Positions 1 through 64,000 of a stretch of DNA of 64,000 bases are shown in pieces. The stretch lies in contig JBPOHQ010000007.1 of NCBI GenBank assembly GCA_052035405.1, positions 12,292 to 76,291 on the forward strand. Reading direction: 5' to 3'. Positions within the stretch are counted from its first letter, which is position 1. Each line of letters opens with the position of its first letter. This DNA is from Candidatus Nomurabacteria bacterium. Its GTDB lineage: Bacteria > Patescibacteriota > Minisyncoccia > Phycocordibacterales > UBA9973. The notes beneath the pieces were generated by a model that was not told where the DNA came from, did not search any database, and was given only the letters and a program-made list of their open reading frames with translations. The translations under genes and the position numbers were made by a program.

Positions 1-212
1 ACAAGTATGATCATTATGGGTTAACTGATTTTGCAGGAATGAACCTTGTTCCGTTTTTAATGTCAGTCCATTATGTTCCTGAATACCAAGAATTATTAAA
101 AGAGAAAATATCCCAAACAAATTATCCTGTGAAGATATTAACTGATGAGCAAGCAATCCTTGTGAAAGGAGACAGTTTTGAATTACTTGGAGGTGAAGAA
201 GTAAAGTTATAA
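1..212 (+). CDS. 3' end of an upstream gene (partial); function unknown
   Basis: Frame stays open from the window edge to TAA at 210-212; translation ends ...TDEQAILVKGDSFELLGGEEVKL. Confidence 0.4.
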   Translation, partial: KYDHYGLTDFAGMNLVPFLMSVHYVPEYQELLKEKISQTNYPVKILTDEQAILVKGDSFELLGGEEVKL

Positions 213-230
213 AGGAATAAATCTAGCTAT

Positions 231-276
231 TTTCTTGCAATATAGCTACTCGAATATCATCCCAAGTTCGGAGCAA
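231..276 (+). repeat. Copy A of a ~46-bp direct repeat (tttcttgcaatatagctactcgaatatcatcccaagttcggagcaa); second copy at 10997-11043
   Basis: About 80 % identical to 10997-11043 with an identical 18-nt core atcccaagttcggagcaa; contains a short stem cgaaY/gttcg; followed by a T6 run. Confidence 0.7.
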
Positions 277-370
277 TTTTTTGAGCCATATTTTGTAATG
301 GTTATTTTTCATACCCTTGTAGGGATTAGAACTATTTTGTGACAGAACTTTTCTATGGTATATTTTTAGT

Positions 371-700
371 ATGCAAATTAATTTAAATGTACAGCCTAAA
401 TATTTTACAGATATTCGTGAAGGTTTGAAAATATTTGAGGGACGTCTCGCTAAAGAGAAATATAGATTACTTAATATAGGAGACACAATATTGTTTGATA
501 ATGGGGATGATACCATTGTAAAAAAGATAGACGGTATTCACATTTTTGACTCTTTTTCTAGTGGAGCAGATTTTCTAGGGGTTAAAAATATTATCCCAGG
601 GATAGAATCAGTTTCAGAGCTTGTGTCCATTTACCGTCAATTTTATTCAGAGGAAGATGAAAAAAAGTACGGTGTGGTGTTTTTAAAACTGATTGATTGA
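371..700 (+). CDS. Small cytoplasmic protein, ASCH/PUA-like domain (tentative)
   Basis: 109-aa ORF; size and sequence reminiscent of ASCH-domain proteins; followed by a terminator. Confidence 0.4.
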   Translation: MQINLNVQPKYFTDIREGLKIFEGRLAKEKYRLLNIGDTILFDNGDDTIVKKIDGIHIFDSFSSGADFLGVKNIIPGIESVSELVSIYRQFYSEEDEKKYGVVFLKLID

Positions 701-735
701 CAAAACACTAAAAACATAGTACTTTACAGAAAGAT

Positions 736-757
736 GGCCCAATGGTGGGTCTTTTTT
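736..757 (+). terminator. Rho-independent terminator (ggccca-atgg-tgggtc + T6)
   Basis: 6-bp stem, 4-nt loop, T6 tail directly after the 371-700 gene. Confidence 0.55.
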
Positions 758-782
758 CTTTCACAATTTAAATCGCATTAAA

Positions 783-1278
783 ATGGAAAATGTACATTTT
801 CGTCCATATCGAAGCGATGATTATCAAATTATCGAACCTTGGTTTGAAGCCTTGGTCAGATTTTATGATGGTCACAATGGTCAAAACAAGTTAATTGACC
901 AATTGGTAGCTGGGCTTGGAGGATGGTGACAAAAATGGTTTCTTTACCACTCGTAAAGAGCTATGGGTTGCCGAACTAAAAGGACAGGTTGCAGGTTTTT
1001 ATTGCCTCAATTACAAAAGAGGCGGTTCTGTAAAACTTGGACCCATGATTACAAATCCTAGCCTTACAGGCAAAGGTATTGGTAAAGCAATGATGTCCCA
1101 CTTACTCGAACAAGTTTCAGGCGAGAGAAAACTTTATGCAACTACCAACGAAAACAATCATGCTATTAATAGCATTTTTGACAAATTTGGTTTACAGATC
1201 TTGAATCTATGGGAAGATACTGTATTGATGTTATGTGTTTCTCAGTCTACGGACTGTAATTTTCAAGTCTTTCGCTAG
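783..1278 (+). pseudogene. GNAT-family N-acetyltransferase interrupted by a frameshift (783-929 in one frame, 916-1278 in the +1 frame)
   Basis: N-terminal MENVHFRPYRSDDYQIIEPWFE... ends at TGA 927-929; acetyl-CoA-binding part ...GKGIGKAMMSHLLEQ... continues in the next frame; the +1 frame only opens after TAG 907-909, so the shift lies in 910-929. Confidence 0.55.
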
Positions 1279-1675
1279 AGGCATCTTACGAGAAAGTTGG
1301 CCACAATACTTCGTTAGGTTCTTTCAAGCGCCACCTGTCGAAGGGATTAATTTACTACTCTTTGGTGTGTAATAAACTAATTCCCTCGAACTTCGATTGC
1401 TGTCGAAATCGCATCAAGGGGCATCCACTTTAATAGCGTCCAAGGGTGGAGGGGATGCCGCGTTTCCGCAAATGCTCTCCACTGATCCTCAGGATTCCAC
1501 AAATAAACGAGAAATTAGCTGGAAGCTAACCTTTTCCATATCATATGGCTATATTATATCAAAGTCCCAATTTCTGATTGCAAGTCTTGCACAAAGTTTA
1601 AATTTATCCAAATTCAACTAGATTTATCACCAATTTTCCTCTATAATTACCCAGTAAATTTAAACAAATTAGGAA

Positions 1676-2104
1676 ATGAGTATATTATCTGGTTTAAACA
1701 AAATAAAGAGCTACACATTCCTTTTGGGCTTGTTCAACTTGCTTTTCTTTTTCATCCCCGGAGCAAGTTATTTATTCCTTTTCCAAAACGAGCTATTTGT
1801 TAGCTTAGATTTTAACAAAATACTACTTCTTTCTCTGGCAATTAACTTTCCAGCCATACTACTGTTTACGTCAGCTCTTATATTTAATCGAAAGAAAAAA
1901 CCGAAACCAACTGAAAACCAATTCTTTAGCATTATTACTGTCTCTAATATATTGGCTGGTTTAATAATGTATATATCTATTATTTCTTCCTATTCTTTAA
2001 ACCTATCTCCTAGACATCAGTTTTACTTTTATTTCGTAATTCTTCTGACGATTTTTATCTATATCTACTGGGATCTAAGAAAGAACGGTGCATTGTTTGA
2101 ATAA
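1676..2104 (+). CDS. Polytopic membrane protein, unknown function
   Basis: 142 aa with 4-5 hydrophobic helices. Confidence 0.45.
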   Translation: MSILSGLNKIKSYTFLLGLFNLLFFFIPGASYLFLFQNELFVSLDFNKILLLSLAINFPAILLFTSALIFNRKKKPKPTENQFFSIITVSNILAGLIMYISIISSYSLNLSPRHQFYFYFVILLTIFIYIYWDLRKNGALFE

Positions 2105-2192
2105 AAAATAGTTTTTGTAGATTACCTATTGAGCAATTTTACTTAGGATTTAAGGGTATTTTTTATCCCAATCTATCATTTTCTGTGCTTTG

Positions 2193-2221
2193 TTGGCACT
2201 AAAACTTATCTAATGTATAAT
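2193..2221 (+). promoter_or_regulatory. Sigma70-like promoter: TTGGCA-17 nt-TATAAT, ~50 nt upstream of the RHS gene
   Basis: Exact -10 TATAAT at 2216-2221 and -35 TTGGCA at 2193-2198 with a 17-nt spacer. Confidence 0.45.
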
Positions 2222-2270
2222 TTATTTAGCAGTTCTTCTATCGGCAATTATTATTAATAACATACATATT

Positions 2271-5200
2271 ATGAAATCACATTTCGTCTCGGGATATATA
2301 TTAAAAAAGTTTCTCTCAGTTTTTCTTATAGTTTCCTTCTTTATGGCGCCACTAGCGCCTATTTTTGCGCAAGAGGCAACCTTGGATAATTCTGCACCTG
2401 TTAGTACAGAGTCATCATCTCCAGTGGTACTAGATATCCTTCCAAGTGTAGATACTTTGACTGTTACATCAAATGAAACAACGATAGATGCATCGCCACA
2501 GATTGATACCACACCTGTAGATACGCCTACGGATGTAATAACTGACCCAAAAGACGAAAAACCTATTGAAGAAGTACCTGTAGATGAAGTTCCAGTTGAA
2601 GAAGAACCTGAGATGATGATGTCGATGATGGGTGGCACTGGAGGATTCCTTGGAGATACTCGTGATTTACCCAATATCGGATTTCCATCAGTAGATAAAG
2701 CTTCTGGTGGATTGTCATATAGCTATCCTTTAACATTGCCTCCTGGAAGAAATGGACTAGACCCAAAGCTTGCTCTTGAATACTCTAGTCAAGAAAATGA
2801 CCAAGGTAATTTGTTTGGTTATGGTTGGAATATCAATATCCCATATATAAAAAGAATCAATAAAACAGGTATAGAAAAGCTATATACTGACAATTACTTC
2901 TACTCCTCACTCTCTGGTGAACTTGTGTTAGTCTCTGGTACTACCTATGCACCAAAAGTAGAAGACGGAAGATTTTTAACTTATACATTTGATGGTACAT
3001 ATTGGACAGTAAAGTCAAAGGATGGATCGGTATATAAGTTTGGATACAATGCTGGTGCAAGACAAAATAATTCCGGAGACACAAAGACTTTTAAATGGAT
3101 GTTAGAGGAAGAGCGCGATACGAATAATAACTATATTAAGTATGAATACTATAAAAATGGAGGCCAAATATATCCTGATACCATAAGCTACACAGGCAAT
3201 GCATCGACCGACGGTATTTTTACTGTTGTGTTCTCTAGAGCTAGTAGAAACGATGCTGTAACTCAAGATTTTGGAGTTTTTGATGTAACGACAAGCTATA
3301 GAATCAGTGAAATACAGGCAAATATTAACGGCACCTGGGCTAGAAAATATACTCTAGGATATTCAAATGGTGACAATAGCCAGAGATCGTTGTTAACTAA
3401 CATTACTGAAGCAGGACAAGATGAAAGTTCAAATACCACCACCCTTTCACCAGTAGAATTTACCTATCAAGTTGCTACAACATCGAGTGCTGACTTCGTT
3501 ACAGATTCAGCTTGGTCCACAGCTGCTTCATCGACAATAAATACAAACCCATCTTATGGAACAATTGTTGCTGATTTAAACGATGATGGTTTGCCTGATG
3601 TTATGGAATCTTGGAGAGGGGCCAATGATGTATGGTATAAAGGAACATATTTAAATGATGGTGATGGTACTTGGACCCAGGATACAAACCTAACTCCACC
3701 AATTGAATTTGCTGGTAACAGTCCATTGAATGAGTTTGGAATTAGATCAGTTGATTTAAATGCAGATGGTTTGACTGACCTTGTACAAAGTTACAGTAAT
3801 GGTCCAGGTCAAAGCAACACAATACAAAGAGTATATATTAATACTGGAACTTCCTGGTCTCTTGATACGAGTTGGCAGCCATCTTGTTTTTTTCTTGGTT
3901 GGCCGCAAGGGGATAGTGGTTGTAGGTTAATAGATATAAACGGAGATGATTTACCAGATTTCGTCAATGCTGTTGGTGATAACAATGGTAATTCACCAAT
4001 CACAACCTCAGTTTATTTAAACACTGGTAGTGGTTGGAGTAGTAGTTCTGGTTGGAGTATTCCAGTTGATTTGCGTTTCGGTGTAATGCTTGTTGATTAC
4101 AATGGAGACGGGTTGGTTGATATTTTGAAAGGATACAAAAATCCAGACGCTAATCCAGCTATTTATATACAAGAGGCGTATAAAAATAATGGGGATAAAA
4201 CTTGGTCTTCTGACAGTGCGTATACACCACCTGTATACTTTGCAGTTCAAACAAATGGTTCTTCCTTGCCAGTTGGTACAGGAATACAACTAGCCGACAT
4301 TAACGGAGATGGAATGATAGATATTTTACGAGGCAGTGAGACTACTGATGGCGCATATTTAAATAAAGGGAATGGTTGGCACTTAACTACTAACTGGGAT
4401 TTTGGACATGGATCAGTGCCAGTTACTAGTGCTTCGCCTGTTAGGTTTGGAGATTTCGATGGTGATGGAATGATAGACAGATACGAAACAAGTGGTAGTG
4501 GTGGTGCAACAATGCAGAAAAATCAAAATGTTAAAGCTGACTTGATGTCTACAGTTAAGAATCAGTACGGCGGTGTAACAACAGTTACATACAAAGGTTC
4601 ACCTAAATACACTAGTGGCGGTTCAATCTTAAATCCTGATTTACCATTTATATTAATGACGGTATATCAGACTTCTACTGATTCTGGTTTTGGAAATTCA
4701 AATATCGTAAACACATACTCCTATGAAGGGGGTGATTATTATTACAACACCATTACAGACAGAAGGTTCTCTGGGTTTAATAAAATATCGGTAAGTGATG
4801 GTACGACTAAAACCACTACTTTTTATCATCAGGGTAATGCTACAGATTCATCAAACGGAGAATACAGTGACCACTCTTCAAAAATTGGTAAAGTGTACCG
4901 AGTAGAAACAAGTGATACTTCTGGGAATGTATATAAAAAGGTTGTGAACAAATGGGATAAATATAATCAAGGCACAGGCCGAGATTTTGTTAAACCAGTT
5001 CGTTCCACAGTATTAACCTATGACGGTGATAGTGATCACAAAGATATAGCAGAGGAATATACCTATGACAATACTTACGGAAATCTAACAGACAAAATAA
5101 TGTGGGGTGAGGTTACTGGTTCCAATGATGGTTCATTCACCGATACTGGATCTGATAAATACACTGAGAGTATTTCATATACCGCTAATACCACAGACTA

Positions 5201-8200
5201 CATTGTGGGCTTACCATATCAAGATACAGTTGTTGACCAAAGTTCAAATAAAGTTCGCGAGTCAAAGACATACTATGATACTCAATCATTAGGCACAGTC
5301 ACTGATGGGAATATAACAAAAGTAGAAAGATGGAAGACGGGCAGTACCTATGTAAACACTCAAAAGGCATATAACACTACCTACGGCATCCCAACTTCTT
5401 CTACTGACGAACGAGGTAAAACTACCACTTATAGCTATGATTTATACAACCTGTATCCAGCTACAGTCACAAATCCACTGTCTCAGGCAGTAAGTTATAC
5501 TTATGACTACTCACTGGGTAAACCAAAGCAATTCACTGACCAAAACAGCTTTGTATATCAGACTGTTTACGACGGACTAGATAGAGTAAAAGAAGAAAAG
5601 GTTCCAGACTTGTCTTCACCATATTCTCCAATAACTAAAACTGCATATACCTACACCGATACTTCTGGATCTATAGCTGTACAGAAAACAGCATACCTTG
5701 ATGGTTCAAACACAGCTCTTTCATATACATACTTTGATAAACTAAATCGACCAATCCAAACTCGAGTAGAAAATGAGAGTGATTATAACGTTAAAGATTT
5801 CTTGTACAATGCAGCTGGATTACTACAAAAGGAATCCTTACCATATTCTTCTTCAGGTACTGCTATTACCACGGCTAACAGCACTGCATCACTCTATCAT
5901 AATTTCACCTATGATCCATTACAGAGAATTTCTACACAAGTAAACAATGTCGGAACAACTTCATATGCCTATGACGACTGGAAGACATCTATAACTGATC
6001 CAAATACTAAGTTAAAACACTATTACAAAGACGCATACGACAATCTAATTCGTGTTGATGAAACAAATAGTGGAAGTACATATAGTACCTATTATGAATG
6101 GAATGGTAATAAACTATTGACTAAGATTACTGATGCATTAAGCAATATAAGAAGCTTTACTTATAATGGACTTGGTCGCAGACTAACAGCGGAAGACATT
6201 CATGCTTCTGCTGATGGTACCTATGGTACTTGGACATATACTTATGATGATGCTGGTAACCTAACTCAAAGTGTGAACCCGAATAGTCAAACTGTTAACT
6301 ACACTTATAATGATATTAATCAAGTATTAACAGAGAATTATACAGGCGATACCGGAACTGAAATTACATACACATATGGAGGGTGCACCAACGGTACAGG
6401 TAAACTTTGTAGTATAAACATGCTAAATGGTGCAGATACTGATTATACATACAATTCAAACGGTGGTATTGCATCAGAGGTTAAGACAATAAGCAGCACA
6501 GGATATACCACTTCATACACCTATGATAGACAAAGTAACATTCTAGAAATTACCAATCCAGACAGCTCTAAGGTTAAATACAATTTCAATACCGCTGGAA
6601 CGATGGAAACTATCCAAAGAAAAGAGAGCGGTGATGCCAGTTATACCAATGTGATTACTGACATGGACTATGGCCCACACGGAAAGAATACTTACAGAGA
6701 ATTTCTAAATGGCATAAATACAACCAATACCTTTGATGCCACCAAGTTATACAGACTAACTAGAATAAATACAATAAACCCAAATGATACTTCCTCTGGT
6801 TCACCGACAACCACCACATTCTACGCTAATTCTTCCGGTGACGGTCATATCGAGGCTTACAATTCAAACTGGGACACTGTGCACGACAATACAGCTGGTT
6901 CTTATATATCTCGTACCGCTACAACGAACGAGGTTCAAGTACGCAGACATTCAGGTAATTATTATATTTTTAGAGAATTCTTACCATTTGATACTTCTTC
7001 TTTGCCAGACAATGCTTCTATTAGTGCTACAGATCTAAGTATATATATTACTGATAAATCTAATGTAGATAACGATGGTGATGACTTTGTTACTGTGGTT
7101 CAAACATCTCAAGCAAGCACTAGTGAATTAGATTACGAAGATTTTGACCAAGCTGGTGCAGTAAATAATCCTACCGAAGGTGTTGCTACTTCCGATAGAA
7201 AAGATATTACTTCTATCAGTAATGGCTGGCTTGCATTCCCATTAAACAGCACAGGAAGGTCTTGGATTTCAACTACTGGTTACACAAAATTAGGTCTTAG
7301 GGAGGGTCATGATGTATTAGACAATACTATAACCAACTTTGACGACGATAATGATGTAAATAGTATCAAGTTTAGATCTGCTAATTATAGCGGTACATCC
7401 TCTGACCCTAAATTAGATGTGACCTATACTATTCCTGTTGCTACCGACTTTCAAGACATTAATTACACTTATGATGCTAACGGAAATATCACCCAAATAG
7501 TTGATAGCTCAGATACTAATGCTTCTAAAACCGTTGTCTACACTTACGATGATTTAAATCGAATGCTAACCGCTACCGCTACAGGCGTGGCGGGTGGTCA
7601 AAGTACTTACACTCATACCTATACATATAACGCAACAGGTAACATAACATCGAGTCCTTTTGGAACTTATGACTATAGCAGTAGTGGTTTTGCAAATCCA
7701 CATGCAGTAACATCAATTGTAAATGCTTTGAATAATAATCCGGTGATTACCTTAACTGGTTCTGACTTGATTTATCTGAATCTGGGCGATTCGTGGACTG
7801 AACCAGGCTACAGTGCCACAGATGCAGAAGACGGTAATTTAACTTCTAGTGTCACTGTGACTGGTTCGGTGGATACAAATACATTAGGAGTCTATAAACT
7901 TATATATAATGTCACAGACTCAAGCGGTCTACCTGCAGCAGGTGTGGCAAGAACTATATCTGTTAGACAGCCTTATAACCCAAAAGTAAAAACATTGGTT
8001 GTGGCTGGTGGTGGTGCAGGAGGAGCTGGAGATGGTTATAGCGGTGGCGGTGGAGGAGGTGCTGGTGGAGTAATTGAAGATAATGCTTTTGGAGTAACAG
8101 CTCAGAATTATAGTATTACTGTTGGTGATGGCGGTAGAGTGACCTATGCAGAGAGTGGAAGTAATTCAGTCTTCTCTACATTAACTGCTGTGGGTGGTGG

Positions 8201-10232
8201 AGTAGGCGCAAGAAGTTTCTTTAATGGTACTAGTGGAGGTTCTGGCGGGGGAGGGTCCGCTACAAACAATGGAGGTACTGGTACATCTGGACAAGGTAAT
8301 AGTGGTGGAAACGGTGCTACTGGAAGTTATAAAGCTGGTGGTGGAGGAGGGGGTGCTACTGCTACCGGATCAAATGCTGGAGCATCCGATAATGGTGCAA
8401 ATGGCGGAGCGGGCATATCTAGCTCAATTACAGGAATATCTACTACTTATGCTGGTGGTGGTGCAGGAGGAGCTAAGAACAGTAACTATAACGGCGGTAC
8501 TGGTGGAACTGGCGGAGGGGGAAATGGTAGCGGAGTAAATGGATGTACCGCCGGAGCAGCAAATAAGGGCGGAGGCGGAGGCGGTGCAAGGGGCGGATCT
8601 GACCCTTGTGATGGGGGTAAGGGTGTAGTAATTATTGCTTACAAATCCGATGGCACTGATGGAGTATCATCTTCATCAACTGGTGGAACCATTACAACAT
8701 CAGGAGGATATCAAATACATCAATTCAATAGCAATGGTACTTTTGGTTCTGTTCTAAGTAATTACAATTCTCCAAGTAATAATAATCCAGTCATTACTTT
8801 GACCGGGCAGAGCGTGCTTAATGTCGCCGTCAACAGTACTTGGACCGAACCAGGCTATAGTGCCAGTGATACAGAAGACGGGAACTTGACTTCAAATGTT
8901 GTGGTGACTGGTTCGGTGGATACAGCAACCCCAGGTGTATACAACCTAGTGTACAGTGTTGTTGATTCAGGCAATGCTTCTGCTATAACAAAAGTTAGAA
9001 CTGTGTTAGTAAGTAATTCAGTTAGCACTACTAATTACTCTTACGATAACAATGGCAATATGCTTACCCAAACCAACGGTCTATCAAATACTTGGAATTA
9101 CAAAAACCAACTTACTCAGGCAGTAAAAGGAGGAGTTACTAGTACATACACCTACGATTACACAGGACAGAGAGTAAAGCTTGGAAATGGTACTACTACT
9201 ACCGTATATCCAAGTATGTATTACAGTACTGATGGAACTACAAAAACAAAGAGTGTTTATATTGGTGGAACACAAGTTGCTACTATAGAAACTGTTGGCT
9301 CTACCACAACTCCATACTATATACACACAGATCACTTAAATTCTATAAATGTAGTATCTGATAACACTGGAGCTAAGGTTGAATTACTAGATTACTATCC
9401 TTATGGAAGCACACGCATATCTTCTGGTTCATACACAAATCAAAAGCAATACATTGGGCAATACTACGATACAAACACCTCGTTAAATTATCTAAATGCA
9501 AGGTATTATCACAATACAAATGGACAATTTATATCTCAAGATCTAATGTTTTGGACATTACCCCAAGAATTACTTTTTGATCCACAACTACAAAATTCTT
9601 ACAGCTATGCAAGTAACAACCCTATAATCAATAGCGACCCGAGTGGACTTATAAGTAAGTCAGACTTTTCTCCGGGCAACATTGCAAATAGGATTAACAA
9701 CATCCTTAACTCTTATTTTGGAAAGAGTCAAAATCAAAATAGTCAAATTGTTAGCCCAATACAGACAAAACAAAATACAAATGTAAGTCAATTAACTGAT
9801 AATAAAATGGGTTCAGTTGATTATGGACAATATAATGTAACATCAACTAATCTACGCAACCGCCTGGATAAATTTGCCAATGATACCAATCAGAATATAA
9901 TTGTAACTTCAGGAGATCGCTCTTCTGAAAGAAACAAATTAGTTGGTGGCGCAAATGCAAGTAGGCACTTGAATGGTGACGCTGCAGATATTAAGGTGAA
10001 TGGTGTTCAAAATGAACAATTGTCATATATGGCAAATGCATCTGGATTATTTAATACAACTATTTATTATCCTGTAGTAGATTTACCGAAAGCACTTGCT
10101 CCTCACGTTCATGTCGACTTAAACCCCGCAAACAATAACATTTTAAGGATATATGTTCCTTATATGAAAGGTGATTCTATCGTGAATGATTATAAGCCCC
10201 TAATTAACCCCTTAATAAGGGGTAAGCAATAA
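2271..10232 (+). CDS. Sec-secreted giant polymorphic toxin (WapA-like / fused TcB-TcC-like architecture): signal peptide, acidic S/T/P-rich linker, SpvB-like domain, FG-GAP/VCBS beta-propeller repeats, RHS/YD-repeat shell, Ig-like and Gly-rich insertions, RHS core with DPxGL, C-terminal peptidase-M15 (MepK/YcbK-like) toxin domain
   Basis: 2653-aa ORF. N-terminal MKSHF...FAQE signal. SpvB-like LPNIGFPSVDKASGGLSYSYPLTLPPGRNGLDP. Repeated DxNxDGxxD motifs (DLNDDGLPDV, VDLNADGLTDL, IDINGDDLPDF, VDYNGDGLVDI, ADINGDGMIDI, GDFDGDGMIDR). More than 15 YD repeats (YTYDxxGNL...). RHS core YYIHTDHLNS...DYYPYG...ARYYHNTNGQFISQD...DPSGL. Confidence 0.9.
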   Translation: MKSHFVSGYILKKFLSVFLIVSFFMAPLAPIFAQEATLDNSAPVSTESSSPVVLDILPSVDTLTVTSNETTIDASPQIDTTPVDTPTDVITDPKDEKPIEEVPVDEVPVEEEPEMMMSMMGGTGGFLGDTRDLPNIGFPSVDKASGGLSYSYPLTLPPGRNGLDPKLALEYSSQENDQGNLFGYGWNINIPYIKRINKTGIEKLYTDNYFYSSLSGELVLVSGTTYAPKVEDGRFLTYTFDGTYWTVKSKDGSVYKFGYNAGARQNNSGDTKTFKWMLEEERDTNNNYIKYEYYKNGGQIYPDTISYTGNASTDGIFTVVFSRASRNDAVTQDFGVFDVTTSYRISEIQANINGTWARKYTLGYSNGDNSQRSLLTNITEAGQDESSNTTTLSPVEFTYQVATTSSADFVTDSAWSTAASSTINTNPSYGTIVADLNDDGLPDVMESWRGANDVWYKGTYLNDGDGTWTQDTNLTPPIEFAGNSPLNEFGIRSVDLNADGLTDLVQSYSNGPGQSNTIQRVYINTGTSWSLDTSWQPSCFFLGWPQGDSGCRLIDINGDDLPDFVNAVGDNNGNSPITTSVYLNTGSGWSSSSGWSIPVDLRFGVMLVDYNGDGLVDILKGYKNPDANPAIYIQEAYKNNGDKTWSSDSAYTPPVYFAVQTNGSSLPVGTGIQLADINGDGMIDILRGSETTDGAYLNKGNGWHLTTNWDFGHGSVPVTSASPVRFGDFDGDGMIDRYETSGSGGATMQKNQNVKADLMSTVKNQYGGVTTVTYKGSPKYTSGGSILNPDLPFILMTVYQTSTDSGFGNSNIVNTYSYEGGDYYYNTITDRRFSGFNKISVSDGTTKTTTFYHQGNATDSSNGEYSDHSSKIGKVYRVETSDTSGNVYKKVVNKWDKYNQGTGRDFVKPVRSTVLTYDGDSDHKDIAEEYTYDNTYGNLTDKIMWGEVTGSNDGSFTDTGSDKYTESISYTANTTDYIVGLPYQDTVVDQSSNKVRESKTYYDTQSLGTVTDGNITKVERWKTGSTYVNTQKAYNTTYGIPTSSTDERGKTTTYSYDLYNLYPATVTNPLSQAVSYTYDYSLGKPKQFTDQNSFVYQTVYDGLDRVKEEKVPDLSSPYSPITKTAYTYTDTSGSIAVQKTAYLDGSNTALSYTYFDKLNRPIQTRVENESDYNVKDFLYNAAGLLQKESLPYSSSGTAITTANSTASLYHNFTYDPLQRISTQVNNVGTTSYAYDDWKTSITDPNTKLKHYYKDAYDNLIRVDETNSGSTYSTYYEWNGNKLLTKITDALSNIRSFTYNGLGRRLTAEDIHASADGTYGTWTYTYDDAGNLTQSVNPNSQTVNYTYNDINQVLTENYTGDTGTEITYTYGGCTNGTGKLCSINMLNGADTDYTYNSNGGIASEVKTISSTGYTTSYTYDRQSNILEITNPDSSKVKYNFNTAGTMETIQRKESGDASYTNVITDMDYGPHGKNTYREFLNGINTTNTFDATKLYRLTRINTINPNDTSSGSPTTTTFYANSSGDGHIEAYNSNWDTVHDNTAGSYISRTATTNEVQVRRHSGNYYIFREFLPFDTSSLPDNASISATDLSIYITDKSNVDNDGDDFVTVVQTSQASTSELDYEDFDQAGAVNNPTEGVATSDRKDITSISNGWLAFPLNSTGRSWISTTGYTKLGLREGHDVLDNTITNFDDDNDVNSIKFRSANYSGTSSDPKLDVTYTIPVATDFQDINYTYDANGNITQIVDSSDTNASKTVVYTYDDLNRMLTATATGVAGGQSTYTHTYTYNATGNITSSPFGTYDYSSSGFANPHAVTSIVNALNNNPVITLTGSDLIYLNLGDSWTEPGYSATDAEDGNLTSSVTVTGSVDTNTLGVYKLIYNVTDSSGLPAAGVARTISVRQPYNPKVKTLVVAGGGAGGAGDGYSGGGGGGAGGVIEDNAFGVTAQNYSITVGDGGRVTYAESGSNSVFSTLTAVGGGVGARSFFNGTSGGSGGGGSATNNGGTGTSGQGNSGGNGATGSYKAGGGGGGATATGSNAGASDNGANGGAGISSSITGISTTYAGGGAGGAKNSNYNGGTGGTGGGGNGSGVNGCTAGAANKGGGGGGARGGSDPCDGGKGVVIIAYKSDGTDGVSSSSTGGTITTSGGYQIHQFNSNGTFGSVLSNYNSPSNNNPVITLTGQSVLNVAVNSTWTEPGYSASDTEDGNLTSNVVVTGSVDTATPGVYNLVYSVVDSGNASAITKVRTVLVSNSVSTTNYSYDNNGNMLTQTNGLSNTWNYKNQLTQAVKGGVTSTYTYDYTGQRVKLGNGTTTTVYPSMYYSTDGTTKTKSVYIGGTQVATIETVGSTTTPYYIHTDHLNSINVVSDNTGAKVELLDYYPYGSTRISSGSYTNQKQYIGQYYDTNTSLNYLNARYYHNTNGQFISQDLMFWTLPQELLFDPQLQNSYSYASNNPIINSDPSGLISKSDFSPGNIANRINNILNSYFGKSQNQNSQIVSPIQTKQNTNVSQLTDNKMGSVDYGQYNVTSTNLRNRLDKFANDTNQNIIVTSGDRSSERNKLVGGANASRHLNGDAADIKVNGVQNEQLSYMANASGLFNTTIYYPVVDLPKALAPHVHVDLNPANNNILRIYVPYMKGDSIVNDYKPLINPLIRGKQ
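2650..3130 (+). other. SpvB/TcB N-terminal-like domain of the RHS protein
   Basis: Motifs SYSYPLTLPPGRNGLDPKLALEYSS...GYGWNINIPYI. Confidence 0.6.
3540..4500 (+). other. FG-GAP/VCBS-type beta-propeller repeat region (six or more DxNxDGxxD blades)
   Basis: Calcium-binding-like loops recur every ~50-60 aa. Confidence 0.6.
5040..6560 (+). other. RHS/YD-repeat shell, main block (further YD repeats at 7450-7640 and 9030-9200)
   Basis: YxYDxxGNL/TxxxD repeats throughout. Confidence 0.8.
7731..7970 (+). other. Ig-like (DUF5011/HYR-like) domain, copy 1
   Basis: NNNPVITLTGSDLIYLNLGDSWTEPGYSATDAEDGNLTSSVTVTGSVDT...; paralogous to 8779-9012. Confidence 0.5.
7995..8650 (+). other. Gly-rich low-complexity insertion (GGxGG/GGGGGG blocks, ~215 aa) inside the RHS protein
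   Basis: Runs of GGT/GGA/GGC codons; ends ...CDGGKGVVIIAYKSDG. Confidence 0.7.
8779..9012 (+). other. Ig-like (DUF5011/HYR-like) domain, copy 2
   Basis: NNNPVITLTGQSVLNVAVNSTWTEPGYSASDTEDGNLTSNVVVTGSVDT...; about 70 % nt identity to copy 1 by eye. Confidence 0.5.
9030..9650 (+). other. RHS repeat-associated core domain ending in the DPxGL aspartyl-autoprotease motif (DPSGL at 9636-9650)
   Basis: YYIHTDHLNS, DYYPYG, LNARYYHNTNGQFISQD, DPSGL. Confidence 0.8.
9651..10229 (+). other. C-terminal toxin domain: peptidase M15A / DUF882 (MepK/YcbK-like murein peptidase) fold
   Basis: TSGDRSSERNKLVGGANASRHLNGDAADI (9909-9992) matches the SGYRSxxxNxxVGGAxxSxHxxGxAxDI signature; HVHVD (10104-10118) supplies the HxH zinc ligands. 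Confidence 0.7.
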
Positions 10233-10233
10233 T

Positions 10234-10830
10234 ATGAAAACCAAACACATAATAATTGTAATTTTATTCGTGATTATAACTTCATACTTATTACTTAATA
10301 ATAAATTTGGAAAAGTTGCGAATAGCTGGAAATTTCAAAAGGTTATTGGGCAAACAATATTCTTTTCGAATAATCAACAATTTAATATTAACTTGTATGA
10401 CCTAAAATACGTCGGGCAACTATCTTCAGGCAAAGATAATCCGTTTTTTATAGTTTCAGGTAGAACTTGTCATAATTGTGACGAGAATCTAGCTATATAT
10501 ATATATTCTCCTAAAATAGGACTTATTAAAGAAAATAACGAACCTATAAGGTATTCATACCCAGGGAAAGAATATGATTACTCAAACAATAAACTTATTT
10601 TCGAATCCAGAATGTTCTATGGCCAGTGCTTAGATAAAAACAGTAGTTCAATTATTTGGTTTCAAAAGGAACTTGGCTCAAATGAAGTTTACAAAGAAAG
10701 TGCATTTGCTTTAGAGGTTATAGGAGAAAATATAAAAGAATCAATCAAAAAAGATACTGATTTGAGTATAGAACAAATCATAAAAAATTGTAACGAATTA
10801 CCAGGTGTTGACGTTACTACTCAACCTTAA
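10234..10830 (+). CDS. Candidate cognate immunity protein (N-terminal membrane anchor, extracytoplasmic Cys-containing domain)
   Basis: Starts 2 nt after the RHS stop codon; MKTKHIIIVILFVIITSYLLL anchor; no recognisable family. Confidence 0.5.
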   Translation: MKTKHIIIVILFVIITSYLLLNNKFGKVANSWKFQKVIGQTIFFSNNQQFNINLYDLKYVGQLSSGKDNPFFIVSGRTCHNCDENLAIYIYSPKIGLIKENNEPIRYSYPGKEYDYSNNKLIFESRMFYGQCLDKNSSSIIWFQKELGSNEVYKESAFALEVIGENIKESIKKDTDLSIEQIIKNCNELPGVDVTTQP

Positions 10831-10996
10831 AGCATAAAGGCATCAGGAGCCTTTTCTGAAATAGAATTAAAAATTTTATGAAAAACTTACTTTCAAAAAT
10901 CCTAATCCTGCTCTTCCTACTTGCCCCACTTCAACCCCTCTTCGCCTCTGAATCTCAACCAGAGACCCTTGTCACATATATTTGATTTACCGTTTG

Positions 10997-11043
10997 TTTT
11001 CTTCTAATATAGTTCTTCGAACGTTATCCCAAGTTCGGAGCAA
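10997..11043 (+). repeat. Copy B of the ~46-bp direct repeat (see 231-276)
   Basis: ttttcttctaatatagttcttcgaacgttatcccaagttcggagcaa; perfect 5-bp stem cgaac/gttcg around the loop gttatcccaa. Confidence 0.7.
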
Positions 11044-11120
11044 AGAAGTTATTATTGTATTATAATAAGATTTTATATTGTGCGTGTTATATTTTTCATT
11101 GAATCACTAAAAAATAATTT

Positions 11121-11651
11121 ATGAACTACATCTATCATTGGGTTCCAAAAGATATGCAAGGAGATGTGCTTTTCCCTTTGAATGCACTTAAAAAGACGCA
11201 TCCTGATTTGTATAAGAAACAAGCAAGTAAATATGTCGGACGAGAACAAATAATGCAATACAGGCTTCCTGTGTTGAATTGTTTATGGAACGACGTATTG
11301 CATTTTTCTCCTGTTCATCCATCAGAAGTGAAACAGGCCTTGATTGAGGCGGGTAGAAAAAAGCCTTTTGATGTTGAATTTTTTGAAATAGATCCACATC
11401 TTTTAAATCCTGAAAACACAATTGTTTATTTATACAAAGACAGCAGTATAATCGATAAGACAGAGGAAAATAATTTTGTAAAGTATAATCCTGAAGATAT
11501 AGCTCAATATTCTGTATTGCCAAAGGAAACTAAGGATTATTATAAAGAAATGCTTTCTCAAGGTAAAAACCCTCTATTATTTCATCGAGTACCACACATC
11601 CTTTTCAAGGGTTCACTTAATACGTTAAAAATTAAAAGAATGAAATTCTAA
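11121..11651 (+). CDS. Hypothetical cytoplasmic protein
   Basis: 176-aa ORF, no family recognised. Confidence 0.45.
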   Translation: MNYIYHWVPKDMQGDVLFPLNALKKTHPDLYKKQASKYVGREQIMQYRLPVLNCLWNDVLHFSPVHPSEVKQALIEAGRKKPFDVEFFEIDPHLLNPENTIVYLYKDSSIIDKTEENNFVKYNPEDIAQYSVLPKETKDYYKEMLSQGKNPLLFHRVPHILFKGSLNTLKIKRMKF

Positions 11652-11791
11652 ACCGTCGCAATCGTCGTATTTAAAACTAACACGCTAATGACCGGGGAAT
11701 GAGAGTCCTTTAGATACTGTAATTATCTTCCCTAGATTATTTATCTGATTTACTGTAGAATAGTATTATCTTACTAATTTAATAAAAATAT

Positions 11792-11923
11792 ATGGCAAAA
11801 AGAAATACAACATTAAGTCCAAAGAAGCCTTCTCGAAGATCTCATAAGACCAAGAAAAGACTTGCAATCAAACACACCATGCTTGCAAAAAAAGCAGCTC
11901 GACCAAAGAATAAGAAGAAATAA
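11792..11923 (+). CDS. Small highly basic protein (43 aa, K/R-rich; ribosomal-protein-like or nucleic-acid-binding)
   Basis: MAKRNTTLSPKKPSRRSHKTKKRLAIKHTMLAKKAARPKNKKK; a clean terminator follows; absent from the ORF track because of its size. Confidence 0.35.
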   Translation: MAKRNTTLSPKKPSRRSHKTKKRLAIKHTMLAKKAARPKNKKK

Positions 11924-11933
11924 TTTCCAAAAA

Positions 11934-11955
11934 ACACCCCGATGAGGGTGTTTTT
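11934..11955 (+). terminator. Rho-independent terminator (acaccc-cgatga-gggtgt + T5)
   Basis: Perfect 6-bp stem followed by a T-run. Confidence 0.6.
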
Positions 11956-11974
11956 GTTTATGGTATAATCACGC

Positions 11975-12793
11975 TTGTTTATGACTCATAAAAATTTTCA
12001 AAAAACAGTCTGGGATTTTTATAAAGAAAATAAAAGGGATTTACCTTGGCGACCAAAGAAGGGGAGAAAAGTAACCTCGTATGAAATATTAGTCTCTGAG
12101 TACATGCTTCAACAAACACAAGTAGATAGAGTAGTTCCAAAATTTATTGAATTTACAAAACATTTCCCAAACTTTCAAACTTTAGCAAAAGCAAAAGATA
12201 AAGATGTTCTCCGTTTTTGGTCTGGACTTGGATACAATCGTCGTGCTTTATACTTAAAAAGTACAGTAAAAAATATACATGAAAAGTATGCTGATATTGT
12301 GCCTAGAGAGAAAGAAACTTTAAAAACATTTCCTGGAGTGGGTGACTATATGGCTGCTGTATTGCCGGTATTTTTATATAACCAAAAAGAAGTACTTATT
12401 GAAACAAATGTTCGTACAGTCTACCTATACCATTTCTTTAAAGATGCTGTAGGTGTGTCAGATAAAGATATAGGTCTTATGATTCAAAAGACGTTACCAG
12501 AGAAAGATTTTCGAGAATGGTATTATGCGTTAATGGATTATGGTTCGTATCTAAAAAAAGAGAAGAAAGTAAATAATAAAAATCATCAAGCGTATACAAA
12601 ACAAAAACCATTTAAAGGTTCTCTCAGGTATGTACGAGGGCGACTGGTAAAAATTCTACTTACACAAAAGATATGGAGAGAAGAAGTGTATGCACTATTT
12701 CCGAATTACACAAAAGAACAGATAGATAAAGTAGTTGTGCAACTTTTATCTGAAAAATTTATAAAAGAAAATAAAAAGTATTTTTATCTTTGA
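11975..12793 (+). CDS. HhH-GPD base-excision DNA glycosylase (MutY/Nth family); likely true start is ATG at 11981
   Basis: [16 protein letters not shown]...[11 protein letters not shown]...[11 protein letters not shown] helix-hairpin-helix motifs; no C-terminal 4-Cys cluster seen. Confidence 0.7.
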
Positions 12794-13299
12794 TTATATA
12801 CTATACTATATGTATGTTAAAAAAAGCAGTGTTTGCAGGAGGATGTTTCTGGGGTCTCGAGGATCTTATTAGAAAACAACCTGGGGTAGTACATACAGAA
12901 GTCGGATATACTGGTGGTTCTGTAAAAAATCCTACGTATGATAATCATACAGGTCACGCTGAAGCCGTCGAGATAGAATACGATGATACTCTCACCTCAT
13001 ATAAACAACTTTTAAATTTCTTTTTTCAAATACATAATCCAACGACGTTTAATAGACAGGGAAATGACATAGGAGATTCGTATCGTTCAGCTATTTTTTA
13101 TGCAAATGAAACAGAAAAGAAAGAAGCAGAGGACTTTATAAAAATTGTGAACGACTCAAAAAGATGGAAAGATCCAGTTGTGACAACATTAGAACCACTA
13201 GGTATTTTTTACAAAGCAGAGGAGTATCATCAGGACTATCTAGTTAAAAATCCAGGAGGATATACGTGTCACGCTATTTATTTTGATAGTTATATTTAA
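12790..13299 (+). CDS. msrA: Peptide methionine sulfoxide reductase MsrA
   Basis: [10 protein letters not shown] active-site motif. Confidence 0.85.
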
Positions 13300-13381
13300 T
13301 TGTTGATGGGTATTATATTTCTGTAAATTGTTTAAACATGATATTATTTTAATAATATTATTATTAATTTTTGTAAAAAAT

Positions 13382-13783
13382 ATGTTAAAAGGATTTAAGC
13401 AATTTATATTAAGAGGGAATGTGGTGGACTTAGCCGTTGGTGTTGTTATCGGAGCATCTTTTAGTGCTGTTGTTGCAGCATTGGTTGAAAACATTCTTAC
13501 TCCATTGTTAGGTGCACTTATTAAAGTACCGGATTTTTCTGGATTGTTTTTTACCATAAATAACAGCAAATTCATGTATGGTAATTTTTTAAATGCATTC
13601 TTTTCTTTCGTATTAGTAGCTGCTGCAATCTATTTCTTTGTTATAACTCCTTTGAATACACTTATTTCAAAGTCCAAGAAAGAAGCACCGCTCGATCCTA
13701 CAACTAAAAAATGTCCTCGATGTATGAGTGAGATATCAATACAAGCGACCAAGTGTGCTTTTTGTACTGCTGATATTAACTAA
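13382..13783 (+). CDS. mscL: Large-conductance mechanosensitive channel MscL with a C-terminal CxxC...CxxC zinc-ribbon extension
   Basis: MLKGFKQFILRGNVVDLAVGVVIGASF...; C-terminal KKCPRCMSEISIQATKCAFCTADIN. Confidence 0.8.
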   Translation: MLKGFKQFILRGNVVDLAVGVVIGASFSAVVAALVENILTPLLGALIKVPDFSGLFFTINNSKFMYGNFLNAFFSFVLVAAAIYFFVITPLNTLISKSKKEAPLDPTTKKCPRCMSEISIQATKCAFCTADIN

Positions 13784-14655
13784 CCTTTCTTTTTTAATGG
13801 CAACTCAACAAAAAAAGTAGTTCCTCTGTTTACACCTTTGGATTTAGCGTAAATACGTCCCTTATGTCTTGCAATGACTTGTTTTGATAAGTATAGTTTC
13901 AACCCCATTCCGTCAGGATTCATAAGTACGGCTCTTTTGTTTCTATAAAATTTTGAGAAAATACGCATCTTATCTACTAAACCAAGTCCCATACCTGTAT
14001 CACCCACAAACAAAGTGATTGTATTTCCTTTCAGGATTGAATCAACTCCTACTTCACCATTTTTTGGTGTATAAAATATAGCATTTTCAACTAAGGCGTC
14101 TATAACAAATGTTATCTTTTTTATATCCAAAGTTAAGAGTGGAATATCTTTAAATGTAGATACTTGAAATTTAAGATTCTTTTTATTTATTTCCTCTCTG
14201 TATTTAACTATTGATTTTTCAACTACATCTCTTATCGAGATAGCTTCAAAGAAATAACTAGAGGTATTATTCAGATTTTTTATTCCAGCCACTAAATCTA
14301 CTATTTCAAGCACTTTGTTTGTTGCATTTGTTGTATTTTGGAGGTAAAGCATTTTCTCGCTCTGGGGCATATCTCTCTCGAGTTCTTTTAAGAGCCACAT
14401 TATTCTGGTCAAGGGGGTTCTGAATGTGTGGTTTACTATAGAAGTAAATTCATATTCTATATTTTTCACCTTAAGGTTTAGATAGATAAAGCTTATGCCT
14501 ATAACTATGACACTGATGAGGCATATGAGTGGTATTAAATAGATAGGTAGTCCATAAATTATGGAAAACGATTCATACTTATATAATAAATAAAATATAC
14601 CCAAAAGGTATGCAAAGAAAAATAAACCCTTGAGTAATTGACCAATTTTTTTCAT
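13780..14655 (-). CDS. Membrane sensor histidine kinase (HisKA + HATPase_c), orphan
   Basis: H-box HTFRTPLTRIMWLLKEL; G-box GDTGMGLG; N-terminal transmembrane helices. Confidence 0.75.
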   Translation of the reverse strand: MKKIGQLLKGLFFFAYLLGIFYLLYKYESFSIIYGLPIYLIPLICLISVIVIGISFIYLNLKVKNIEYEFTSIVNHTFRTPLTRIMWLLKELERDMPQSEKMLYLQNTTNATNKVLEIVDLVAGIKNLNNTSSYFFEAISIRDVVEKSIVKYREEINKKNLKFQVSTFKDIPLLTLDIKKITFVIDALVENAIFYTPKNGEVGVDSILKGNTITLFVGDTGMGLGLVDKMRIFSKFYRNKRAVLMNPDGMGLKLYLSKQVIARHKGRIYAKSKGVNRGTTFFVELPLKKKG

Positions 14656-14727
14656 GTTTGTATTATACTCTTTTTTGAAAAACTGAGAAAGTGTTTAAGT
14701 TATTATTTTGATATAATTAAGTTGTAT

Positions 14728-15819
14728 ATGAAATACATGAATAAACATACGTATATACTTATTATGGCTGGGGGAGCTGGGACAAGGCTGTATCCTAGGT
14801 CTACGGAAGCTTTACCGAAACAATTTCAAAAGATTGTAGGAGAGAAGACCCTCATAGAACAAACTTATGATAGAGCTGTAAAAATAGTAGATAAGAACCA
14901 TATCTATGTATCTTCAAATCATATCTATCATCATTTAATTAAAAAATACTTACCAGACATTCCTGAAAACAATTATATTACTGAACCTGTAAAGAAAAAC
15001 ACCGGACCAGCTATAGCATTAGCCACGGCTATTATTTACAAAAAAGATTCCAAGGCTATTATTATCTCTTTACACTCAGATCATTTAGTAGTAAAAGATG
15101 AAGAGTTTAAAAATAGCATCATTGCTGGTGTTACTGTTGTTGAAAAAAATCCTGAGAATATTTTATGTATTGGTATAACTCCTACGTCTCCGCATACTGG
15201 TTTTGGATATATTGAAAATAGTAAAAAATTTACAAGAGAAGAATCATATACTGTTTACAACGCGAAACGTTTTGTTGAAAAACCAAACTTAGAAACAGCA
15301 AAAAAATATTTAGCATCAGGTAAATTTTTTTGGAATGCAGGATATTTCATTTGGCAGGCAAAGCATTTTTTAAATGAGTTAAAACAGTTTGGTCCCGAAA
15401 TTTCAAAGGGTGTGAATAAAATTATCAATACGAGAGACAGAGCATCTTTTAAAAAAGTGCTAGATAAGGAGTTTGTCAATTTTAAAGAAATATCCATAGA
15501 TAACTTGATAATGGAAAAGACAAAAAATTTACTTGTCTTGCCTGTGGATATGGGTTGGTCTGATGTCGGTAGTTGGGATGTGGTGGTAAATATGGTAGAT
15601 AATCAATTAAAGGATATGTATGGTAATTACACGGAAGGGACAGCTATTCATATAGATACCCATAATACAACCATCTTATCTCATGATCATACCAAGATTA
15701 TTGCAACAGTAGGGTTAGATAATTTTATAGTTATAACTACCGAGGAGGCTATTGTAATAATTCCTAAAGGAAGAAGTGAGGATGTTAAAAAGGTAGTAGA
15801 GAAGATGAAAAAGACTTAA
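14728..15819 (+). CDS. manC: Mannose-1-phosphate guanylyltransferase (ManC/GMP); the track ORF starts at 14638, but 14728 avoids overlap with the kinase
   Basis: ILIMAGGAGTRLYPRS...LPKQF nucleotidyltransferase motif. Confidence 0.75.
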   Translation: MKYMNKHTYILIMAGGAGTRLYPRSTEALPKQFQKIVGEKTLIEQTYDRAVKIVDKNHIYVSSNHIYHHLIKKYLPDIPENNYITEPVKKNTGPAIALATAIIYKKDSKAIIISLHSDHLVVKDEEFKNSIIAGVTVVEKNPENILCIGITPTSPHTGFGYIENSKKFTREESYTVYNAKRFVEKPNLETAKKYLASGKFFWNAGYFIWQAKHFLNELKQFGPEISKGVNKIINTRDRASFKKVLDKEFVNFKEISIDNLIMEKTKNLLVLPVDMGWSDVGSWDVVVNMVDNQLKDMYGNYTEGTAIHIDTHNTTILSHDHTKIIATVGLDNFIVITTEEAIVIIPKGRSEDVKKVVEKMKKT

Positions 15820-15877
15820 AGAAGGTTCTTGTGTAGAATCTTCTTAAGAGTATAATATGAGTAACTATTATATATAG

Positions 15878-17230
15878 GTGCTTTTAACTTTATATAGAGA
15901 AATGCCCAAAAAACAAAAGATACAGGGAAAAATAAAAAAAGTTTCAGTCTTAAACAAGAAATCCACAAAGACCCTAAAAAAGCCTCAAATGAAAACACCT
16001 GTAAAAAATAAAAAAACTATTTCATTAAAAAAAACAACTAAAAAAAACACAGGCAAGTTCCTTAAAAAGAAAACCGTAGTCAAAGTTAAAAAAGTAGTGG
16101 CTAAAATTATAAAAAAAATTTCTGCACAGAAGGGTTCTAAGAAGATACTAAAAAAGAAGATAGTTAAAATTTCAAAGAAAAAAGTTGAAGATGTTTTACC
16201 AAAAGAAGGAATCAAATTAAGTAGGGCATATGCGAATCCTATTATCGAACCACGACTGTACTCTTGGGAATCAAAAGCTACGTTTAATCCAACTGCTTTT
16301 TTTTCAAATGGAAAAATACACCTCATCTACCGTGCTGTAGGCTGGGATGATATTTCCGTTTTAGGATATGCCTCTAGTTTTAATGGGTATAAGATTGAAG
16401 AACGTCCCCCATATCACATATATAGAAGATTCTCAAAAACAGAACCAATAGGACCAAAATTAGATTATGGATCTGGTGGTGGGTGGTCTGGAGGTTGTGA
16501 AGATCCTCGAATCACCCTTGTCGGAGATAGATTGTATATGTTATACACTGCCTTTGATGGTTGGAGTTCAGTACGTATTGCTTTGACCTCAATATCTTTA
16601 GAAGATTTTAGAAAACATCGCTGGGATAAATGGGAACACCCTGTCCTCATTTCTCCTCCAGGGGAAATAAATAAAAATTGGGTTATTTTTCCAGAGAAAA
16701 TAAATGGAAAGTTTGCCATTATGCACAGTTTTTACCCTAATATTTTAATTGACTATTTTGACACCTTGGATCATTTTGATGGCAAAACAAAATTTATCAA
16801 GAGTAATAATACCCGACCAGTAGATAAGACTCGAGGTTGGGATAGTTGGTTTCGTGGTGTCGGTCCGGCTCCCATGAGAATAAAAGAAGGTTGGCTCGTC
16901 TTGTATCATGCTATGGATCATAAAAATCCTGATAGATATAAAATGGGTGCACTCATACTCGACGGCAAGGATCCAACAAAAATTTTATATAGATCATCGC
17001 ACCCTATCTTGGAACCCGAAGCTCATTATGAGAATGAAGGGCATAAGTGGGGAGTGGTATATTCTTGCGGTGCAATTATAAAAGACGGAAGACTTTTTGT
17101 ATACTATGGAGGAGCTGATACGGTAGTTTGTGTTGCTTCGATTCCAGTAGCTGAATTAGTAGACCACCTGAAGAAAAATAAAGTAATAAAATTACAAAAC
17201 GATAAAATAGTAAAAACAAAAACAAAATAA
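15878..17230 (+). CDS. GH130 glycoside phosphorylase (beta-mannoside phosphorylase family) with an ~100-aa N-terminal Lys-rich tail
   Basis: GCEDPRITLVGDRLYMLYTAFDG GH130 signature; N-terminal KKxK repeats. Confidence 0.7.
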   Translation: MLLTLYREMPKKQKIQGKIKKVSVLNKKSTKTLKKPQMKTPVKNKKTISLKKTTKKNTGKFLKKKTVVKVKKVVAKIIKKISAQKGSKKILKKKIVKISKKKVEDVLPKEGIKLSRAYANPIIEPRLYSWESKATFNPTAFFSNGKIHLIYRAVGWDDISVLGYASSFNGYKIEERPPYHIYRRFSKTEPIGPKLDYGSGGGWSGGCEDPRITLVGDRLYMLYTAFDGWSSVRIALTSISLEDFRKHRWDKWEHPVLISPPGEINKNWVIFPEKINGKFAIMHSFYPNILIDYFDTLDHFDGKTKFIKSNNTRPVDKTRGWDSWFRGVGPAPMRIKEGWLVLYHAMDHKNPDRYKMGALILDGKDPTKILYRSSHPILEPEAHYENEGHKWGVVYSCGAIIKDGRLFVYYGGADTVVCVASIPVAELVDHLKKNKVIKLQNDKIVKTKTK

Positions 17231-17235
17231 AAAAT

Positions 17236-19167
17236 ATGTACGTAGCAAAAAGATCACAAAAAAATCCACTGATTGTTCCAAACAAAAATCATTACTGGGA
17301 AGAGTTTGCAACATTTAATGTGTGTCCAATAAAGAAAGGTGCTACTGTGTATGGTTTGTATCGAGCAATATCCGCATCAGATCAAATGCGTACCCCACAC
17401 CAAGTTTCTGTGATTGGTATTACAAAGAGTAAAGATGGGGAAAATTTTGGTGAGACAGATACTTTTATTATTCCAGAAAAAGAATGGGAACAATATGGTT
17501 GTGAAGATCCACGTGTCACGTATTTTGAGGGTAAATTTTATATTTTTTATACTGCATTATCCAAATATCCTCTTGGACCGGAAGGTATTAAGGTGGCTGT
17601 TGCTATCTCGAAAGATCTCAAAAAAGTAGAAAGTAGGCACTTTGTTACACCATTCAACGCAAAAGCAATGACCCTTTTCCCAGAGAGAATAAACGGGAAA
17701 ATTGTGGTTATGTTTTCAGCTCACACAGACATGCCTCCAGCAAAGATGGTTTTTGCTTATTTAGATAAAATCGAAGAATTATGGTCACCAATTTTTTGGG
17801 AAAAATGGAGTGAGAACATAAATAGTCACATTATCGATCCTCGACGGAATCCCTATGATCATGTCGAGGTTGGTGCTCCACCATTAAAGACAAGATATGG
17901 TTGGCTGCTTGTTTATTCTCATATACAGAACTATTTTCCAAATCCGGACAAACTAGCTCCAATCTTCGGTATCGAAGCAATTCTATTGGATTTAAAAGAC
18001 CCGACTAAAATAATAGGTCATACTCGAGGACCTATATTAGTACCGGAAGAACAATACGAGTTGTCTGGTTATATTGCTAATGTTATTTTTCCAAGTGGAG
18101 CACTTATTGAAAAAGATACGTTAAAGATTTATTACGGAGCGGCAGATACAACTTCTTGTATGGCAAGAGTAAACCTTACAGATCTTATTTACAGCATGCA
18201 TTATAGATATGCAGATACTTATCGTTTTAAAAGATTTTTAGGTAACCCTATAATTGCTCCAAAACCAGAAAACCCTTTTGAGTCAAAGGCCACATTTAAT
18301 CCAGCATCAGTAACCATAGGTGATAAGATTTATATTCTTTATCGAACTTTATCTGAAGACAACACTTCTACTATCGGTCTTGCTGTCACAAAGAACGGTT
18401 ACGATATCATAGAAAGACTCGATAAACCTATTTATGTACCAAGAGAGGATTTTGAAATAAAAAAGATTCCTAATGCAAATTCTGGTTGTGAAGATCCACG
18501 ATTAACGAAGATAGGCAATAAAATTTATATGTGCTATACAGCTTTTGATTCATATGGACCACCAAGAGTTGCTATCACTTCAATTTTAGAAAAAGATTTA
18601 GTTGCAAGGAATTTTAATTGGGCTAAGCCATTTTTAATTACTCCTGGAGATTTAGATGATAAAGATACGTGTATTTTGCCGGAAAAATTTAAAGATGGAT
18701 ATTTTGTTTTACATAGAATAAATAGCATGATTTGTGGTGATTATCTTAGTTCTCTTGAGTTTAACTCTGAACCTGTTAAAAAATGTTTGAGAATTTTAGG
18801 CCCCCGAATAAATACTTGGGATAGTCTCAAGGTGGGTATCGCATGTCCTCCTATAAAGACCAAAAAAGGCTGGTTGCTCTTATATCATGGCGTTTCAAAG
18901 AGTCATAGTACATACAGAGTAGGTGCAGTACTTCTCGATCTAAAAGATCCTGCAATAGTTCTTGCTCGAGGTAGTGAGCCAATCTTTGAACCAGAAGAAC
19001 AATATGAAAAGATTGGTATAGTAAATAATGTAGTTTTCCCTTGTGGTATGGAGGTTAAAAAAGATTTACTATTCATCTATTATGGTGGAGCAGATAGGGT
19101 TGTCGGTGTTGCCACGATGAAACTCGACATTATCCTTAAGACTCTCACAAACAGTATAAAATACTAG
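17236..19167 (+). CDS. Tandem double GH130 domain protein
   Basis: Two copies of the GCEDPR(V/L)T...Y(I/M)xYTA motif. Confidence 0.7.
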   Translation: MYVAKRSQKNPLIVPNKNHYWEEFATFNVCPIKKGATVYGLYRAISASDQMRTPHQVSVIGITKSKDGENFGETDTFIIPEKEWEQYGCEDPRVTYFEGKFYIFYTALSKYPLGPEGIKVAVAISKDLKKVESRHFVTPFNAKAMTLFPERINGKIVVMFSAHTDMPPAKMVFAYLDKIEELWSPIFWEKWSENINSHIIDPRRNPYDHVEVGAPPLKTRYGWLLVYSHIQNYFPNPDKLAPIFGIEAILLDLKDPTKIIGHTRGPILVPEEQYELSGYIANVIFPSGALIEKDTLKIYYGAADTTSCMARVNLTDLIYSMHYRYADTYRFKRFLGNPIIAPKPENPFESKATFNPASVTIGDKIYILYRTLSEDNTSTIGLAVTKNGYDIIERLDKPIYVPREDFEIKKIPNANSGCEDPRLTKIGNKIYMCYTAFDSYGPPRVAITSILEKDLVARNFNWAKPFLITPGDLDDKDTCILPEKFKDGYFVLHRINSMICGDYLSSLEFNSEPVKKCLRILGPRINTWDSLKVGIACPPIKTKKGWLLLYHGVSKSHSTYRVGAVLLDLKDPAIVLARGSEPIFEPEEQYEKIGIVNNVVFPCGMEVKKDLLFIYYGGADRVVGVATMKLDIILKTLTNSIKY

Positions 19168-19196
19168 GCACTGCTCTAATATGGTATAATGGATAC

Positions 19197-19607
19197 ATGC
19201 AAATAAAACTTGTATCTAAAAATTTAGAGTTAACGCAAGCGATAAAAGATTATGCAGAAAAGCGAGTTACCAACTTAGGTAAATTATTAACTAAGATAGA
19301 AGAAAAAGGAGGAGAAGTAAAAGTAAATTTCGAATTATCAAAAAGCACTAAACACCACAAGCAAGGAGAGGTATTTCATTCTGATTGTACGGTTAATGTT
19401 GATGGAAAGAATTTTTATTTGAGTGTAGACAAGGGAGATATCTATGAAGCGATAGATGCGGTAAAAGACGGTTTATTTAAAGAAATAAATAAAGAAAAAG
19501 ACAAGAAACAAACATTGTATAAAAGGGGAGCGAAGAGTGTTAAAAAAATGATGAAAGGTCTCTCGAAGAGAAATCCTCAAACAGGAACATATAACAAAAA
19601 GAAATAA
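19197..19607 (+). CDS. hpf: Ribosome hibernation-promoting factor (HPF/RaiA, sigma54-modulation protein family)
   Basis: MQIKLVSKNLELTQAIKDYAEKRV... Confidence 0.8.
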   Translation: MQIKLVSKNLELTQAIKDYAEKRVTNLGKLLTKIEEKGGEVKVNFELSKSTKHHKQGEVFHSDCTVNVDGKNFYLSVDKGDIYEAIDAVKDGLFKEINKEKDKKQTLYKRGAKSVKKMMKGLSKRNPQTGTYNKKK

Positions 19608-19610
19608 ATA

Positions 19611-19640
19611 AAATCCCCTCAACGAGGGGATTTTATTTTG
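19611..19640. terminator. Bidirectional terminator between hpf and fmt (aaaatcccctc-aacg-gaggggatttt, A/T flanks)
   Basis: 9-bp GC-rich stem with an A-run upstream and a T-run downstream. Confidence 0.65.
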
Positions 19641-20475
19641 AGTTAAATTCTTGCCATGTTATTTCCTTTTTTCCTTCGGGGATAACTTTTTTTATTACAA
19701 ATTTTTCATCTTCTAAACTAGCGTCACTGATGATAATTCGTTTTCCTTCTTTGAAATAAAATATACGAGGCCAGTGAGCATAGGCACGGAATTTATTATA
19801 AAGGACTTCAGGATCTTCTTTTAGTATATCCACCAAACCATCTTCTTTTTTTATCTTTTTACAGTAAGTAGCCCCCTCTTCTTCTTGCATTGTTGGTTGT
19901 AGTTTGCCGTCTAAAAAATCAGGCAGCATTTTTACTAGTAAACTACCTCCAATTTTTATTAATCTTTTTCTAAGCTCTTGAGCTTTTTCGTCTTTACCTA
20001 TTTCTACTTTTTCGAGTGCTATTACTGGACCAGTGTCCATTTTATATTCCATTTGTTGTATGGTGATACCAGTTACTTTGTCTCCGTTGAGCACTGCAGA
20101 TTCGACAGGGGACGCTCCACGCCATCTAGGGAGTATAGAATAATGTATATTAATAGATCCTAGACGAGGCATTTTTATGATTTCTTCGGACATGATTTTC
20201 CCATAAGCTACTACAATAAAAAGGTCAGAGTTTAGAGACTTTAGTTTTTCTGTTATTTCCGTGTTTAATTTTTCTGGTTGAATATATGGAATATTATTTT
20301 CTTCTGCCCACACTTTAACCAAAGGTGGTGTAAGAATCATTTTCCTTCCTTGTGGTCGGTCTGGAGATGTAACAATAAAAGAAGGGGTGTATCCATTTTC
20401 TTTTAAAATATCTAAAGTTTCTTTTGATACATCACCGGTACCAAAAAATACAAATTGTAAATTGTTTGTCTGCAT
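19633..20475 (-). CDS. fmt: Methionyl-tRNA formyltransferase
   Basis: Formyl-transferase N-terminal domain ...INIHYSILPRWRGASPV... Confidence 0.85.
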   Translation of the reverse strand: MQTNNLQFVFFGTGDVSKETLDILKENGYTPSFIVTSPDRPQGRKMILTPPLVKVWAEENNIPYIQPEKLNTEITEKLKSLNSDLFIVVAYGKIMSEEIIKMPRLGSINIHYSILPRWRGASPVESAVLNGDKVTGITIQQMEYKMDTGPVIALEKVEIGKDEKAQELRKRLIKIGGSLLVKMLPDFLDGKLQPTMQEEEGATYCKKIKKEDGLVDILKEDPEVLYNKFRAYAHWPRIFYFKEGKRIIISDASLEDEKFVIKKVIPEGKKEITWQEFNSK

Positions 20476-20478
20476 GAA

Positions 20479-21051
20479 TTATTCTTTTTCGTAGCCTGGG
20501 ATCTCTTCTTCACGTAAATCTTTTGCGTGATCAATGAAAAGAATACCATTTAAATGATCTGTCTCATGTTGAAATATTTGAGCAAGGAGACCACTTCCTC
20601 CACGAATAAATTTCTTACCAGTTTCGTCGTACGCTTCTACTGTAGCTTTCTTAGATCGATAGGTTTTTCCATAAATAGGACGAACTGAGAGACACCCTTC
20701 AGGCATCCACTCTTTATCACGGGACAGTTTTGAAATTTTCGGATTGATAAACACTATATCTTTAGTTTTGTTTTTAACTTTCACCACTTCTCCCATTTCT
20801 GTTTCTTTGCTCATCCTTTCTTTTCTGTTCTCTAGAAAATCCTCTTCAAATATTTTTCCAGACACTACAAAAATACGGAGAGAATATCCAATCTGAGGAG
20901 CGGCAATAGCTACGCCATCGTCTTGACTTTTTAAAGAACCAGACATTTCCTTTAATATCTTTTGAATTTTTGGAGTTTTGATCTCGTCGACAGGTATTTC
21001 TTTTGCGACTTGATGCAAAACTGCTTCCTCCTTTTGAAGAATTTTCTTCAT
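20479..21051 (-). CDS. def: Peptide deformylase
   Basis: GVAIAAPQIG, EGCLS, QHETDHLNG motifs. Confidence 0.85.
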   Translation of the reverse strand: MKKILQKEEAVLHQVAKEIPVDEIKTPKIQKILKEMSGSLKSQDDGVAIAAPQIGYSLRIFVVSGKIFEEDFLENRKERMSKETEMGEVVKVKNKTKDIVFINPKISKLSRDKEWMPEGCLSVRPIYGKTYRSKKATVEAYDETGKKFIRGGSGLLAQIFQHETDHLNGILFIDHAKDLREEEIPGYEKE

Positions 21052-21060
21052 TGTTTTTAT

Positions 21061-22368
21061 TTATTTTAACTCTTTTAAGTGTTCGAGGAGTTTGCTTAGT
21101 TTAACTGTGTTTTGGGACCTATTAGACATATCTCTTACTATGACAGTGTTGTCTATTGCTTCTTTTGCACCAAAGATGAGTGCATAAGGAACTGCTAATT
21201 TTTCAGCTATAGCGAGTTGAGCACCAAGAGAATCTTTTGAGAGGGATTGAGCTATTGGTATGTGTGCTTTACGGAGAATCTCTATCACATTGAGACTTTT
21301 AAGTTTGGCTTCACTTCCTAATTGGATAAAGTATATCTTTGGTTTTTTCATGATTCGTGGAGCAAGTTTTTTGTACCAAGGAGAAGCGACAATACGGTCT
21401 ACGCCGATTGCCATCCCTACTGCTGGAACATCTTTCTTTCCACCGACTTGTTTTGCGAGATAGTCATAGCGTCCACCTCCGGCAATTGATAGAGGTGTAC
21501 CATCTTCACCACCTTTTTCTTCTATAACTTCAAATACTGTACGAGTATAGTAAGCGAGTCCTCGAACGAGATTTTTATTAATATTGTACTGGATACCCAT
21601 TTCTTCTAAGTATTCCAACACCTCCTTAAAGTGTTTCTTGCAAGATGGGCATAGGAAACTAATAGAGTCTGGTGCTCCTTCGTTGATTTCTTTTGTTTTC
21701 TCTTCTTTTGAATCAAGAATTCTAAGAGGATTTGTCTTTAATCTTTCTTTGTCTATCGCGGGGAGGGCAGAGAGATTCTTTTTATAGTAGTTTGTTAGTT
21801 CTTTGAGGTATCCGTTACGGCATTCTTTGTCCCCAATTGAATTTATATCAATAGAAAGATTCTCTGCACCAGCTTCTTCGAGAATACTCATACCTGCCTT
21901 TATTACAAGTGCGTCCATGATACTTTTATCACTACCTAATGCATCTAGGTCAAATTGATAAAATTGTCGGTAACGTCCGCGTTGAGGTTTATCATGTCTA
22001 AAAGATGGGCCGTATTGATAGAACAACACTGGTTGAGGGAGAGATTGCATCCCGTGTTCTATGTATGCACGCATTAAAGATCCAGTGTGTTCAGGTCGGA
22101 GTGCAAGCACATCGCCACCTTTTGTCTTTAGAATATACATTTCTTTATCTACTATATCTGTACCATCTCCTACACCACGAGAAAAAACTTCTTCGTGTTC
22201 CATCATTGGGGTCTCGATAGGTTTAAATCCGTAGTACACAGCGACTTCTTGAGCTTTCTCAAAGAAACCTTGGAAACTGTAGTATTCTTCATTTTTTATA
22301 TCACGCATTCCTTTTGGAGATGCGACTTCTCTCGCTTTATTTTCTTTTTTAGGTGTTGTTTTACTCAT
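21061..22368 (-). CDS. hisS: Histidyl-tRNA synthetase (native copy)
   Basis: Class II motif 2 FRHDKPQRGRYRQFYQ; C-terminal anticodon-binding domain. Confidence 0.9.
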   Translation of the reverse strand: MSKTTPKKENKAREVASPKGMRDIKNEEYYSFQGFFEKAQEVAVYYGFKPIETPMMEHEEVFSRGVGDGTDIVDKEMYILKTKGGDVLALRPEHTGSLMRAYIEHGMQSLPQPVLFYQYGPSFRHDKPQRGRYRQFYQFDLDALGSDKSIMDALVIKAGMSILEEAGAENLSIDINSIGDKECRNGYLKELTNYYKKNLSALPAIDKERLKTNPLRILDSKEEKTKEINEGAPDSISFLCPSCKKHFKEVLEYLEEMGIQYNINKNLVRGLAYYTRTVFEVIEEKGGEDGTPLSIAGGGRYDYLAKQVGGKKDVPAVGMAIGVDRIVASPWYKKLAPRIMKKPKIYFIQLGSEAKLKSLNVIEILRKAHIPIAQSLSKDSLGAQLAIAEKLAVPYALIFGAKEAIDNTVIVRDMSNRSQNTVKLSKLLEHLKELK

Positions 22369-22372
22369 ATAT

Positions 22373-22957
22373 TTAGTTCACTTGTTTATAATCTCCTGGA
22401 GCATAGCTTAATGTATTTATTGGTAATAGTCTCAAGAAAGTCTTTCCTATAAATAAATTTCGATGCACTGGACCCCAATATCGTGAATCTGAGCTTGCTG
22501 ATCTATTGTCTCCCATTACGAAGTATTCATCGTCTTTAAGTTCAGAAGTTAAACTATTGTTAGAAATGTTTTTTACATACGGTTCTTCTAAGATAAATCC
22601 ATCAGGATGGGCCGCATTGATAATCTTGATAGTGCTTCCTTCGATGACTACTTTTTCATGAGGTAGACCAATGACTCTTTTAATAAAGAATTTTTTAGTA
22701 TCATTTGGGTATCTGAAAACAACCACATCACCTCTTTGTGGATCACCTAATCTGTAAGAAAGTTCGTTTATTATCAAATATTCTCCATTTTCAAAAGTGG
22801 GTACCATAGATGAACCGGACACAACGAAAGGCTGAGCAATAAAAACTCGAATAGGTACAACTATAATTATAGCTAAGGCTGCAAACTTTACGAGCTCCCA
22901 AAAAGACTGGGAGTTTGATTGTTTTTGTTCTATTTCCATCCAAATACTATACCACAA
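22373..22957 (-). CDS. lepB: Signal peptidase I
   Basis: SGSSMVPTF...GDNRSASSDSRYWG boxes. Confidence 0.85.
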   Translation of the reverse strand: MWYSIWMEIEQKQSNSQSFWELVKFAALAIIIVVPIRVFIAQPFVVSGSSMVPTFENGEYLIINELSYRLGDPQRGDVVVFRYPNDTKKFFIKRVIGLPHEKVVIEGSTIKIINAAHPDGFILEEPYVKNISNNSLTSELKDDEYFVMGDNRSASSDSRYWGPVHRNLFIGKTFLRLLPINTLSYAPGDYKQVN

Positions 22958-23039
22958 AAAACCCTTGACGTAACTATATTTATCATTGTCTAATCATATT
23001 TTGTCAGATGTGTCTATTTAATTTTGTTATCATTAAAAC

Positions 23040-23576
23040 ATGAAACTAATAATAGGGCTTGGGAATCCAGGAACAGAATATGAAAAGACGCGACACAATG
23101 CTGGACGTATTATTGTCGGTCTTATAGAAAAAAAATTAGAAGAAAAAAATATTAAAGCTCTTAAATTTTTAACACCAGATACGTTCATGAATAACTCGGG
23201 GAAGGCTGTCGCTCCATTTATAAAATCTAAAAAAGATTTGAGTGAGCTCATTGTCATATACGATGATATAGATTTACCTATGGGTAAAATGAAGATTTCT
23301 TTTAATCGCTCCAGTGGGGGACATAATGGAGTAGAGTCTATAATAAAACACGTGAAGAGTCAGGAATTTTTGAGGATTAGAATAGGCATCTGTCCTACAA
23401 CTCCAACAGGTAAAAACAAAAAACCAAAAGGGGAGGAAAAGGTCCTTAAGTTTTTGCTTGGTGAATTTAAGAAAGATGAGCTTGATGAACTTAAAAAATT
23501 ATCTAAAAAGATAGTAGAAGCTGTAGTCACTATTTATACTGAAAGCAAAGAAAAAGCTATGAGTTTGTATAATTAA
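23040..23576 (+). CDS. pth: Peptidyl-tRNA hydrolase
   Basis: MKLIIGLGNPGTEYEKTRHNAGRII. Confidence 0.85.
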   Translation: MKLIIGLGNPGTEYEKTRHNAGRIIVGLIEKKLEEKNIKALKFLTPDTFMNNSGKAVAPFIKSKKDLSELIVIYDDIDLPMGKMKISFNRSSGGHNGVESIIKHVKSQEFLRIRIGICPTTPTGKNKKPKGEEKVLKFLLGEFKKDELDELKKLSKKIVEAVVTIYTESKEKAMSLYN

Positions 23577-23853
23577 GCAGGATAATCTACTGCTATTTTG
23601 TTTTTACCTCGCATGTGTTAATCTAATTTCAAATTCTTTTTATGGATAAATTCTTTAAAGAGCTCCTGTTTATGTGGGAGACAATTGGAGATTTTTTTTC
23701 TGGAAACCTTGTCTGGGTTTCTGGGGGTGCATTTTTTAGGAGCATTATCCTAAATTTTGCATTATTTACCCTAATAAAATATTTATTAGGTTGAACGGAT
23801 TGCCTGCATTCTGAAAAAAGCAGGTGAGCTCGGCGTCTCTAACGTCTACAAAC

Positions 23854-23877
23854 AACCCATCTCAAAAGATGGGTTTT
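23854..23877. terminator. Hairpin aacccatct-caaa-agatgggtt overlapping the dnaE stop codon; possible bidirectional terminator
   Basis: 9-bp perfect stem; T-run on the + side, UUUGU on the - side. Confidence 0.4.
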
Positions 23878-26800
23878 ATACTTCTTTTACCGCGTCCATA
23901 ACAATAGTTTTCTCTTCGTTACGGATCGAGATTTTACCTGTGAAAGCGATGCACTTTTCTGCTTTTAAAATTTGTTCCGATGTTTTATAAATACTAGGAA
24001 AAGCGACGACTTCGATACTACCTCCAAGATCGGAGACTTTCAGGAATGCCATGCGTTCATTTTTCTTTGTGATAACTTCTCGGACACTTTCTATAATACC
24101 TGCGATGGTTACAGTCACACCGTTGGTGCCTTTTTCTTTTATCTTTTTTATATCAATATCTCTTTTTTCTAATTTCTTTTTTATTCTGTCGAGTGGATGT
24201 CCAGAGATGTACAATCCGAGTAATTCTTTCTCCCAGATGAGTTTTTCATTTTTTGTTGCTTCTGTTGCGGGTTTTAGTTTGTATTCTGGAGCTTGTACAT
24301 CGGTGAGTCCGCCAAACAGAGATATCTGGTTTGCATTTTGTTTACTGGATTCTTTGTTGTAGTTCAACATGTCTTCGAGATTACCTAGAAGTACACCTCT
24401 GTCACCAAAGTCATCCATACTTCCGGACTTTATAAGTGCTTCCATGGATTTCTTATTTAGATTTTTGTGTTTAATTCTGTCTAAGAAGTTAGAGATAGAA
24501 AGAAACTTTCCGTTTTTATTTCTCTCTTCGATAATTGCGGAACCAATATCAGCACCAAAGTTTTTGATAGTATACAGTCCAAAACGAATGGTTTTATCAT
24601 CTATATACGTGAAGTCTTGCACACTTTCATTTATATGAGGAGGTAAGACTTTGATACCCATGTTTTCTGATTCATGTACTATTTCAGCGACTTTTTCTAC
24701 ATCACCGGATTCAGCAGTGAGCACTGCACACATATATTCAGCAGGGTAATTCGCTTTCATATATGCAGTCTGATAAGCGACACGTCCATAGCTCGCAGAG
24801 TGAGCTTTGTTGAATCCATACGCAGCAAAAGGTTCGATCTGACTCCAGAGTTCTTGTGCTTTTTTAAGTGGCCATTTACTGTGTTCTACACATCCAGTTA
24901 TGAAATGCTCTTTTTGTTTTTCCATTTCTTCTGGAATTTTTTTACCGACAGCCTTACGGAATTTATCTGCTTCTCCCCAAGAGTATCCTGCTATATGAAT
25001 AGAGATGAGAAGCAAGTCGTCTTGATATACAAGCACTCCGTATGTTTGCTTGAGTATAGGTTCGAGCATTGGGTCCATGTATTTTACAAGACTAGGATTG
25101 TGTTTACGTTCGATATAAAGTGGAATGAACTGAATAGGGCCTGGACGATACAAGGCCACCATAGCATTTATGTCGTGGATAGTTGTCGGCTTAAGTTGTT
25201 TTAAGTACATAGTCATACCACTTCCATTTAATTGGAAAAGTCCCATAGTCTCACCGCGAGCAAGAAGTTCGAAAGTCTTTTTATCTTCGACGTCTACGTT
25301 TTCTATATCCACCTCAATATTTTTTGTTTGTTTCACTATGCGTACCGCGTCCGCGAGAATAGATAAGTTTCTAATTCCCAAGAAGTCGAATTTTGGAAGT
25401 CCGACATCTTCGATCTGATACATGTCATATTGAGTGATGACGTCTCCACCTTTTGGATCGTATTGTACTGGTGTAAATTCATAAAGTGGTTTTGGAGCGA
25501 TAACTATTCCTGCTGCATGCACAGACATATGCCTGACGCAGCCTTCCATTTTTTTAGCTAAGTCTATAATTTCTTTTGTGATGGCTTCTTTTTCATACGC
25601 TTCTTTGAGTTCGGGGACGAGTTCAAAAGCATGTTCTATGGTCATAGGCATTCCTTGAGAACCAACAGGTATCATGCTTGAGATTCTGTCTCCGACTGCG
25701 TATTCATAACCAAGCGCACGAGCAACATCACGCACAGAACCCTTGGCCATCATTGTTCCAAATGTTCCTATCTGAGCGACGCGATCTTTGCCATATTTTT
25801 GTTTTGCATATTCGATCATCTCTGCTCGTCTGTTGTCGGCATAGTCCATATCGATATCTGGAAGGGATGGACGCTCAGGGTTCAAGAATCTTTCGAAAGG
25901 AAGTTTATAAGTAAGTGGATCAACATTGGTAATACCTAACAGATACGTAGTGAGTGATCCTGCGACCGATCCTCGGATATTTGTAAGGATCCTATTTGCA
26001 CGAGCAAATTTTAATAAGTCTCCCACTACAAGGAAATATGTAGGGTATCCTTTTTGCTTAATAATAGCCAGTTCGTATTCAAGACGATCTACATAATCTT
26101 TTGTTTGTTCTAAATTTCTGAAAGGGAAGCCTTTGTAAGCAAGTTCTTTTAATACTTCGTTTGGATCACGATTACCTTCAATAGGAAAATCAGGGAAGTA
26201 TGGGACTCCAAGTTCTATTTCATAATCTTCACAAAGGTTCGCTACAATTGAAGTATTGTCTACTGATTCTTCAGAGTCTGAGAAATATTTTCTTGCTGTT
26301 TCTTCATTTATAAAAGAAAAATCATCATCAGAGAATTCAAATTTACCTTTGTCTTTATTTTCAGCACCAGTGTTTACTTGAAGGAGGGTGTTGTGTGCTT
26401 TGTGATCGTCATGGCAAGGATAGTGAGAGTCGGCAGTTGCGACGGTCTTGATATCGAATTTTTTACCGAGTCTTATCAGTTCGTCTCGAAGTTCCTTATC
26501 TTTCTCTATATGTGGATGAGATTGAATTTCTAAAAAATAATTTCCATGACCAAATATTTCATCATGTTCTTTAATTATACTTTCAGCTTTTTCTGTATTA
26601 CCTGCGAGTATTGCGCGCGAGAGTTTGCCTCCCATGCAACCAGATAGGCAGATGATGCCTTCACTGAATTCGCGAAGTAAATCTTCGTCTACGCGAGGTT
26701 TGTAATAGTATCCATCGAGATTGGCTGTGGTGACTATTCGCATGAGGTTTTTGTAACCTTTTAAATTTTTGGCGAGGAGTATGAGGTGGTAGCGTTTGTT

Positions 26801-27076
26801 GTCTATACCCGGTTCTTTGTTGGTGAGTTTTCTTTCTGCAACATAGACTTCACAACCGATGATAGGTTTGATACCCGCTTTCTTGCATTCTTTATAGAAC
26901 TCAATCGCACCGTACATGTTCCCATGGTCAGTGAGTGCTACTGCCGGCATATTAAAGCTCTTTGCTATTTTTACCAAGTCTTCTACTTTGGAAAGTCCAT
27001 CGAGCAGAGAGTAGTGTGAGTGAGTATGCAGGTGTATAAATTTGCTTTCCATAATTTTATATAAGGCATTATACAT
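23876..27076 (-). CDS. dnaE: DNA polymerase III alpha subunit
   Basis: PHP domain [13 protein letters not shown]; pol III alpha palm and OB regions. Confidence 0.9.
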
Positions 27077-27140
27077 ATTTTTTAGAAATTTTGGTATAAT
27101 GCAGGTATTAAAATTTAGCAGTAATTATTTTTGAAAATAT

Positions 27141-28169
27141 ATGGCAGATACAAAAATTAGAGTAGCGATAAATGGTTTTGGACGTATTGGAAGAGCATTC
27201 TTAAAGATTGCATGGGAGAGAGAAGATATTGAAATAGTTGCATTGAATGACTTGGGAACTCTCGAGAGTATGGCATATCTATTGAAGTACGATACTGTAT
27301 ACAGAACTTGGAATAAAAATATTGAAGTTAAAGATGGAAATATTGTAATAGATGGGAAGGTAGTTAAAGTAATTTCAGAAAAAGATACTACAAAGCTTCC
27401 TTGGAAAGAATTAAATATCGACGTAGTTGTTGAGTCTACTGGACTCTTTGTGGCTTATGAGAAAGCAAAATTCCATCTCGATCAGGGGGCAAAAAAAGTA
27501 GTAATTACTGCACCCTCTAAAGGTGACGGTTCTTTCCCAGGAGAGACAATACTGATGTCTGTAAACGAAGATAAATTCGGAACTTGCGACGTAACTTCAA
27601 ATGCATCTTGTACTACAAATGCTGCGAGCCCTTTAATTGGAATTTTAAGTGAAGCACTTGGGATAGAGAAAGCAATTTTAAATACTGTGCATGGATACAC
27701 GGCGACTCAAGCACTTGTAGATGGACCAAGTAAAAAAGATTTAAGAGAAGGTCGTGCCGCAGCTCAGAACATAGTACCGTCTTCTACGGGAGCCGCTATT
27801 GCTGTGACCAAAGCATACCCAGCACTTGAAAATCTTTTTGATGGTATTTCTATCCGTGTACCTGTGCCCGCTGGAAGTATTGTGGACGTGACCTTTATCG
27901 CAAAAAGAAATACCACAGCAGAGGAAGTAAATGAAATATTAAAGAAAGCCTCACAAGACTCAAAGTGGAGTCGAGTGTTCGCTGTGACCGAAGAGCCATG
28001 GGTATCTTCTGACATCCTCGGTAATCCTCATGCGTCTATCGCAGACTTGCCACTGACTCGAGTAGTGGGAGGAAATCTTGTAAAAGTTATGGCTTGGTAT
28101 GATAACGAGATGGGATATACACATACATTAGTAGACCATGTTGTTGCGACAGGAAAGAGTATTAAATAA
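27141..28169 (+). CDS. gap: Glyceraldehyde-3-phosphate dehydrogenase
   Basis: INGFGRIGR Rossmann motif; ASCTTN active site. Confidence 0.9.
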   Translation: MADTKIRVAINGFGRIGRAFLKIAWEREDIEIVALNDLGTLESMAYLLKYDTVYRTWNKNIEVKDGNIVIDGKVVKVISEKDTTKLPWKELNIDVVVESTGLFVAYEKAKFHLDQGAKKVVITAPSKGDGSFPGETILMSVNEDKFGTCDVTSNASCTTNAASPLIGILSEALGIEKAILNTVHGYTATQALVDGPSKKDLREGRAAAQNIVPSSTGAAIAVTKAYPALENLFDGISIRVPVPAGSIVDVTFIAKRNTTAEEVNEILKKASQDSKWSRVFAVTEEPWVSSDILGNPHASIADLPLTRVVGGNLVKVMAWYDNEMGYTHTLVDHVVATGKSIK

Positions 28170-28173
28170 AATT

Positions 28174-28662
28174 ATGAAAATCTATATTGGGACGGATCAT
28201 GCAGGGTTTGAATTAAAAGAAAAATTACTGAATTATTTACCAGAGTTAGGACTGGGTTATGAAGTCATTGATAAGGGTGCTTTTATACTTGATCCAAATG
28301 ACGACTATCCTGACTTTGTGACTGACGTAGCTATAAGCGTTGCAGAAGACGAAGGAAGTATGGGTATAGTAATCGGTGGTTCAGGACAAGGTGAAGCGAT
28401 GTGTGCAAACAAAGTGGCAGGAATAAGAGCAGTAGTATTTTATGGAGAGAAGTTACCGCTAGATAAAATAGACGTCCAAGGAGATGAAAGTAATGATACT
28501 TTCGAAATAGTAAAACTAGCTCGAGAACACAACAATGCAAACATTATCTCTGTTGGTACAAGGTTTGTTACAGAAGATGAAGCAAAGTTCGCTATTGAGT
28601 TATTTTTGCGTACAAAATTTTCCGGAGAGGAGAGACATGTAAGAAGGATAAATAAATTCTAA
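28174..28662 (+). CDS. rpiB: Ribose-5-phosphate isomerase B
   Basis: MKIYIGTDHAGFELKE...GIVIGGSGQGEAMCANK. Confidence 0.85.
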   Translation: MKIYIGTDHAGFELKEKLLNYLPELGLGYEVIDKGAFILDPNDDYPDFVTDVAISVAEDEGSMGIVIGGSGQGEAMCANKVAGIRAVVFYGEKLPLDKIDVQGDESNDTFEIVKLAREHNNANIISVGTRFVTEDEAKFAIELFLRTKFSGEERHVRRINKF

Positions 28663-28663
28663 T

Positions 28664-29380
28664 ATGGAAATAATACCTGCAGTTTTAGTAAAAAATTACG
28701 ATGAATTAAAAAACAAAATTGCACTTGTGCGGGGTGTTGTCTCGGTTGTGCAAATAGATATCTGTGACGGTATTTTTGTACCAAGTGTCACCTGGCCATT
28801 TTTTGCTCGTTCAACTAAAGGAGTAGGGGAAGATAATGCACTGGACCAGCATTTTCTAAATATTTTAAACGAAAGAGAAGGGATGCCTTTCTGGGAGGAT
28901 ATTGATTTTGAGCTTGATTTAATGGTATCTGATGCAGTAGAGAACTTTGACATTTACACAAAGCTTGGACCCAAGAGAATAATATTTCATCTAGAGGCTG
29001 TAAAAGATAGAGAAAATTTCCGAGAATTTTTGGAAGGGATAGATTCATATACTCGTGATGCTATGGAGATAGGTGTCGCTATAGGTCCTGACACCAATGT
29101 AGAAGAAGTTTTTCCATTAGTCTCTTGTACTGATTTTATCCAGATAATGGGAATATCACATATAGGTATGCAAGGGGAAGAGTTCAATGAAGAAGTTTTA
29201 GAGAACATAAAAATTTTAAAAGAAAAATTTTCAGAAATTATTATCTCAGTAGACGGAGGAGTAAATTTGACTTCAGGAGAAAAGTTAAAAGAAGTTGGCG
29301 TAGATAGGCTCGTTTCAGGTTCTGCAATTTTTAGTGCGAGTGATATAATAGGAAAGATAGAAGAGTTTCGAGAATTATAA
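28664..29380 (+). CDS. Ribulose-phosphate 3-epimerase-like TIM-barrel protein (divergent)
   Basis: IDICDGIFVPSVTWP...LDLMVSD...SVDGGVN resemble Rpe. Confidence 0.55.
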   Translation: MEIIPAVLVKNYDELKNKIALVRGVVSVVQIDICDGIFVPSVTWPFFARSTKGVGEDNALDQHFLNILNEREGMPFWEDIDFELDLMVSDAVENFDIYTKLGPKRIIFHLEAVKDRENFREFLEGIDSYTRDAMEIGVAIGPDTNVEEVFPLVSCTDFIQIMGISHIGMQGEEFNEEVLENIKILKEKFSEIIISVDGGVNLTSGEKLKEVGVDRLVSGSAIFSASDIIGKIEEFREL

Positions 29381-29388
29381 TTTTTATA

Positions 29389-30249
29389 ATGCTTACTCAA
29401 GAAAAAACTTTAGAGCTAGAAATGAAAGCGAATGATATTCGTGAGTCTATTATTACTATGCTTGTAGAAGCGGGGAGTGGACACACTGCAGGACCGCTTG
29501 GGATGGCAGATATTTTTGCATACTTTTATTTTTATGGTTTGAAACATGATCCTAAAAATACTACCTGGGAAGAGAGAGATCGCCTCGTTCTTTCAAATGG
29601 ACATATCTGCCCGGTATTGTATGCTTCCATGGCTCATGCTGGATATTTTCCCTTAGAAGAGCTCAGGACTTTAAGAAAATTTGGAAGTAGACTTCAGGGT
29701 CACCCCCATAGAGAATTTATGCCATGGCTTGAAAATAGTTCTGGGCCACTTGGTTCTGGTCTCTCACAGGCTTGTGGTATGGCACTTGCTGATAGAATAG
29801 ACAATAAAGACAATTCTAGATTTATTTATTGTTTTACTGGTGACGGAGAACTAAATGAAGGAAACAACTGGGAGGCAGTTATGTTTGCAGGGAAGCATAA
29901 ATTAAATAATTTAATAGCTATAGTAGATAGAAACAATATTCAGATCGATGGTAATACAGAGGATGTAATGCCACTCGAGTCTTTAAAGAATAAATGGAGA
30001 AGTTTTAACTGGCATGTTCTTGAAATATCTGGACATGATTTTTTTGCTATAGATTCCGCTATTAATCAAGCTCATTCAATAAGTGAAAAACCTACAGTCA
30101 TTATTGCTCACACTATTCCAGGAAAAGGAGTAAAAGAATTTGAAAGAGATTACAAGTGGCATGGTAAGGCTCCAAGCAAAGAAGAAGCGGATATGGCTTT
30201 AAAAGAACTTCGTACACTTGGAGGTAAAATAAAATCAGAACATCAATAG
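29389..30249 (+). CDS. Transketolase, N-terminal (TPP-binding) subunit
   Basis: GSGHTAGPLGMADI; split-tkt arrangement. Confidence 0.85.
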   Translation: MLTQEKTLELEMKANDIRESIITMLVEAGSGHTAGPLGMADIFAYFYFYGLKHDPKNTTWEERDRLVLSNGHICPVLYASMAHAGYFPLEELRTLRKFGSRLQGHPHREFMPWLENSSGPLGSGLSQACGMALADRIDNKDNSRFIYCFTGDGELNEGNNWEAVMFAGKHKLNNLIAIVDRNNIQIDGNTEDVMPLESLKNKWRSFNWHVLEISGHDFFAIDSAINQAHSISEKPTVIIAHTIPGKGVKEFERDYKWHGKAPSKEEADMALKELRTLGGKIKSEHQ

Positions 30250-30276
30250 TTTGTAAACTAGCTATAAATAAAAATT

Positions 30277-31275
30277 ATGCTTAATCCAGAATTAAAATTA
30301 AATACGAAACTTTTTAATGAAGATTGTGAACAGCAACCTATTAGAAAAGGTTTTGGACAAGGACTTTTAAAAGCGGGAGAAGAAGATAAAAATGTCGTCG
30401 CTCTTTGTGCTGATCTGACCGAGTCCACACAGATGCATCTTTTCAAAGAAAAATTTCCAGAGAGATTTGTAGAGATCGGTGTAGCAGAACAAAACCTTGT
30501 AACAGTTGCTTCAGGCATGGCGGCAATGGGTAAAATTCCTTTTTGTTCATCTTATGCTATGTTTTCTCCAGGCAGGAATTGGGAACAAATAAGAACAACT
30601 ATTGCGTATAATGACAGGAAAGTAATAGTAGTTGGAAGCCATGCAGGAATATCAGTTGGACCAGACGGAGGGACTCACCAAGCACTCGAAGATCTTGCTC
30701 TAATGCGAATATTGCCTAATATGGATGTAATTTCTCCATGTGATGCAATAGAAGCAAAAAAAGCAACGCTGCAATTAGCACAATCAAAACGACCAGCATA
30801 CCTGAGACTTGCTCGAGAGAAAACTCCAATCATCACAACAGATGAAACTCCATTTAATTTAGAAAAAGCACAAATATTTTGGATACCTGATTCAGGTTTA
30901 GCTTCTGTTGGCATCATCGTTACTGGAGGACTTACATACAATGTATTACTCGCAGCAAAAGAATTGGAGAATGAGGGTATAAAAACAAAAGTTTTAAATC
31001 TAGCAACCATCAAACCTATCGACGTAGAAGCAATTTTGAATTTAGTAAAAGAAACTAAATGTATAGTCACCGTAGAAGAACATCAGATTGCTGGAGGAAT
31101 GGGTTCCGCTGTTGCTGAAGTATTAGCTCAAAACTATCCTACACCAATTGAATTCGTAGGAGTAAAAGATCTTTTCGGACAATCCGGTACACCAAATGAA
31201 CTCATAAAACATTATGGTATGGATAAAGATTCTATAAAAGAATCGATAAGAAAAGTTTTAAAAAGAAAAAATTAA
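30277..31275 (+). CDS. Transketolase, C-terminal (pyrimidine-binding) subunit
   Basis: Follows the N-terminal subunit; typical Pyr and C-terminal domains. Confidence 0.85.
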   Translation: MLNPELKLNTKLFNEDCEQQPIRKGFGQGLLKAGEEDKNVVALCADLTESTQMHLFKEKFPERFVEIGVAEQNLVTVASGMAAMGKIPFCSSYAMFSPGRNWEQIRTTIAYNDRKVIVVGSHAGISVGPDGGTHQALEDLALMRILPNMDVISPCDAIEAKKATLQLAQSKRPAYLRLAREKTPIITTDETPFNLEKAQIFWIPDSGLASVGIIVTGGLTYNVLLAAKELENEGIKTKVLNLATIKPIDVEAILNLVKETKCIVTVEEHQIAGGMGSAVAEVLAQNYPTPIEFVGVKDLFGQSGTPNELIKHYGMDKDSIKESIRKVLKRKN

Positions 31276-31292
31276 AATTTATTTAAAATAAT

Positions 31293-31523
31293 ATGCCCGA
31301 AGATTTTTTTAAACGTGCAAATAATCCAGAAACACCTGATAGAAAAATTAAAAGAGTTAAAACGGTAACATTAGATGATATTACGTTCGATCAACAAGTG
31401 TCTGGTACCGAACCAGAAGACAGGGCAATGTTACCAGACGAATGGATTTGTCCCGTGTGTAAAAATTTAAATATAGGTAGTAAACACTGTAGAACTTGTA
31501 GTAATTCTGATTATGTAATTTAA
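31293..31523 (+). CDS. Small zinc-ribbon protein
   Basis: CPVCKNLNIGSKHCRTC. Confidence 0.4.
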   Translation: MPEDFFKRANNPETPDRKIKRVKTVTLDDITFDQQVSGTEPEDRAMLPDEWICPVCKNLNIGSKHCRTCSNSDYVI

Positions 31524-32527
31524 TCCAATATTTTTACCTTGTATTTTTCTGGTGCATTTTTAAGTAGTTCTTCTAATTTTTCCCTTGAGAGTAGTCCTTT
31601 TTGTGCACCTACGTATTGAACTACAGACATAGAATTAATAGGTCCCCAAGCTAGTGCTTCAGGTATAGATTTACCGAGTCCGAGTGCTGCTGTAAAAGTA
31701 GAAGCGAAAGCGTCCCCTGCACCAGTACGGTCCACAGCAGGAGCTGTATCAGGATAGATTGGTGTATACCAAATATTTGTTCCGTCTGAAGCATAAGCAC
31801 CATTTGGTCCGTCAGAAATAGCGACGATTTTTGGACCTAAGTTATGTAATCCTTTTGCTAATTCTTTGATATCTTTAGTTTCTACATTTAATATTTTTTG
31901 TGCTTCCTCTAGGTTACAGAAAAATACATGGGTATGAGCATAGATATCTTTTAGTTTTTCAGTACCCAGTGATATCTGGAATGTTCCAGGCTGGAAAGCG
32001 AGTTTTGTTTCTGGGTGTTTTTTTAAATATTCTGCAATTTCCATGTGGTAGGGAAGAGAATTTGAAGCAAGAGAACTTAGGTACATCCAAGAAACTTCCA
32101 CATCTTCTAAGTTTGGAAATTTAAAGTTAAATTCTGCATGTTTTACTAAAATTGTCCGCTCCACTCCAAACCACAACACGTAATGGTAATTTGTTTTCTG
32201 TCCTGCCTCGGTCGTTACATAGTCGGTTATGATATTATCTTTCTTTAAAGACTCTAAGCAGTCTTTACCATTTTGATCATCTCCAATATTTGTTATCAAA
32301 GCGGAAGTAAGTCCAAGGCGGCTAGCTGATACTGCGGCATTTGGACTATTGCCGACAGCGTTTAGTACATCTACAGATTCATAAGGAATTTTATCTCCAA
32401 AAGTAACACAGAGTTCAGCCCCAGGTGTATCTATGCCTGAGTGTACATGAGCTCCTTGTAATTTGATAAATGCATCGATAACTATGTCTCCGATTGCTAA
32501 AAAATCTATTTTTCTGTTTTTATTCAT
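31520..32527 (-). CDS. PfkB-family carbohydrate kinase
   Basis: DFLAIGDIVIDAF and DRTGAGDAFASTF motifs. Confidence 0.8.
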   Translation of the reverse strand: MNKNRKIDFLAIGDIVIDAFIKLQGAHVHSGIDTPGAELCVTFGDKIPYESVDVLNAVGNSPNAAVSASRLGLTSALITNIGDDQNGKDCLESLKKDNIITDYVTTEAGQKTNYHYVLWFGVERTILVKHAEFNFKFPNLEDVEVSWMYLSSLASNSLPYHMEIAEYLKKHPETKLAFQPGTFQISLGTEKLKDIYAHTHVFFCNLEEAQKILNVETKDIKELAKGLHNLGPKIVAISDGPNGAYASDGTNIWYTPIYPDTAPAVDRTGAGDAFASTFTAALGLGKSIPEALAWGPINSMSVVQYVGAQKGLLSREKLEELLKNAPEKYKVKILD

Positions 32528-32579
32528 GTGTTATGATTATAACATATTATAAAAGATTCAAAAATAACCATACAAATCT

Positions 32580-34031
32580 ATGTTGAAAAGATATTTTGTA
32601 TTTGTGTTTAGTTTTGCCTCCTTATTATCTTTTAATTTTGTTGGTGCGAGTGTGGTTATAAATGAAGTTCAAATATCTCCGACAGGAGATAGATTTATTG
32701 AACTCTTTAATCAAGACGATACAGAGGTAAATCTAACTGATTGGTATATTCAAAGGAAGACGCAAACAGGCACGAGTTTTAGCTCGCTTGTATCCAGTAC
32801 AAATTTTGAAAACAAAAAAATCAAAGGGCATGAATACTTTTTAATTTCTAGAAGCTTACTCAATAATTCAGATATCGTAGTGAGCACCATGACACTCACT
32901 GATTCCAATGTGATTCAGCTTAAAAATCAAAGCGGTGATATCGTTGACAAGCTCTGTTGGGGAGATGTGACTGATTGTGGAACGGTTGTCGCAAACCCTA
33001 CTGAAGGGAAAAGTGTCGCTCGAGGTACAGGTGGAGTGGTTATAGGAACACCGACACCTAAAGCAGCGAATAGTACTTCAGTCGGTGCTTCGGAACAGCA
33101 ACCAAATGAAGGAGCTCAGACCGATACATCTACTGGAACTACTACATCAGGATCAGGTTCTTCTATAAGTAAAACTGTAGAAGGAAAAATAATTACAAAA
33201 GTTGCAGTTAAAAGTATCGCGTTTGCGGGACTGCAAACGTCATTTCAGGCAAGTACCTTAGGCAAGGATGGATTACCGCTTTTTTATGGTAGATACTACT
33301 GGAATTTTGGTGATGGTACCTCACAAGAGACAAAAGTAAGTGATGGCGGGATGGTATCGCATACGTATTTTTATCCTGGTGAATACACGGTAATTCTAGA
33401 ATATTACATAAATAGTTATGGAGAAATTCCAGATGCAACAGACACAGTAAATCTAAAAGTAACAAGCGTAGAAGTTTTTATTTCAAGTATAGGGGACCAG
33501 AAAGATTTTTATATTGAACTTTCAAACAACACTGGGAACGACATTGATATTTCAAAATGGATCCTCGTCTCGGGAGAAAAAAGATTCTCATTTCCAAAAA
33601 ATACTTATATAGGAGCAAAAAAGAAAACCACATTTTCTCCCGCAGTAACTGGTTTTACTTTCTCTGACAAAAATAATCTAAAGTTAGTAAATCAAGATTG
33701 GAAAACTATTTTTGATTACGGCTCTACTGTGAGACCTATTCAAGTTGTATTACCGATAACTTATTCTTCAAGTAAAAAAGTAGCTCAAAAAGAAAATAGT
33801 TCTTCGTATACAATCACATTAGGAGAAAAAGAAGAAGACATAGAAAAAGATACGTTGTTGAATGCTCTTGTTGCACGTGGTGTTCAAAATAATACACCAA
33901 AGACTGGTACGTACCTGTATATTATTTTCTTTATTATTTTAATTTCTCTTGCGGGTTTTCTGGTATATATTCTTCGTAGAAGAAAATTTGGGACCAAAGA
34001 AGGTGACGACTTTGACATTTTAGATGAATAA
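32580..34031 (+). CDS. Surface protein with two lamin-tail domains (LTD) and a PKD domain, C-terminal transmembrane anchor
   Basis: VVINEVQISPTGDRFIELFN (LTD); YYWNFGDGTSQE...HTYFYPGEYTV (PKD, ~33290-33410); C-terminal LYIIFFIILISLAGFLVYILRRRK. Confidence 0.65.
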   Translation: MLKRYFVFVFSFASLLSFNFVGASVVINEVQISPTGDRFIELFNQDDTEVNLTDWYIQRKTQTGTSFSSLVSSTNFENKKIKGHEYFLISRSLLNNSDIVVSTMTLTDSNVIQLKNQSGDIVDKLCWGDVTDCGTVVANPTEGKSVARGTGGVVIGTPTPKAANSTSVGASEQQPNEGAQTDTSTGTTTSGSGSSISKTVEGKIITKVAVKSIAFAGLQTSFQASTLGKDGLPLFYGRYYWNFGDGTSQETKVSDGGMVSHTYFYPGEYTVILEYYINSYGEIPDATDTVNLKVTSVEVFISSIGDQKDFYIELSNNTGNDIDISKWILVSGEKRFSFPKNTYIGAKKKTTFSPAVTGFTFSDKNNLKLVNQDWKTIFDYGSTVRPIQVVLPITYSSSKKVAQKENSSSYTITLGEKEEDIEKDTLLNALVARGVQNNTPKTGTYLYIIFFIILISLAGFLVYILRRRKFGTKEGDDFDILDE

Positions 34032-34047
34032 CTATATCCTATAAACC

Positions 34048-34263
34048 ATGTTTAAAAATTTTTTACTTAAAAAGATGCTTCGATTAAAAGGCGTACCTGA
34101 AGCTCAAATAGATATGTTCGTAAATATGATGGAAAAAGACCCGGAGCTTTTCCAGAAAATTGCACTTGAAATACAAGAAAAAGTTAAAGGTGGGATGAGC
34201 GAGATGGATGCAGGTATGGTAGTGATGAAAAAGTATGAAGCAGAACTCAAAAAGTTAGTGTAA
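34048..34263 (+). CDS. Small hypothetical protein (71 aa)
   Basis: ORF with a terminator downstream. Confidence 0.35.
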   Translation: MFKNFLLKKMLRLKGVPEAQIDMFVNMMEKDPELFQKIALEIQEKVKGGMSEMDAGMVVMKKYEAELKKLV

Positions 34264-34320
34264 ATATCCTTAAATATAGATAAATTTTAATTATATATTT
34301 TATAGAGAGTTATACACATA

Positions 34321-34347
34321 AAAAAATGGCTTAAAGCCATTTTTTTC
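34321..34347. terminator. Bidirectional terminator A7-atggc-ttaa-gccat-T7
   Basis: Perfect hairpin flanked by A and T runs. Confidence 0.6.
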
Positions 34348-34382
34348 TTCATCAAGTTAAGATATAATATCTATATCCAGTA

Positions 34383-37300
34383 ATGGTAATAAATAAAAAA
34401 CAAAAAGGAAAAAGTAAATCCGTAAGGGCAATTTTGTTGATTGCTCTTTTCTCCTTTGTGTTTGTTTTAAACTCTATTTTCTATACTTTGTCTTTTGCAG
34501 CAGCAGGGGTTCCTCTTATAATAAATTTTCAAGGAAGACTCTTGAACTCTAGTGGTAACCTTTTGGGTGGAGCGTCCGGTACAAACTACTGTTATAAATT
34601 TTCTATTTACGATGCTGCGTCCGGTGGGTCTAAAATATGGCCAGCGGGTAGTCCTTCGACTATGACAATACTCACTCGTGAAGGAGTGTTCGATGCACCA
34701 GTCGGAGACGTTAGTGCAGGAGGGGATGCACTAACTTTAGCTTTCACTGATGACCAAGCTTTTATGAATGTCGAAGTATCTGCTATTGGAGCTGGAAGCT
34801 GTACTTCAGGAGATGAAAGTTTTGAGACTCTTACTCCACGTCAACAAATTGTTTCTTCTGCTTTTGCTATAAATTCAAAAACTGTTGGGGGATTCACTCC
34901 AGCACAATCTGCAACCGGTAGTCAGATACCAGTTCTCACTTCTGGGTCGCTCGTACTCGGAGATACAAATCCAGGGATTAAAGTTATAGGATCTAATACT
35001 CTCACTTTACAAAGTGGTGTTACTGGAGACATTCAGTTTTATAGTTCATCAAATAAAATTACTTCATCTGGTGATTTAACGATAGCAGGACTTGCAACTA
35101 CTGTCGGACTTACTTCTACTGGTAATGTTTCTATTACTTCTTCCAACACAACTCAAAATACCACATCATCTGCTCTTGCTGTGAACTTAAATTCACTTAC
35201 TTCCGGTACCGGAATATACGCAGCTTCTTCCTCTTTGACTTCCGGTTCACTGATGAATTTATCAATTACAGGTACAGGAGCACAAACAGGACAAAAGGGT
35301 TTAAATATTTCTCTGCAGGGTGCCAATGCTGTAGCAGGTCGAACCACTTATGGAGCGTATATTTCAAATGCTCATACAGGAACTTCGGTAAATATTAGTA
35401 CGTACTCTACGGCTAGTGGTGGTGCATTCAATGTGGGAGGGTATTTTGATTCTGCCGGTTCTGGAGCAACTAATACAGGTATTTATGCTTCAGCTTCAGG
35501 TGGTACAAATAATTACGCAGCTATTTTTGAAAATGGGAACGTGGGTATTGGAACTACTGCACCAACAAAAGCTCTGAGCATAGAAGGTGCGATGAATTTC
35601 TTAACATCCGGTGTTTCTCGTGGAATTGTTGGTCCGCCTACGTGGGACACTTCTTATGTAGCTATTCAAAATGGAACCTTAGCAGAAAGTACCTCTAATA
35701 CGGCTTTAGCTCAAAATGTATCTGGTGATACTATACTAAATGCCGCTACTGGTAGAACGCTTTACTTAAGGATAGGTAATGCTTCTTCTATGACATTGCT
35801 ATCTGGTGGTAATGTTGGTGTAGGGACAACAGCTCCAGATAAAGCTTTAGAAATCAATTCATCCACGGGTGCGAATTTACGTTTGACTTACAATGACTCA
35901 AATGGTTCTGCTACGAACTATGCAGATTTGCAAACTACAAGTGCTGGATATCTCACCGTAATTCCAAGTGGTGGACAGACAGATATAGGCACTAGAGCTG
36001 GAAGTGACGTGACGTACGGAACCTTAAATGTTTTTACCCCAGATGGAGCAACTAGGGGAATAAAGATAACTACAGGTGCAACATCTATTACTCAATCTCC
36101 GTTTAGCATCTATGATTCAGCCGGTTCTCTAAAAGCATCTATTGATACTTCATGGCGATGGAATTCTGTTGCAGGATTCGTTGCTCCAACTTTCTATACA
36201 GATACATGGCAGCCTTATACGGGTTCTGTTGACTTTAATATTAACCCACCTTCCACAAAAAATGTTAATTTAAATGTTGCAGGTGGAGGTCAGGTAGTAG
36301 TAACAGGTGGTATGAAAATTGGAACAACAACAGCTGCCTCTACCATTGTTGCAGCAAACACCACAGGTGGATCAAGTAATCCAGGAATTATTTTTGATAC
36401 AGCAGGGAATTACTGGGCAAACAGTCAACAGATATATTCTTTCCGAGAAAATGGAACAGAATTTTTCTCTATTGATGGTATCGGAAATATAAAAGCTCCA
36501 GCAGGAAATTTTACAACTTCAAGCACTACCCCAGAATCCGGAACCGACTCTTTCATTGGTCATGGTATGCGTCGTGCAAATACTGCTGCTGGATTTAATT
36601 TCGCATGGGGCGAATCAATAGTGTCGACCACTGAGCCAGGAATAGACTTATTCCCGATAGGTAGTAGTCATATAACAAATGGAATTCTTTTTAGATTATC
36701 TAAAGACAGTGCACGCACTGACGTGGCTTTACAAATAAATGGAGATGGAGGCATAGGGGTAAACACTACTCCGACTTCAGATTATTTATTTAATATAAAT
36801 GGTAATACTACAAATGATAACAGTAGAATATTAAATATAACTCAAGCAAACAATTCAGATGAAGACAGTAGTTCTATATATATAACAGCCACCCCAACAT
36901 TAGGATCAATAGCAGCTGAGCGCACTGTGAGAGGATCTTATCTGAGTTTGACTCCAAGCTTAACCATTGCTGGGGGTGGTATTTCTGGTAATGTTTTTGG
37001 TGCAGAAACTGCTATAGATTTATCTTCTGTTACTTTAGGAAATACAACGGGTGGTATAAATTCTGTGAATTATGGTAGCAGTGTGAACATTACAGGTACT
37101 CCAGTACTTAATGACACTCTTGCTGGTGATGACACTTTTCTAAGTGTATACGGTGCCTCTACAAATGTTCAAGTTTCTCCTACGTTAACAAATATTGGAA
37201 ATGCTGAGTTTCTAAGTTATGGAGCTTCTTTTAATAATGCTTCTAGTTCGCTTGGGAATGCAAATTTGTTAAGTCAAGCAACCGGTATTTATGTTTCTTC

Positions 37301-40300
37301 TGCCGGAGCCTTAACAACAACTGGAACGACATCACATTATGGTGCACAAATTACTGCAGGGGGTACTGCAGATACAAATTATGGATTATATGTTAGTAGT
37401 TCTGGAGCCACTACAAATTATGCTGCGATATTTGCATTAGGCAATGTAGGTATAGGTGATGTGGACCCGGCATCACTCTTTACAGTAGGTGCAGGGGATT
37501 TATTCCAAGTAAATAGTAGTGGTGCCATAGCTGCAGCGACAGGAGTTACTTCATCTGGTACCATTACATTCTCTGGACTTGGAGGAGGTGGATCACAGTG
37601 TGTTCTTACAGACAACTCAGGAATACTTTCTGCTGGTAGTTGTGGAGGTGGAGGAGCAACTTTGGACAGTGCTTATACAGCAGGTAATACAATAGGTACA
37701 GACAGTGGTAATAATGTAATTATAAACTTAGCCGAGGTGGCAACTCCGACAGAGTTTGTGATAAATAATCTAGATACAGCTGGAGTCAATGCAGTGCAGA
37801 TAGACAATGGTATAGCTTCAGGAACACTGACAAATGGACTTTTGTTAGAGCAGTCTGGTGCAGGCACTATGACTTCCGCTATTCAGATAACTGAGACAAC
37901 AGGCACTATCACAAATGGTATTTCTGTTACTGGAACTCTTACAAATATTTTAAATACCCCTACTCTTGATATTACAGGAGCAGGAGCGATAACAGGAGTG
38001 ACTGGTATATCAGGAGGTGATGTAGTAATAGATTTTAATGATTTTGTTGTAGACGTAGAAGGTTTTACTGTTATTGCACCAGACGCTACGGGAGATGCAT
38101 TGAGTATTATCTTTGGTGCAGCTACTGATTTGCAAGCAATTGTGATAGATGCTGCAACAAATGCGTCTACTCAGACAGAAGGGTTAATACAAATAACTTC
38201 AGATACTTCTACTGACACAGCTATTGCTGGAGTAGGACTCACTTTAGTGGCTGTTGATGATGATGCTGCAGATATACTTTATGGTCACCGTACAGATATA
38301 ACAATCCAAGAAGATACTACAGACAAGGATACAGTATATGGAAACTACGTAGGATTTACTCAAAATGATCCAAACTCAACAGGGTATGGATTTGCTGTTA
38401 TAGCAGAAGATGCTGGTACTTCACCTCTTGCTGTAGGTCTGCTTATTCAAAATCTCCAAGCCACTGATATAGACATAACAGATGGTATTTTGATACAAGC
38501 TACTACAAATGATTCTATTTTAGATGCTATAGATGTATCAGATGCAGAGATCACGAACGCTATAAACATAGGCACGAATTTACTTGTAGCATCTGGAGAC
38601 TCTATCAATGACTTCACTGGCAATGGCTTAGTTGTATCTTCAAATGCTCTTACTGTAGACACCACTCTTGGAGCTGATGGGCTTTCTGCTACGACTTCAT
38701 CTGGTTCAGGACTTGAAACATTGGCGACAGGAGTAGCATTACTCCAAGGTTGTGCACATGATGAAGTTTTGAAATGGAACGAAACTTCAGACGTTTGGGC
38801 TTGTGGGAAAGACAATGATTTAATTACTTTGTCTTGGGCTGAAACAAATTTGACTGCTTCACAAACTGCTCTACAAATGGACAGACCAAACGCTACTAAC
38901 TTAAACACAACTACCTCTGAGGCATACATGCCTTATGCTGGAAGTATCGTTGGTATAGAAGTCGGAGGTAGTGCTGCTCGTACTGCTGGTACTGCTACTT
39001 TTGAAGTATATAAAAATGGTGCTGCTACAGGATTAACTGCTGTTATAAATGGAACAAATACTCAATACGTAAGAACTACTCAAGTTCCAGGGACTGATAC
39101 TTTTGCAGCAGGAGATTATATAGATGTGAGAGAGACTACTACAGGAACCTTTGCTCCTACTACTTCTGAATACGTAGCTACTGTGTGGCTAGAGATAAAC
39201 GAAGGAGCTGACTTAGCAGAGTTATACAATATAGAAGATGTCAGTATTGAGTCAGGTGATGTTGTTGCAATACACCCATTCCTTGAAAATGGCATAATGA
39301 AAAGTAATAAAGCGTATCAGAAAGAAATTTATGGAGTAATTGCAACCAGACCGGGGGTTATTTTAGGTCAAAAAGAAATAGGAGACATAAGCATGTCTCG
39401 TGCGGTTGCTCTAGCTGGACGTGTGCCAGTCAAGGTAACTAATTCAAATGGTGTTATTAAAAAAGGTGATTATCTTACAAGTTCAGACATACCAGGAGTT
39501 GCAATGAAATTGACTAAAAATGGTATGTCTATTGGTATTGCCATGGAAGATTTTTATGGAGATGATGTTGGTAAAATAAATATGTATGTTAAAAATGGAG
39601 TAGTAAATGGTGATACAGAAAGTGTATTAGAAAATTTAGAAGGTTTGTCAGGAATAGAAACAAATAAAATAACCCTAAAGGGGCTGAATAGTATAGAACT
39701 AACATCAGAAAGTATAAGTGCACTTTCTAGTGCGATAGATTCTCTCAAATTTGAGAATTCAAAACAAGCAGATGATGTAATTATGCTTAATAACAAGAAC
39801 GAATCATTTGAAAATAAAATAATAAATATAGAGTCTGCTATGAGTTTAGGCATGTTTGAAAATAAAAATAATCTTAATTTAGAAACGTTAGTGGTGGGAG
39901 GGGAGGTACAGTTTAATGGACTAACATTCTTTAACTCAAGTACGGTGTTTAATCGAAATGTTACATTTGGTAATGTTGTAGAATTTACAACTCCACCACT
40001 TTTCAACAAAGACACAGCCGGTTTTGCGGTAATAAAAGCAGGAAGTAAAAAAGTGGAAGTAGTTTTCGAAAATCCGTATATAGCTCAGCCTGTAGTGAAT
40101 GCGTCTATTTCTTTAGAGGATTCAGTTAATCCCGCTACAGAGACTACCCCAGAAGTAGTGAATACTATGACAGACGAACAAGTTGAAGAATTTTTTAGCC
40201 AAAATATAGAGTACTTGATTACAAATAAAACTGAGAAAGGTTTTGTAATTAGAATAAATAAAGTAATTACAGAAGACGTACTATTCTCATGGTCAGCTTT

Positions 40301-40640
40301 TGCCGTAAAAGATCCAAAGATTTTTGAAAGTGTGTTGCCAGGACTTGTAATCGAGCAAGTTATTGAAGAAAATGAACCTACTCCTTCAAAGGTCATTCCA
40401 ACTCAAAACTCAACACCAGATGAAGCAATAATAGAAGAAACATCAGTATCCGAAGAAACAAATGAGACTATCGGTGCTCCAGAAGTTTTTGATACAGCAG
40501 AAACACCAGAACCTTCAACAGTTACAGATACACAAGAAAATCTAAATGCACAGGTGACAGAAGTTCCTGCAGTGTCTACTTTCAAAGAGACAAGAGCAGT
40601 AGAAATGAGTAATGCACCAGAGACTTTGATTGCGGAGTAG
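34383..40640 (+). CDS. Giant (2085-aa) membrane-anchored tail-fibre-like surface protein with an internal peptidase-S74 intramolecular-chaperone (IMC) domain
   Basis: N-terminal transmembrane helix; recurring [14 protein letters not shown](S/E)I motifs (fibre-type repeats); IMC domain [23 protein letters not shown]...[12 protein letters not shown] at 39201-39600; a further ~340 aa follow. Confidence 0.8.
39201..39600 (+). other. Peptidase S74 / 'chaperone of endosialidase' intramolecular-chaperone domain (internal)
   Basis: DLAELY...GDVVAIH...[13 protein letters not shown]...GRVPVKV pattern. Confidence 0.65.
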
Positions 40641-40682
40641 TATCCTTTGAGATATAATTCTAAACGTAGTTAAATCACATTT

Positions 40683-41096
40683 ATGTTAAGAAAAAAATCA
40701 TTTAGAATTCTGTTGTTATTAGTTACTTTAGGAGCGATAGGCCTTGCAGGGTATTTTTATTATGAACTCAATAATCTTAAAAATAATCCTCAATCAATAA
40801 CTAAGAAAGAGGTTTCAGACCTTGTGGATAAAGTTTCTCGATTAGTTTTGTTACCCGAGAAAGAGATACCCACAGTAGCCACTGTGTCAGATTTAGAAAA
40901 ACTCAAAGATCAAAAGTTTTTTGCTAAAGCTCAAAAAGGAGACAAGGTACTCATCTATGCAGAAGCAAAGAAAGCATATTTATATTCTGTAACAAAAGAC
41001 AGAGTTATAGATATTGCACCCCTCAATTTAGGAAACAAAAAAGAATCAAATACAGAAATACAAAATAGTAATGACAGTAGTCTTATTATAGAGTAG
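40683..41096 (+). CDS. Small membrane-anchored protein, paralogue 1
   Basis: N-terminal transmembrane helix; PTVATVSDLEKLKDQKFFAKAQKGDKVLIY closely matches the next ORF. Confidence 0.5.
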   Translation: MLRKKSFRILLLLVTLGAIGLAGYFYYELNNLKNNPQSITKKEVSDLVDKVSRLVLLPEKEIPTVATVSDLEKLKDQKFFAKAQKGDKVLIYAEAKKAYLYSVTKDRVIDIAPLNLGNKKESNTEIQNSNDSSLIIE

Positions 41097-41130
41097 TTTT
41101 ATTTGGTTAATATTCTAGTCTCTTGCTATA

Positions 41131-41547
41131 ATGGGCTACATGGCATACTTAAATTTTTATCTAAAAAAGAGAAATATTCATATGTTTGTTTTTTTGATAC
41201 TTTTAGTATTGGGTATTTTCTTTTTCAAAAATAAATTAAGTCTCGTTGGTCAGAGCACAGATAACAAGACAGTAAGTGAAAGTAAAATGTTAGCAAGAAA
41301 GGTGGGCAAGATAATGTTTGTGCCGAAGGATGAAGACCCTACCATAGCTACAGTTACAAATCCAGAAAACTTAAGAGGACAATCTTTTTTTGTGGATGCA
41401 AAAGTGGGTGATAAAGTTTTAATCTATAAAAATGCGAAAAAAGCTATTTTATATGATCCAATAGCTGATAAGATTATCACTATTGCACCACTTATCCTAG
41501 GTGAGCAAGATTCTACCGGATTAAATACTCCTGTATTTAAGTATTAA
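41131..41547 (+). CDS. Small membrane-anchored protein, paralogue 2
   Basis: PTIATVTNPENLRGQSFFVDAKVGDKVLIY; same architecture as 40683-41096. Confidence 0.5.
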   Translation: MGYMAYLNFYLKKRNIHMFVFLILLVLGIFFFKNKLSLVGQSTDNKTVSESKMLARKVGKIMFVPKDEDPTIATVTNPENLRGQSFFVDAKVGDKVLIYKNAKKAILYDPIADKIITIAPLILGEQDSTGLNTPVFKY

Positions 41548-41563
41548 TTTCTAAAATGGTCAG

Positions 41564-42586
41564 ATGAGAAATATTTTTAAAATTAAAAAATTAAACATTT
41601 TAAAGACGACCCTATATTTCTTTTATATTTCTTTTATATTTCTTTATTTTTTTTCTAATGGTCATGCTGTTGATTTAACTAGTACTAATTTTATCGTTCG
41701 AGATCCAATTATAGGTACTGGTGGAGACTATGGTACTTCTAGTAGCTTTAAATTATATTCAGCAGGTAACACCCTTCTCTCTGGTGTAGGTTCTTCCGCT
41801 ACCTATATAGGACATTATGGTTTTTTATACTATCCTTTTATAACTTTAGGTACTTTGTCTGCTGTAGCTTCTGGGGCTGATGCAAACCTTTCTTGGCCAG
41901 TATCTGCTGCAGGTCAAGGCTGGACAGTATCCGGATATAATACTGGTAAAGCTGCAGTTTCTGGCGGGCCATATACATATACTTCAGTAGGTAACGTAAC
42001 AAGCTATTCATATACTGGACTGACTCCAGGAAATTATTGTTTTGTTTTGCAGACATTGGATGGTCTCGGAAATGTAATTGGTACTTCAAATGAGTCTTGT
42101 ATAACCATACGTCCTACCCTTACTTTTTCGATACCTACTACAAGTGTAAATTTTGGTACCCTTTCATCTACTGGTCCAAGATATGCAAATGCAACGACGG
42201 GTAGTGCTACTGATGTGGTTGCTCACACTATGCAGGCTAGTAGTAATGCTTCTTCAGGATACGTCATTACCTACAAAGGTCCTACATTAACTTTCGGTAC
42301 ACATACGATAAATGTTGCTTCTAGTGTTTCTGGAGATGGTTCGGCGGGCACAGAACAATTTGGTATGTCTTTGTCTACCACCGGGTCAGCTACCATACCA
42401 GCAGCATATCAACAATCAGGACCAACTAGAACTTTCGTAGACAACACTACTACGAGCATAGCTAGCACCTCAGGGATTACTTCGACAGAGACATTTAGCA
42501 ATCATTACTTAGCAAACATTTCACCTGTTACAGAAGCAGGACCCTACTCTACCACAATAACTTTCATTGCCACAGGAACTTATTAG
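41564..42586 (+). CDS. Secreted Thr/Ser/Gly-rich beta-rich protein (adhesin/fibre-subunit-like), C-terminus ...TITFIATGTY
   Basis: Signal peptide; shared C-terminal motif with the next ORF. Confidence 0.45.
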   Translation: MRNIFKIKKLNILKTTLYFFYISFIFLYFFSNGHAVDLTSTNFIVRDPIIGTGGDYGTSSSFKLYSAGNTLLSGVGSSATYIGHYGFLYYPFITLGTLSAVASGADANLSWPVSAAGQGWTVSGYNTGKAAVSGGPYTYTSVGNVTSYSYTGLTPGNYCFVLQTLDGLGNVIGTSNESCITIRPTLTFSIPTTSVNFGTLSSTGPRYANATTGSATDVVAHTMQASSNASSGYVITYKGPTLTFGTHTINVASSVSGDGSAGTEQFGMSLSTTGSATIPAAYQQSGPTRTFVDNTTTSIASTSGITSTETFSNHYLANISPVTEAGPYSTTITFIATGTY

Positions 42587-42647
42587 TTATCCACATTAAA
42601 AATAATGGTGCAGTTAGTTATTTATTGGTATAATCTAATTAATTTTT

Positions 42648-43892
42648 GTGCAAGTCGCACAATTTTATTGTTTAATAAAATTATTATCAGTTAGTATTAA
42701 AAATATGAAAATTTTAAAAAAAATTACCAGTTTATCACTTATTATGATGTTAATGGTACTAACATCAGGTGTTGTTAATGTTAATAAAGCTTTAGCCGCT
42801 TCTATGACGGCTTCCAAAGATACAGCTACAAGACTAAAAATAAGTACCACAGCTGATCATACTATAGTGACTACTCTCCCTACTGGTGTTGATTTTGATT
42901 CTACGGGTAATACTGATATGTTGCGTTTTGATTTTGCTTCTACCTTCAGTACTTCAGGTACATGGGTCACAGGAGACTTCACATTTAACGATGGTACAGC
43001 TAGAACGGTTCAAGCTGTTGCACAAGGTGCGGGTACCGTAGATTGTACAGTGTCAGCTGGTGTGAACAATGTCTGTGTGGCTATAGACACTACCGGTTTT
43101 GCTTTTTATGTAAAACCTTCTGCTACGTACACAGCATCAGCAACTGCTGCAACTATAACATTTACTATTGATGGAACTACTACTGATGGAACTTTAACAA
43201 ACCCTGCTTCAGCAGGTTCAGCAGCTCTTGATCTTGCAGCTTGCGATGAAGTAGCTTCATGTACAACTTCATTTACTTCTTCTCATACAGCAGCCACCGC
43301 TCTTGGAATTGCAGATGATGATCAGGTTACCGTGACTGCCACAGTGAATTCTTCCCTTACTTTTGACTTAGATGCTAACACTTCTGGAACTGGAGACACG
43401 GTAGCCCCATATACTGTGGCTTTAGGTACTATTACTACTGTAGATACTCGTGTGTCTGGTGCAACAGATTCAGTAAACAGAATAATGATGGATCTAGATA
43501 CTAACGCTGCTTCTGGTGTGGTTGTAACTGTAAAAGATGCAAACGGCACAAACGGTCTTGTCTCTACTTCTGTACCGGCTGATAATATAAACAGTGCTGA
43601 CGGTACTATGGCTGATGGAACAGAAAATTATGGACTTTGCGTTATTTCCGTAACTCAAACCCTTGGTACACTTTCAAAAGCATCTCCATATAACTCAGGA
43701 ACATGTGCTGCTGATTCAGAAACAAATGATATACAGGCTTTAACGACTTCAGGAGAGAACATCGTAAGTTCAGCTGCTCCTATATCAGGTGGACGAGCAC
43801 AAATAGCGGTAAATGCTGCTATAAGTGGTATTACACCTGCTCACTCTGACTATACAGATACCCTAACCTTTATTGCAACTAGTACTTTTTAA
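42648..43892 (+). CDS. Secreted Thr/Ser/Ala-rich protein, paralogous C-terminus ...TLTFIATSTF (probable start at ATG 42706)
   Basis: Signal peptide MKILKKITSLSLIMMLMVL; composition and C-terminal motif like 41564-42586. Confidence 0.45.
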   Translation: MQVAQFYCLIKLLSVSIKNMKILKKITSLSLIMMLMVLTSGVVNVNKALAASMTASKDTATRLKISTTADHTIVTTLPTGVDFDSTGNTDMLRFDFASTFSTSGTWVTGDFTFNDGTARTVQAVAQGAGTVDCTVSAGVNNVCVAIDTTGFAFYVKPSATYTASATAATITFTIDGTTTDGTLTNPASAGSAALDLAACDEVASCTTSFTSSHTAATALGIADDDQVTVTATVNSSLTFDLDANTSGTGDTVAPYTVALGTITTVDTRVSGATDSVNRIMMDLDTNAASGVVVTVKDANGTNGLVSTSVPADNINSADGTMADGTENYGLCVISVTQTLGTLSKASPYNSGTCAADSETNDIQALTTSGENIVSSAAPISGGRAQIAVNAAISGITPAHSDYTDTLTFIATSTF

Positions 43893-43905
43893 ATTTTAAT
43901 CGACT

Positions 43906-44931
43906 TTGATTATAATGAAAAATTATTTAAGTGACAGAAAAATTTCGCTAATAACTTCTCTATTTTTTGCACTATTTATTTTATTCAGTGCTAACCAGGT
44001 GTTTGCTCTTAGCTTATCTCCTGTTAGATTTGAGTTACAAGGTGATCCCGGACAATCTGTATCAGGAGAAATAATCTTAACTAACGAAACTGACTACCCT
44101 CAGACTTTCTATTCTTCTTTCTCAAACTTTGAAGCTCAAGGTGAGTCAGGTAACCCTGCTTTTGTTGTTCCTAAAAATGATTTAGGTACATGGATATCTA
44201 CTTCAGATATTGTTAATCTAGAACCACATGTTACTAAAAATGTTCCGTTCACTATAGATATACCAAAAGATGCTGAGCCAGGAGGTCATTTTGCTGTTAT
44301 CTTTTTTGGAGATACACCCGTAAATAATACTGGTGGTGGTGCAGTATCAGTTGGATCACAAACCGGTGCACTTGTCTTACTTTCTGTTAGTGGAGATGTA
44401 AAACAAGCAGGAGGAATGACAGCTTTCAACTTAAAGAACAATAAGCATTTTTATAATACTTTACCAGTAGATTTTGAATACAAATTTAAAAACGATGGAG
44501 GTGACCGCATTAAACCAGATGGTTTAATTACAGTTAGAAATATAATTTTTTATCCAAAAGTTAAGTTAGATGCTAACCCAAGTGAAGGGAATATACTTCC
44601 TGGAAGTACTCGAAAGTTTGAGATTAGTTGGATAAATTATTCTAGACCAAAAGACTTTACTCCTTCTTCAAATGTTTTTACTAGATATATAGAAATGGTT
44701 AAATATCAATGGCAAAATTTTGCTTTTGGTCCTTACTTTGCAAAAATACATCTTTCTTATGCTGGTTTAAATTTTGGTGACGGTAGTACCTTGTTTTTCT
44801 TTGTATTCCCTTGGCAACTTCTTATATTGATAGCTTTTGTATTAGGTGGATTGTATGTAATTGGAAAGAAAGTTCTCATACGTTACAATGCCCACATTAT
44901 AGAAAAAGCTAAACAAAATATGAAGTTGTAA
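43906..44931 (+). CDS. Cell-surface protein with C-terminal transmembrane anchor, DUF916/DUF3324 (CscA-like) architecture (tentative)
   Basis: Signal peptide; LSLSPVRFEL...PKDAEPGGHFAVIFF; C-terminal helix LLILIAFVLGGLYVIG + KK. Confidence 0.4.
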   Translation: MIIMKNYLSDRKISLITSLFFALFILFSANQVFALSLSPVRFELQGDPGQSVSGEIILTNETDYPQTFYSSFSNFEAQGESGNPAFVVPKNDLGTWISTSDIVNLEPHVTKNVPFTIDIPKDAEPGGHFAVIFFGDTPVNNTGGGAVSVGSQTGALVLLSVSGDVKQAGGMTAFNLKNNKHFYNTLPVDFEYKFKNDGGDRIKPDGLITVRNIIFYPKVKLDANPSEGNILPGSTRKFEISWINYSRPKDFTPSSNVFTRYIEMVKYQWQNFAFGPYFAKIHLSYAGLNFGDGSTLFFFVFPWQLLILIAFVLGGLYVIGKKVLIRYNAHIIEKAKQNMKL

Positions 44932-44942
44932 ACTTTTCTTTA

Positions 44943-45851
44943 ATGAAACATATAATATTCAAAAAGACAATTATTGGTGTTTCGCTATTTTTCTTTTTAA
45001 TTTTTTCTATTTATTCGTATACTTTTGCTTTTGATATAACTTTTAGCGAAGATGTGAGTGTAACAGCACAAGTAGGTTCTATCATTACTTCTCCTAGTGG
45101 AGGGTCTGGATCCGGTTCGGATAATCCTATAATGTTGCCAGAGACAAGTGTGCTCTTTTCTGGTATAGCTTACCCAAATGCCATAGTTACTTTACTTAAA
45201 GATGGAGTAGAAAAAACTAAAGTAACGGCAAACAAAGATGCTTATTTTTCAATAACATTGTTCGAAGAGTATGAGAATAATGCTCTATATACTCTTTTTG
45301 CAAAAGATATAGAAGGCGGGCGTTCATTACTGTTAAATTATCCAATTGTAATTCATACTGGGTACACAACTTATGTTAATGGTATATTGTTTCCCCCTAC
45401 TATAAGTACAGACAAATTAGAAGTTGCATTAGGTGATTATCTGTCCGTGTTCGGATATGCTGCACCAGAAGAAGATATGAAGATTTTTTTTGAAGGACCT
45501 CAAAAAAAATCTTTTGCTTTAAAATCAAATAAATTAGGAAAGTATGCACTTACACTACCTTTATCTGGTTTAGTAAAAGGAGATTATGTTGTTTATGTAA
45601 AATATGAAGCACACACTAGAGTTAGTAAATTGATTAGATTCGTAATTGGAGAAAAGAATGTTCTAAATACAAAAGAAATTACTGATATACCAGGGGATTG
45701 TAACGCAGATAGAGCCATAAATCTTACAGATCTTTCTATCTTATCTTTTTGGTATAAAAGATTAAATCCACCTAAGTGTGTAGACGTAAACGCAGATAAA
45801 TTGATAGATTTAGTAGACTTCTCTATAGTAGCTTTTTATTGGACAGGATAA
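44943..45851 (+). CDS. Dockerin-containing surface protein (N-terminal anchor/signal, C-terminal type-I dockerin pair)
   Basis: DCNADRAINLTDLSIL and DVNADKLIDLVDFSIV give two D-x-N-x-D-x-x-I-(N/D)-x-x-D calcium-binding repeats (45685-45848). Confidence 0.6.
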   Translation: MKHIIFKKTIIGVSLFFFLIFSIYSYTFAFDITFSEDVSVTAQVGSIITSPSGGSGSGSDNPIMLPETSVLFSGIAYPNAIVTLLKDGVEKTKVTANKDAYFSITLFEEYENNALYTLFAKDIEGGRSLLLNYPIVIHTGYTTYVNGILFPPTISTDKLEVALGDYLSVFGYAAPEEDMKIFFEGPQKKSFALKSNKLGKYALTLPLSGLVKGDYVVYVKYEAHTRVSKLIRFVIGEKNVLNTKEITDIPGDCNADRAINLTDLSILSFWYKRLNPPKCVDVNADKLIDLVDFSIVAFYWTG

Positions 45852-45857
45852 TTACAT

Positions 45858-46727
45858 ATGATCAAAAAAATTATTTTATTTTTAGTTATACTGTTTTCTT
45901 TTTCTACAAATGCACATGCTGCATCTCTTTTTTTGGATTCACCAACAGATATTAAAAAAGACCAAATTTTTGAAGCTAATATAAAGTTAGACTCTATGGG
46001 AGAAGTGGTAAACTCTTTTTCTATTAGTTTAGCGTACCCAGTAGAATTGCTTACCTTCAATGGATATAAGGAGGATTCTACTGTGATAAAGATGTTTATA
46101 GAGAAGCCAAAGGTTGTTAATGGTAAAATTTCTTTTAGTGGTATTATTCCCGGTGGTATTTCTGGATTTTACGATCCCAATAAAAAAGATGTAAACACAC
46201 TACCAGTTATAACATTACTTTTTAAACCAAGGAATGCTGGTGAAGGAGTCTTCTCTTTTACAGACATACAAATACTTAAAAATGATGGTTTGGGTACTAG
46301 CTTGTCTACCCAAAGTTCTGATAAAAATATAAAGGTAAATTCTGTAGAAGAATCTATAAAAGAAGAAAAGGACAGCATAAAGCCTCTTCCTTTTAATATA
46401 CAGTTAATAGAAGCATCTAGCCTGTCAAATACTCCACTCATGCTGTATTTTAATACAAGGGATTTAGATTCTGGAATAAAAAATTATCAAATAAAAATTA
46501 ATAATACTGTTTGGATGAACGCAGAGAGTCCTTATGTCATCTCAAGAGGATTTTTTGCAAAAAACTTCACAGTTAGGGCTTTTGATCATGCTGGTAACTA
46601 CGAAGACGCTCATCTTCGTTTGGAGGGTAAATCGTTTGATTTTATTACCCTAATTATATTAGTATTAATCGTGTTTGTCTTATGTCTCTCTTATCTGTTA
46701 ATATGGAGAAATGGTAAATTCGATTAG
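45858..46727 (+). CDS. Cohesin-like domain protein, C-terminal transmembrane anchor
   Basis: Signal peptide; ~140-aa domain FSISLAYPVELLTF...LLFKPRNAGEGVFSFTDIQILKNDG fits the cohesin consensus; C-terminal transmembrane helix. Confidence 0.5.
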   Translation: MIKKIILFLVILFSFSTNAHAASLFLDSPTDIKKDQIFEANIKLDSMGEVVNSFSISLAYPVELLTFNGYKEDSTVIKMFIEKPKVVNGKISFSGIIPGGISGFYDPNKKDVNTLPVITLLFKPRNAGEGVFSFTDIQILKNDGLGTSLSTQSSDKNIKVNSVEESIKEEKDSIKPLPFNIQLIEASSLSNTPLMLYFNTRDLDSGIKNYQIKINNTVWMNAESPYVISRGFFAKNFTVRAFDHAGNYEDAHLRLEGKSFDFITLIILVLIVFVLCLSYLLIWRNGKFD

Positions 46728-47853
46728 AAATCTTAATATATTTATATTTATCGGAGTACTTTTGTTAAGTCCAAGTATTTCTTCTGCAGATAATTCTAGG
46801 TTGTTTTTTAGCAATCCTCCAAAACAAATAGAAGAAGGAGAGAGGGTTACTTTTGATATAAATATTGAATCCAAAACTCAATCCATAAATGCTATATCTG
46901 GTGTTGTATATTTTCCTTCTGAATTATTGCAAGTTGTATCTGTTTCTAAAGAAAAGAGTTTAATCAATTTTTGGACACATGAGCCAAAAGTTTTTAGAGA
47001 CAAAATATCTTTTGAAGGAGTCATTTTAAATCCTGGGTTTCAAGGGTCTAAGAGTAAAATTTTTAGTATTACCTTTGAAGCTAAAAATAAAGGTACAGCA
47101 AATCTAGGCTTTACTGAGGGTTCAGTCCTTGCAAATGATGGTATGGGTAGCAATGTTCTTACCTATCTAGATAGGGTGATTTTTAAAATAATAGGTGTAA
47201 CGTTAAAGCCTGATACCACTGTACCTCAGCTACCTAAAAAAGATTTAGCTGAAATACCTAAAATAAAAAAAATTGCAAAATTACCCATAATCACAGACTA
47301 TCCATCTTTTGTGAACTCAAAAGAAAAATTACATTTAGAAGGTGAAGGTGAACCAAATGCACTGACAAAAATCGTCTTTGAAGATGTGTCTGTAAAATCT
47401 ATTGGAGAGAGGTTTATGGAATTTGTGCAGACAGAAAAGAAAAAGTTAGACAGCGTATTGGTTAAAAATAATGAAGTTGGTAAATTTGATTACGTTAGTC
47501 CCTCTGATCTATTAGCTGGTGTTTATAACGCTACTCCCTTTTTAATAGAAGAAGAAACAAACACTGAAAAACCAGGTTTTGGTGTTCAACTTTTTGTGAA
47601 GGACAGTAAAATAGTTAATTACCTCATTGTAGCCATAAATGTACTTGGGTTACTTATTCCTATTGTTACATTATGTGTGATAGTATATTTCATACCATGG
47701 TATTCATGGAGAAAAATGAGGGTTCTGAAAAGGAAATTAGGATTAGAAGAAGAAAAAATAGAGCTTATAGGTATTGACTTAGAAAGACAGAGTAATCAAA
47801 GGGTGGACAGGAGTGTCTCTTTTAAAGAAGAAAATATATTAAAAAAAGAATAG
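46711..47853 (+). CDS. Cohesin-like domain protein 2, C-terminal transmembrane anchor (paralogue of 45858-46727)
   Basis: NAISGVVYFPSELLQV...ITFEAKNKGTANLGFTEGSVLANDG aligns with the preceding protein. Confidence 0.5.
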   Translation: MVNSIRNLNIFIFIGVLLLSPSISSADNSRLFFSNPPKQIEEGERVTFDINIESKTQSINAISGVVYFPSELLQVVSVSKEKSLINFWTHEPKVFRDKISFEGVILNPGFQGSKSKIFSITFEAKNKGTANLGFTEGSVLANDGMGSNVLTYLDRVIFKIIGVTLKPDTTVPQLPKKDLAEIPKIKKIAKLPIITDYPSFVNSKEKLHLEGEGEPNALTKIVFEDVSVKSIGERFMEFVQTEKKKLDSVLVKNNEVGKFDYVSPSDLLAGVYNATPFLIEEETNTEKPGFGVQLFVKDSKIVNYLIVAINVLGLLIPIVTLCVIVYFIPWYSWRKMRVLKRKLGLEEEKIELIGIDLERQSNQRVDRSVSFKEENILKKE

Positions 47854-47863
47854 TTGCATCTAA

Positions 47864-48715
47864 ATGAAAGATAAAATAATTTTAAAAATTATATATGTTT
47901 TTGCTTGTATCGGTTTTATTTTCGTATTGGTTTTTCTATTAATGCAATTTGGGTTACTTAATGTTCGTGGTTCTATTAAAGAGAGAAATCAATTTTTTGG
48001 ACAAGTAAAGAAAACAGACAATACAAACGGATGCTTGCATGCCCCAGAGACGCAAGATGAAGAAGTGCTGTGTGCTTGGGTTGATACCGCAGAATGGGAA
48101 GTGGTTCGCGAAGGTTTAAAAAAAGATGCATCTATAATACAAGACGTCTCGCAGAAAACTGGTGTGTCGGCTCGGATGATTGCCGCATCTGTTGTCCCTG
48201 AGCAGATAAGGTTCTTTACTTCTAATAGGGAAAGTTTTAAAAGATATTTTGAGCCTATGAAACTTTTAGGTTCAATGTCTCAGTTTTCTCTTGGTGTGTC
48301 TGGTATCAAACAAGAGACTGCGAATGATATAGAAAAATATGCAAATGACTCAACTTCACCGTTTTATCCTGGAGGAGGATTCGCAGAACTGCTTGTCTAT
48401 CCAAATGGTGTAAACCACGACACGGAACTTTACAATAGGCTTACTGATTCAAAAAACCACTATTATTCTTATCTTTATACTGCCATTTATTTAAAAGAGA
48501 TAGAAACACAATGGAAGAATGCTGGGTTTGAAGTAGGTGATAGGCCAGATGTTTTGGTTACACTCTTTAATCTTGGTTTTAAAGCATCCAATCCTAAACC
48601 AAATCCACAAGTTGCTGGGTCTCTAATCTATGTCGGAGGTAAAAATTATACTTTTGGAGTACTAGGTAGTTCATTCTATAATTTAAATGAACTTATAGAT
48701 ATATTTCCAAATTAA
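47864..48715 (+). CDS. Membrane-anchored hypothetical protein
   Basis: N-terminal transmembrane helix; no family recognised. Confidence 0.4.
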   Translation: MKDKIILKIIYVFACIGFIFVLVFLLMQFGLLNVRGSIKERNQFFGQVKKTDNTNGCLHAPETQDEEVLCAWVDTAEWEVVREGLKKDASIIQDVSQKTGVSARMIAASVVPEQIRFFTSNRESFKRYFEPMKLLGSMSQFSLGVSGIKQETANDIEKYANDSTSPFYPGGGFAELLVYPNGVNHDTELYNRLTDSKNHYYSYLYTAIYLKEIETQWKNAGFEVGDRPDVLVTLFNLGFKASNPKPNPQVAGSLIYVGGKNYTFGVLGSSFYNLNELIDIFPN

Positions 48716-48778
48716 TGACTTTTAATTTTAATTTTGTTATATTCTATCAATGTCATTATCTATAGGCATTGTATGAAC

Positions 48779-48869
48779 GCAACACGACATATACCCGATA
48801 AGGTTATTCCTTTCTATTTCACTATTAAATTACCACCGCCTTTAGTTAGAGGGGTGGACTATGGATTCA
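48779..48869 (+). repeat. Copy 1 of a ~91-bp direct repeat (caacacgacatatacccgat...ttcactattaaattaccac...tttagttagagg...tatggattca)
   Basis: About 90 % identical to 57851-57943 by eye, same orientation. Confidence 0.8.
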
Positions 48870-48893
48870 ATTCAGTTGCAAAATAAGGGTGTT

Positions 48894-49838
48894 CTAAAAT
48901 TTTAATTTATAATTAAATATAAATTTATTACTAGAATATTTTATCTCACCACCTATAGGTATAATATTTATCGGGTGAGTGTGTCCAAAATCTACATTTG
49001 CCACAATAGGAATATTTTTTAATGCCATTTTATTTGCAATAATACTCTCCAGATCTTCTTTATTTATATTTGAATCTGTATCAAATCGGCCAATGACCAA
49101 AGCTTTGATCTTGTTAAAGTTGGGTTGTAAGGTTAATGTCTCTAACTGTCTATCAAACTCTCCCTTATCATCCAATGAATAGTGATCCCACTCAATAAAT
49201 AAAACTTTATCAGTTAAGTTTGGAAAAAATTCCGTACCGAACAAAAGACTAAAGCTAGGTAAATTTCCACCCACAGCAATTCCTGAAAAGTCACCTGGAT
49301 TAATGCTCCATAAACCTGAATTATCAATAATTTCTCTTTTTTCTCCAAACAATGCGCCGTAATACTTATCACTTACCTTAGCTTCATAAGATTCTTCTTG
49401 TTTTAAGGCAGCAGATAGACTGTCGGTGGTATTTGGTAAAAGAAGTGATGAACACAACCATCTGTAATTTATTCCCAGATATGATGTTAAACCGGTTTTA
49501 GTAAATATAGCATTACAAAGAACTGTAACATCTGAAGCGCCAAAAAAAGGCTTAGGATTGTTTTTAACTAGATCCCAATTTATATTAGAAAGTATTTGAT
49601 TTGAATTCGTCCCCCCATGATAGGCCATTATTAAATTCACCTCCTTATCTGACCATGCATCATTCCAGTCAGAGATTCGTTTTTCTATTGTTGTAGACAC
49701 CCCTTCTATTCCTTCTACATTTTTCCCGTACAAAACATTAAAACCCTCATTGTTAAGGAGACCTTCTGCAATATTTAATGTATTTTTGTGTCTCTCAAGC
49801 AAGGGGCTACTTGGAGCAATAATTTTTATGTTTTTCAT
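48894..49838 (-). CDS. LD-carboxypeptidase (peptidase S66, MccF/LdcA family)
   Basis: IIAPSSP, IMAYHGGTNSNQIL and PKPFFGASDVTVL motifs. Confidence 0.65.
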   Translation of the reverse strand: MKNIKIIAPSSPLLERHKNTLNIAEGLLNNEGFNVLYGKNVEGIEGVSTTIEKRISDWNDAWSDKEVNLIMAYHGGTNSNQILSNINWDLVKNNPKPFFGASDVTVLCNAIFTKTGLTSYLGINYRWLCSSLLLPNTTDSLSAALKQEESYEAKVSDKYYGALFGEKREIIDNSGLWSINPGDFSGIAVGGNLPSFSLLFGTEFFPNLTDKVLFIEWDHYSLDDKGEFDRQLETLTLQPNFNKIKALVIGRFDTDSNINKEDLESIIANKMALKNIPIVANVDFGHTHPINIIPIGGEIKYSSNKFIFNYKLKF

Positions 49839-49933
49839 TGTCTTATATAGCCATAGAATACCACTTTACACCATTTTTACAAGGCATGAATTTGAGTTGA
49901 CAACCTTAGTAATAAGGGTAACATGAGGTTTAT

Positions 49934-50953
49934 ATGAATAAAAACTCAAAATGGGCAGTAATAATATTATCATTAATTGCATTAATAGCTGTGTCAGGAT
50001 TCTTGTTCTCTGGTATAAAAACAAAAGAAAATACTCAGGTAGAGTCTCCTGAAATAAGAATAGGATGGCAAACACCCTGGGCCACCCAAGGACAATTGGT
50101 TCAAGTCTTGAAACACACCCAAATTTTAGAGAAACATAATGTAAGAGCTGATTTTAAAGGATTTACTTATGGTGGGCCACTAAACGAAGCCGCACTTGCA
50201 GGAGAAGTCGACATGATTCTAACCGCTGATCAACCAGCTGCAACATTACTATCAAAGAATGAAAATTGGACTATCATTGGAAGACTTATGTACAACAGGG
50301 TTTCTTTGTATGTGCCCCCAATGTCTCCAATACAAAATGTTTCAGATTTGAAAAATAAAACTGTAGCCATGCCTTTCGGAGCTGCCGCACAAAGAATGGC
50401 ATTAAAAGCAGAGGAAGATGCGGGTCTTAACCCAAACACAGATGTGAAGAATATTAATTTGGGTATCTATGAACAGTCTGATCTTATTCGTGATCCCAAT
50501 GCAAAGAAATGGGGCGATATAGATGCCATGGCAGGATTTGATCCACTTCCAGCGATTTTTGAAGAAAAGGGGTTAACCAGGAATTTAGGTGTTGGCAAGA
50601 TTGTATCTGTGATCCTAGTAAACAATTCAGTTTTGGAGAACAATCCTGAAGTCGTAACAAATTTCCTGAGTGCTTTTACTGATGCATATGATTATTATAG
50701 AACTAATGTTCAAGAAGCAGATGCTTGGTTTGTAGAAGAATCAGGTTTAGATATTACCCCTAAGGCGCTGGAAATCTCAGCAAGCCTTGAGCCAAATCTA
50801 AAAGTTAACAGTAAAGATGAAATAAGGATTGATTTTAATGATGAAGATTTTGCCATCATGCAGGAAGCAGCTGATTTTATCTTTAACCAAGGTCTAGTTG
50901 ATAAAAAGGTAGAGATGAAAAATTTTGTTAACACGACATATATCAAAAAATAA
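49934..50953 (+). CDS. ABC transporter substrate-binding protein (NMT1/SsuA/TauA family)
   Basis: N-terminal anchor; IRIGWQTPWATQGQL...LTADQPAA. Confidence 0.65.
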   Translation: MNKNSKWAVIILSLIALIAVSGFLFSGIKTKENTQVESPEIRIGWQTPWATQGQLVQVLKHTQILEKHNVRADFKGFTYGGPLNEAALAGEVDMILTADQPAATLLSKNENWTIIGRLMYNRVSLYVPPMSPIQNVSDLKNKTVAMPFGAAAQRMALKAEEDAGLNPNTDVKNINLGIYEQSDLIRDPNAKKWGDIDAMAGFDPLPAIFEEKGLTRNLGVGKIVSVILVNNSVLENNPEVVTNFLSAFTDAYDYYRTNVQEADAWFVEESGLDITPKALEISASLEPNLKVNSKDEIRIDFNDEDFAIMQEAADFIFNQGLVDKKVEMKNFVNTTYIKK

Positions 50954-50959
50954 AACTCT

Positions 50960-52096
50960 ATGAAAAAAAATCTTATATTAATATCACTTGATACTTTAAG
51001 AGCAGATGTCGGATATAGTGGCAGATTCCCAACAATAGAGAATCTTCGGAAAAAATCAGTTTCTTTTCTGAATACAATCTCATCTGCCCCAATCACACCC
51101 ATCAGTCACGCTAGTGTGTTTACTGGATTACAGCCTTACAATCATGGAGTAAGACATTTGTTTAAGGAAAAACTAAACCTTAAACACAAAACTCTTGCTG
51201 AGTTATTAAAGAAGCAAGGTTACGACACCGCAGCCATTGTATCCTGCCCTGGGATGAATAAATGGTATGGATTATCAAAAGGTTTTGATTATTACAACGA
51301 TGAAATTCCGAGACTTCCAGATGGCACAGACCCACTAAAGACCGTAGATGTTAAAAAGAGAGGTTCTGCTTTAAAAAGAGCTGACGTCGTAGTCGACAAG
51401 GCCAAAGAATGGTTTTCTAAAAGGAAGTCAAAAAAACCTTTCTTCCTGTTTCTTCACTTTTTCGACACACATTGGCCATATGAAGCACCTGAAATATACG
51501 GTGGAAATAATATTTACGAACAAGAAGTAGCTTATGCTGATTATCACCTAGGAAAGTTTCTTGAGTATGTAAAGAGTGTGGTGAATCTAGACGACACAAC
51601 AATTGTATGTTTTTCTGATCACGGTGAAGATTTAGAAGGATTGTATCCAAACGACAAAGGAGGTAAAAAACTTGGACATCCTGAAGAATCTGGTCATGGT
51701 TGTTTGCTCTATGACCAAACTCAAAAAGTGATGCTAACTTTTAGTGATAAAAGTTTACCTAAAAATAAAGCTTTAAATAATCAAGTTCGACTGATTGACC
51801 TCACGCCAACTGTCTTGGATTTATTAGGAGTAAAAACTAGTTCAATTAAATTTGATGGTGTTTCTTTGCTTCCGGTCATCAAAGACAAGAAAAATATTAC
51901 ACCTGTGGCATATTCAGAAACCTTTTACCCAGAGGAGCAAAATCAATCTACAAATAATAAGTATCCAAATGCAAAGAATAAAAAATCTATTAGGATAGAC
52001 AACAAATATAAAGTCATCTTTAATCTAGAGAGTGACTTAATAGAGGTCTATGATCTAGAAAAGGATCCGAACGAGCAAAATAATCTTTTTCTGTAA
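50960..52096 (+). CDS. Alkaline-phosphatase-superfamily enzyme, NPP/type-I phosphodiesterase-like
   Basis: ILISLDTLRADV...SAPITPISHASVFTGLQPYNHGV resembles NPP (Thr-nucleophile region TFPNHYSIVTGLYPESHGI). Confidence 0.55.
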   Translation: MKKNLILISLDTLRADVGYSGRFPTIENLRKKSVSFLNTISSAPITPISHASVFTGLQPYNHGVRHLFKEKLNLKHKTLAELLKKQGYDTAAIVSCPGMNKWYGLSKGFDYYNDEIPRLPDGTDPLKTVDVKKRGSALKRADVVVDKAKEWFSKRKSKKPFFLFLHFFDTHWPYEAPEIYGGNNIYEQEVAYADYHLGKFLEYVKSVVNLDDTTIVCFSDHGEDLEGLYPNDKGGKKLGHPEESGHGCLLYDQTQKVMLTFSDKSLPKNKALNNQVRLIDLTPTVLDLLGVKTSSIKFDGVSLLPVIKDKKNITPVAYSETFYPEEQNQSTNNKYPNAKNKKSIRIDNKYKVIFNLESDLIEVYDLEKDPNEQNNLFL

Positions 52097-52108
52097 TTAT
52101 TTAAAGTA

Positions 52109-53452
52109 ATGTTGGATCAGAATAAATTTTGCAATACTGAAGATCTGGTTAAAGCTGTTCAGGAGATGAGCGGGCGCGCAAAGGCGGCGAATTGCGAAAT
52201 TATTTATTTCATAGAGTCCGGTGGCCTCATGCTTAAAGACATATTCATGTCGCTTAAAGACAGGAGTGGTTTCAATGCTTCTGGTGTTGTATCTAGCAAG
52301 GTTACAGCACTAACTAAAATTCCATTGAGTTATCAAATAAAAGGTCTGTTAACTGAAGAAGAAATTAACTCAAAAATTAGCATCAATCAGATAGAAAAAA
52401 TAAGAGAAGTTATTCAGGTAAGTAAGTTTAATAACAAGGAAGATATTGTTAAATTATTCACCAGTGACCATGTCCCAGAAAAATCCCTAGGCGTTATTAT
52501 AGACACATTAACCATGTTAGGCGAAGTGTCCCCAGTAATAGAAAACAATAATAATACATTTTTTAAAGACGACACAAAGTTTATCCAGACAAAGGAAAAA
52601 TTGCTGAGTGAACGTATTAAAGCGCTTCCAAATATAAGACATGATATTCGCCCTATACTGAATATTCTTTTAGAAAATACATCTTTTGCTAAAAAGATTA
52701 GTGGGAAGAAAATTTATGTAATAGACGAAGCAACTAGCAGAGGTCGGGCTCTGTGGTCCATTGAAATAATACTAAAGGCTTTTTGCTCTAGCGCGGTCTG
52801 GAAGATTGGGGTTATTTACAGCACAGCACCAGTCAAATCAAGTGAATACATTGACTATATTTTCAGTAGCACTAAACCACCACTACTAACAAACCGTCCA
52901 GATGTATTGGGTGTTATAGTGGCAAAAGATGAACAAGTTGGATTCAAAAGGAATGAAATTAATGGTCTACTAAACCATCTGGCTTATGCGGAGTTTGATC
53001 ATTTGTCATATGATACAAATCTACAAATCATTCACAAAAAAATTGAATCCATATCGACTAAATTTCAAATATCCTCTTCTTTGTCGACAGATCAAAAACT
53101 AAAACTAATAAACTTTTGGATAAATTGTAATGTTAAAGAGCACTTTGAAGAATGTTTGAATCTGAACCTAGTAAGTTGTACTGGAATAATTGAACAAACA
53201 TCATTTTATTTATGCGCACCGAATCCTTTTGCAGACATTAAAGAAAGAGAATCCTTTAAGAAGGAGTCGCACAACTTCCTAGATAAACTACTAGAAATTT
53301 ATAATGATCCAGAATATTCAGATGAATTTAATAGCATTAAGGAAAAACTAATTCAGGCCAAAAAGTCGATAAATTTAAAAGAGTTAACAGATTGGCAAAA
53401 CAATAGGAACAATTTCCTGAAAGAAATCAATCAATTTATTAGCGTGATATAA
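52109..53452 (+). CDS. Hypothetical protein (447 aa)
   Basis: ORF; GC-rich 5' patch; weak PRTase-like IYVIDEATSRGRAL. Confidence 0.35.
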   Translation: MLDQNKFCNTEDLVKAVQEMSGRAKAANCEIIYFIESGGLMLKDIFMSLKDRSGFNASGVVSSKVTALTKIPLSYQIKGLLTEEEINSKISINQIEKIREVIQVSKFNNKEDIVKLFTSDHVPEKSLGVIIDTLTMLGEVSPVIENNNNTFFKDDTKFIQTKEKLLSERIKALPNIRHDIRPILNILLENTSFAKKISGKKIYVIDEATSRGRALWSIEIILKAFCSSAVWKIGVIYSTAPVKSSEYIDYIFSSTKPPLLTNRPDVLGVIVAKDEQVGFKRNEINGLLNHLAYAEFDHLSYDTNLQIIHKKIESISTKFQISSSLSTDQKLKLINFWINCNVKEHFEECLNLNLVSCTGIIEQTSFYLCAPNPFADIKERESFKKESHNFLDKLLEIYNDPEYSDEFNSIKEKLIQAKKSINLKELTDWQNNRNNFLKEINQFISVI

Positions 53453-53454
53453 TA

Positions 53455-54867
53455 ATGATTATGAAAAAAGAAAACAAGTATGACCATATAATCCTCGTTT
53501 CATTAGACACACTTAGAAACGACTGTATTACAGCAAACAAAGAAAATTTTGTTAAAAAGATGTTGGGTAAAAAAGCCTTTAAGACGGAAAAAATAGACCA
53601 ACTCATTAAAAAAGGAGTTTACTTTAGAAACTGCATTTCGGCAGCTCCGTATACTTCTGCTTCTCATACCGCTTACTTCACCGGCGTGTGGCCAAACCAA
53701 AATGGTGTATATGAATTTTTTAATAGAAAAATCGCTCGACCAACTATTTTTAAACTGGCAAAAGAAAGCGGTTTCCACACCATATTTCAGACAGACTTTC
53801 CTATCATTCTAGGAGAAAGTCTAGGGTTTACTGATGGTGTAGATGATTATTTTATTGAAGACGAAAAAAGTGCTTTTAAAAAACTACAGACAGCATCAAA
53901 AAACAAAAAAACAGTATCATTCTTTCATTTTGGGGGGATACACTATCCATATGGTTTCCATAAGATAAAATTTGCTAAAAAGGATTTCCCAAACAAGGTT
54001 AAGGCGTTAGAAAAAAAATATGGACTAAAACCAAACACTGATGCACCAGACATGCTGGATGAAAGTTTTCGTGACGATAGAGATAAAGAATATTTACTCA
54101 GATATAAATCTATTGTTGACTATCTGCACTCCGAATCTAAATATGAAGATTTGCTACAGCTCTATCTTGAGGGATTGGATTATTTTTTGAAAAATAGATT
54201 CAATTCTTTTTTTGATAAATTAATTAACTTTGTTGATAAAAATAACGCCCTACTTGTTGTATTTGCGGATCACGGTGAGAACTGGAACGAAAATTCACGA
54301 GGACATTCTAATTCGGTGGATGATGAGGTGTTAAGAGTTCCATTAATATTCTATGGTAAAAATATTCCAAAAAATAAAAAGATAGCTGAACTTGTCAGAA
54401 CGATAGATGTTATACCTACGGTATGTGAATATACAGACATAAAGAAGGTTGGATTTAGTGGTAAACCAATAGATCTGCAAAACATTAAATCTTTTAAATC
54501 GAAGCGAGATGCTTATTCACAAGTATGGAGAGTTGGAGACAAGCGCAAAATATATGAATTTCAACAGAAGATTTTAAAAAATAAAAAAATGTATAGTCCA
54601 TTAAAAACTAAACTAGAGAAAGAGTCAGTGTATGCTAATGAATACTCCTTAAAACGTAAATATCTTGAAAATGGCAAAATAGAGGAAGTCTTGTTTAAAA
54701 ATACAGGAGAAAAAATTGAACCAATGAAAGCGAACGAAAAAATCTCTTCAAAATTAAGAAAGCTTCTGTCGGAATACAATAAAAAAAATAAATTTGTTGG
54801 TGAAAAAATAGATGAGATTCCTACAGAGATTGCCAATGGATTAAAATCTATGGGTTATAATGTCTAG
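53455..54867 (+). CDS. Second alkaline-phosphatase-superfamily / NPP-like phosphodiesterase
   Basis: IILVSLDTLRNDC...SAAPYTSASHTAYFTGVWPNQNGV. Confidence 0.55.
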   Translation: MIMKKENKYDHIILVSLDTLRNDCITANKENFVKKMLGKKAFKTEKIDQLIKKGVYFRNCISAAPYTSASHTAYFTGVWPNQNGVYEFFNRKIARPTIFKLAKESGFHTIFQTDFPIILGESLGFTDGVDDYFIEDEKSAFKKLQTASKNKKTVSFFHFGGIHYPYGFHKIKFAKKDFPNKVKALEKKYGLKPNTDAPDMLDESFRDDRDKEYLLRYKSIVDYLHSESKYEDLLQLYLEGLDYFLKNRFNSFFDKLINFVDKNNALLVVFADHGENWNENSRGHSNSVDDEVLRVPLIFYGKNIPKNKKIAELVRTIDVIPTVCEYTDIKKVGFSGKPIDLQNIKSFKSKRDAYSQVWRVGDKRKIYEFQQKILKNKKMYSPLKTKLEKESVYANEYSLKRKYLENGKIEEVLFKNTGEKIEPMKANEKISSKLRKLLSEYNKKNKFVGEKIDEIPTEIANGLKSMGYNV

Positions 54868-54946
54868 CTAGACTTTTTTGACATAGCTCACTTTTAGTTA
54901 TATAACTAGTAAAAATAACTAGTTCACTCAAAATTAAATAAATAAG

Positions 54947-56239
54947 ATGGGCAAACAGAAAGTACCCTCGGTTAAAGGCATGAATGACATTCTGCCTGAG
55001 AGGCTACGCAAAATGCAGTTTGTAGAGAATCTGCTACTGCAACTTAGCTACAACTATGGGTACTTGCAAGTTAAGACCCCATCAGTTGAGCATGCGGAGC
55101 TGTATACACGTACATCGGAATTTTCGGAAGAGAAGAGCTATCCGGTCATTGATCCGAAGGATCGTGGCCTAGTGCTCAAAAACGACCCGTGTGCACCTTT
55201 GGTTCGCTTGGCGATAGAAAACCTTGTAAACAGGCAACCAGCCCCTTATAAGCTGGTGGCTTGCGATAGTATCTTTCGCTCGACGAACCGCAGGCGTCGA
55301 GAGTTCCGGATGTTCAATTTGGCCTGCTTTGGCGTTCCTGGGTCTATGGCTGACGCCGAGATGCTACGACTTCTGGTCGATTTCTTTGAGGCTCGAGGGC
55401 TTGTGGGTTGCAAAATTACTTTCAACAACCTGCAGCTTTATACCTCCTTGCTTTCCAAAGAAGTTGATGATCCTGAAAAGGTTGGTTCCATATTGCATCA
55501 GATAAGATTTGCAACGGATTTGAAAGCTGTGAGAGAAATACTTACAACTTCACAAGTTTCTGAGCCAATTGGTTCGGTTATATTGCAACTCTGGTCTGGA
55601 ATACAAGGTACCGCTGAACTCATGAGGATCGCTGATTCTTTAGAATGCAATCCATTTACTGAGGCAGTTGTACATCTTGAAGCATTTGAAACAATGTTAC
55701 AAAGCCATGAATTGAATCTTGCGATATTGAATACTGCAAATCTTCACGGCACCGGCTTTTACTCGGGTCTTACGTACAAACTGATTGCACCTGGTGAAAA
55801 AGGTCGTGAAATTGCCGACGGTGGCAGATATGACGACATGTTCACTCAGCTTGGTGGAGTTGGTATGGGTGCTTGCGGAATTGGGTTAGGCATTGAGCGA
55901 CTGGTTGAAATACTAGAAAGCTATGGTTGCCAAACTCAGGAATCAACCACTTGCAAGAGTGTGTTTGTGATTAATGAATTGGACCGTGAATCTTTTGCAA
56001 AATGGTCCAAGACGATCCGCAAACTTCGACTTGAGGGTTTCAAGATTGAGGAAGATCTTTCCCAAAAGAAATTCCAAAAATCTTTTGCCAGAGCAAAGTT
56101 ACTTGGCTACGACCTTGTTTTGGTCATGAGACCTGCCGGTGACAGCATTACAGTACAAATTATCGATGCTAGCACTCTTTTAGTTAGAGAGTTAACAATT
56201 GATAACGAAGCTGAGCTTTATTCTCTTCTTCAAGGGTAA
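54947..56239 (+). CDS. Histidyl-tRNA-synthetase paralogue (HisRS-like, degenerate motif 2; HisZ-like or auxiliary aaRS), conspicuously GC-rich
   Basis: GMNDILPE...; motif 3 GGRYDDM...GIGLGIERL; C-terminal HGTP-anticodon-like domain; local GC (~45-50 % by eye) well above surroundings. Confidence 0.65.
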   Translation: MGKQKVPSVKGMNDILPERLRKMQFVENLLLQLSYNYGYLQVKTPSVEHAELYTRTSEFSEEKSYPVIDPKDRGLVLKNDPCAPLVRLAIENLVNRQPAPYKLVACDSIFRSTNRRRREFRMFNLACFGVPGSMADAEMLRLLVDFFEARGLVGCKITFNNLQLYTSLLSKEVDDPEKVGSILHQIRFATDLKAVREILTTSQVSEPIGSVILQLWSGIQGTAELMRIADSLECNPFTEAVVHLEAFETMLQSHELNLAILNTANLHGTGFYSGLTYKLIAPGEKGREIADGGRYDDMFTQLGGVGMGACGIGLGIERLVEILESYGCQTQESTTCKSVFVINELDRESFAKWSKTIRKLRLEGFKIEEDLSQKKFQKSFARAKLLGYDLVLVMRPAGDSITVQIIDASTLLVRELTIDNEAELYSLLQG

Positions 56240-56261
56240 ATAAAGACGAATGATTGATAAC

Positions 56262-56297
56262 ATCAGGGTTGTAGCATACAATAGCTACAACCCTGAT
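56262..56297. terminator. Perfect 14-bp inverted repeat atcagggttgtagc-N8-gctacaaccctgat (terminator or recombination hairpin)
   Basis: Seen directly; lies between the HisRS paralogue and the ABC permease gene. Confidence 0.5.
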
Positions 56298-56302
56298 TTA
56301 GT

Positions 56303-57070
56303 ATGAAAATACCATTTAATATTAAATTAATAATAGTACTGCTATCCATAACGCTTCTTATACAAGTGGTTTTTTTGCTTTTTCCTGAATGGTCTACGGT
56401 TTTACCTCAACCTCTTGAGGTAATTAAGGTAGGCGTAAATGAATTCTCGTCCGGAAATATTTTTATTGATATTTTAGTTAGTCTTAAAAGAGTGACAGTT
56501 GGTTTTCTTTTGGCGACAATTATCGCAATACCACTGGCGATATTTAGCGCCCATCATAAGATTGGTAGATATTTAGTTAATATAAACGAATTGTTACGAC
56601 ATATACCGCCAATAGCCTGGATACCTGTGGCCATAGTTTTTTTTGGCCTTGGAGATGCTTCCGCATTTTTTATTGTTTTCTTGGGTTCCTTTTTCCCAAT
56701 TTTTTTAAATACTTTTTTTGGAGCTAATAGTCTGCCCTTGGTGTATATCAGAGTTTGTCAGTCATTTGAGTTACCGAAAATGGTTTATATGAAAGATATA
56801 CTATTCAAATTCTCATTGCCATATATTTTTACAGGCTTAAGGATAGGTATAGGCATGGCATGGATGAGTGTTATTGCTGCAGAGTTAGTTGGTGCTCAAT
56901 CTGGGCTTGGCTATTATATACAATTCAATAGGCTACTTTTGCATATGGATAAGGTGGTTTTTGGAATGCTTTTGATTGGTTTAATAGGTTTATCTTTAAA
57001 TAAATTAATAAAGTTACTAGAGAAAAAGGTGCTGGTATGGGTGCCTTCAAATCACCATGATAGAAATTAA
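56303..57070 (+). CDS. ABC transporter permease (SsuC/TauC-like)
   Basis: Six transmembrane segments; EAA-like loop. Confidence 0.75.
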   Translation: MKIPFNIKLIIVLLSITLLIQVVFLLFPEWSTVLPQPLEVIKVGVNEFSSGNIFIDILVSLKRVTVGFLLATIIAIPLAIFSAHHKIGRYLVNINELLRHIPPIAWIPVAIVFFGLGDASAFFIVFLGSFFPIFLNTFFGANSLPLVYIRVCQSFELPKMVYMKDILFKFSLPYIFTGLRIGIGMAWMSVIAAELVGAQSGLGYYIQFNRLLLHMDKVVFGMLLIGLIGLSLNKLIKLLEKKVLVWVPSNHHDRN

Positions 57071-57773
57071 AAACATATCTCATAAATACAAAAGACAAAA
57101 TCAAAATATATTAAATGATATAAATTTTAATATTTCTGATGGAGAATTTGTTACTATTGTCGGAAAATCTGGATGTGGTAAATCAACACTCTTAAACATT
57201 ATTGCCGGATATATAAAACCAACTAACGGAAAGATATTTATTGAAGAAAAAGAAGTAAATAAGCCCGGCAAAGATAGGATTGTAATTCATCAAGGATATG
57301 ACCATTTTGATTGGATGAGCGTCGAAGATAATTTGTTATTAGTAAACAAAGATAAGTCTGTAGTTTATGGATTATTATCAAAAGTAGGACTTGAGGATAT
57401 GCACGATGCATTTCCGCACGAACTTTCTGGCGGAATGAAGAAAAGACTATCTATAGCCAGAGCCTTGGCAGCTGATCCTAAATTCTTGATTATGGACGAG
57501 CCATTTAGTTCACTGGATCATAAAATCAGAAGCCAGATCTATAAAGAAGTTTCGGCCTTAACCAAAGAACTAAATAAAACTGTTTTGTTAGTGACGCACG
57601 ACTTAGATGAAGCAATTGAATTGTCGAATAAGATTATTATTTTGTCTGGTGGCTCAACCACAGTTCATGAAGTAATCTATTTAGATAGACACAATCAATA
57701 TAATGACCATTCAAAGTTTTTGGATCAAATATTTAATTTAAAAAATCAAATAAAAAAATTGATTGAAGATTAA
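57057..57773 (+). CDS. ABC transporter ATP-binding protein
   Basis: Walker A GKSGCGKST; signature LSGGMKKRLSIARAL; Walker B LIMDEP. Confidence 0.85.
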   Translation: MIEIKNISHKYKRQNQNILNDINFNISDGEFVTIVGKSGCGKSTLLNIIAGYIKPTNGKIFIEEKEVNKPGKDRIVIHQGYDHFDWMSVEDNLLLVNKDKSVVYGLLSKVGLEDMHDAFPHELSGGMKKRLSIARALAADPKFLIMDEPFSSLDHKIRSQIYKEVSALTKELNKTVLLVTHDLDEAIELSNKIIILSGGSTTVHEVIYLDRHNQYNDHSKFLDQIFNLKNQIKKLIED

Positions 57774-57850
57774 TAAATTATTTTCTACTTGAATTTTCTT
57801 AAGAAATAAGTAATAGTAAGGGGATGAGTTTAAGTATCGGAATGGCGTGA

Positions 57851-57943
57851 GCACAACACGACATATACCCGATCAAGTTATTCCTTTCTATTTCACTATT
57901 AAATTACCACCTCCTTTAGTTAGAGGGATGGATTATGGATTCA
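57851..57943 (+). repeat. Copy 2 of the ~91-bp direct repeat (see 48779-48869)
   Basis: Seen directly. Confidence 0.8.
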
Positions 57944-58032
57944 GTAATTATAATAAAGAGCACAAATAGGCTACTTAGGTTTTTGTAAAAATTTGATAAA
58001 ATCTGTGTAAGATGATTTAATCATTAATATCT

Positions 58033-59088
58033 ATGAGAACAATTCTTATTACTGGTGGCTGTGGCTTTATTGGAGCAAACACGGCAGAGTACTATCTAAC
58101 TAAAAAAGGCTATAAAGTTGTTGTGCTAGATAATCTTTCAAGAGTTGGTTCTAAGTATAATTTACAATGGCTAAAAAAAATTAACGGTAACTTTGTTTTT
58201 CGAAAAATTGACATAAGGGATTACAAATCTTTACTTGTAATATTTGAAGAAGTTAAGCCTGACTTAATTCTACATTTAGCAGGACAAACCACGGTAACTG
58301 GTTCCATGGTAAATCCAAGAGAAGATTTTGAAATTAATGCTGTTGGTACTTTTAATGTTTTAGAAGCCCTTAGAAATGGCGCACCTAAGGCTACCTTGAT
58401 TTACTCTAGTACAAACAAAGTAATGGGCGAACTAGCAGACATGCCTATTCGAGAAGAAAAAAATAAATATTCTTTCAAGAACATAAAAGGTATTTCTGAA
58501 AAACAGCCATTAGATTTTTGTAGCCCATATGGTTGCTCAAAAGGTTGTGGTGATCAATATGTTTTAGATTATGCAAGAATTTATAAATTAAACACTGTCG
58601 TTTTTAGGCAATCATGTATTTATGGTTCAAGACAATTCGGCATAGAAGGACAAGGGTGGCTTGCCTGGCTCATGAGTTCTTTGATTTTTGATCAGGCTGT
58701 ATCTTTATATGGTACGGGCAAACAAGTTAGAGACATTCTGCATGTTAGAGATTTAATAAGTGCTTTTGATTTAGCTTTTAAAAATATTAAAATAACTAAG
58801 GGCAAAGCTTATACTATTGGAGGAGGTCCAAATTTTTCTGTCTCTATTTTAGAATTCTTTGAAATCCTAGAAAATATTTCTGGTAAGAAGTTTAACTACA
58901 AGATGAAACCTTGGAGATTGGTAGATCAAAAAGTCTATATTTCCGATGTGTCTTCGGCAAGTAAAGATTTTAATTGGATACCAAAAGTGAGTCCAAAAGA
59001 AGGTATAAAAGATATGTATGATTGGGTTTTGCAAAATAAACAACTTATAGATAAATCTGGTATTTTAAATAATAAAACAAAAAAATAA
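58033..59088 (+). CDS. NAD-dependent sugar epimerase/dehydratase (SDR family)
   Basis: ILITGGCGFIGAN; YGCSK (YxxxK). Confidence 0.8.
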   Translation: MRTILITGGCGFIGANTAEYYLTKKGYKVVVLDNLSRVGSKYNLQWLKKINGNFVFRKIDIRDYKSLLVIFEEVKPDLILHLAGQTTVTGSMVNPREDFEINAVGTFNVLEALRNGAPKATLIYSSTNKVMGELADMPIREEKNKYSFKNIKGISEKQPLDFCSPYGCSKGCGDQYVLDYARIYKLNTVVFRQSCIYGSRQFGIEGQGWLAWLMSSLIFDQAVSLYGTGKQVRDILHVRDLISAFDLAFKNIKITKGKAYTIGGGPNFSVSILEFFEILENISGKKFNYKMKPWRLVDQKVYISDVSSASKDFNWIPKVSPKEGIKDMYDWVLQNKQLIDKSGILNNKTKK

Positions 59089-60009
59089 TTGCTACTGATC
59101 ATGGAAAAAGGACCCGAAAGAATAATAAATATCGATATAAAATGTCTACAAATTGACAGAGAAAATTTAGAATCCCAGCTTAAAAAAATTTCAGAGGTTC
59201 TATTAAAAATATCAGAAGACGATCGTTTCGATACCTTCTCTCACTTTGCAACACTTGCCGACATTTCAGACAGTCAAAGTGTTGATCCAGTAAATAGTGT
59301 GGAATTGTTAGAAAACTGGGACTATGAAAGTATGGATTTTATTAAAAAAGAGAAAGCAGGAAACTGTGTTGATTTTGCAGTCTTGTGTCAAAAAATGTTA
59401 GCAGATGTTGGAGTGCCCACAACAATAATTGGAAGACTGGCAGAAGAAAAAGATTATACACCAAGACAAGCCAGCTTTTTAAAATATAGACACGTTGCTC
59501 CTATGTATGCAAATGAATCAAACGGGTTAAAATTATTTGTATTGGAACCAAGTTGGAAGTTTTCTGAACCAGTACCAATTGCATTAGGTGTACCTTCTAT
59601 TTATAAAGACTGGGTATCTGAGGTAACTAATATCAAAGGTGTAAATTTTTCCCAAAAAGCATTTAATCCAGTAAAGAATAAACGCAGAGAAAGATTGTAT
59701 GATATTCATCCACTTGATATAGACTACTGCTGTCAACTAACTAAGCGTTTTATCCGAGTGCCTAGAGAATTAAAAATATTGAATACAAAAAACGAAGAAA
59801 TTATTCAATTCGTTAAATTTGACGCTAAGAAGCAGATATTTGTCACAAATATAGAGGGTGTGGGTTCTGAGTTTTTACCTGACACAATTAGTGGGGAGCA
59901 ATCAAGAGTGTTAGAAGAAGTTTTGGGAAAGCCTGAATTAACCACTTATCTATCTAAAGTTTTTAATTTCATACAATCATTACCGAATGATTTTTGGATA
60001 AAAGATTAA
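59089..60009 (+). CDS. Transglutaminase-like (Cys-His-Asp) domain protein (tentative)
   Basis: GNCVDFAVLCQKMLADVGVPTTIIG...RHVAP. Confidence 0.4.
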   Translation: MLLIMEKGPERIINIDIKCLQIDRENLESQLKKISEVLLKISEDDRFDTFSHFATLADISDSQSVDPVNSVELLENWDYESMDFIKKEKAGNCVDFAVLCQKMLADVGVPTTIIGRLAEEKDYTPRQASFLKYRHVAPMYANESNGLKLFVLEPSWKFSEPVPIALGVPSIYKDWVSEVTNIKGVNFSQKAFNPVKNKRRERLYDIHPLDIDYCCQLTKRFIRVPRELKILNTKNEEIIQFVKFDAKKQIFVTNIEGVGSEFLPDTISGEQSRVLEEVLGKPELTTYLSKVFNFIQSLPNDFWIKD

Positions 60010-60027
60010 TAATTAATTTAACAATAT

Positions 60028-61224
60028 ATGAAAATATGTATTTACGCTCATAGTTTTCCGCCTATTATTGGTGGTGCCCAGACTTACCAATATAATTTAG
60101 CTATCGGTTTAGGTAAGCTGGGTCACGAGGTGTTAGTTTTAACAGGTGAGATTCCCAATTCTTTAAAACCGAAGATTAAAGATTATAAATCGCCTTATTT
60201 TAAAGTTGTTAGAGTTCCTGGTTTTCGTGAATCCATTAAAATGAAAGCACCTTTTAGAGATTTACTAATTGATTCGTTTAATATTTTAAAAAAGTTTGAC
60301 CCAGACATCATATATTCAAATGGATTTATCCCTTGTTTACTTATTTCTATGATAAAAGATGGTTTGCGTGCTAAACATATTTTTAGTTATCATTCTACTC
60401 CAGAGTTGGATGTAAATAAGCTTGTCGGTATTTGGCCTGGAAATTTAGAGTTTGAGTTATCAATTGCTAGATATATTTTTAAGCAAAGGTCTTTTGATGC
60501 TTATTTAGCATGTAGCAATAACTATCTTAATACTGTAAAAAGTAGCGTTGATGCAAAAATAAAAAACGCACACCGTATTTATTACGGCGTAGACATGAAA
60601 AAGTTTTCTTTTGAGTTAAAAGTTAACAGAGAAAAACATGGCTTCAGTAACAGAGATTTTATTGTTCTTTGTCCGGTCAGACTTATTGAAAGAAAAGGCA
60701 TTCTGGATATTTTAAAAGCATTTAGCATATTAAAAAAAGAGATTCCAAATATTAAACTTTTAATTCCTACGAGCAAGCTTTCTACAAATGATAAATTTGC
60801 TCAATCAATTTTAATATTGATTAAAAAGTTAAAAATACAAAATTATGTTTCAATAAGACCAGATGAGTTTACTATAGAAGACATGCCTAAGGTTTACGCT
60901 CTTTCAGATATAATGGTTTTTCCTTCATATTCAGAAGGGTTGGGCATAATATCTCTAGAAGCAATGTCTATGAAAAAACCAGTAGTTGCTACAAACATTC
61001 CTGGAATTAACGAGGTCGTTATACATAACAAAACAGGATTATTAGTAGACATAAAAAATCCTAAACAGATTGCTGAATCAATAAAGTTGCTATATAAAGA
61101 CAACGATTTACGAGACCGTCTAACTAAAAATGCGTACTCTATGATTCAAAAAGAGTTTGAATTAAATAATCAAGTTAAAAAAGCTGAAAAGCTTTTTGTT
61201 GCAGTATATGGAAAAAATAAATAA
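60028..61224 (+). CDS. GT4-family glycosyltransferase
   Basis: FPSYSEGLGIISLEAMSMKKPVVATNIPG (EX7E region). Confidence 0.8.
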   Translation: MKICIYAHSFPPIIGGAQTYQYNLAIGLGKLGHEVLVLTGEIPNSLKPKIKDYKSPYFKVVRVPGFRESIKMKAPFRDLLIDSFNILKKFDPDIIYSNGFIPCLLISMIKDGLRAKHIFSYHSTPELDVNKLVGIWPGNLEFELSIARYIFKQRSFDAYLACSNNYLNTVKSSVDAKIKNAHRIYYGVDMKKFSFELKVNREKHGFSNRDFIVLCPVRLIERKGILDILKAFSILKKEIPNIKLLIPTSKLSTNDKFAQSILILIKKLKIQNYVSIRPDEFTIEDMPKVYALSDIMVFPSYSEGLGIISLEAMSMKKPVVATNIPGINEVVIHNKTGLLVDIKNPKQIAESIKLLYKDNDLRDRLTKNAYSMIQKEFELNNQVKKAEKLFVAVYGKNK

Positions 61225-61831
61225 AACTCTAGCAAATAAAATTAAAAAGTACATAAAAAGCACTAGACATCCATTAATTGTTTTAATCTCTGGTATCAAT
61301 GGAGTGGGTAAAACAACAGTGGCTTTTAATTTGTCGAATCTTTTGGATATAAAGCAAAGAGTTGGGCTAGGTTCAATAGTAAAGACTCTTATCTCAATCG
61401 ATCCAAAGAATAAAGATTTTTATAAGATGGATAATTATTTCACATCTTCTATTAAGATGAATGAATTAAAAAAACAGTCTTTAGTTATAAGTAAGTCAGT
61501 AAATCTAATGATAGAAAAATATAGCGTTGGGGGAGTTTCTTGTATTATTGAAGGTGTCCAGTTGATACCGAGATATTTGGTTGGTAATACAATTCAATTT
61601 TATATACAAATCACTGATTCAAAAAAGTACAAACAACGGTTAGAAATTTGTGACACTAGAACTCCTCGCATTGTTTCTGAAAAAGAATTTAGTAATTTAC
61701 TAAAACTGAATCAGCTTCTAGAGAAAGAAATGAGTAAGAGTAAAGTGTGTGTTTTGGATGGTTCAAAGTCTTTGGTTGCAATTATCAACGAAATGTTGGA
61801 AAATATAGCTATTAATCTTAATTTAAAGTAA
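61196..61831 (+). CDS. P-loop NTPase/kinase-like protein
   Basis: Walker A GINGVGKTT. Confidence 0.45.
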   Translation: MLQYMEKINKTLANKIKKYIKSTRHPLIVLISGINGVGKTTVAFNLSNLLDIKQRVGLGSIVKTLISIDPKNKDFYKMDNYFTSSIKMNELKKQSLVISKSVNLMIEKYSVGGVSCIIEGVQLIPRYLVGNTIQFYIQITDSKKYKQRLEICDTRTPRIVSEKEFSNLLKLNQLLEKEMSKSKVCVLDGSKSLVAIINEMLENIAINLNLK

Positions 61832-61839
61832 TAAAATTT

Positions 61840-62823
61840 ATGTCTATTGAATTCTCTGAGTTAAAACAACTATCAAAAGAAGCAAGAGATGCCTCGAATA
61901 TACTTAGAAAAGAGCTTGGAGAAATGCCACATAAAATCAAAGGCAATTTCATTGCTTTCTTTGGTCGTCAATTTAATCCTGATTACAAATGGAATAGTGC
62001 CTTAAAACCATTATGGTCTGGTTTTTATATTAAATATAATGATTTGGAAATGATGGTAGATCCCGGGATAAATATTTTGGAAAGGGCAGAAAGAATAGGT
62101 GTTAATTTGGCACTCACAAATACTTTGTTTATCTCTCACGGACACATAGATCATGGTCATGATGCAAATGTGATTGCTGAAATGGCTGCTTATAGGGAGA
62201 ATTCCAAACTGCGAATATTAATGTCTGAGTGCACACAAGAAGAGAAAATAATGAGCCATTATCATTCTCAGTCTCAAGATGGAACTGAACTTATTTTAAT
62301 TGATAAATCGAAGGGAATTGATTTAGGAAATAATATTAAATTAAAGCCAGTAGAAGTATTGCATACAATCGGAGGATCCTTTGGCTTTGTCCTTGATTTA
62401 CACGGATTAACAATTGGATATACAGGCGATACTGGTTTTAACGCAACATATAAAACCACTGACGGTAGAGAACTCCCTGCTTTTGGTAAAATTCCAGACA
62501 AAAAAGAAATTGAAGAACCGGGAGCTTTTAACGAGGAATTGAAGAAAGTTTTTAGTGACCTGGATATGTTGGTTTTCAATTTGCATGATGTTGAATTCAG
62601 AAAACACACTAAACATAATTTGTATCATTCTACTGTATCTGATGCCGTGGAAGTTCTACAGGGATCCAAAGTCAAGCATTGTTTTTTTGAACATTTTAAT
62701 CCTCATGGATGTCTAGGCGTAGAGTATCCACAAAAAGTGAATCAGTATATAAAAGAAGTTAGTGGCAAAGAAACAACACTTGTTGCCTTAAATGGACATA
62801 TTGTTAACCTAGATAATATTTAA
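61840..62823 (+). CDS. MBL-fold metallo-hydrolase
   Basis: SHGHIDHGHD (HxHxDH). Confidence 0.7.
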   Translation: MSIEFSELKQLSKEARDASNILRKELGEMPHKIKGNFIAFFGRQFNPDYKWNSALKPLWSGFYIKYNDLEMMVDPGINILERAERIGVNLALTNTLFISHGHIDHGHDANVIAEMAAYRENSKLRILMSECTQEEKIMSHYHSQSQDGTELILIDKSKGIDLGNNIKLKPVEVLHTIGGSFGFVLDLHGLTIGYTGDTGFNATYKTTDGRELPAFGKIPDKKEIEEPGAFNEELKKVFSDLDMLVFNLHDVEFRKHTKHNLYHSTVSDAVEVLQGSKVKHCFFEHFNPHGCLGVEYPQKVNQYIKEVSGKETTLVALNGHIVNLDNI

Positions 62824-62825
62824 TT

Positions 62826-63885
62826 ATGCCTAGCGAAACACCTAAATTTTTTGTTGATAAGGTTAGAGAACAAAAAGAAGGTGACCCTCATCCTTATGAT
62901 GCTTTAATTCATGTCGAAAAAGATACAGAACGAATGGGTTTCGTGCAAGATAATTTTGTTTGTGAGGTGGTTAACGAAAAAGGCCAAGAATCAACGATAA
63001 GATTTCCTACCGCAATAACTTATTTTAAAAATGAAGGTTCTAAAAATTGGTCAAAAAAATTATATGGCTATAAAGAATCAGTTCAAGAGGCCTTAAGTTC
63101 AGAAGAAATGAATTATTATGTTGTTTATGACCCAACCTCTGAGTTAAGTTTTTTAGCGATGCCTTTTGATAACAATACTCAAATAGCACGATGTAGAGAT
63201 AATTTAAACTTGTTTTTAAAAAATGGAAAACTTGAAGACAAAGAATCCTTATTAAAATTAATATCTGAATTTAAAGGTGTAGATTTCGGGTTATTTGGTT
63301 CTAGATTTATAAAAAATTATGATCAACCAACAAAAATATCAGATATAGATTTGATAATTTATGGACCAGAAGATTTGCAAAAAGTTGTTGATTCTCTTGA
63401 AATGGATGAATCATTAAGAAAAAAAGTTGGTGTTAGTTTTAAAGATTCAAGTAGATTTGAGCAATATGTGCAATATTATATGAAAAAATTTAACCTGACT
63501 GAGGCCGAGGCAAAAATTATGTTTACAAGACGAAGACGTTATATGCTTAACCCAGGTATTAAGTTTTCAATTAATTGCGCATTACCACATAACGATACAA
63601 ACAGAAAAATACCTATAACCGTGGGCTCAAAAAAAAATACACGATATTTCAATAGAAGGTACAGCCTTAGATACTTCTCTGTCTTCAAATTTACCAAGAG
63701 TTTTTTCTGTGGAAAGTGAGGGACAAAAAATTGATATAGTAACTGGTATTTGGTCATTAAAGGATTTTATTAGGACTGGCGATAAGGTAAAAGTAACTGG
63801 AGCATTGAGAGAATCAGATGGTGTGACTTTTATCTCTTTAGAAAAACCAGGAGATATTATTATACCAATAGCCAATGAGAAATAA
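62826..63885 (+). pseudogene. Pol-beta-superfamily/LicD-like nucleotidyltransferase-fold protein interrupted by a frameshift at an A9 tract (63629-63637); 62826-63719 plus the +1 frame to TAA 63883-63885
   Basis: GLFGSRFIKNYDQPTKISDIDLII (GS...DxD); the +1 frame is closed upstream of the A-run and open for 82 codons downstream with protein-like sequence. Confidence 0.5.
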
Positions 63886-64000
63886 TCAGAAGTTAGCTGA
63901 GCAAATATTCCAAGATGGAAAGTTAATAAAAAAACTGAGCCCTAGTCGCAATGCTTTTAATAGTGAGGCGTGTATTTATAGATGGCTAGATAATGATTAT

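Follow-up and report, generated by a model that had tools for sequence, protein, structure and literature searches.

A conserved paralogue of histidyl-tRNA synthetase encoded in an ABC-importer cassette of CPR/Patescibacteria

The 64,000-nucleotide stretch of a Candidatus Nomurabacteria contig analysed here (the window) carries two genes of the histidyl-tRNA synthetase (HisRS) family. The first, hisS (21061-22368, minus strand), encodes an E. coli-type histidine-tRNA ligase (class A), lies in the context fmt-def-hisS-lepB and was used as comparator. It scores 410 bits with the HisRS model TIGR00442 and retains all HisRS active-site residues. The second gene (54947-56239, plus strand) runs uninterrupted at full length from an ATG to a TAA and encodes a protein of 430 aa. 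This protein, whose family we call class C, matches Pfam tRNA-synt_His (PF13393) from end to end (E 1e-35) and shares 24% identity with the housekeeping hisS product, in agreement with the initial annotation of a second, divergent HisRS-family gene. Class C proteins share 21-27% identity with real HisRS in general. With TIGR00442, the window protein reaches 190.4 bits, which is under the curated cutoff of 286.75; other members score 200-210 bits. All parts of the HisRS architecture are present in the AlphaFold (AF2) model (pLDDT 87.7): a catalytic core, a helical insertion and, at residues 339-429, a C-terminal beta-alpha-beta domain that resembles an anticodon-binding domain. The best Foldseek match of the model is HisRS 1wu7, with ~440 columns aligned to full-length HisRS, and model and match together bear out the anticodon-binding-like C-terminus proposed from the sequence. 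This archaeal enzyme from Thermoplasma is the closest match in both sequence and fold. Class C shares with HisRS the three-part fold, the motif 1 Pro, the motif 2 Arg, GGRYD and the Gly and Arg of motif 3; motif 3 (GIGLGIERL) and GGRYD are both present as had been described, and motif 2 is indeed degenerate, with its Arg kept and the acid two residues on lost. A sister genome (L011) encodes an orthologue with 82% identity, and the comparison of the two genes (dN 0.10, dS 0.82) indicates purifying selection. An alternative genetic code, suggested by a 'Gracilibacteria' label, was rejected: read with table 11, the ORFs contain no interruption, and an ATGA overlap includes one TGA stop. The class C gene is a real and intact relative of histidyl-tRNA synthetase.

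It belongs to a cassette conserved in about 27 loci in the order (SBP, AP, NIF3, UNK, AP)-HisRS-class C-permease-ATPase, whose genes are on the plus strand in the window. The first gene, conserved in this place, encodes a secreted or lipid-anchored substrate-binding protein (SBP) of an ABC importer (49934-50953), which is NMT1/SsuA-like (Pfam NMT1, OpuAC and Phosphonate-bd; TIGR01728, 115 bits). Two cytoplasmic enzymes of the alkaline-phosphatase superfamily (AP) follow. Enzyme 1 (50960-52096; Pfam Sulfatase 1.8e-37, Phosphodiest 2.6e-14) is found in 18 of 28 loci and has the Thr nucleophile motif TPISH...FTG; enzyme 2 (53455-54867; Sulfatase 2.3e-20, Phosphodiest 3e-9) has TSASH...FTG. We take this T-x-x-S-H...TG motif to be of the nucleotide pyrophosphatase/phosphodiesterase (NPP) type. 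Its presence in both 'sulfatase' ORFs and the Phosphodiest matches accord with their earlier designation as nucleotide-phosphodiesterase-like neighbours of class C. Downstream of class C, the importer permease (56303-57070; Pfam BPD_transp_1) is present in 23 of 28 loci and the importer ATPase (57057-57773; Pfam ABC_tran, E 5.5e-34) in 22. The block is an operon of the uptake or scavenging type, in line with the scavenging module proposed earlier. Binding proteins of the NMT1/SsuA type are not known to bind histidine, which counts against the accessory role in histidine supply favoured below.

Between the two AP genes lies UNK (52109-53452, plus strand), which encodes a 447 aa protein conserved, according to the family alignment, in subtype C1 cassettes. 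Searches of Pfam, NCBIfam and PDB returned no match to it, and only 14 representatives among 1.84 billion were found at E<=1e-30. The UNK core also occurs in PfkB/ARMT1/HAD/SIS fusion proteins. The AF2 model of UNK is poor (pLDDT 54.8), so its Foldseek matches are meaningless. An invariant YVxDEAxSRGR loop and a beta-alpha-beta pattern brought up the idea of a type I phosphoribosyltransferase; it was discarded, as hhalign against E. coli Gpt gave a probability of 1.6% and Pfam, NCBIfam and PDB yielded no match. Distant homology of UNK to the Mom-family protein found in variant cassettes was likewise dismissed (hhalign probability 0.7%).

A genuine HisRS gene is located 0-30 nt upstream of class C in about 24 of 27 loci. 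These cassette-linked HisRS score 356-371 bits with TIGR00442, and the class A hisS of the window is only 22-29% identical to those of other CPR loci. Neither in the window, where class A hisS is 33 kb off, nor in locus L006 does a HisRS gene adjoin class C. Hence, an obligatory complex of HisRS and class C is not universal. Other genes are found beside the cassette in some lineages: a tRNA-His(GUG) directly after the ATPase gene in L015/L034, a hutH-like histidine ammonia-lyase gene in two lineages and, in variant cassettes, pairs of methyltransferases, a Mom-family (GNAT-like) protein and a nucleotidyltransferase. A Thg1-like role of class C in G-1 addition was considered and rejected: the linked tRNA-His itself encodes G-1 and C73, so that the need for such an activity is not evident. 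In ten loci examined upstream of the cassette, no Rfam family, T-box or other leader, reached the gathering score.

The block is bracketed by 114-nt direct repeats (88% identical) at 48756-48869 and 57830-57943, which substantiates the earlier description of a repeat-bounded block. Repeat search, alignment, tblastn and translation showed that both copies (48750-48869 and 57824-57943 with the remnants, plus strand) begin with 5' remnants of ychF, the left one of 8 codons (MSLSIGIV-stop), the right one reading MSLSIGMA-stop. At the right copy (57824-57943), synteny with the sister contigs breaks: these have an intact ychF downstream as well as HisRS and helicase genes upstream, and in L011/L043 the ATPase gene is followed by intact ychF. 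Pfam revealed no integrase or transposase domain among the block genes. A structured RNA in the 114-nt repeat was discounted, since only one of four strand/copy folds gave z = -2.4 and the others about -0.3.

The base composition of the class C gene is atypical, as the initial annotation had noticed. Its GC content is 0.443 and its GC3 0.420; the 47 other ORFs of the window average 0.340 and 0.251 (sd 0.031), which gives z = 5.4 for GC3. The rise begins and ends exactly at the borders of the ORF. A structured RNA or tRNA was excluded as its cause, because no Rfam match and no tRNA were found in the window and the rise covers the whole ORF. Amino acid usage is shifted, too (FYMINK 0.25 vs 0.32-0.42; Arg 6% vs 2-3.5%). 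The conclusion once drawn from this composition, that the gene was acquired with the island, did not stand in the form of a fresh gain. The remaining block genes have a GC3 of 0.25-0.31, near the window mean, and a foreign composition of the block as a whole was not found. The 82%-identical orthologue in L011, which has no repeats, displays a GC3 of 0.415, and the flanking genes of the two lineages differ by dS 1.2-1.6. This anomaly, gene-precise and common to both orthologues despite a dS near 1, argues against a fresh island transfer. Furthermore, class C occupies the same operon slot in the window as in other CPR lineages.

For the composition only, an old event is possible, albeit on balance doubtful: before the split between window and L011, a xenologue from a GC-richer CPR donor might have replaced the resident class C gene alone. 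The concerted shift of GC3, GC1 and amino acid usage, sharply delimited by the ends of the ORF, would fit such a replacement. So would the class C genes of AT-rich Saccharibacteria, whose GC3 of 0.22 demonstrates that the family does not need GC-richness. Elsewhere, too, class C exceeds its neighbours in GC content in several AT-rich loci, and HisRS often does so with it. However, GC3 is equal (0.42 and 0.415) in two lineages with so divergent flanks, and we estimate that neutral amelioration would demand that the donor had a GC3 of about 0.75 or more. The permease and ATPase beside it show the same affinities as the gene does within its family, and no donor is present among the sampled lineages.

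Class C sequences form a monophyletic group in an NJ tree of 411 columns (100/100), distinct from HisRS of classes A and B as well as from HisZ, and have been seen only in CPR genomes and metagenome contigs. Full-text literature searches retrieved no description of the family. The tree gives little support for a placement with HisZ, the regulatory subunit of the short-form ATP phosphoribosyltransferase, which had been suggested as an alternative. Three public records of class C (P0006, P0011 and P0111) bear the NCBI name 'ATP phosphoribosyltransferase regulatory subunit', and LRxD-x-x-AP and REF features are common to class C and HisZ 3od1. In the NJ tree with its only two HisZ sequences (grouped at 99/100), class C, a Polyangia outlier and HisZ weakly group at 66/100, whereas a clade of class C and HisZ alone is found in only 6/100. 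The score of the window protein with the HisZ model TIGR00443 is 145.2 bits compared to a cutoff of 271.65. The residue patterns are opposite: HisZ (3od1, L038) keeps T85, Q127 and E131 and loses the motif 3 Arg R311, and class C does the reverse. A tblastn search with E. coli HisGDCBHAFI over the window and all loci (481 kb) detected no histidine biosynthesis gene near class C; the sole match was a hisG adjoining the one genuine HisZ (L038). To our knowledge, CPR bacteria lack histidine biosynthesis. Score, clade, residue pattern and the lack of a nearby hisG led us to reject HisZ membership, which is improbable in the extreme. Class C constitutes a previously undescribed family restricted to CPR/Patescibacteria, which is very probably neither a second synthetase nor HisZ.

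The comparison with HisRS was carried out at E83, T85, R113, E115, Q127, E131, R259, Y264 and R311 (E. coli numbering). Class C retains R113, F125, Y264, GGRYD and R311. Thus, the nucleotide-site residues R113, F125 and R311 are preserved, as is motif 1 of the dimer interface. Unlike HisRS, class C has His in place of R259 in 49 of 49 family sequences and Met in place of Q127 in 48 of 49. D262G, Y263F and E83D are further invariant changes. T85 is replaced by D, N or C and E115, the motif 2 acid, by W, R, T or Q; E131 is variable and an Ala in the window protein. In addition, three residues are missing from the motif 2 loop. The exchange R259H in E. coli HisRS, reportedly studied by Arnez et al. 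in 1997, is said to cut activity about 1000-fold. The pocket for histidine, carboxylate and alpha-phosphate is remodelled alike across the family, and judging from these residues, class C is probably no longer a histidine-tRNA ligase. The pocket residues form two subtypes which follow the accessory enzyme set of the cassette. This suggests a metabolite ligand that is tied to the cassette.

These residues also bear on the resistance module considered in the initial annotation. A serine peptidase of family S66 is encoded next to the cassette (48894-49838, minus strand; Pfam S66 and S66C). By PDB E-values it is closer to MccF-like proteins (Lmo1638/BA_5613 'MccF-like' 1e-58, MccF 1e-27) than to LdcA (1e-7 to 1e-13), so that its assignment to the MccF family was correct. 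It had been proposed as a partner in such a module. According to this explanation, class C would be a second working HisRS, either an antibiotic-insensitive copy that, with the peptidase and HIT proteins, makes up a module of resistance to aminoacyl-nucleotide toxins, or else a decoy that captures them. The MccF-like clade of the peptidase fits, S66, S51 and HinT-like HIT genes recur beside the cassette in 2-4 lineages each, and since the nucleotide site is kept, class C could conceivably bind adenylate analogues as a decoy. However, the catalytic and histidine-binding residues are invariantly changed, with Arg259 always His and Gln127 replaced by Met, and the score lies under the hisS cutoff. 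S66 adjoins the cassette in three lineages (window/L011, L015/L034 and L017) and is absent from others with enough flank; S66 and HIT are missing from most loci, while importer and HisRS are constant. The aaRS copies known to us from resistance retain full catalytic signatures. A resistant or auxiliary working HisRS is, therefore, very unlikely.

We tentatively favour, with a little less than even confidence, that class C is a non-aminoacylating accessory subunit which binds a ligand or tRNAHis and through which an importer module related to histidine is coupled to tRNAHis charging. As ligand, it would take a nucleotide together with a histidine-related metabolite, and the retained anticodon-binding-like domain might bind tRNAHis. 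In this way, class C could link an import and processing module to tRNAHis charging in bacteria auxotrophic for histidine. The HisRS gene upstream, the tRNA-His and the hutH-like gene nearby point to the connection with histidine. The logic may be akin to that of HisZ sensing for HisG or of the HisRS-like domain for GCN2, with a different family and a different partner. Like HisZ (TIGR00443; 3od1, 1z7m, 5m8h), class C would be a HisRS paralogue without aminoacylation and probably a binding or regulatory subunit for proteins encoded nearby. Unlike HisZ, it keeps the motif 3 Arg and the anticodon-binding-like domain, it has lost the histidine-sensing T85, Q127 and, in the subtype of the window, E131, and its candidate partners are the ABC importer and HisRS instead of HisG and a his pathway.

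Two comparisons argue against an accessory subunit: pure sensors such as HisZ and GCN2 lost the ATP-site residues that class C keeps, and the combination of preserved ATP-site arginines and an altered amino acid pocket is that of the neo-functionalised EpmA/PoxA and AsnA. The main rival is accordingly a neo-functionalised ligase or transferase, which would use ATP or His-tRNAHis to attach histidine or another carboxylate to a non-tRNA acceptor of the cassette, similar to EpmA/PoxA, AsnA, amino-acid:carrier-protein ligases or aminoacyl-tRNA-dependent transferases. The motif 2 Arg, the adenine-stacking Phe and the motif 3 Arg are invariant, and two true HisZ lack the latter. The pocket, with an invariant H267-G-T/S-G-F-Y-S-G and M122, is more conserved than decay predicts, and its subtypes co-vary with the methyltransferase pairs, the Mom-family protein and the nucleotidyltransferase. 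HisRS adjoins tightly, a tRNA-His once. Nevertheless, the motif 2 acid E115 is gone, and R259, the substitute of a catalytic metal in HisRS, is His. Neither an acceptor nor a carrier protein or product can be identified, and the operon is centred on an importer with its binding protein, not on an exporter or a biosynthetic core. We consider such an enzyme somewhat unlikely. Less probable still is a sensor or adaptor complexed with HisRS that monitors tRNAHis or His-AMP status and gates or feeds salvage by the ABC importer or, alternatively, a transferase dependent on His-tRNAHis that makes a metabolite containing histidine. If the sensor/adaptor is true, obligate auxotrophs would possess, in class C, a prokaryotic and free-standing equivalent of the HisRS-like domain of GCN2.

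For the accessory subunit, known systems offer partial analogies. The GCN2 HisRS-like domain and SLIMP, a paralogue of SerRS that forms a pair with SerRS2, are aaRS paralogues of altered catalysis with a tRNA-binding architecture, as class C appears to be, and they serve the translation apparatus as sensor or partner. The co-transcription of class C and HisRS is reminiscent of the SLIMP pair. Unlike GCN2, class C is bacterial, free-standing and devoid of a kinase, and it keeps the nucleotide-site arginines; the likeness would concern a possible way of working, not membership. The histidine decarboxylase (hdc) clusters of lactobacilli contain an extra hisRS beside a histidine transporter (PMC5313534). 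As would be the case for the class C cassette, a histidine aaRS-family gene is thereby found within a locus for histidine transport or utilisation. In contrast, the hdc clusters comprise a normal HisRS and an antiporter, the cassette a divergent paralogue and an ABC importer in another phylum.

In a review of aaRS duplications from 2022, HisZ is the only HisRS paralogue listed for bacteria (PMC9437257). In class C, the HisRS scaffold would have been re-used independently a second time, with a pattern of retained sites opposite to that of HisZ. Misnaming as 'ATP phosphoribosyltransferase regulatory subunit' may falsely imply histidine biosynthesis in metabolic reconstructions of CPR bacteria. 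The family is confined to host-dependent CPR/Patescibacteria, which are unable to make histidine. With importer, phosphodiesterase-like enzymes, HisRS and its paralogue, at times joined by tRNA-His and histidine ammonia-lyase, the conserved operon provides a testable handle on how ultra-small symbionts link nutrient import to translation.

The ORF at 54947-56239 (+) is intact, with an ATG start and a TAA stop, and encodes a 430 aa protein belonging to a HisRS-like paralogue family designated here class C. In Pfam, tRNA-synt_His covers the catalytic region from end to end (E 1e-35), with an additional weak match to HGTP_anticodon. The protein falls below both NCBIfam cutoffs, with 190 bits for hisS (286.75 required) and 145 bits for hisZ (271.65 required). 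From 26 family members, AlphaFold2 produced a confident model (pLDDT 87.7) that displays the entire HisRS architecture including the C-terminal alpha/beta domain. In Foldseek, this model matches HisRS structures along their full length (about 440 aligned columns), and Thermoplasma 1wu7 ranks first. Purifying selection acts on the gene, with dN 0.10 and dS 0.82 against its orthologue on the sister contig L011. The housekeeping HisRS of the window is encoded by hisS at 21061-22368 (-): This gene attains 410 bits on NCBIfam hisS, its product has kept every HisRS active-site residue, and it is flanked by def/fmt and lepB near dnaE (fmt-def-hisS-lepB context). The two proteins share 24% identity.

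A search of 5.8 billion proteins yielded 26 relatives of the window protein with 25-82% identity and without a Pfam anticodon-domain match. The next-ranked sequences are ordinary HisRS with at most 27% identity. All named members originate from CPR bacteria. Locus scans across 185,579 species genomes and JGI metagenomes located class C in Gracilibacteria-labelled genomes, Paceibacterota, Buchananbacteria, Saccharibacteria and Moraniibacteriota. The scans also picked up a few weak outliers, among them L038, a genuine HisZ directly followed by hisG. Neighbour joining (411 columns, 100 bootstraps, two HisZ sequences included) recovers class C as monophyletic (100/100), and likewise class B, the HisRS type linked to class C in other CPR loci (100/100). 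Both HisZ group together (99/100). Class C joins HisZ in 6/100 and class B in 0/100 replicates. In a non-CPR Polyangia MAG (L019 8120-11185), a HisRS gene precedes a highly diverged HisRS-like ORF (81 bits on hisS, 77 on hisZ) that joins the base of class C (86/100); it could be an independent or an ancestral case. We found no description of class C in the literature, and HisZ is the sole bacterial HisRS paralogue listed in a 2022 review (PMC9437257).

Mapping to E. coli HisRS numbering (reference hisS from NC_000913.3) revealed which active-site residues are retained. All 49 class C sequences keep R113 of motif 2, F125, Y264, G285-D289 (GGRYD), G304 and R311 of motif 3. Invariantly changed are E83D, Q127M (48 of 49), R259H, D262G and Y263F, and variably changed are T85 (to D, N or C), E115 (to W, R, T or Q) and E131. 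Arg259 is the catalytic residue specific to HisRS; its exchange for His decreases HisRS activity about thousand-fold. A second working HisRS is disfavoured by the overall pattern: fold and nucleotide site are conserved, and the amino-acid pocket is conservatively re-tooled. The retained ATP-site arginines are a signature of paralogues that stayed enzymes. They speak for the main rival reading, a neo-functionalised ligase or a His-tRNA-dependent transferase, which we regard as the less likely one. Two genuine HisZ (3od1, L038) exhibit the opposite pattern: T85, Q127 and E131 are kept, whereas R259 and R311 are lost. This pattern, the HisZ score and the tree, together with a search of 481 kb surrounding class C genes that revealed no his gene there but did detect hisG beside a real HisZ, led us to reject the HisZ-type regulator considered in the initial annotation. 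The public-record name of some members, 'ATP phosphoribosyltransferase regulatory subunit', is probably wrong. The pocket residues define two subtypes that track the accessory genes. C1, found in cassettes with NIF3 or UNK (see below), carries T85D, E115W and E131S/N; the window protein is its most derived version, with C, T and A at these positions. C2, found with Mom, methyltransferase or nucleotidyltransferase genes, carries T85N and E115R and retains E131.

Gene maps of 28 loci show a single conserved operon that contains class C. In order, it comprises an NMT1/SsuA-like binding protein, an alkaline-phosphatase (AP)-superfamily enzyme, (NIF3), an uncharacterised protein of ~450 aa (UNK), a second AP-type enzyme, HisRS, class C, an ABC permease and an ABC ATPase. 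In variant cassettes, an extra AP-type enzyme and a Mom-family protein, a SAM methyltransferase pair or a nucleotidyltransferase follows class C. In ~24 of 27 informative loci, HisRS precedes class C at a distance of 0-30 nt; exceptions without an adjacent HisRS are the window and L006. With 356-371 bits, the cassette-linked HisRS surpass the hisS cutoff. They belong to the eukaryote/cyanobacterial/Bacteroidetes type and share just 22-29% identity with the window hisS product. In the sister contigs L011 and L043, which represent the closest relative of the window and whose class C is 82% identical to that of the window, a class B HisRS is encoded two genes upstream of the cassette. The HisRS types found on the contigs of these two close relatives (~85% protein identity across the cassette) differ: 21061-22368 is an E. 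coli-type hisS, and L011 638-1957 and L043 2282-3601 encode the eukaryote/cyanobacterial type (24% identity). Some loci display additional links to histidine. In Buchananbacteria-type loci, a tRNA-His(GUG) gene with genome-encoded G-1 and C73 lies directly 3' of the ATPase gene (L015 5214-5291; L034 5236-5312), followed by HIT, S51 and S66 genes. A hutH-like ammonia-lyase gene adjoins the cassette in two lineages, and genes for S51 (PepE-like), S66 and HinT-like proteins are found repeatedly on the downstream side, each in two to four lineages.

In line with the initial annotation, the S66 peptidase is nearer to MccF-like proteins than to LdcA, and the 'sulfatases' are nucleotide-phosphodiesterase-like, bearing an NPP-type Thr nucleophile motif. 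From the proposed resistance or scavenging module, the scavenging flavour has been retained; detoxification is less likely. S66 is linked to the cassette in three lineages only. UNK (52109-53452 (+), 447 aa) is an orphan with the invariant motifs FFPEAGG, SSKxTA, HDxRP..NI and YVxDEAxSRGR. Its family is very rare: of 1.84 billion proteins, 14 representatives reach E<=1e-30. The central region of UNK also occurs in large fusion proteins with PfkB kinase, ARMT1-like phosphatase, HAD and SIS domains, which hints at phosphosugar or nucleotide chemistry. In the variant cassettes of L028-L032 (e.g. L031 6446-7774), UNK is replaced by a 442 aa protein matching the phage Mu Mom family (PF25680, E 1e-12). 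SAM methyltransferase pairs occur in L017 and L035, and the nucleotidyltransferase in Saccharibacteria variants. At L035 4940-5200, just 5' of the binding-protein gene of the cassette, Rfam finds a group I intron match with 52.6 bits (gathering score 50), and this spot yielded neither an rRNA nor a tRNA gene.

The initial annotation correctly described 54947-56239 as GC-rich. GC3 amounts to 0.420 compared to a mean of 0.251 (sd 0.031) for the other 47 window ORFs (z = 5.4), GC1 is the highest among all 48 ORFs, and GC2 exceeds that of most others. The protein contains few FYMINK residues and twice as much arginine as its neighbours. The GC rise coincides with both ORF borders, and the excess is beyond chance fluctuation. 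A pair of 114-nt direct repeats (88% identity) encloses exactly the S66 gene and the cassette. The repeats (48750-48869 and 57824-57943) are led by 8-codon ychF remnants, MSLSIGIV* and MSLSIGMA*, whose serine codons differ (TCA/TCT vs AGT). Sister contigs have an intact ychF (GTPase gene) after the ATPase gene, i.e. at the position of the right-hand repeat, and a helicase and the class B HisRS gene upstream of S66. From the remnants and this arrangement we infer that the block was relocated in the window lineage, resembling a Campbell-type integration. Recent co-acquisition of class C with the island is not supported. The remaining block genes have native GC3 (0.25-0.31), and the L011 orthologue is equally GC-rich (0.415) without repeats, though flanking genes are at dS 1.2-1.6. 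Possible explanations are an old replacement of class C alone, with a GC-richer CPR lineage as donor, and lineage-specific selection. The excess is also present in several other AT-rich loci, often along with the adjacent HisRS gene. It is not a family requirement, because Saccharibacteria copies have a GC3 of 0.22.

Other window features were recorded. Outside the conserved cassette, 3' of the right repeat, a separate gene run (58033-63719) encodes an NAD-dependent epimerase/dehydratase, a transglutaminase-like protein, a GT4 glycosyltransferase, a P-loop kinase-like protein, an MBL-fold hydrolase and an unknown ORF. At 14638-19167, a GDP-mannose-type nucleotidyltransferase gene precedes two GH130 mannoside-phosphorylase-like genes, the second with a duplicated GH130 domain; a 66-nt motif (GGTTGTGAAGATCC...) is repeated there at ~1-kb spacing (D3). 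The giant ORFs 2271-10232 and 34383-40640 (2653 and 2085 aa) combine high GC2 with very low GC3 and contain internal repeats (D1, 132 nt at 7794 and 8841; D7). GC peaks locally at 0.48 at 8-9 kb. The 48 ORFs end with TAA (36), TAG (10) or TGA (2, one within an ATGA overlap), and table 11 leaves them uninterrupted despite the 'Gracilibacteria' label of the closest public relative.

The reading that we tentatively consider most likely is that class C is a non-aminoacylating accessory or regulatory subunit. It would bind a nucleotide together with a histidine-related ligand, and possibly also tRNAHis. Such a subunit would link the charging of tRNAHis to a histidine-related module for import and processing.
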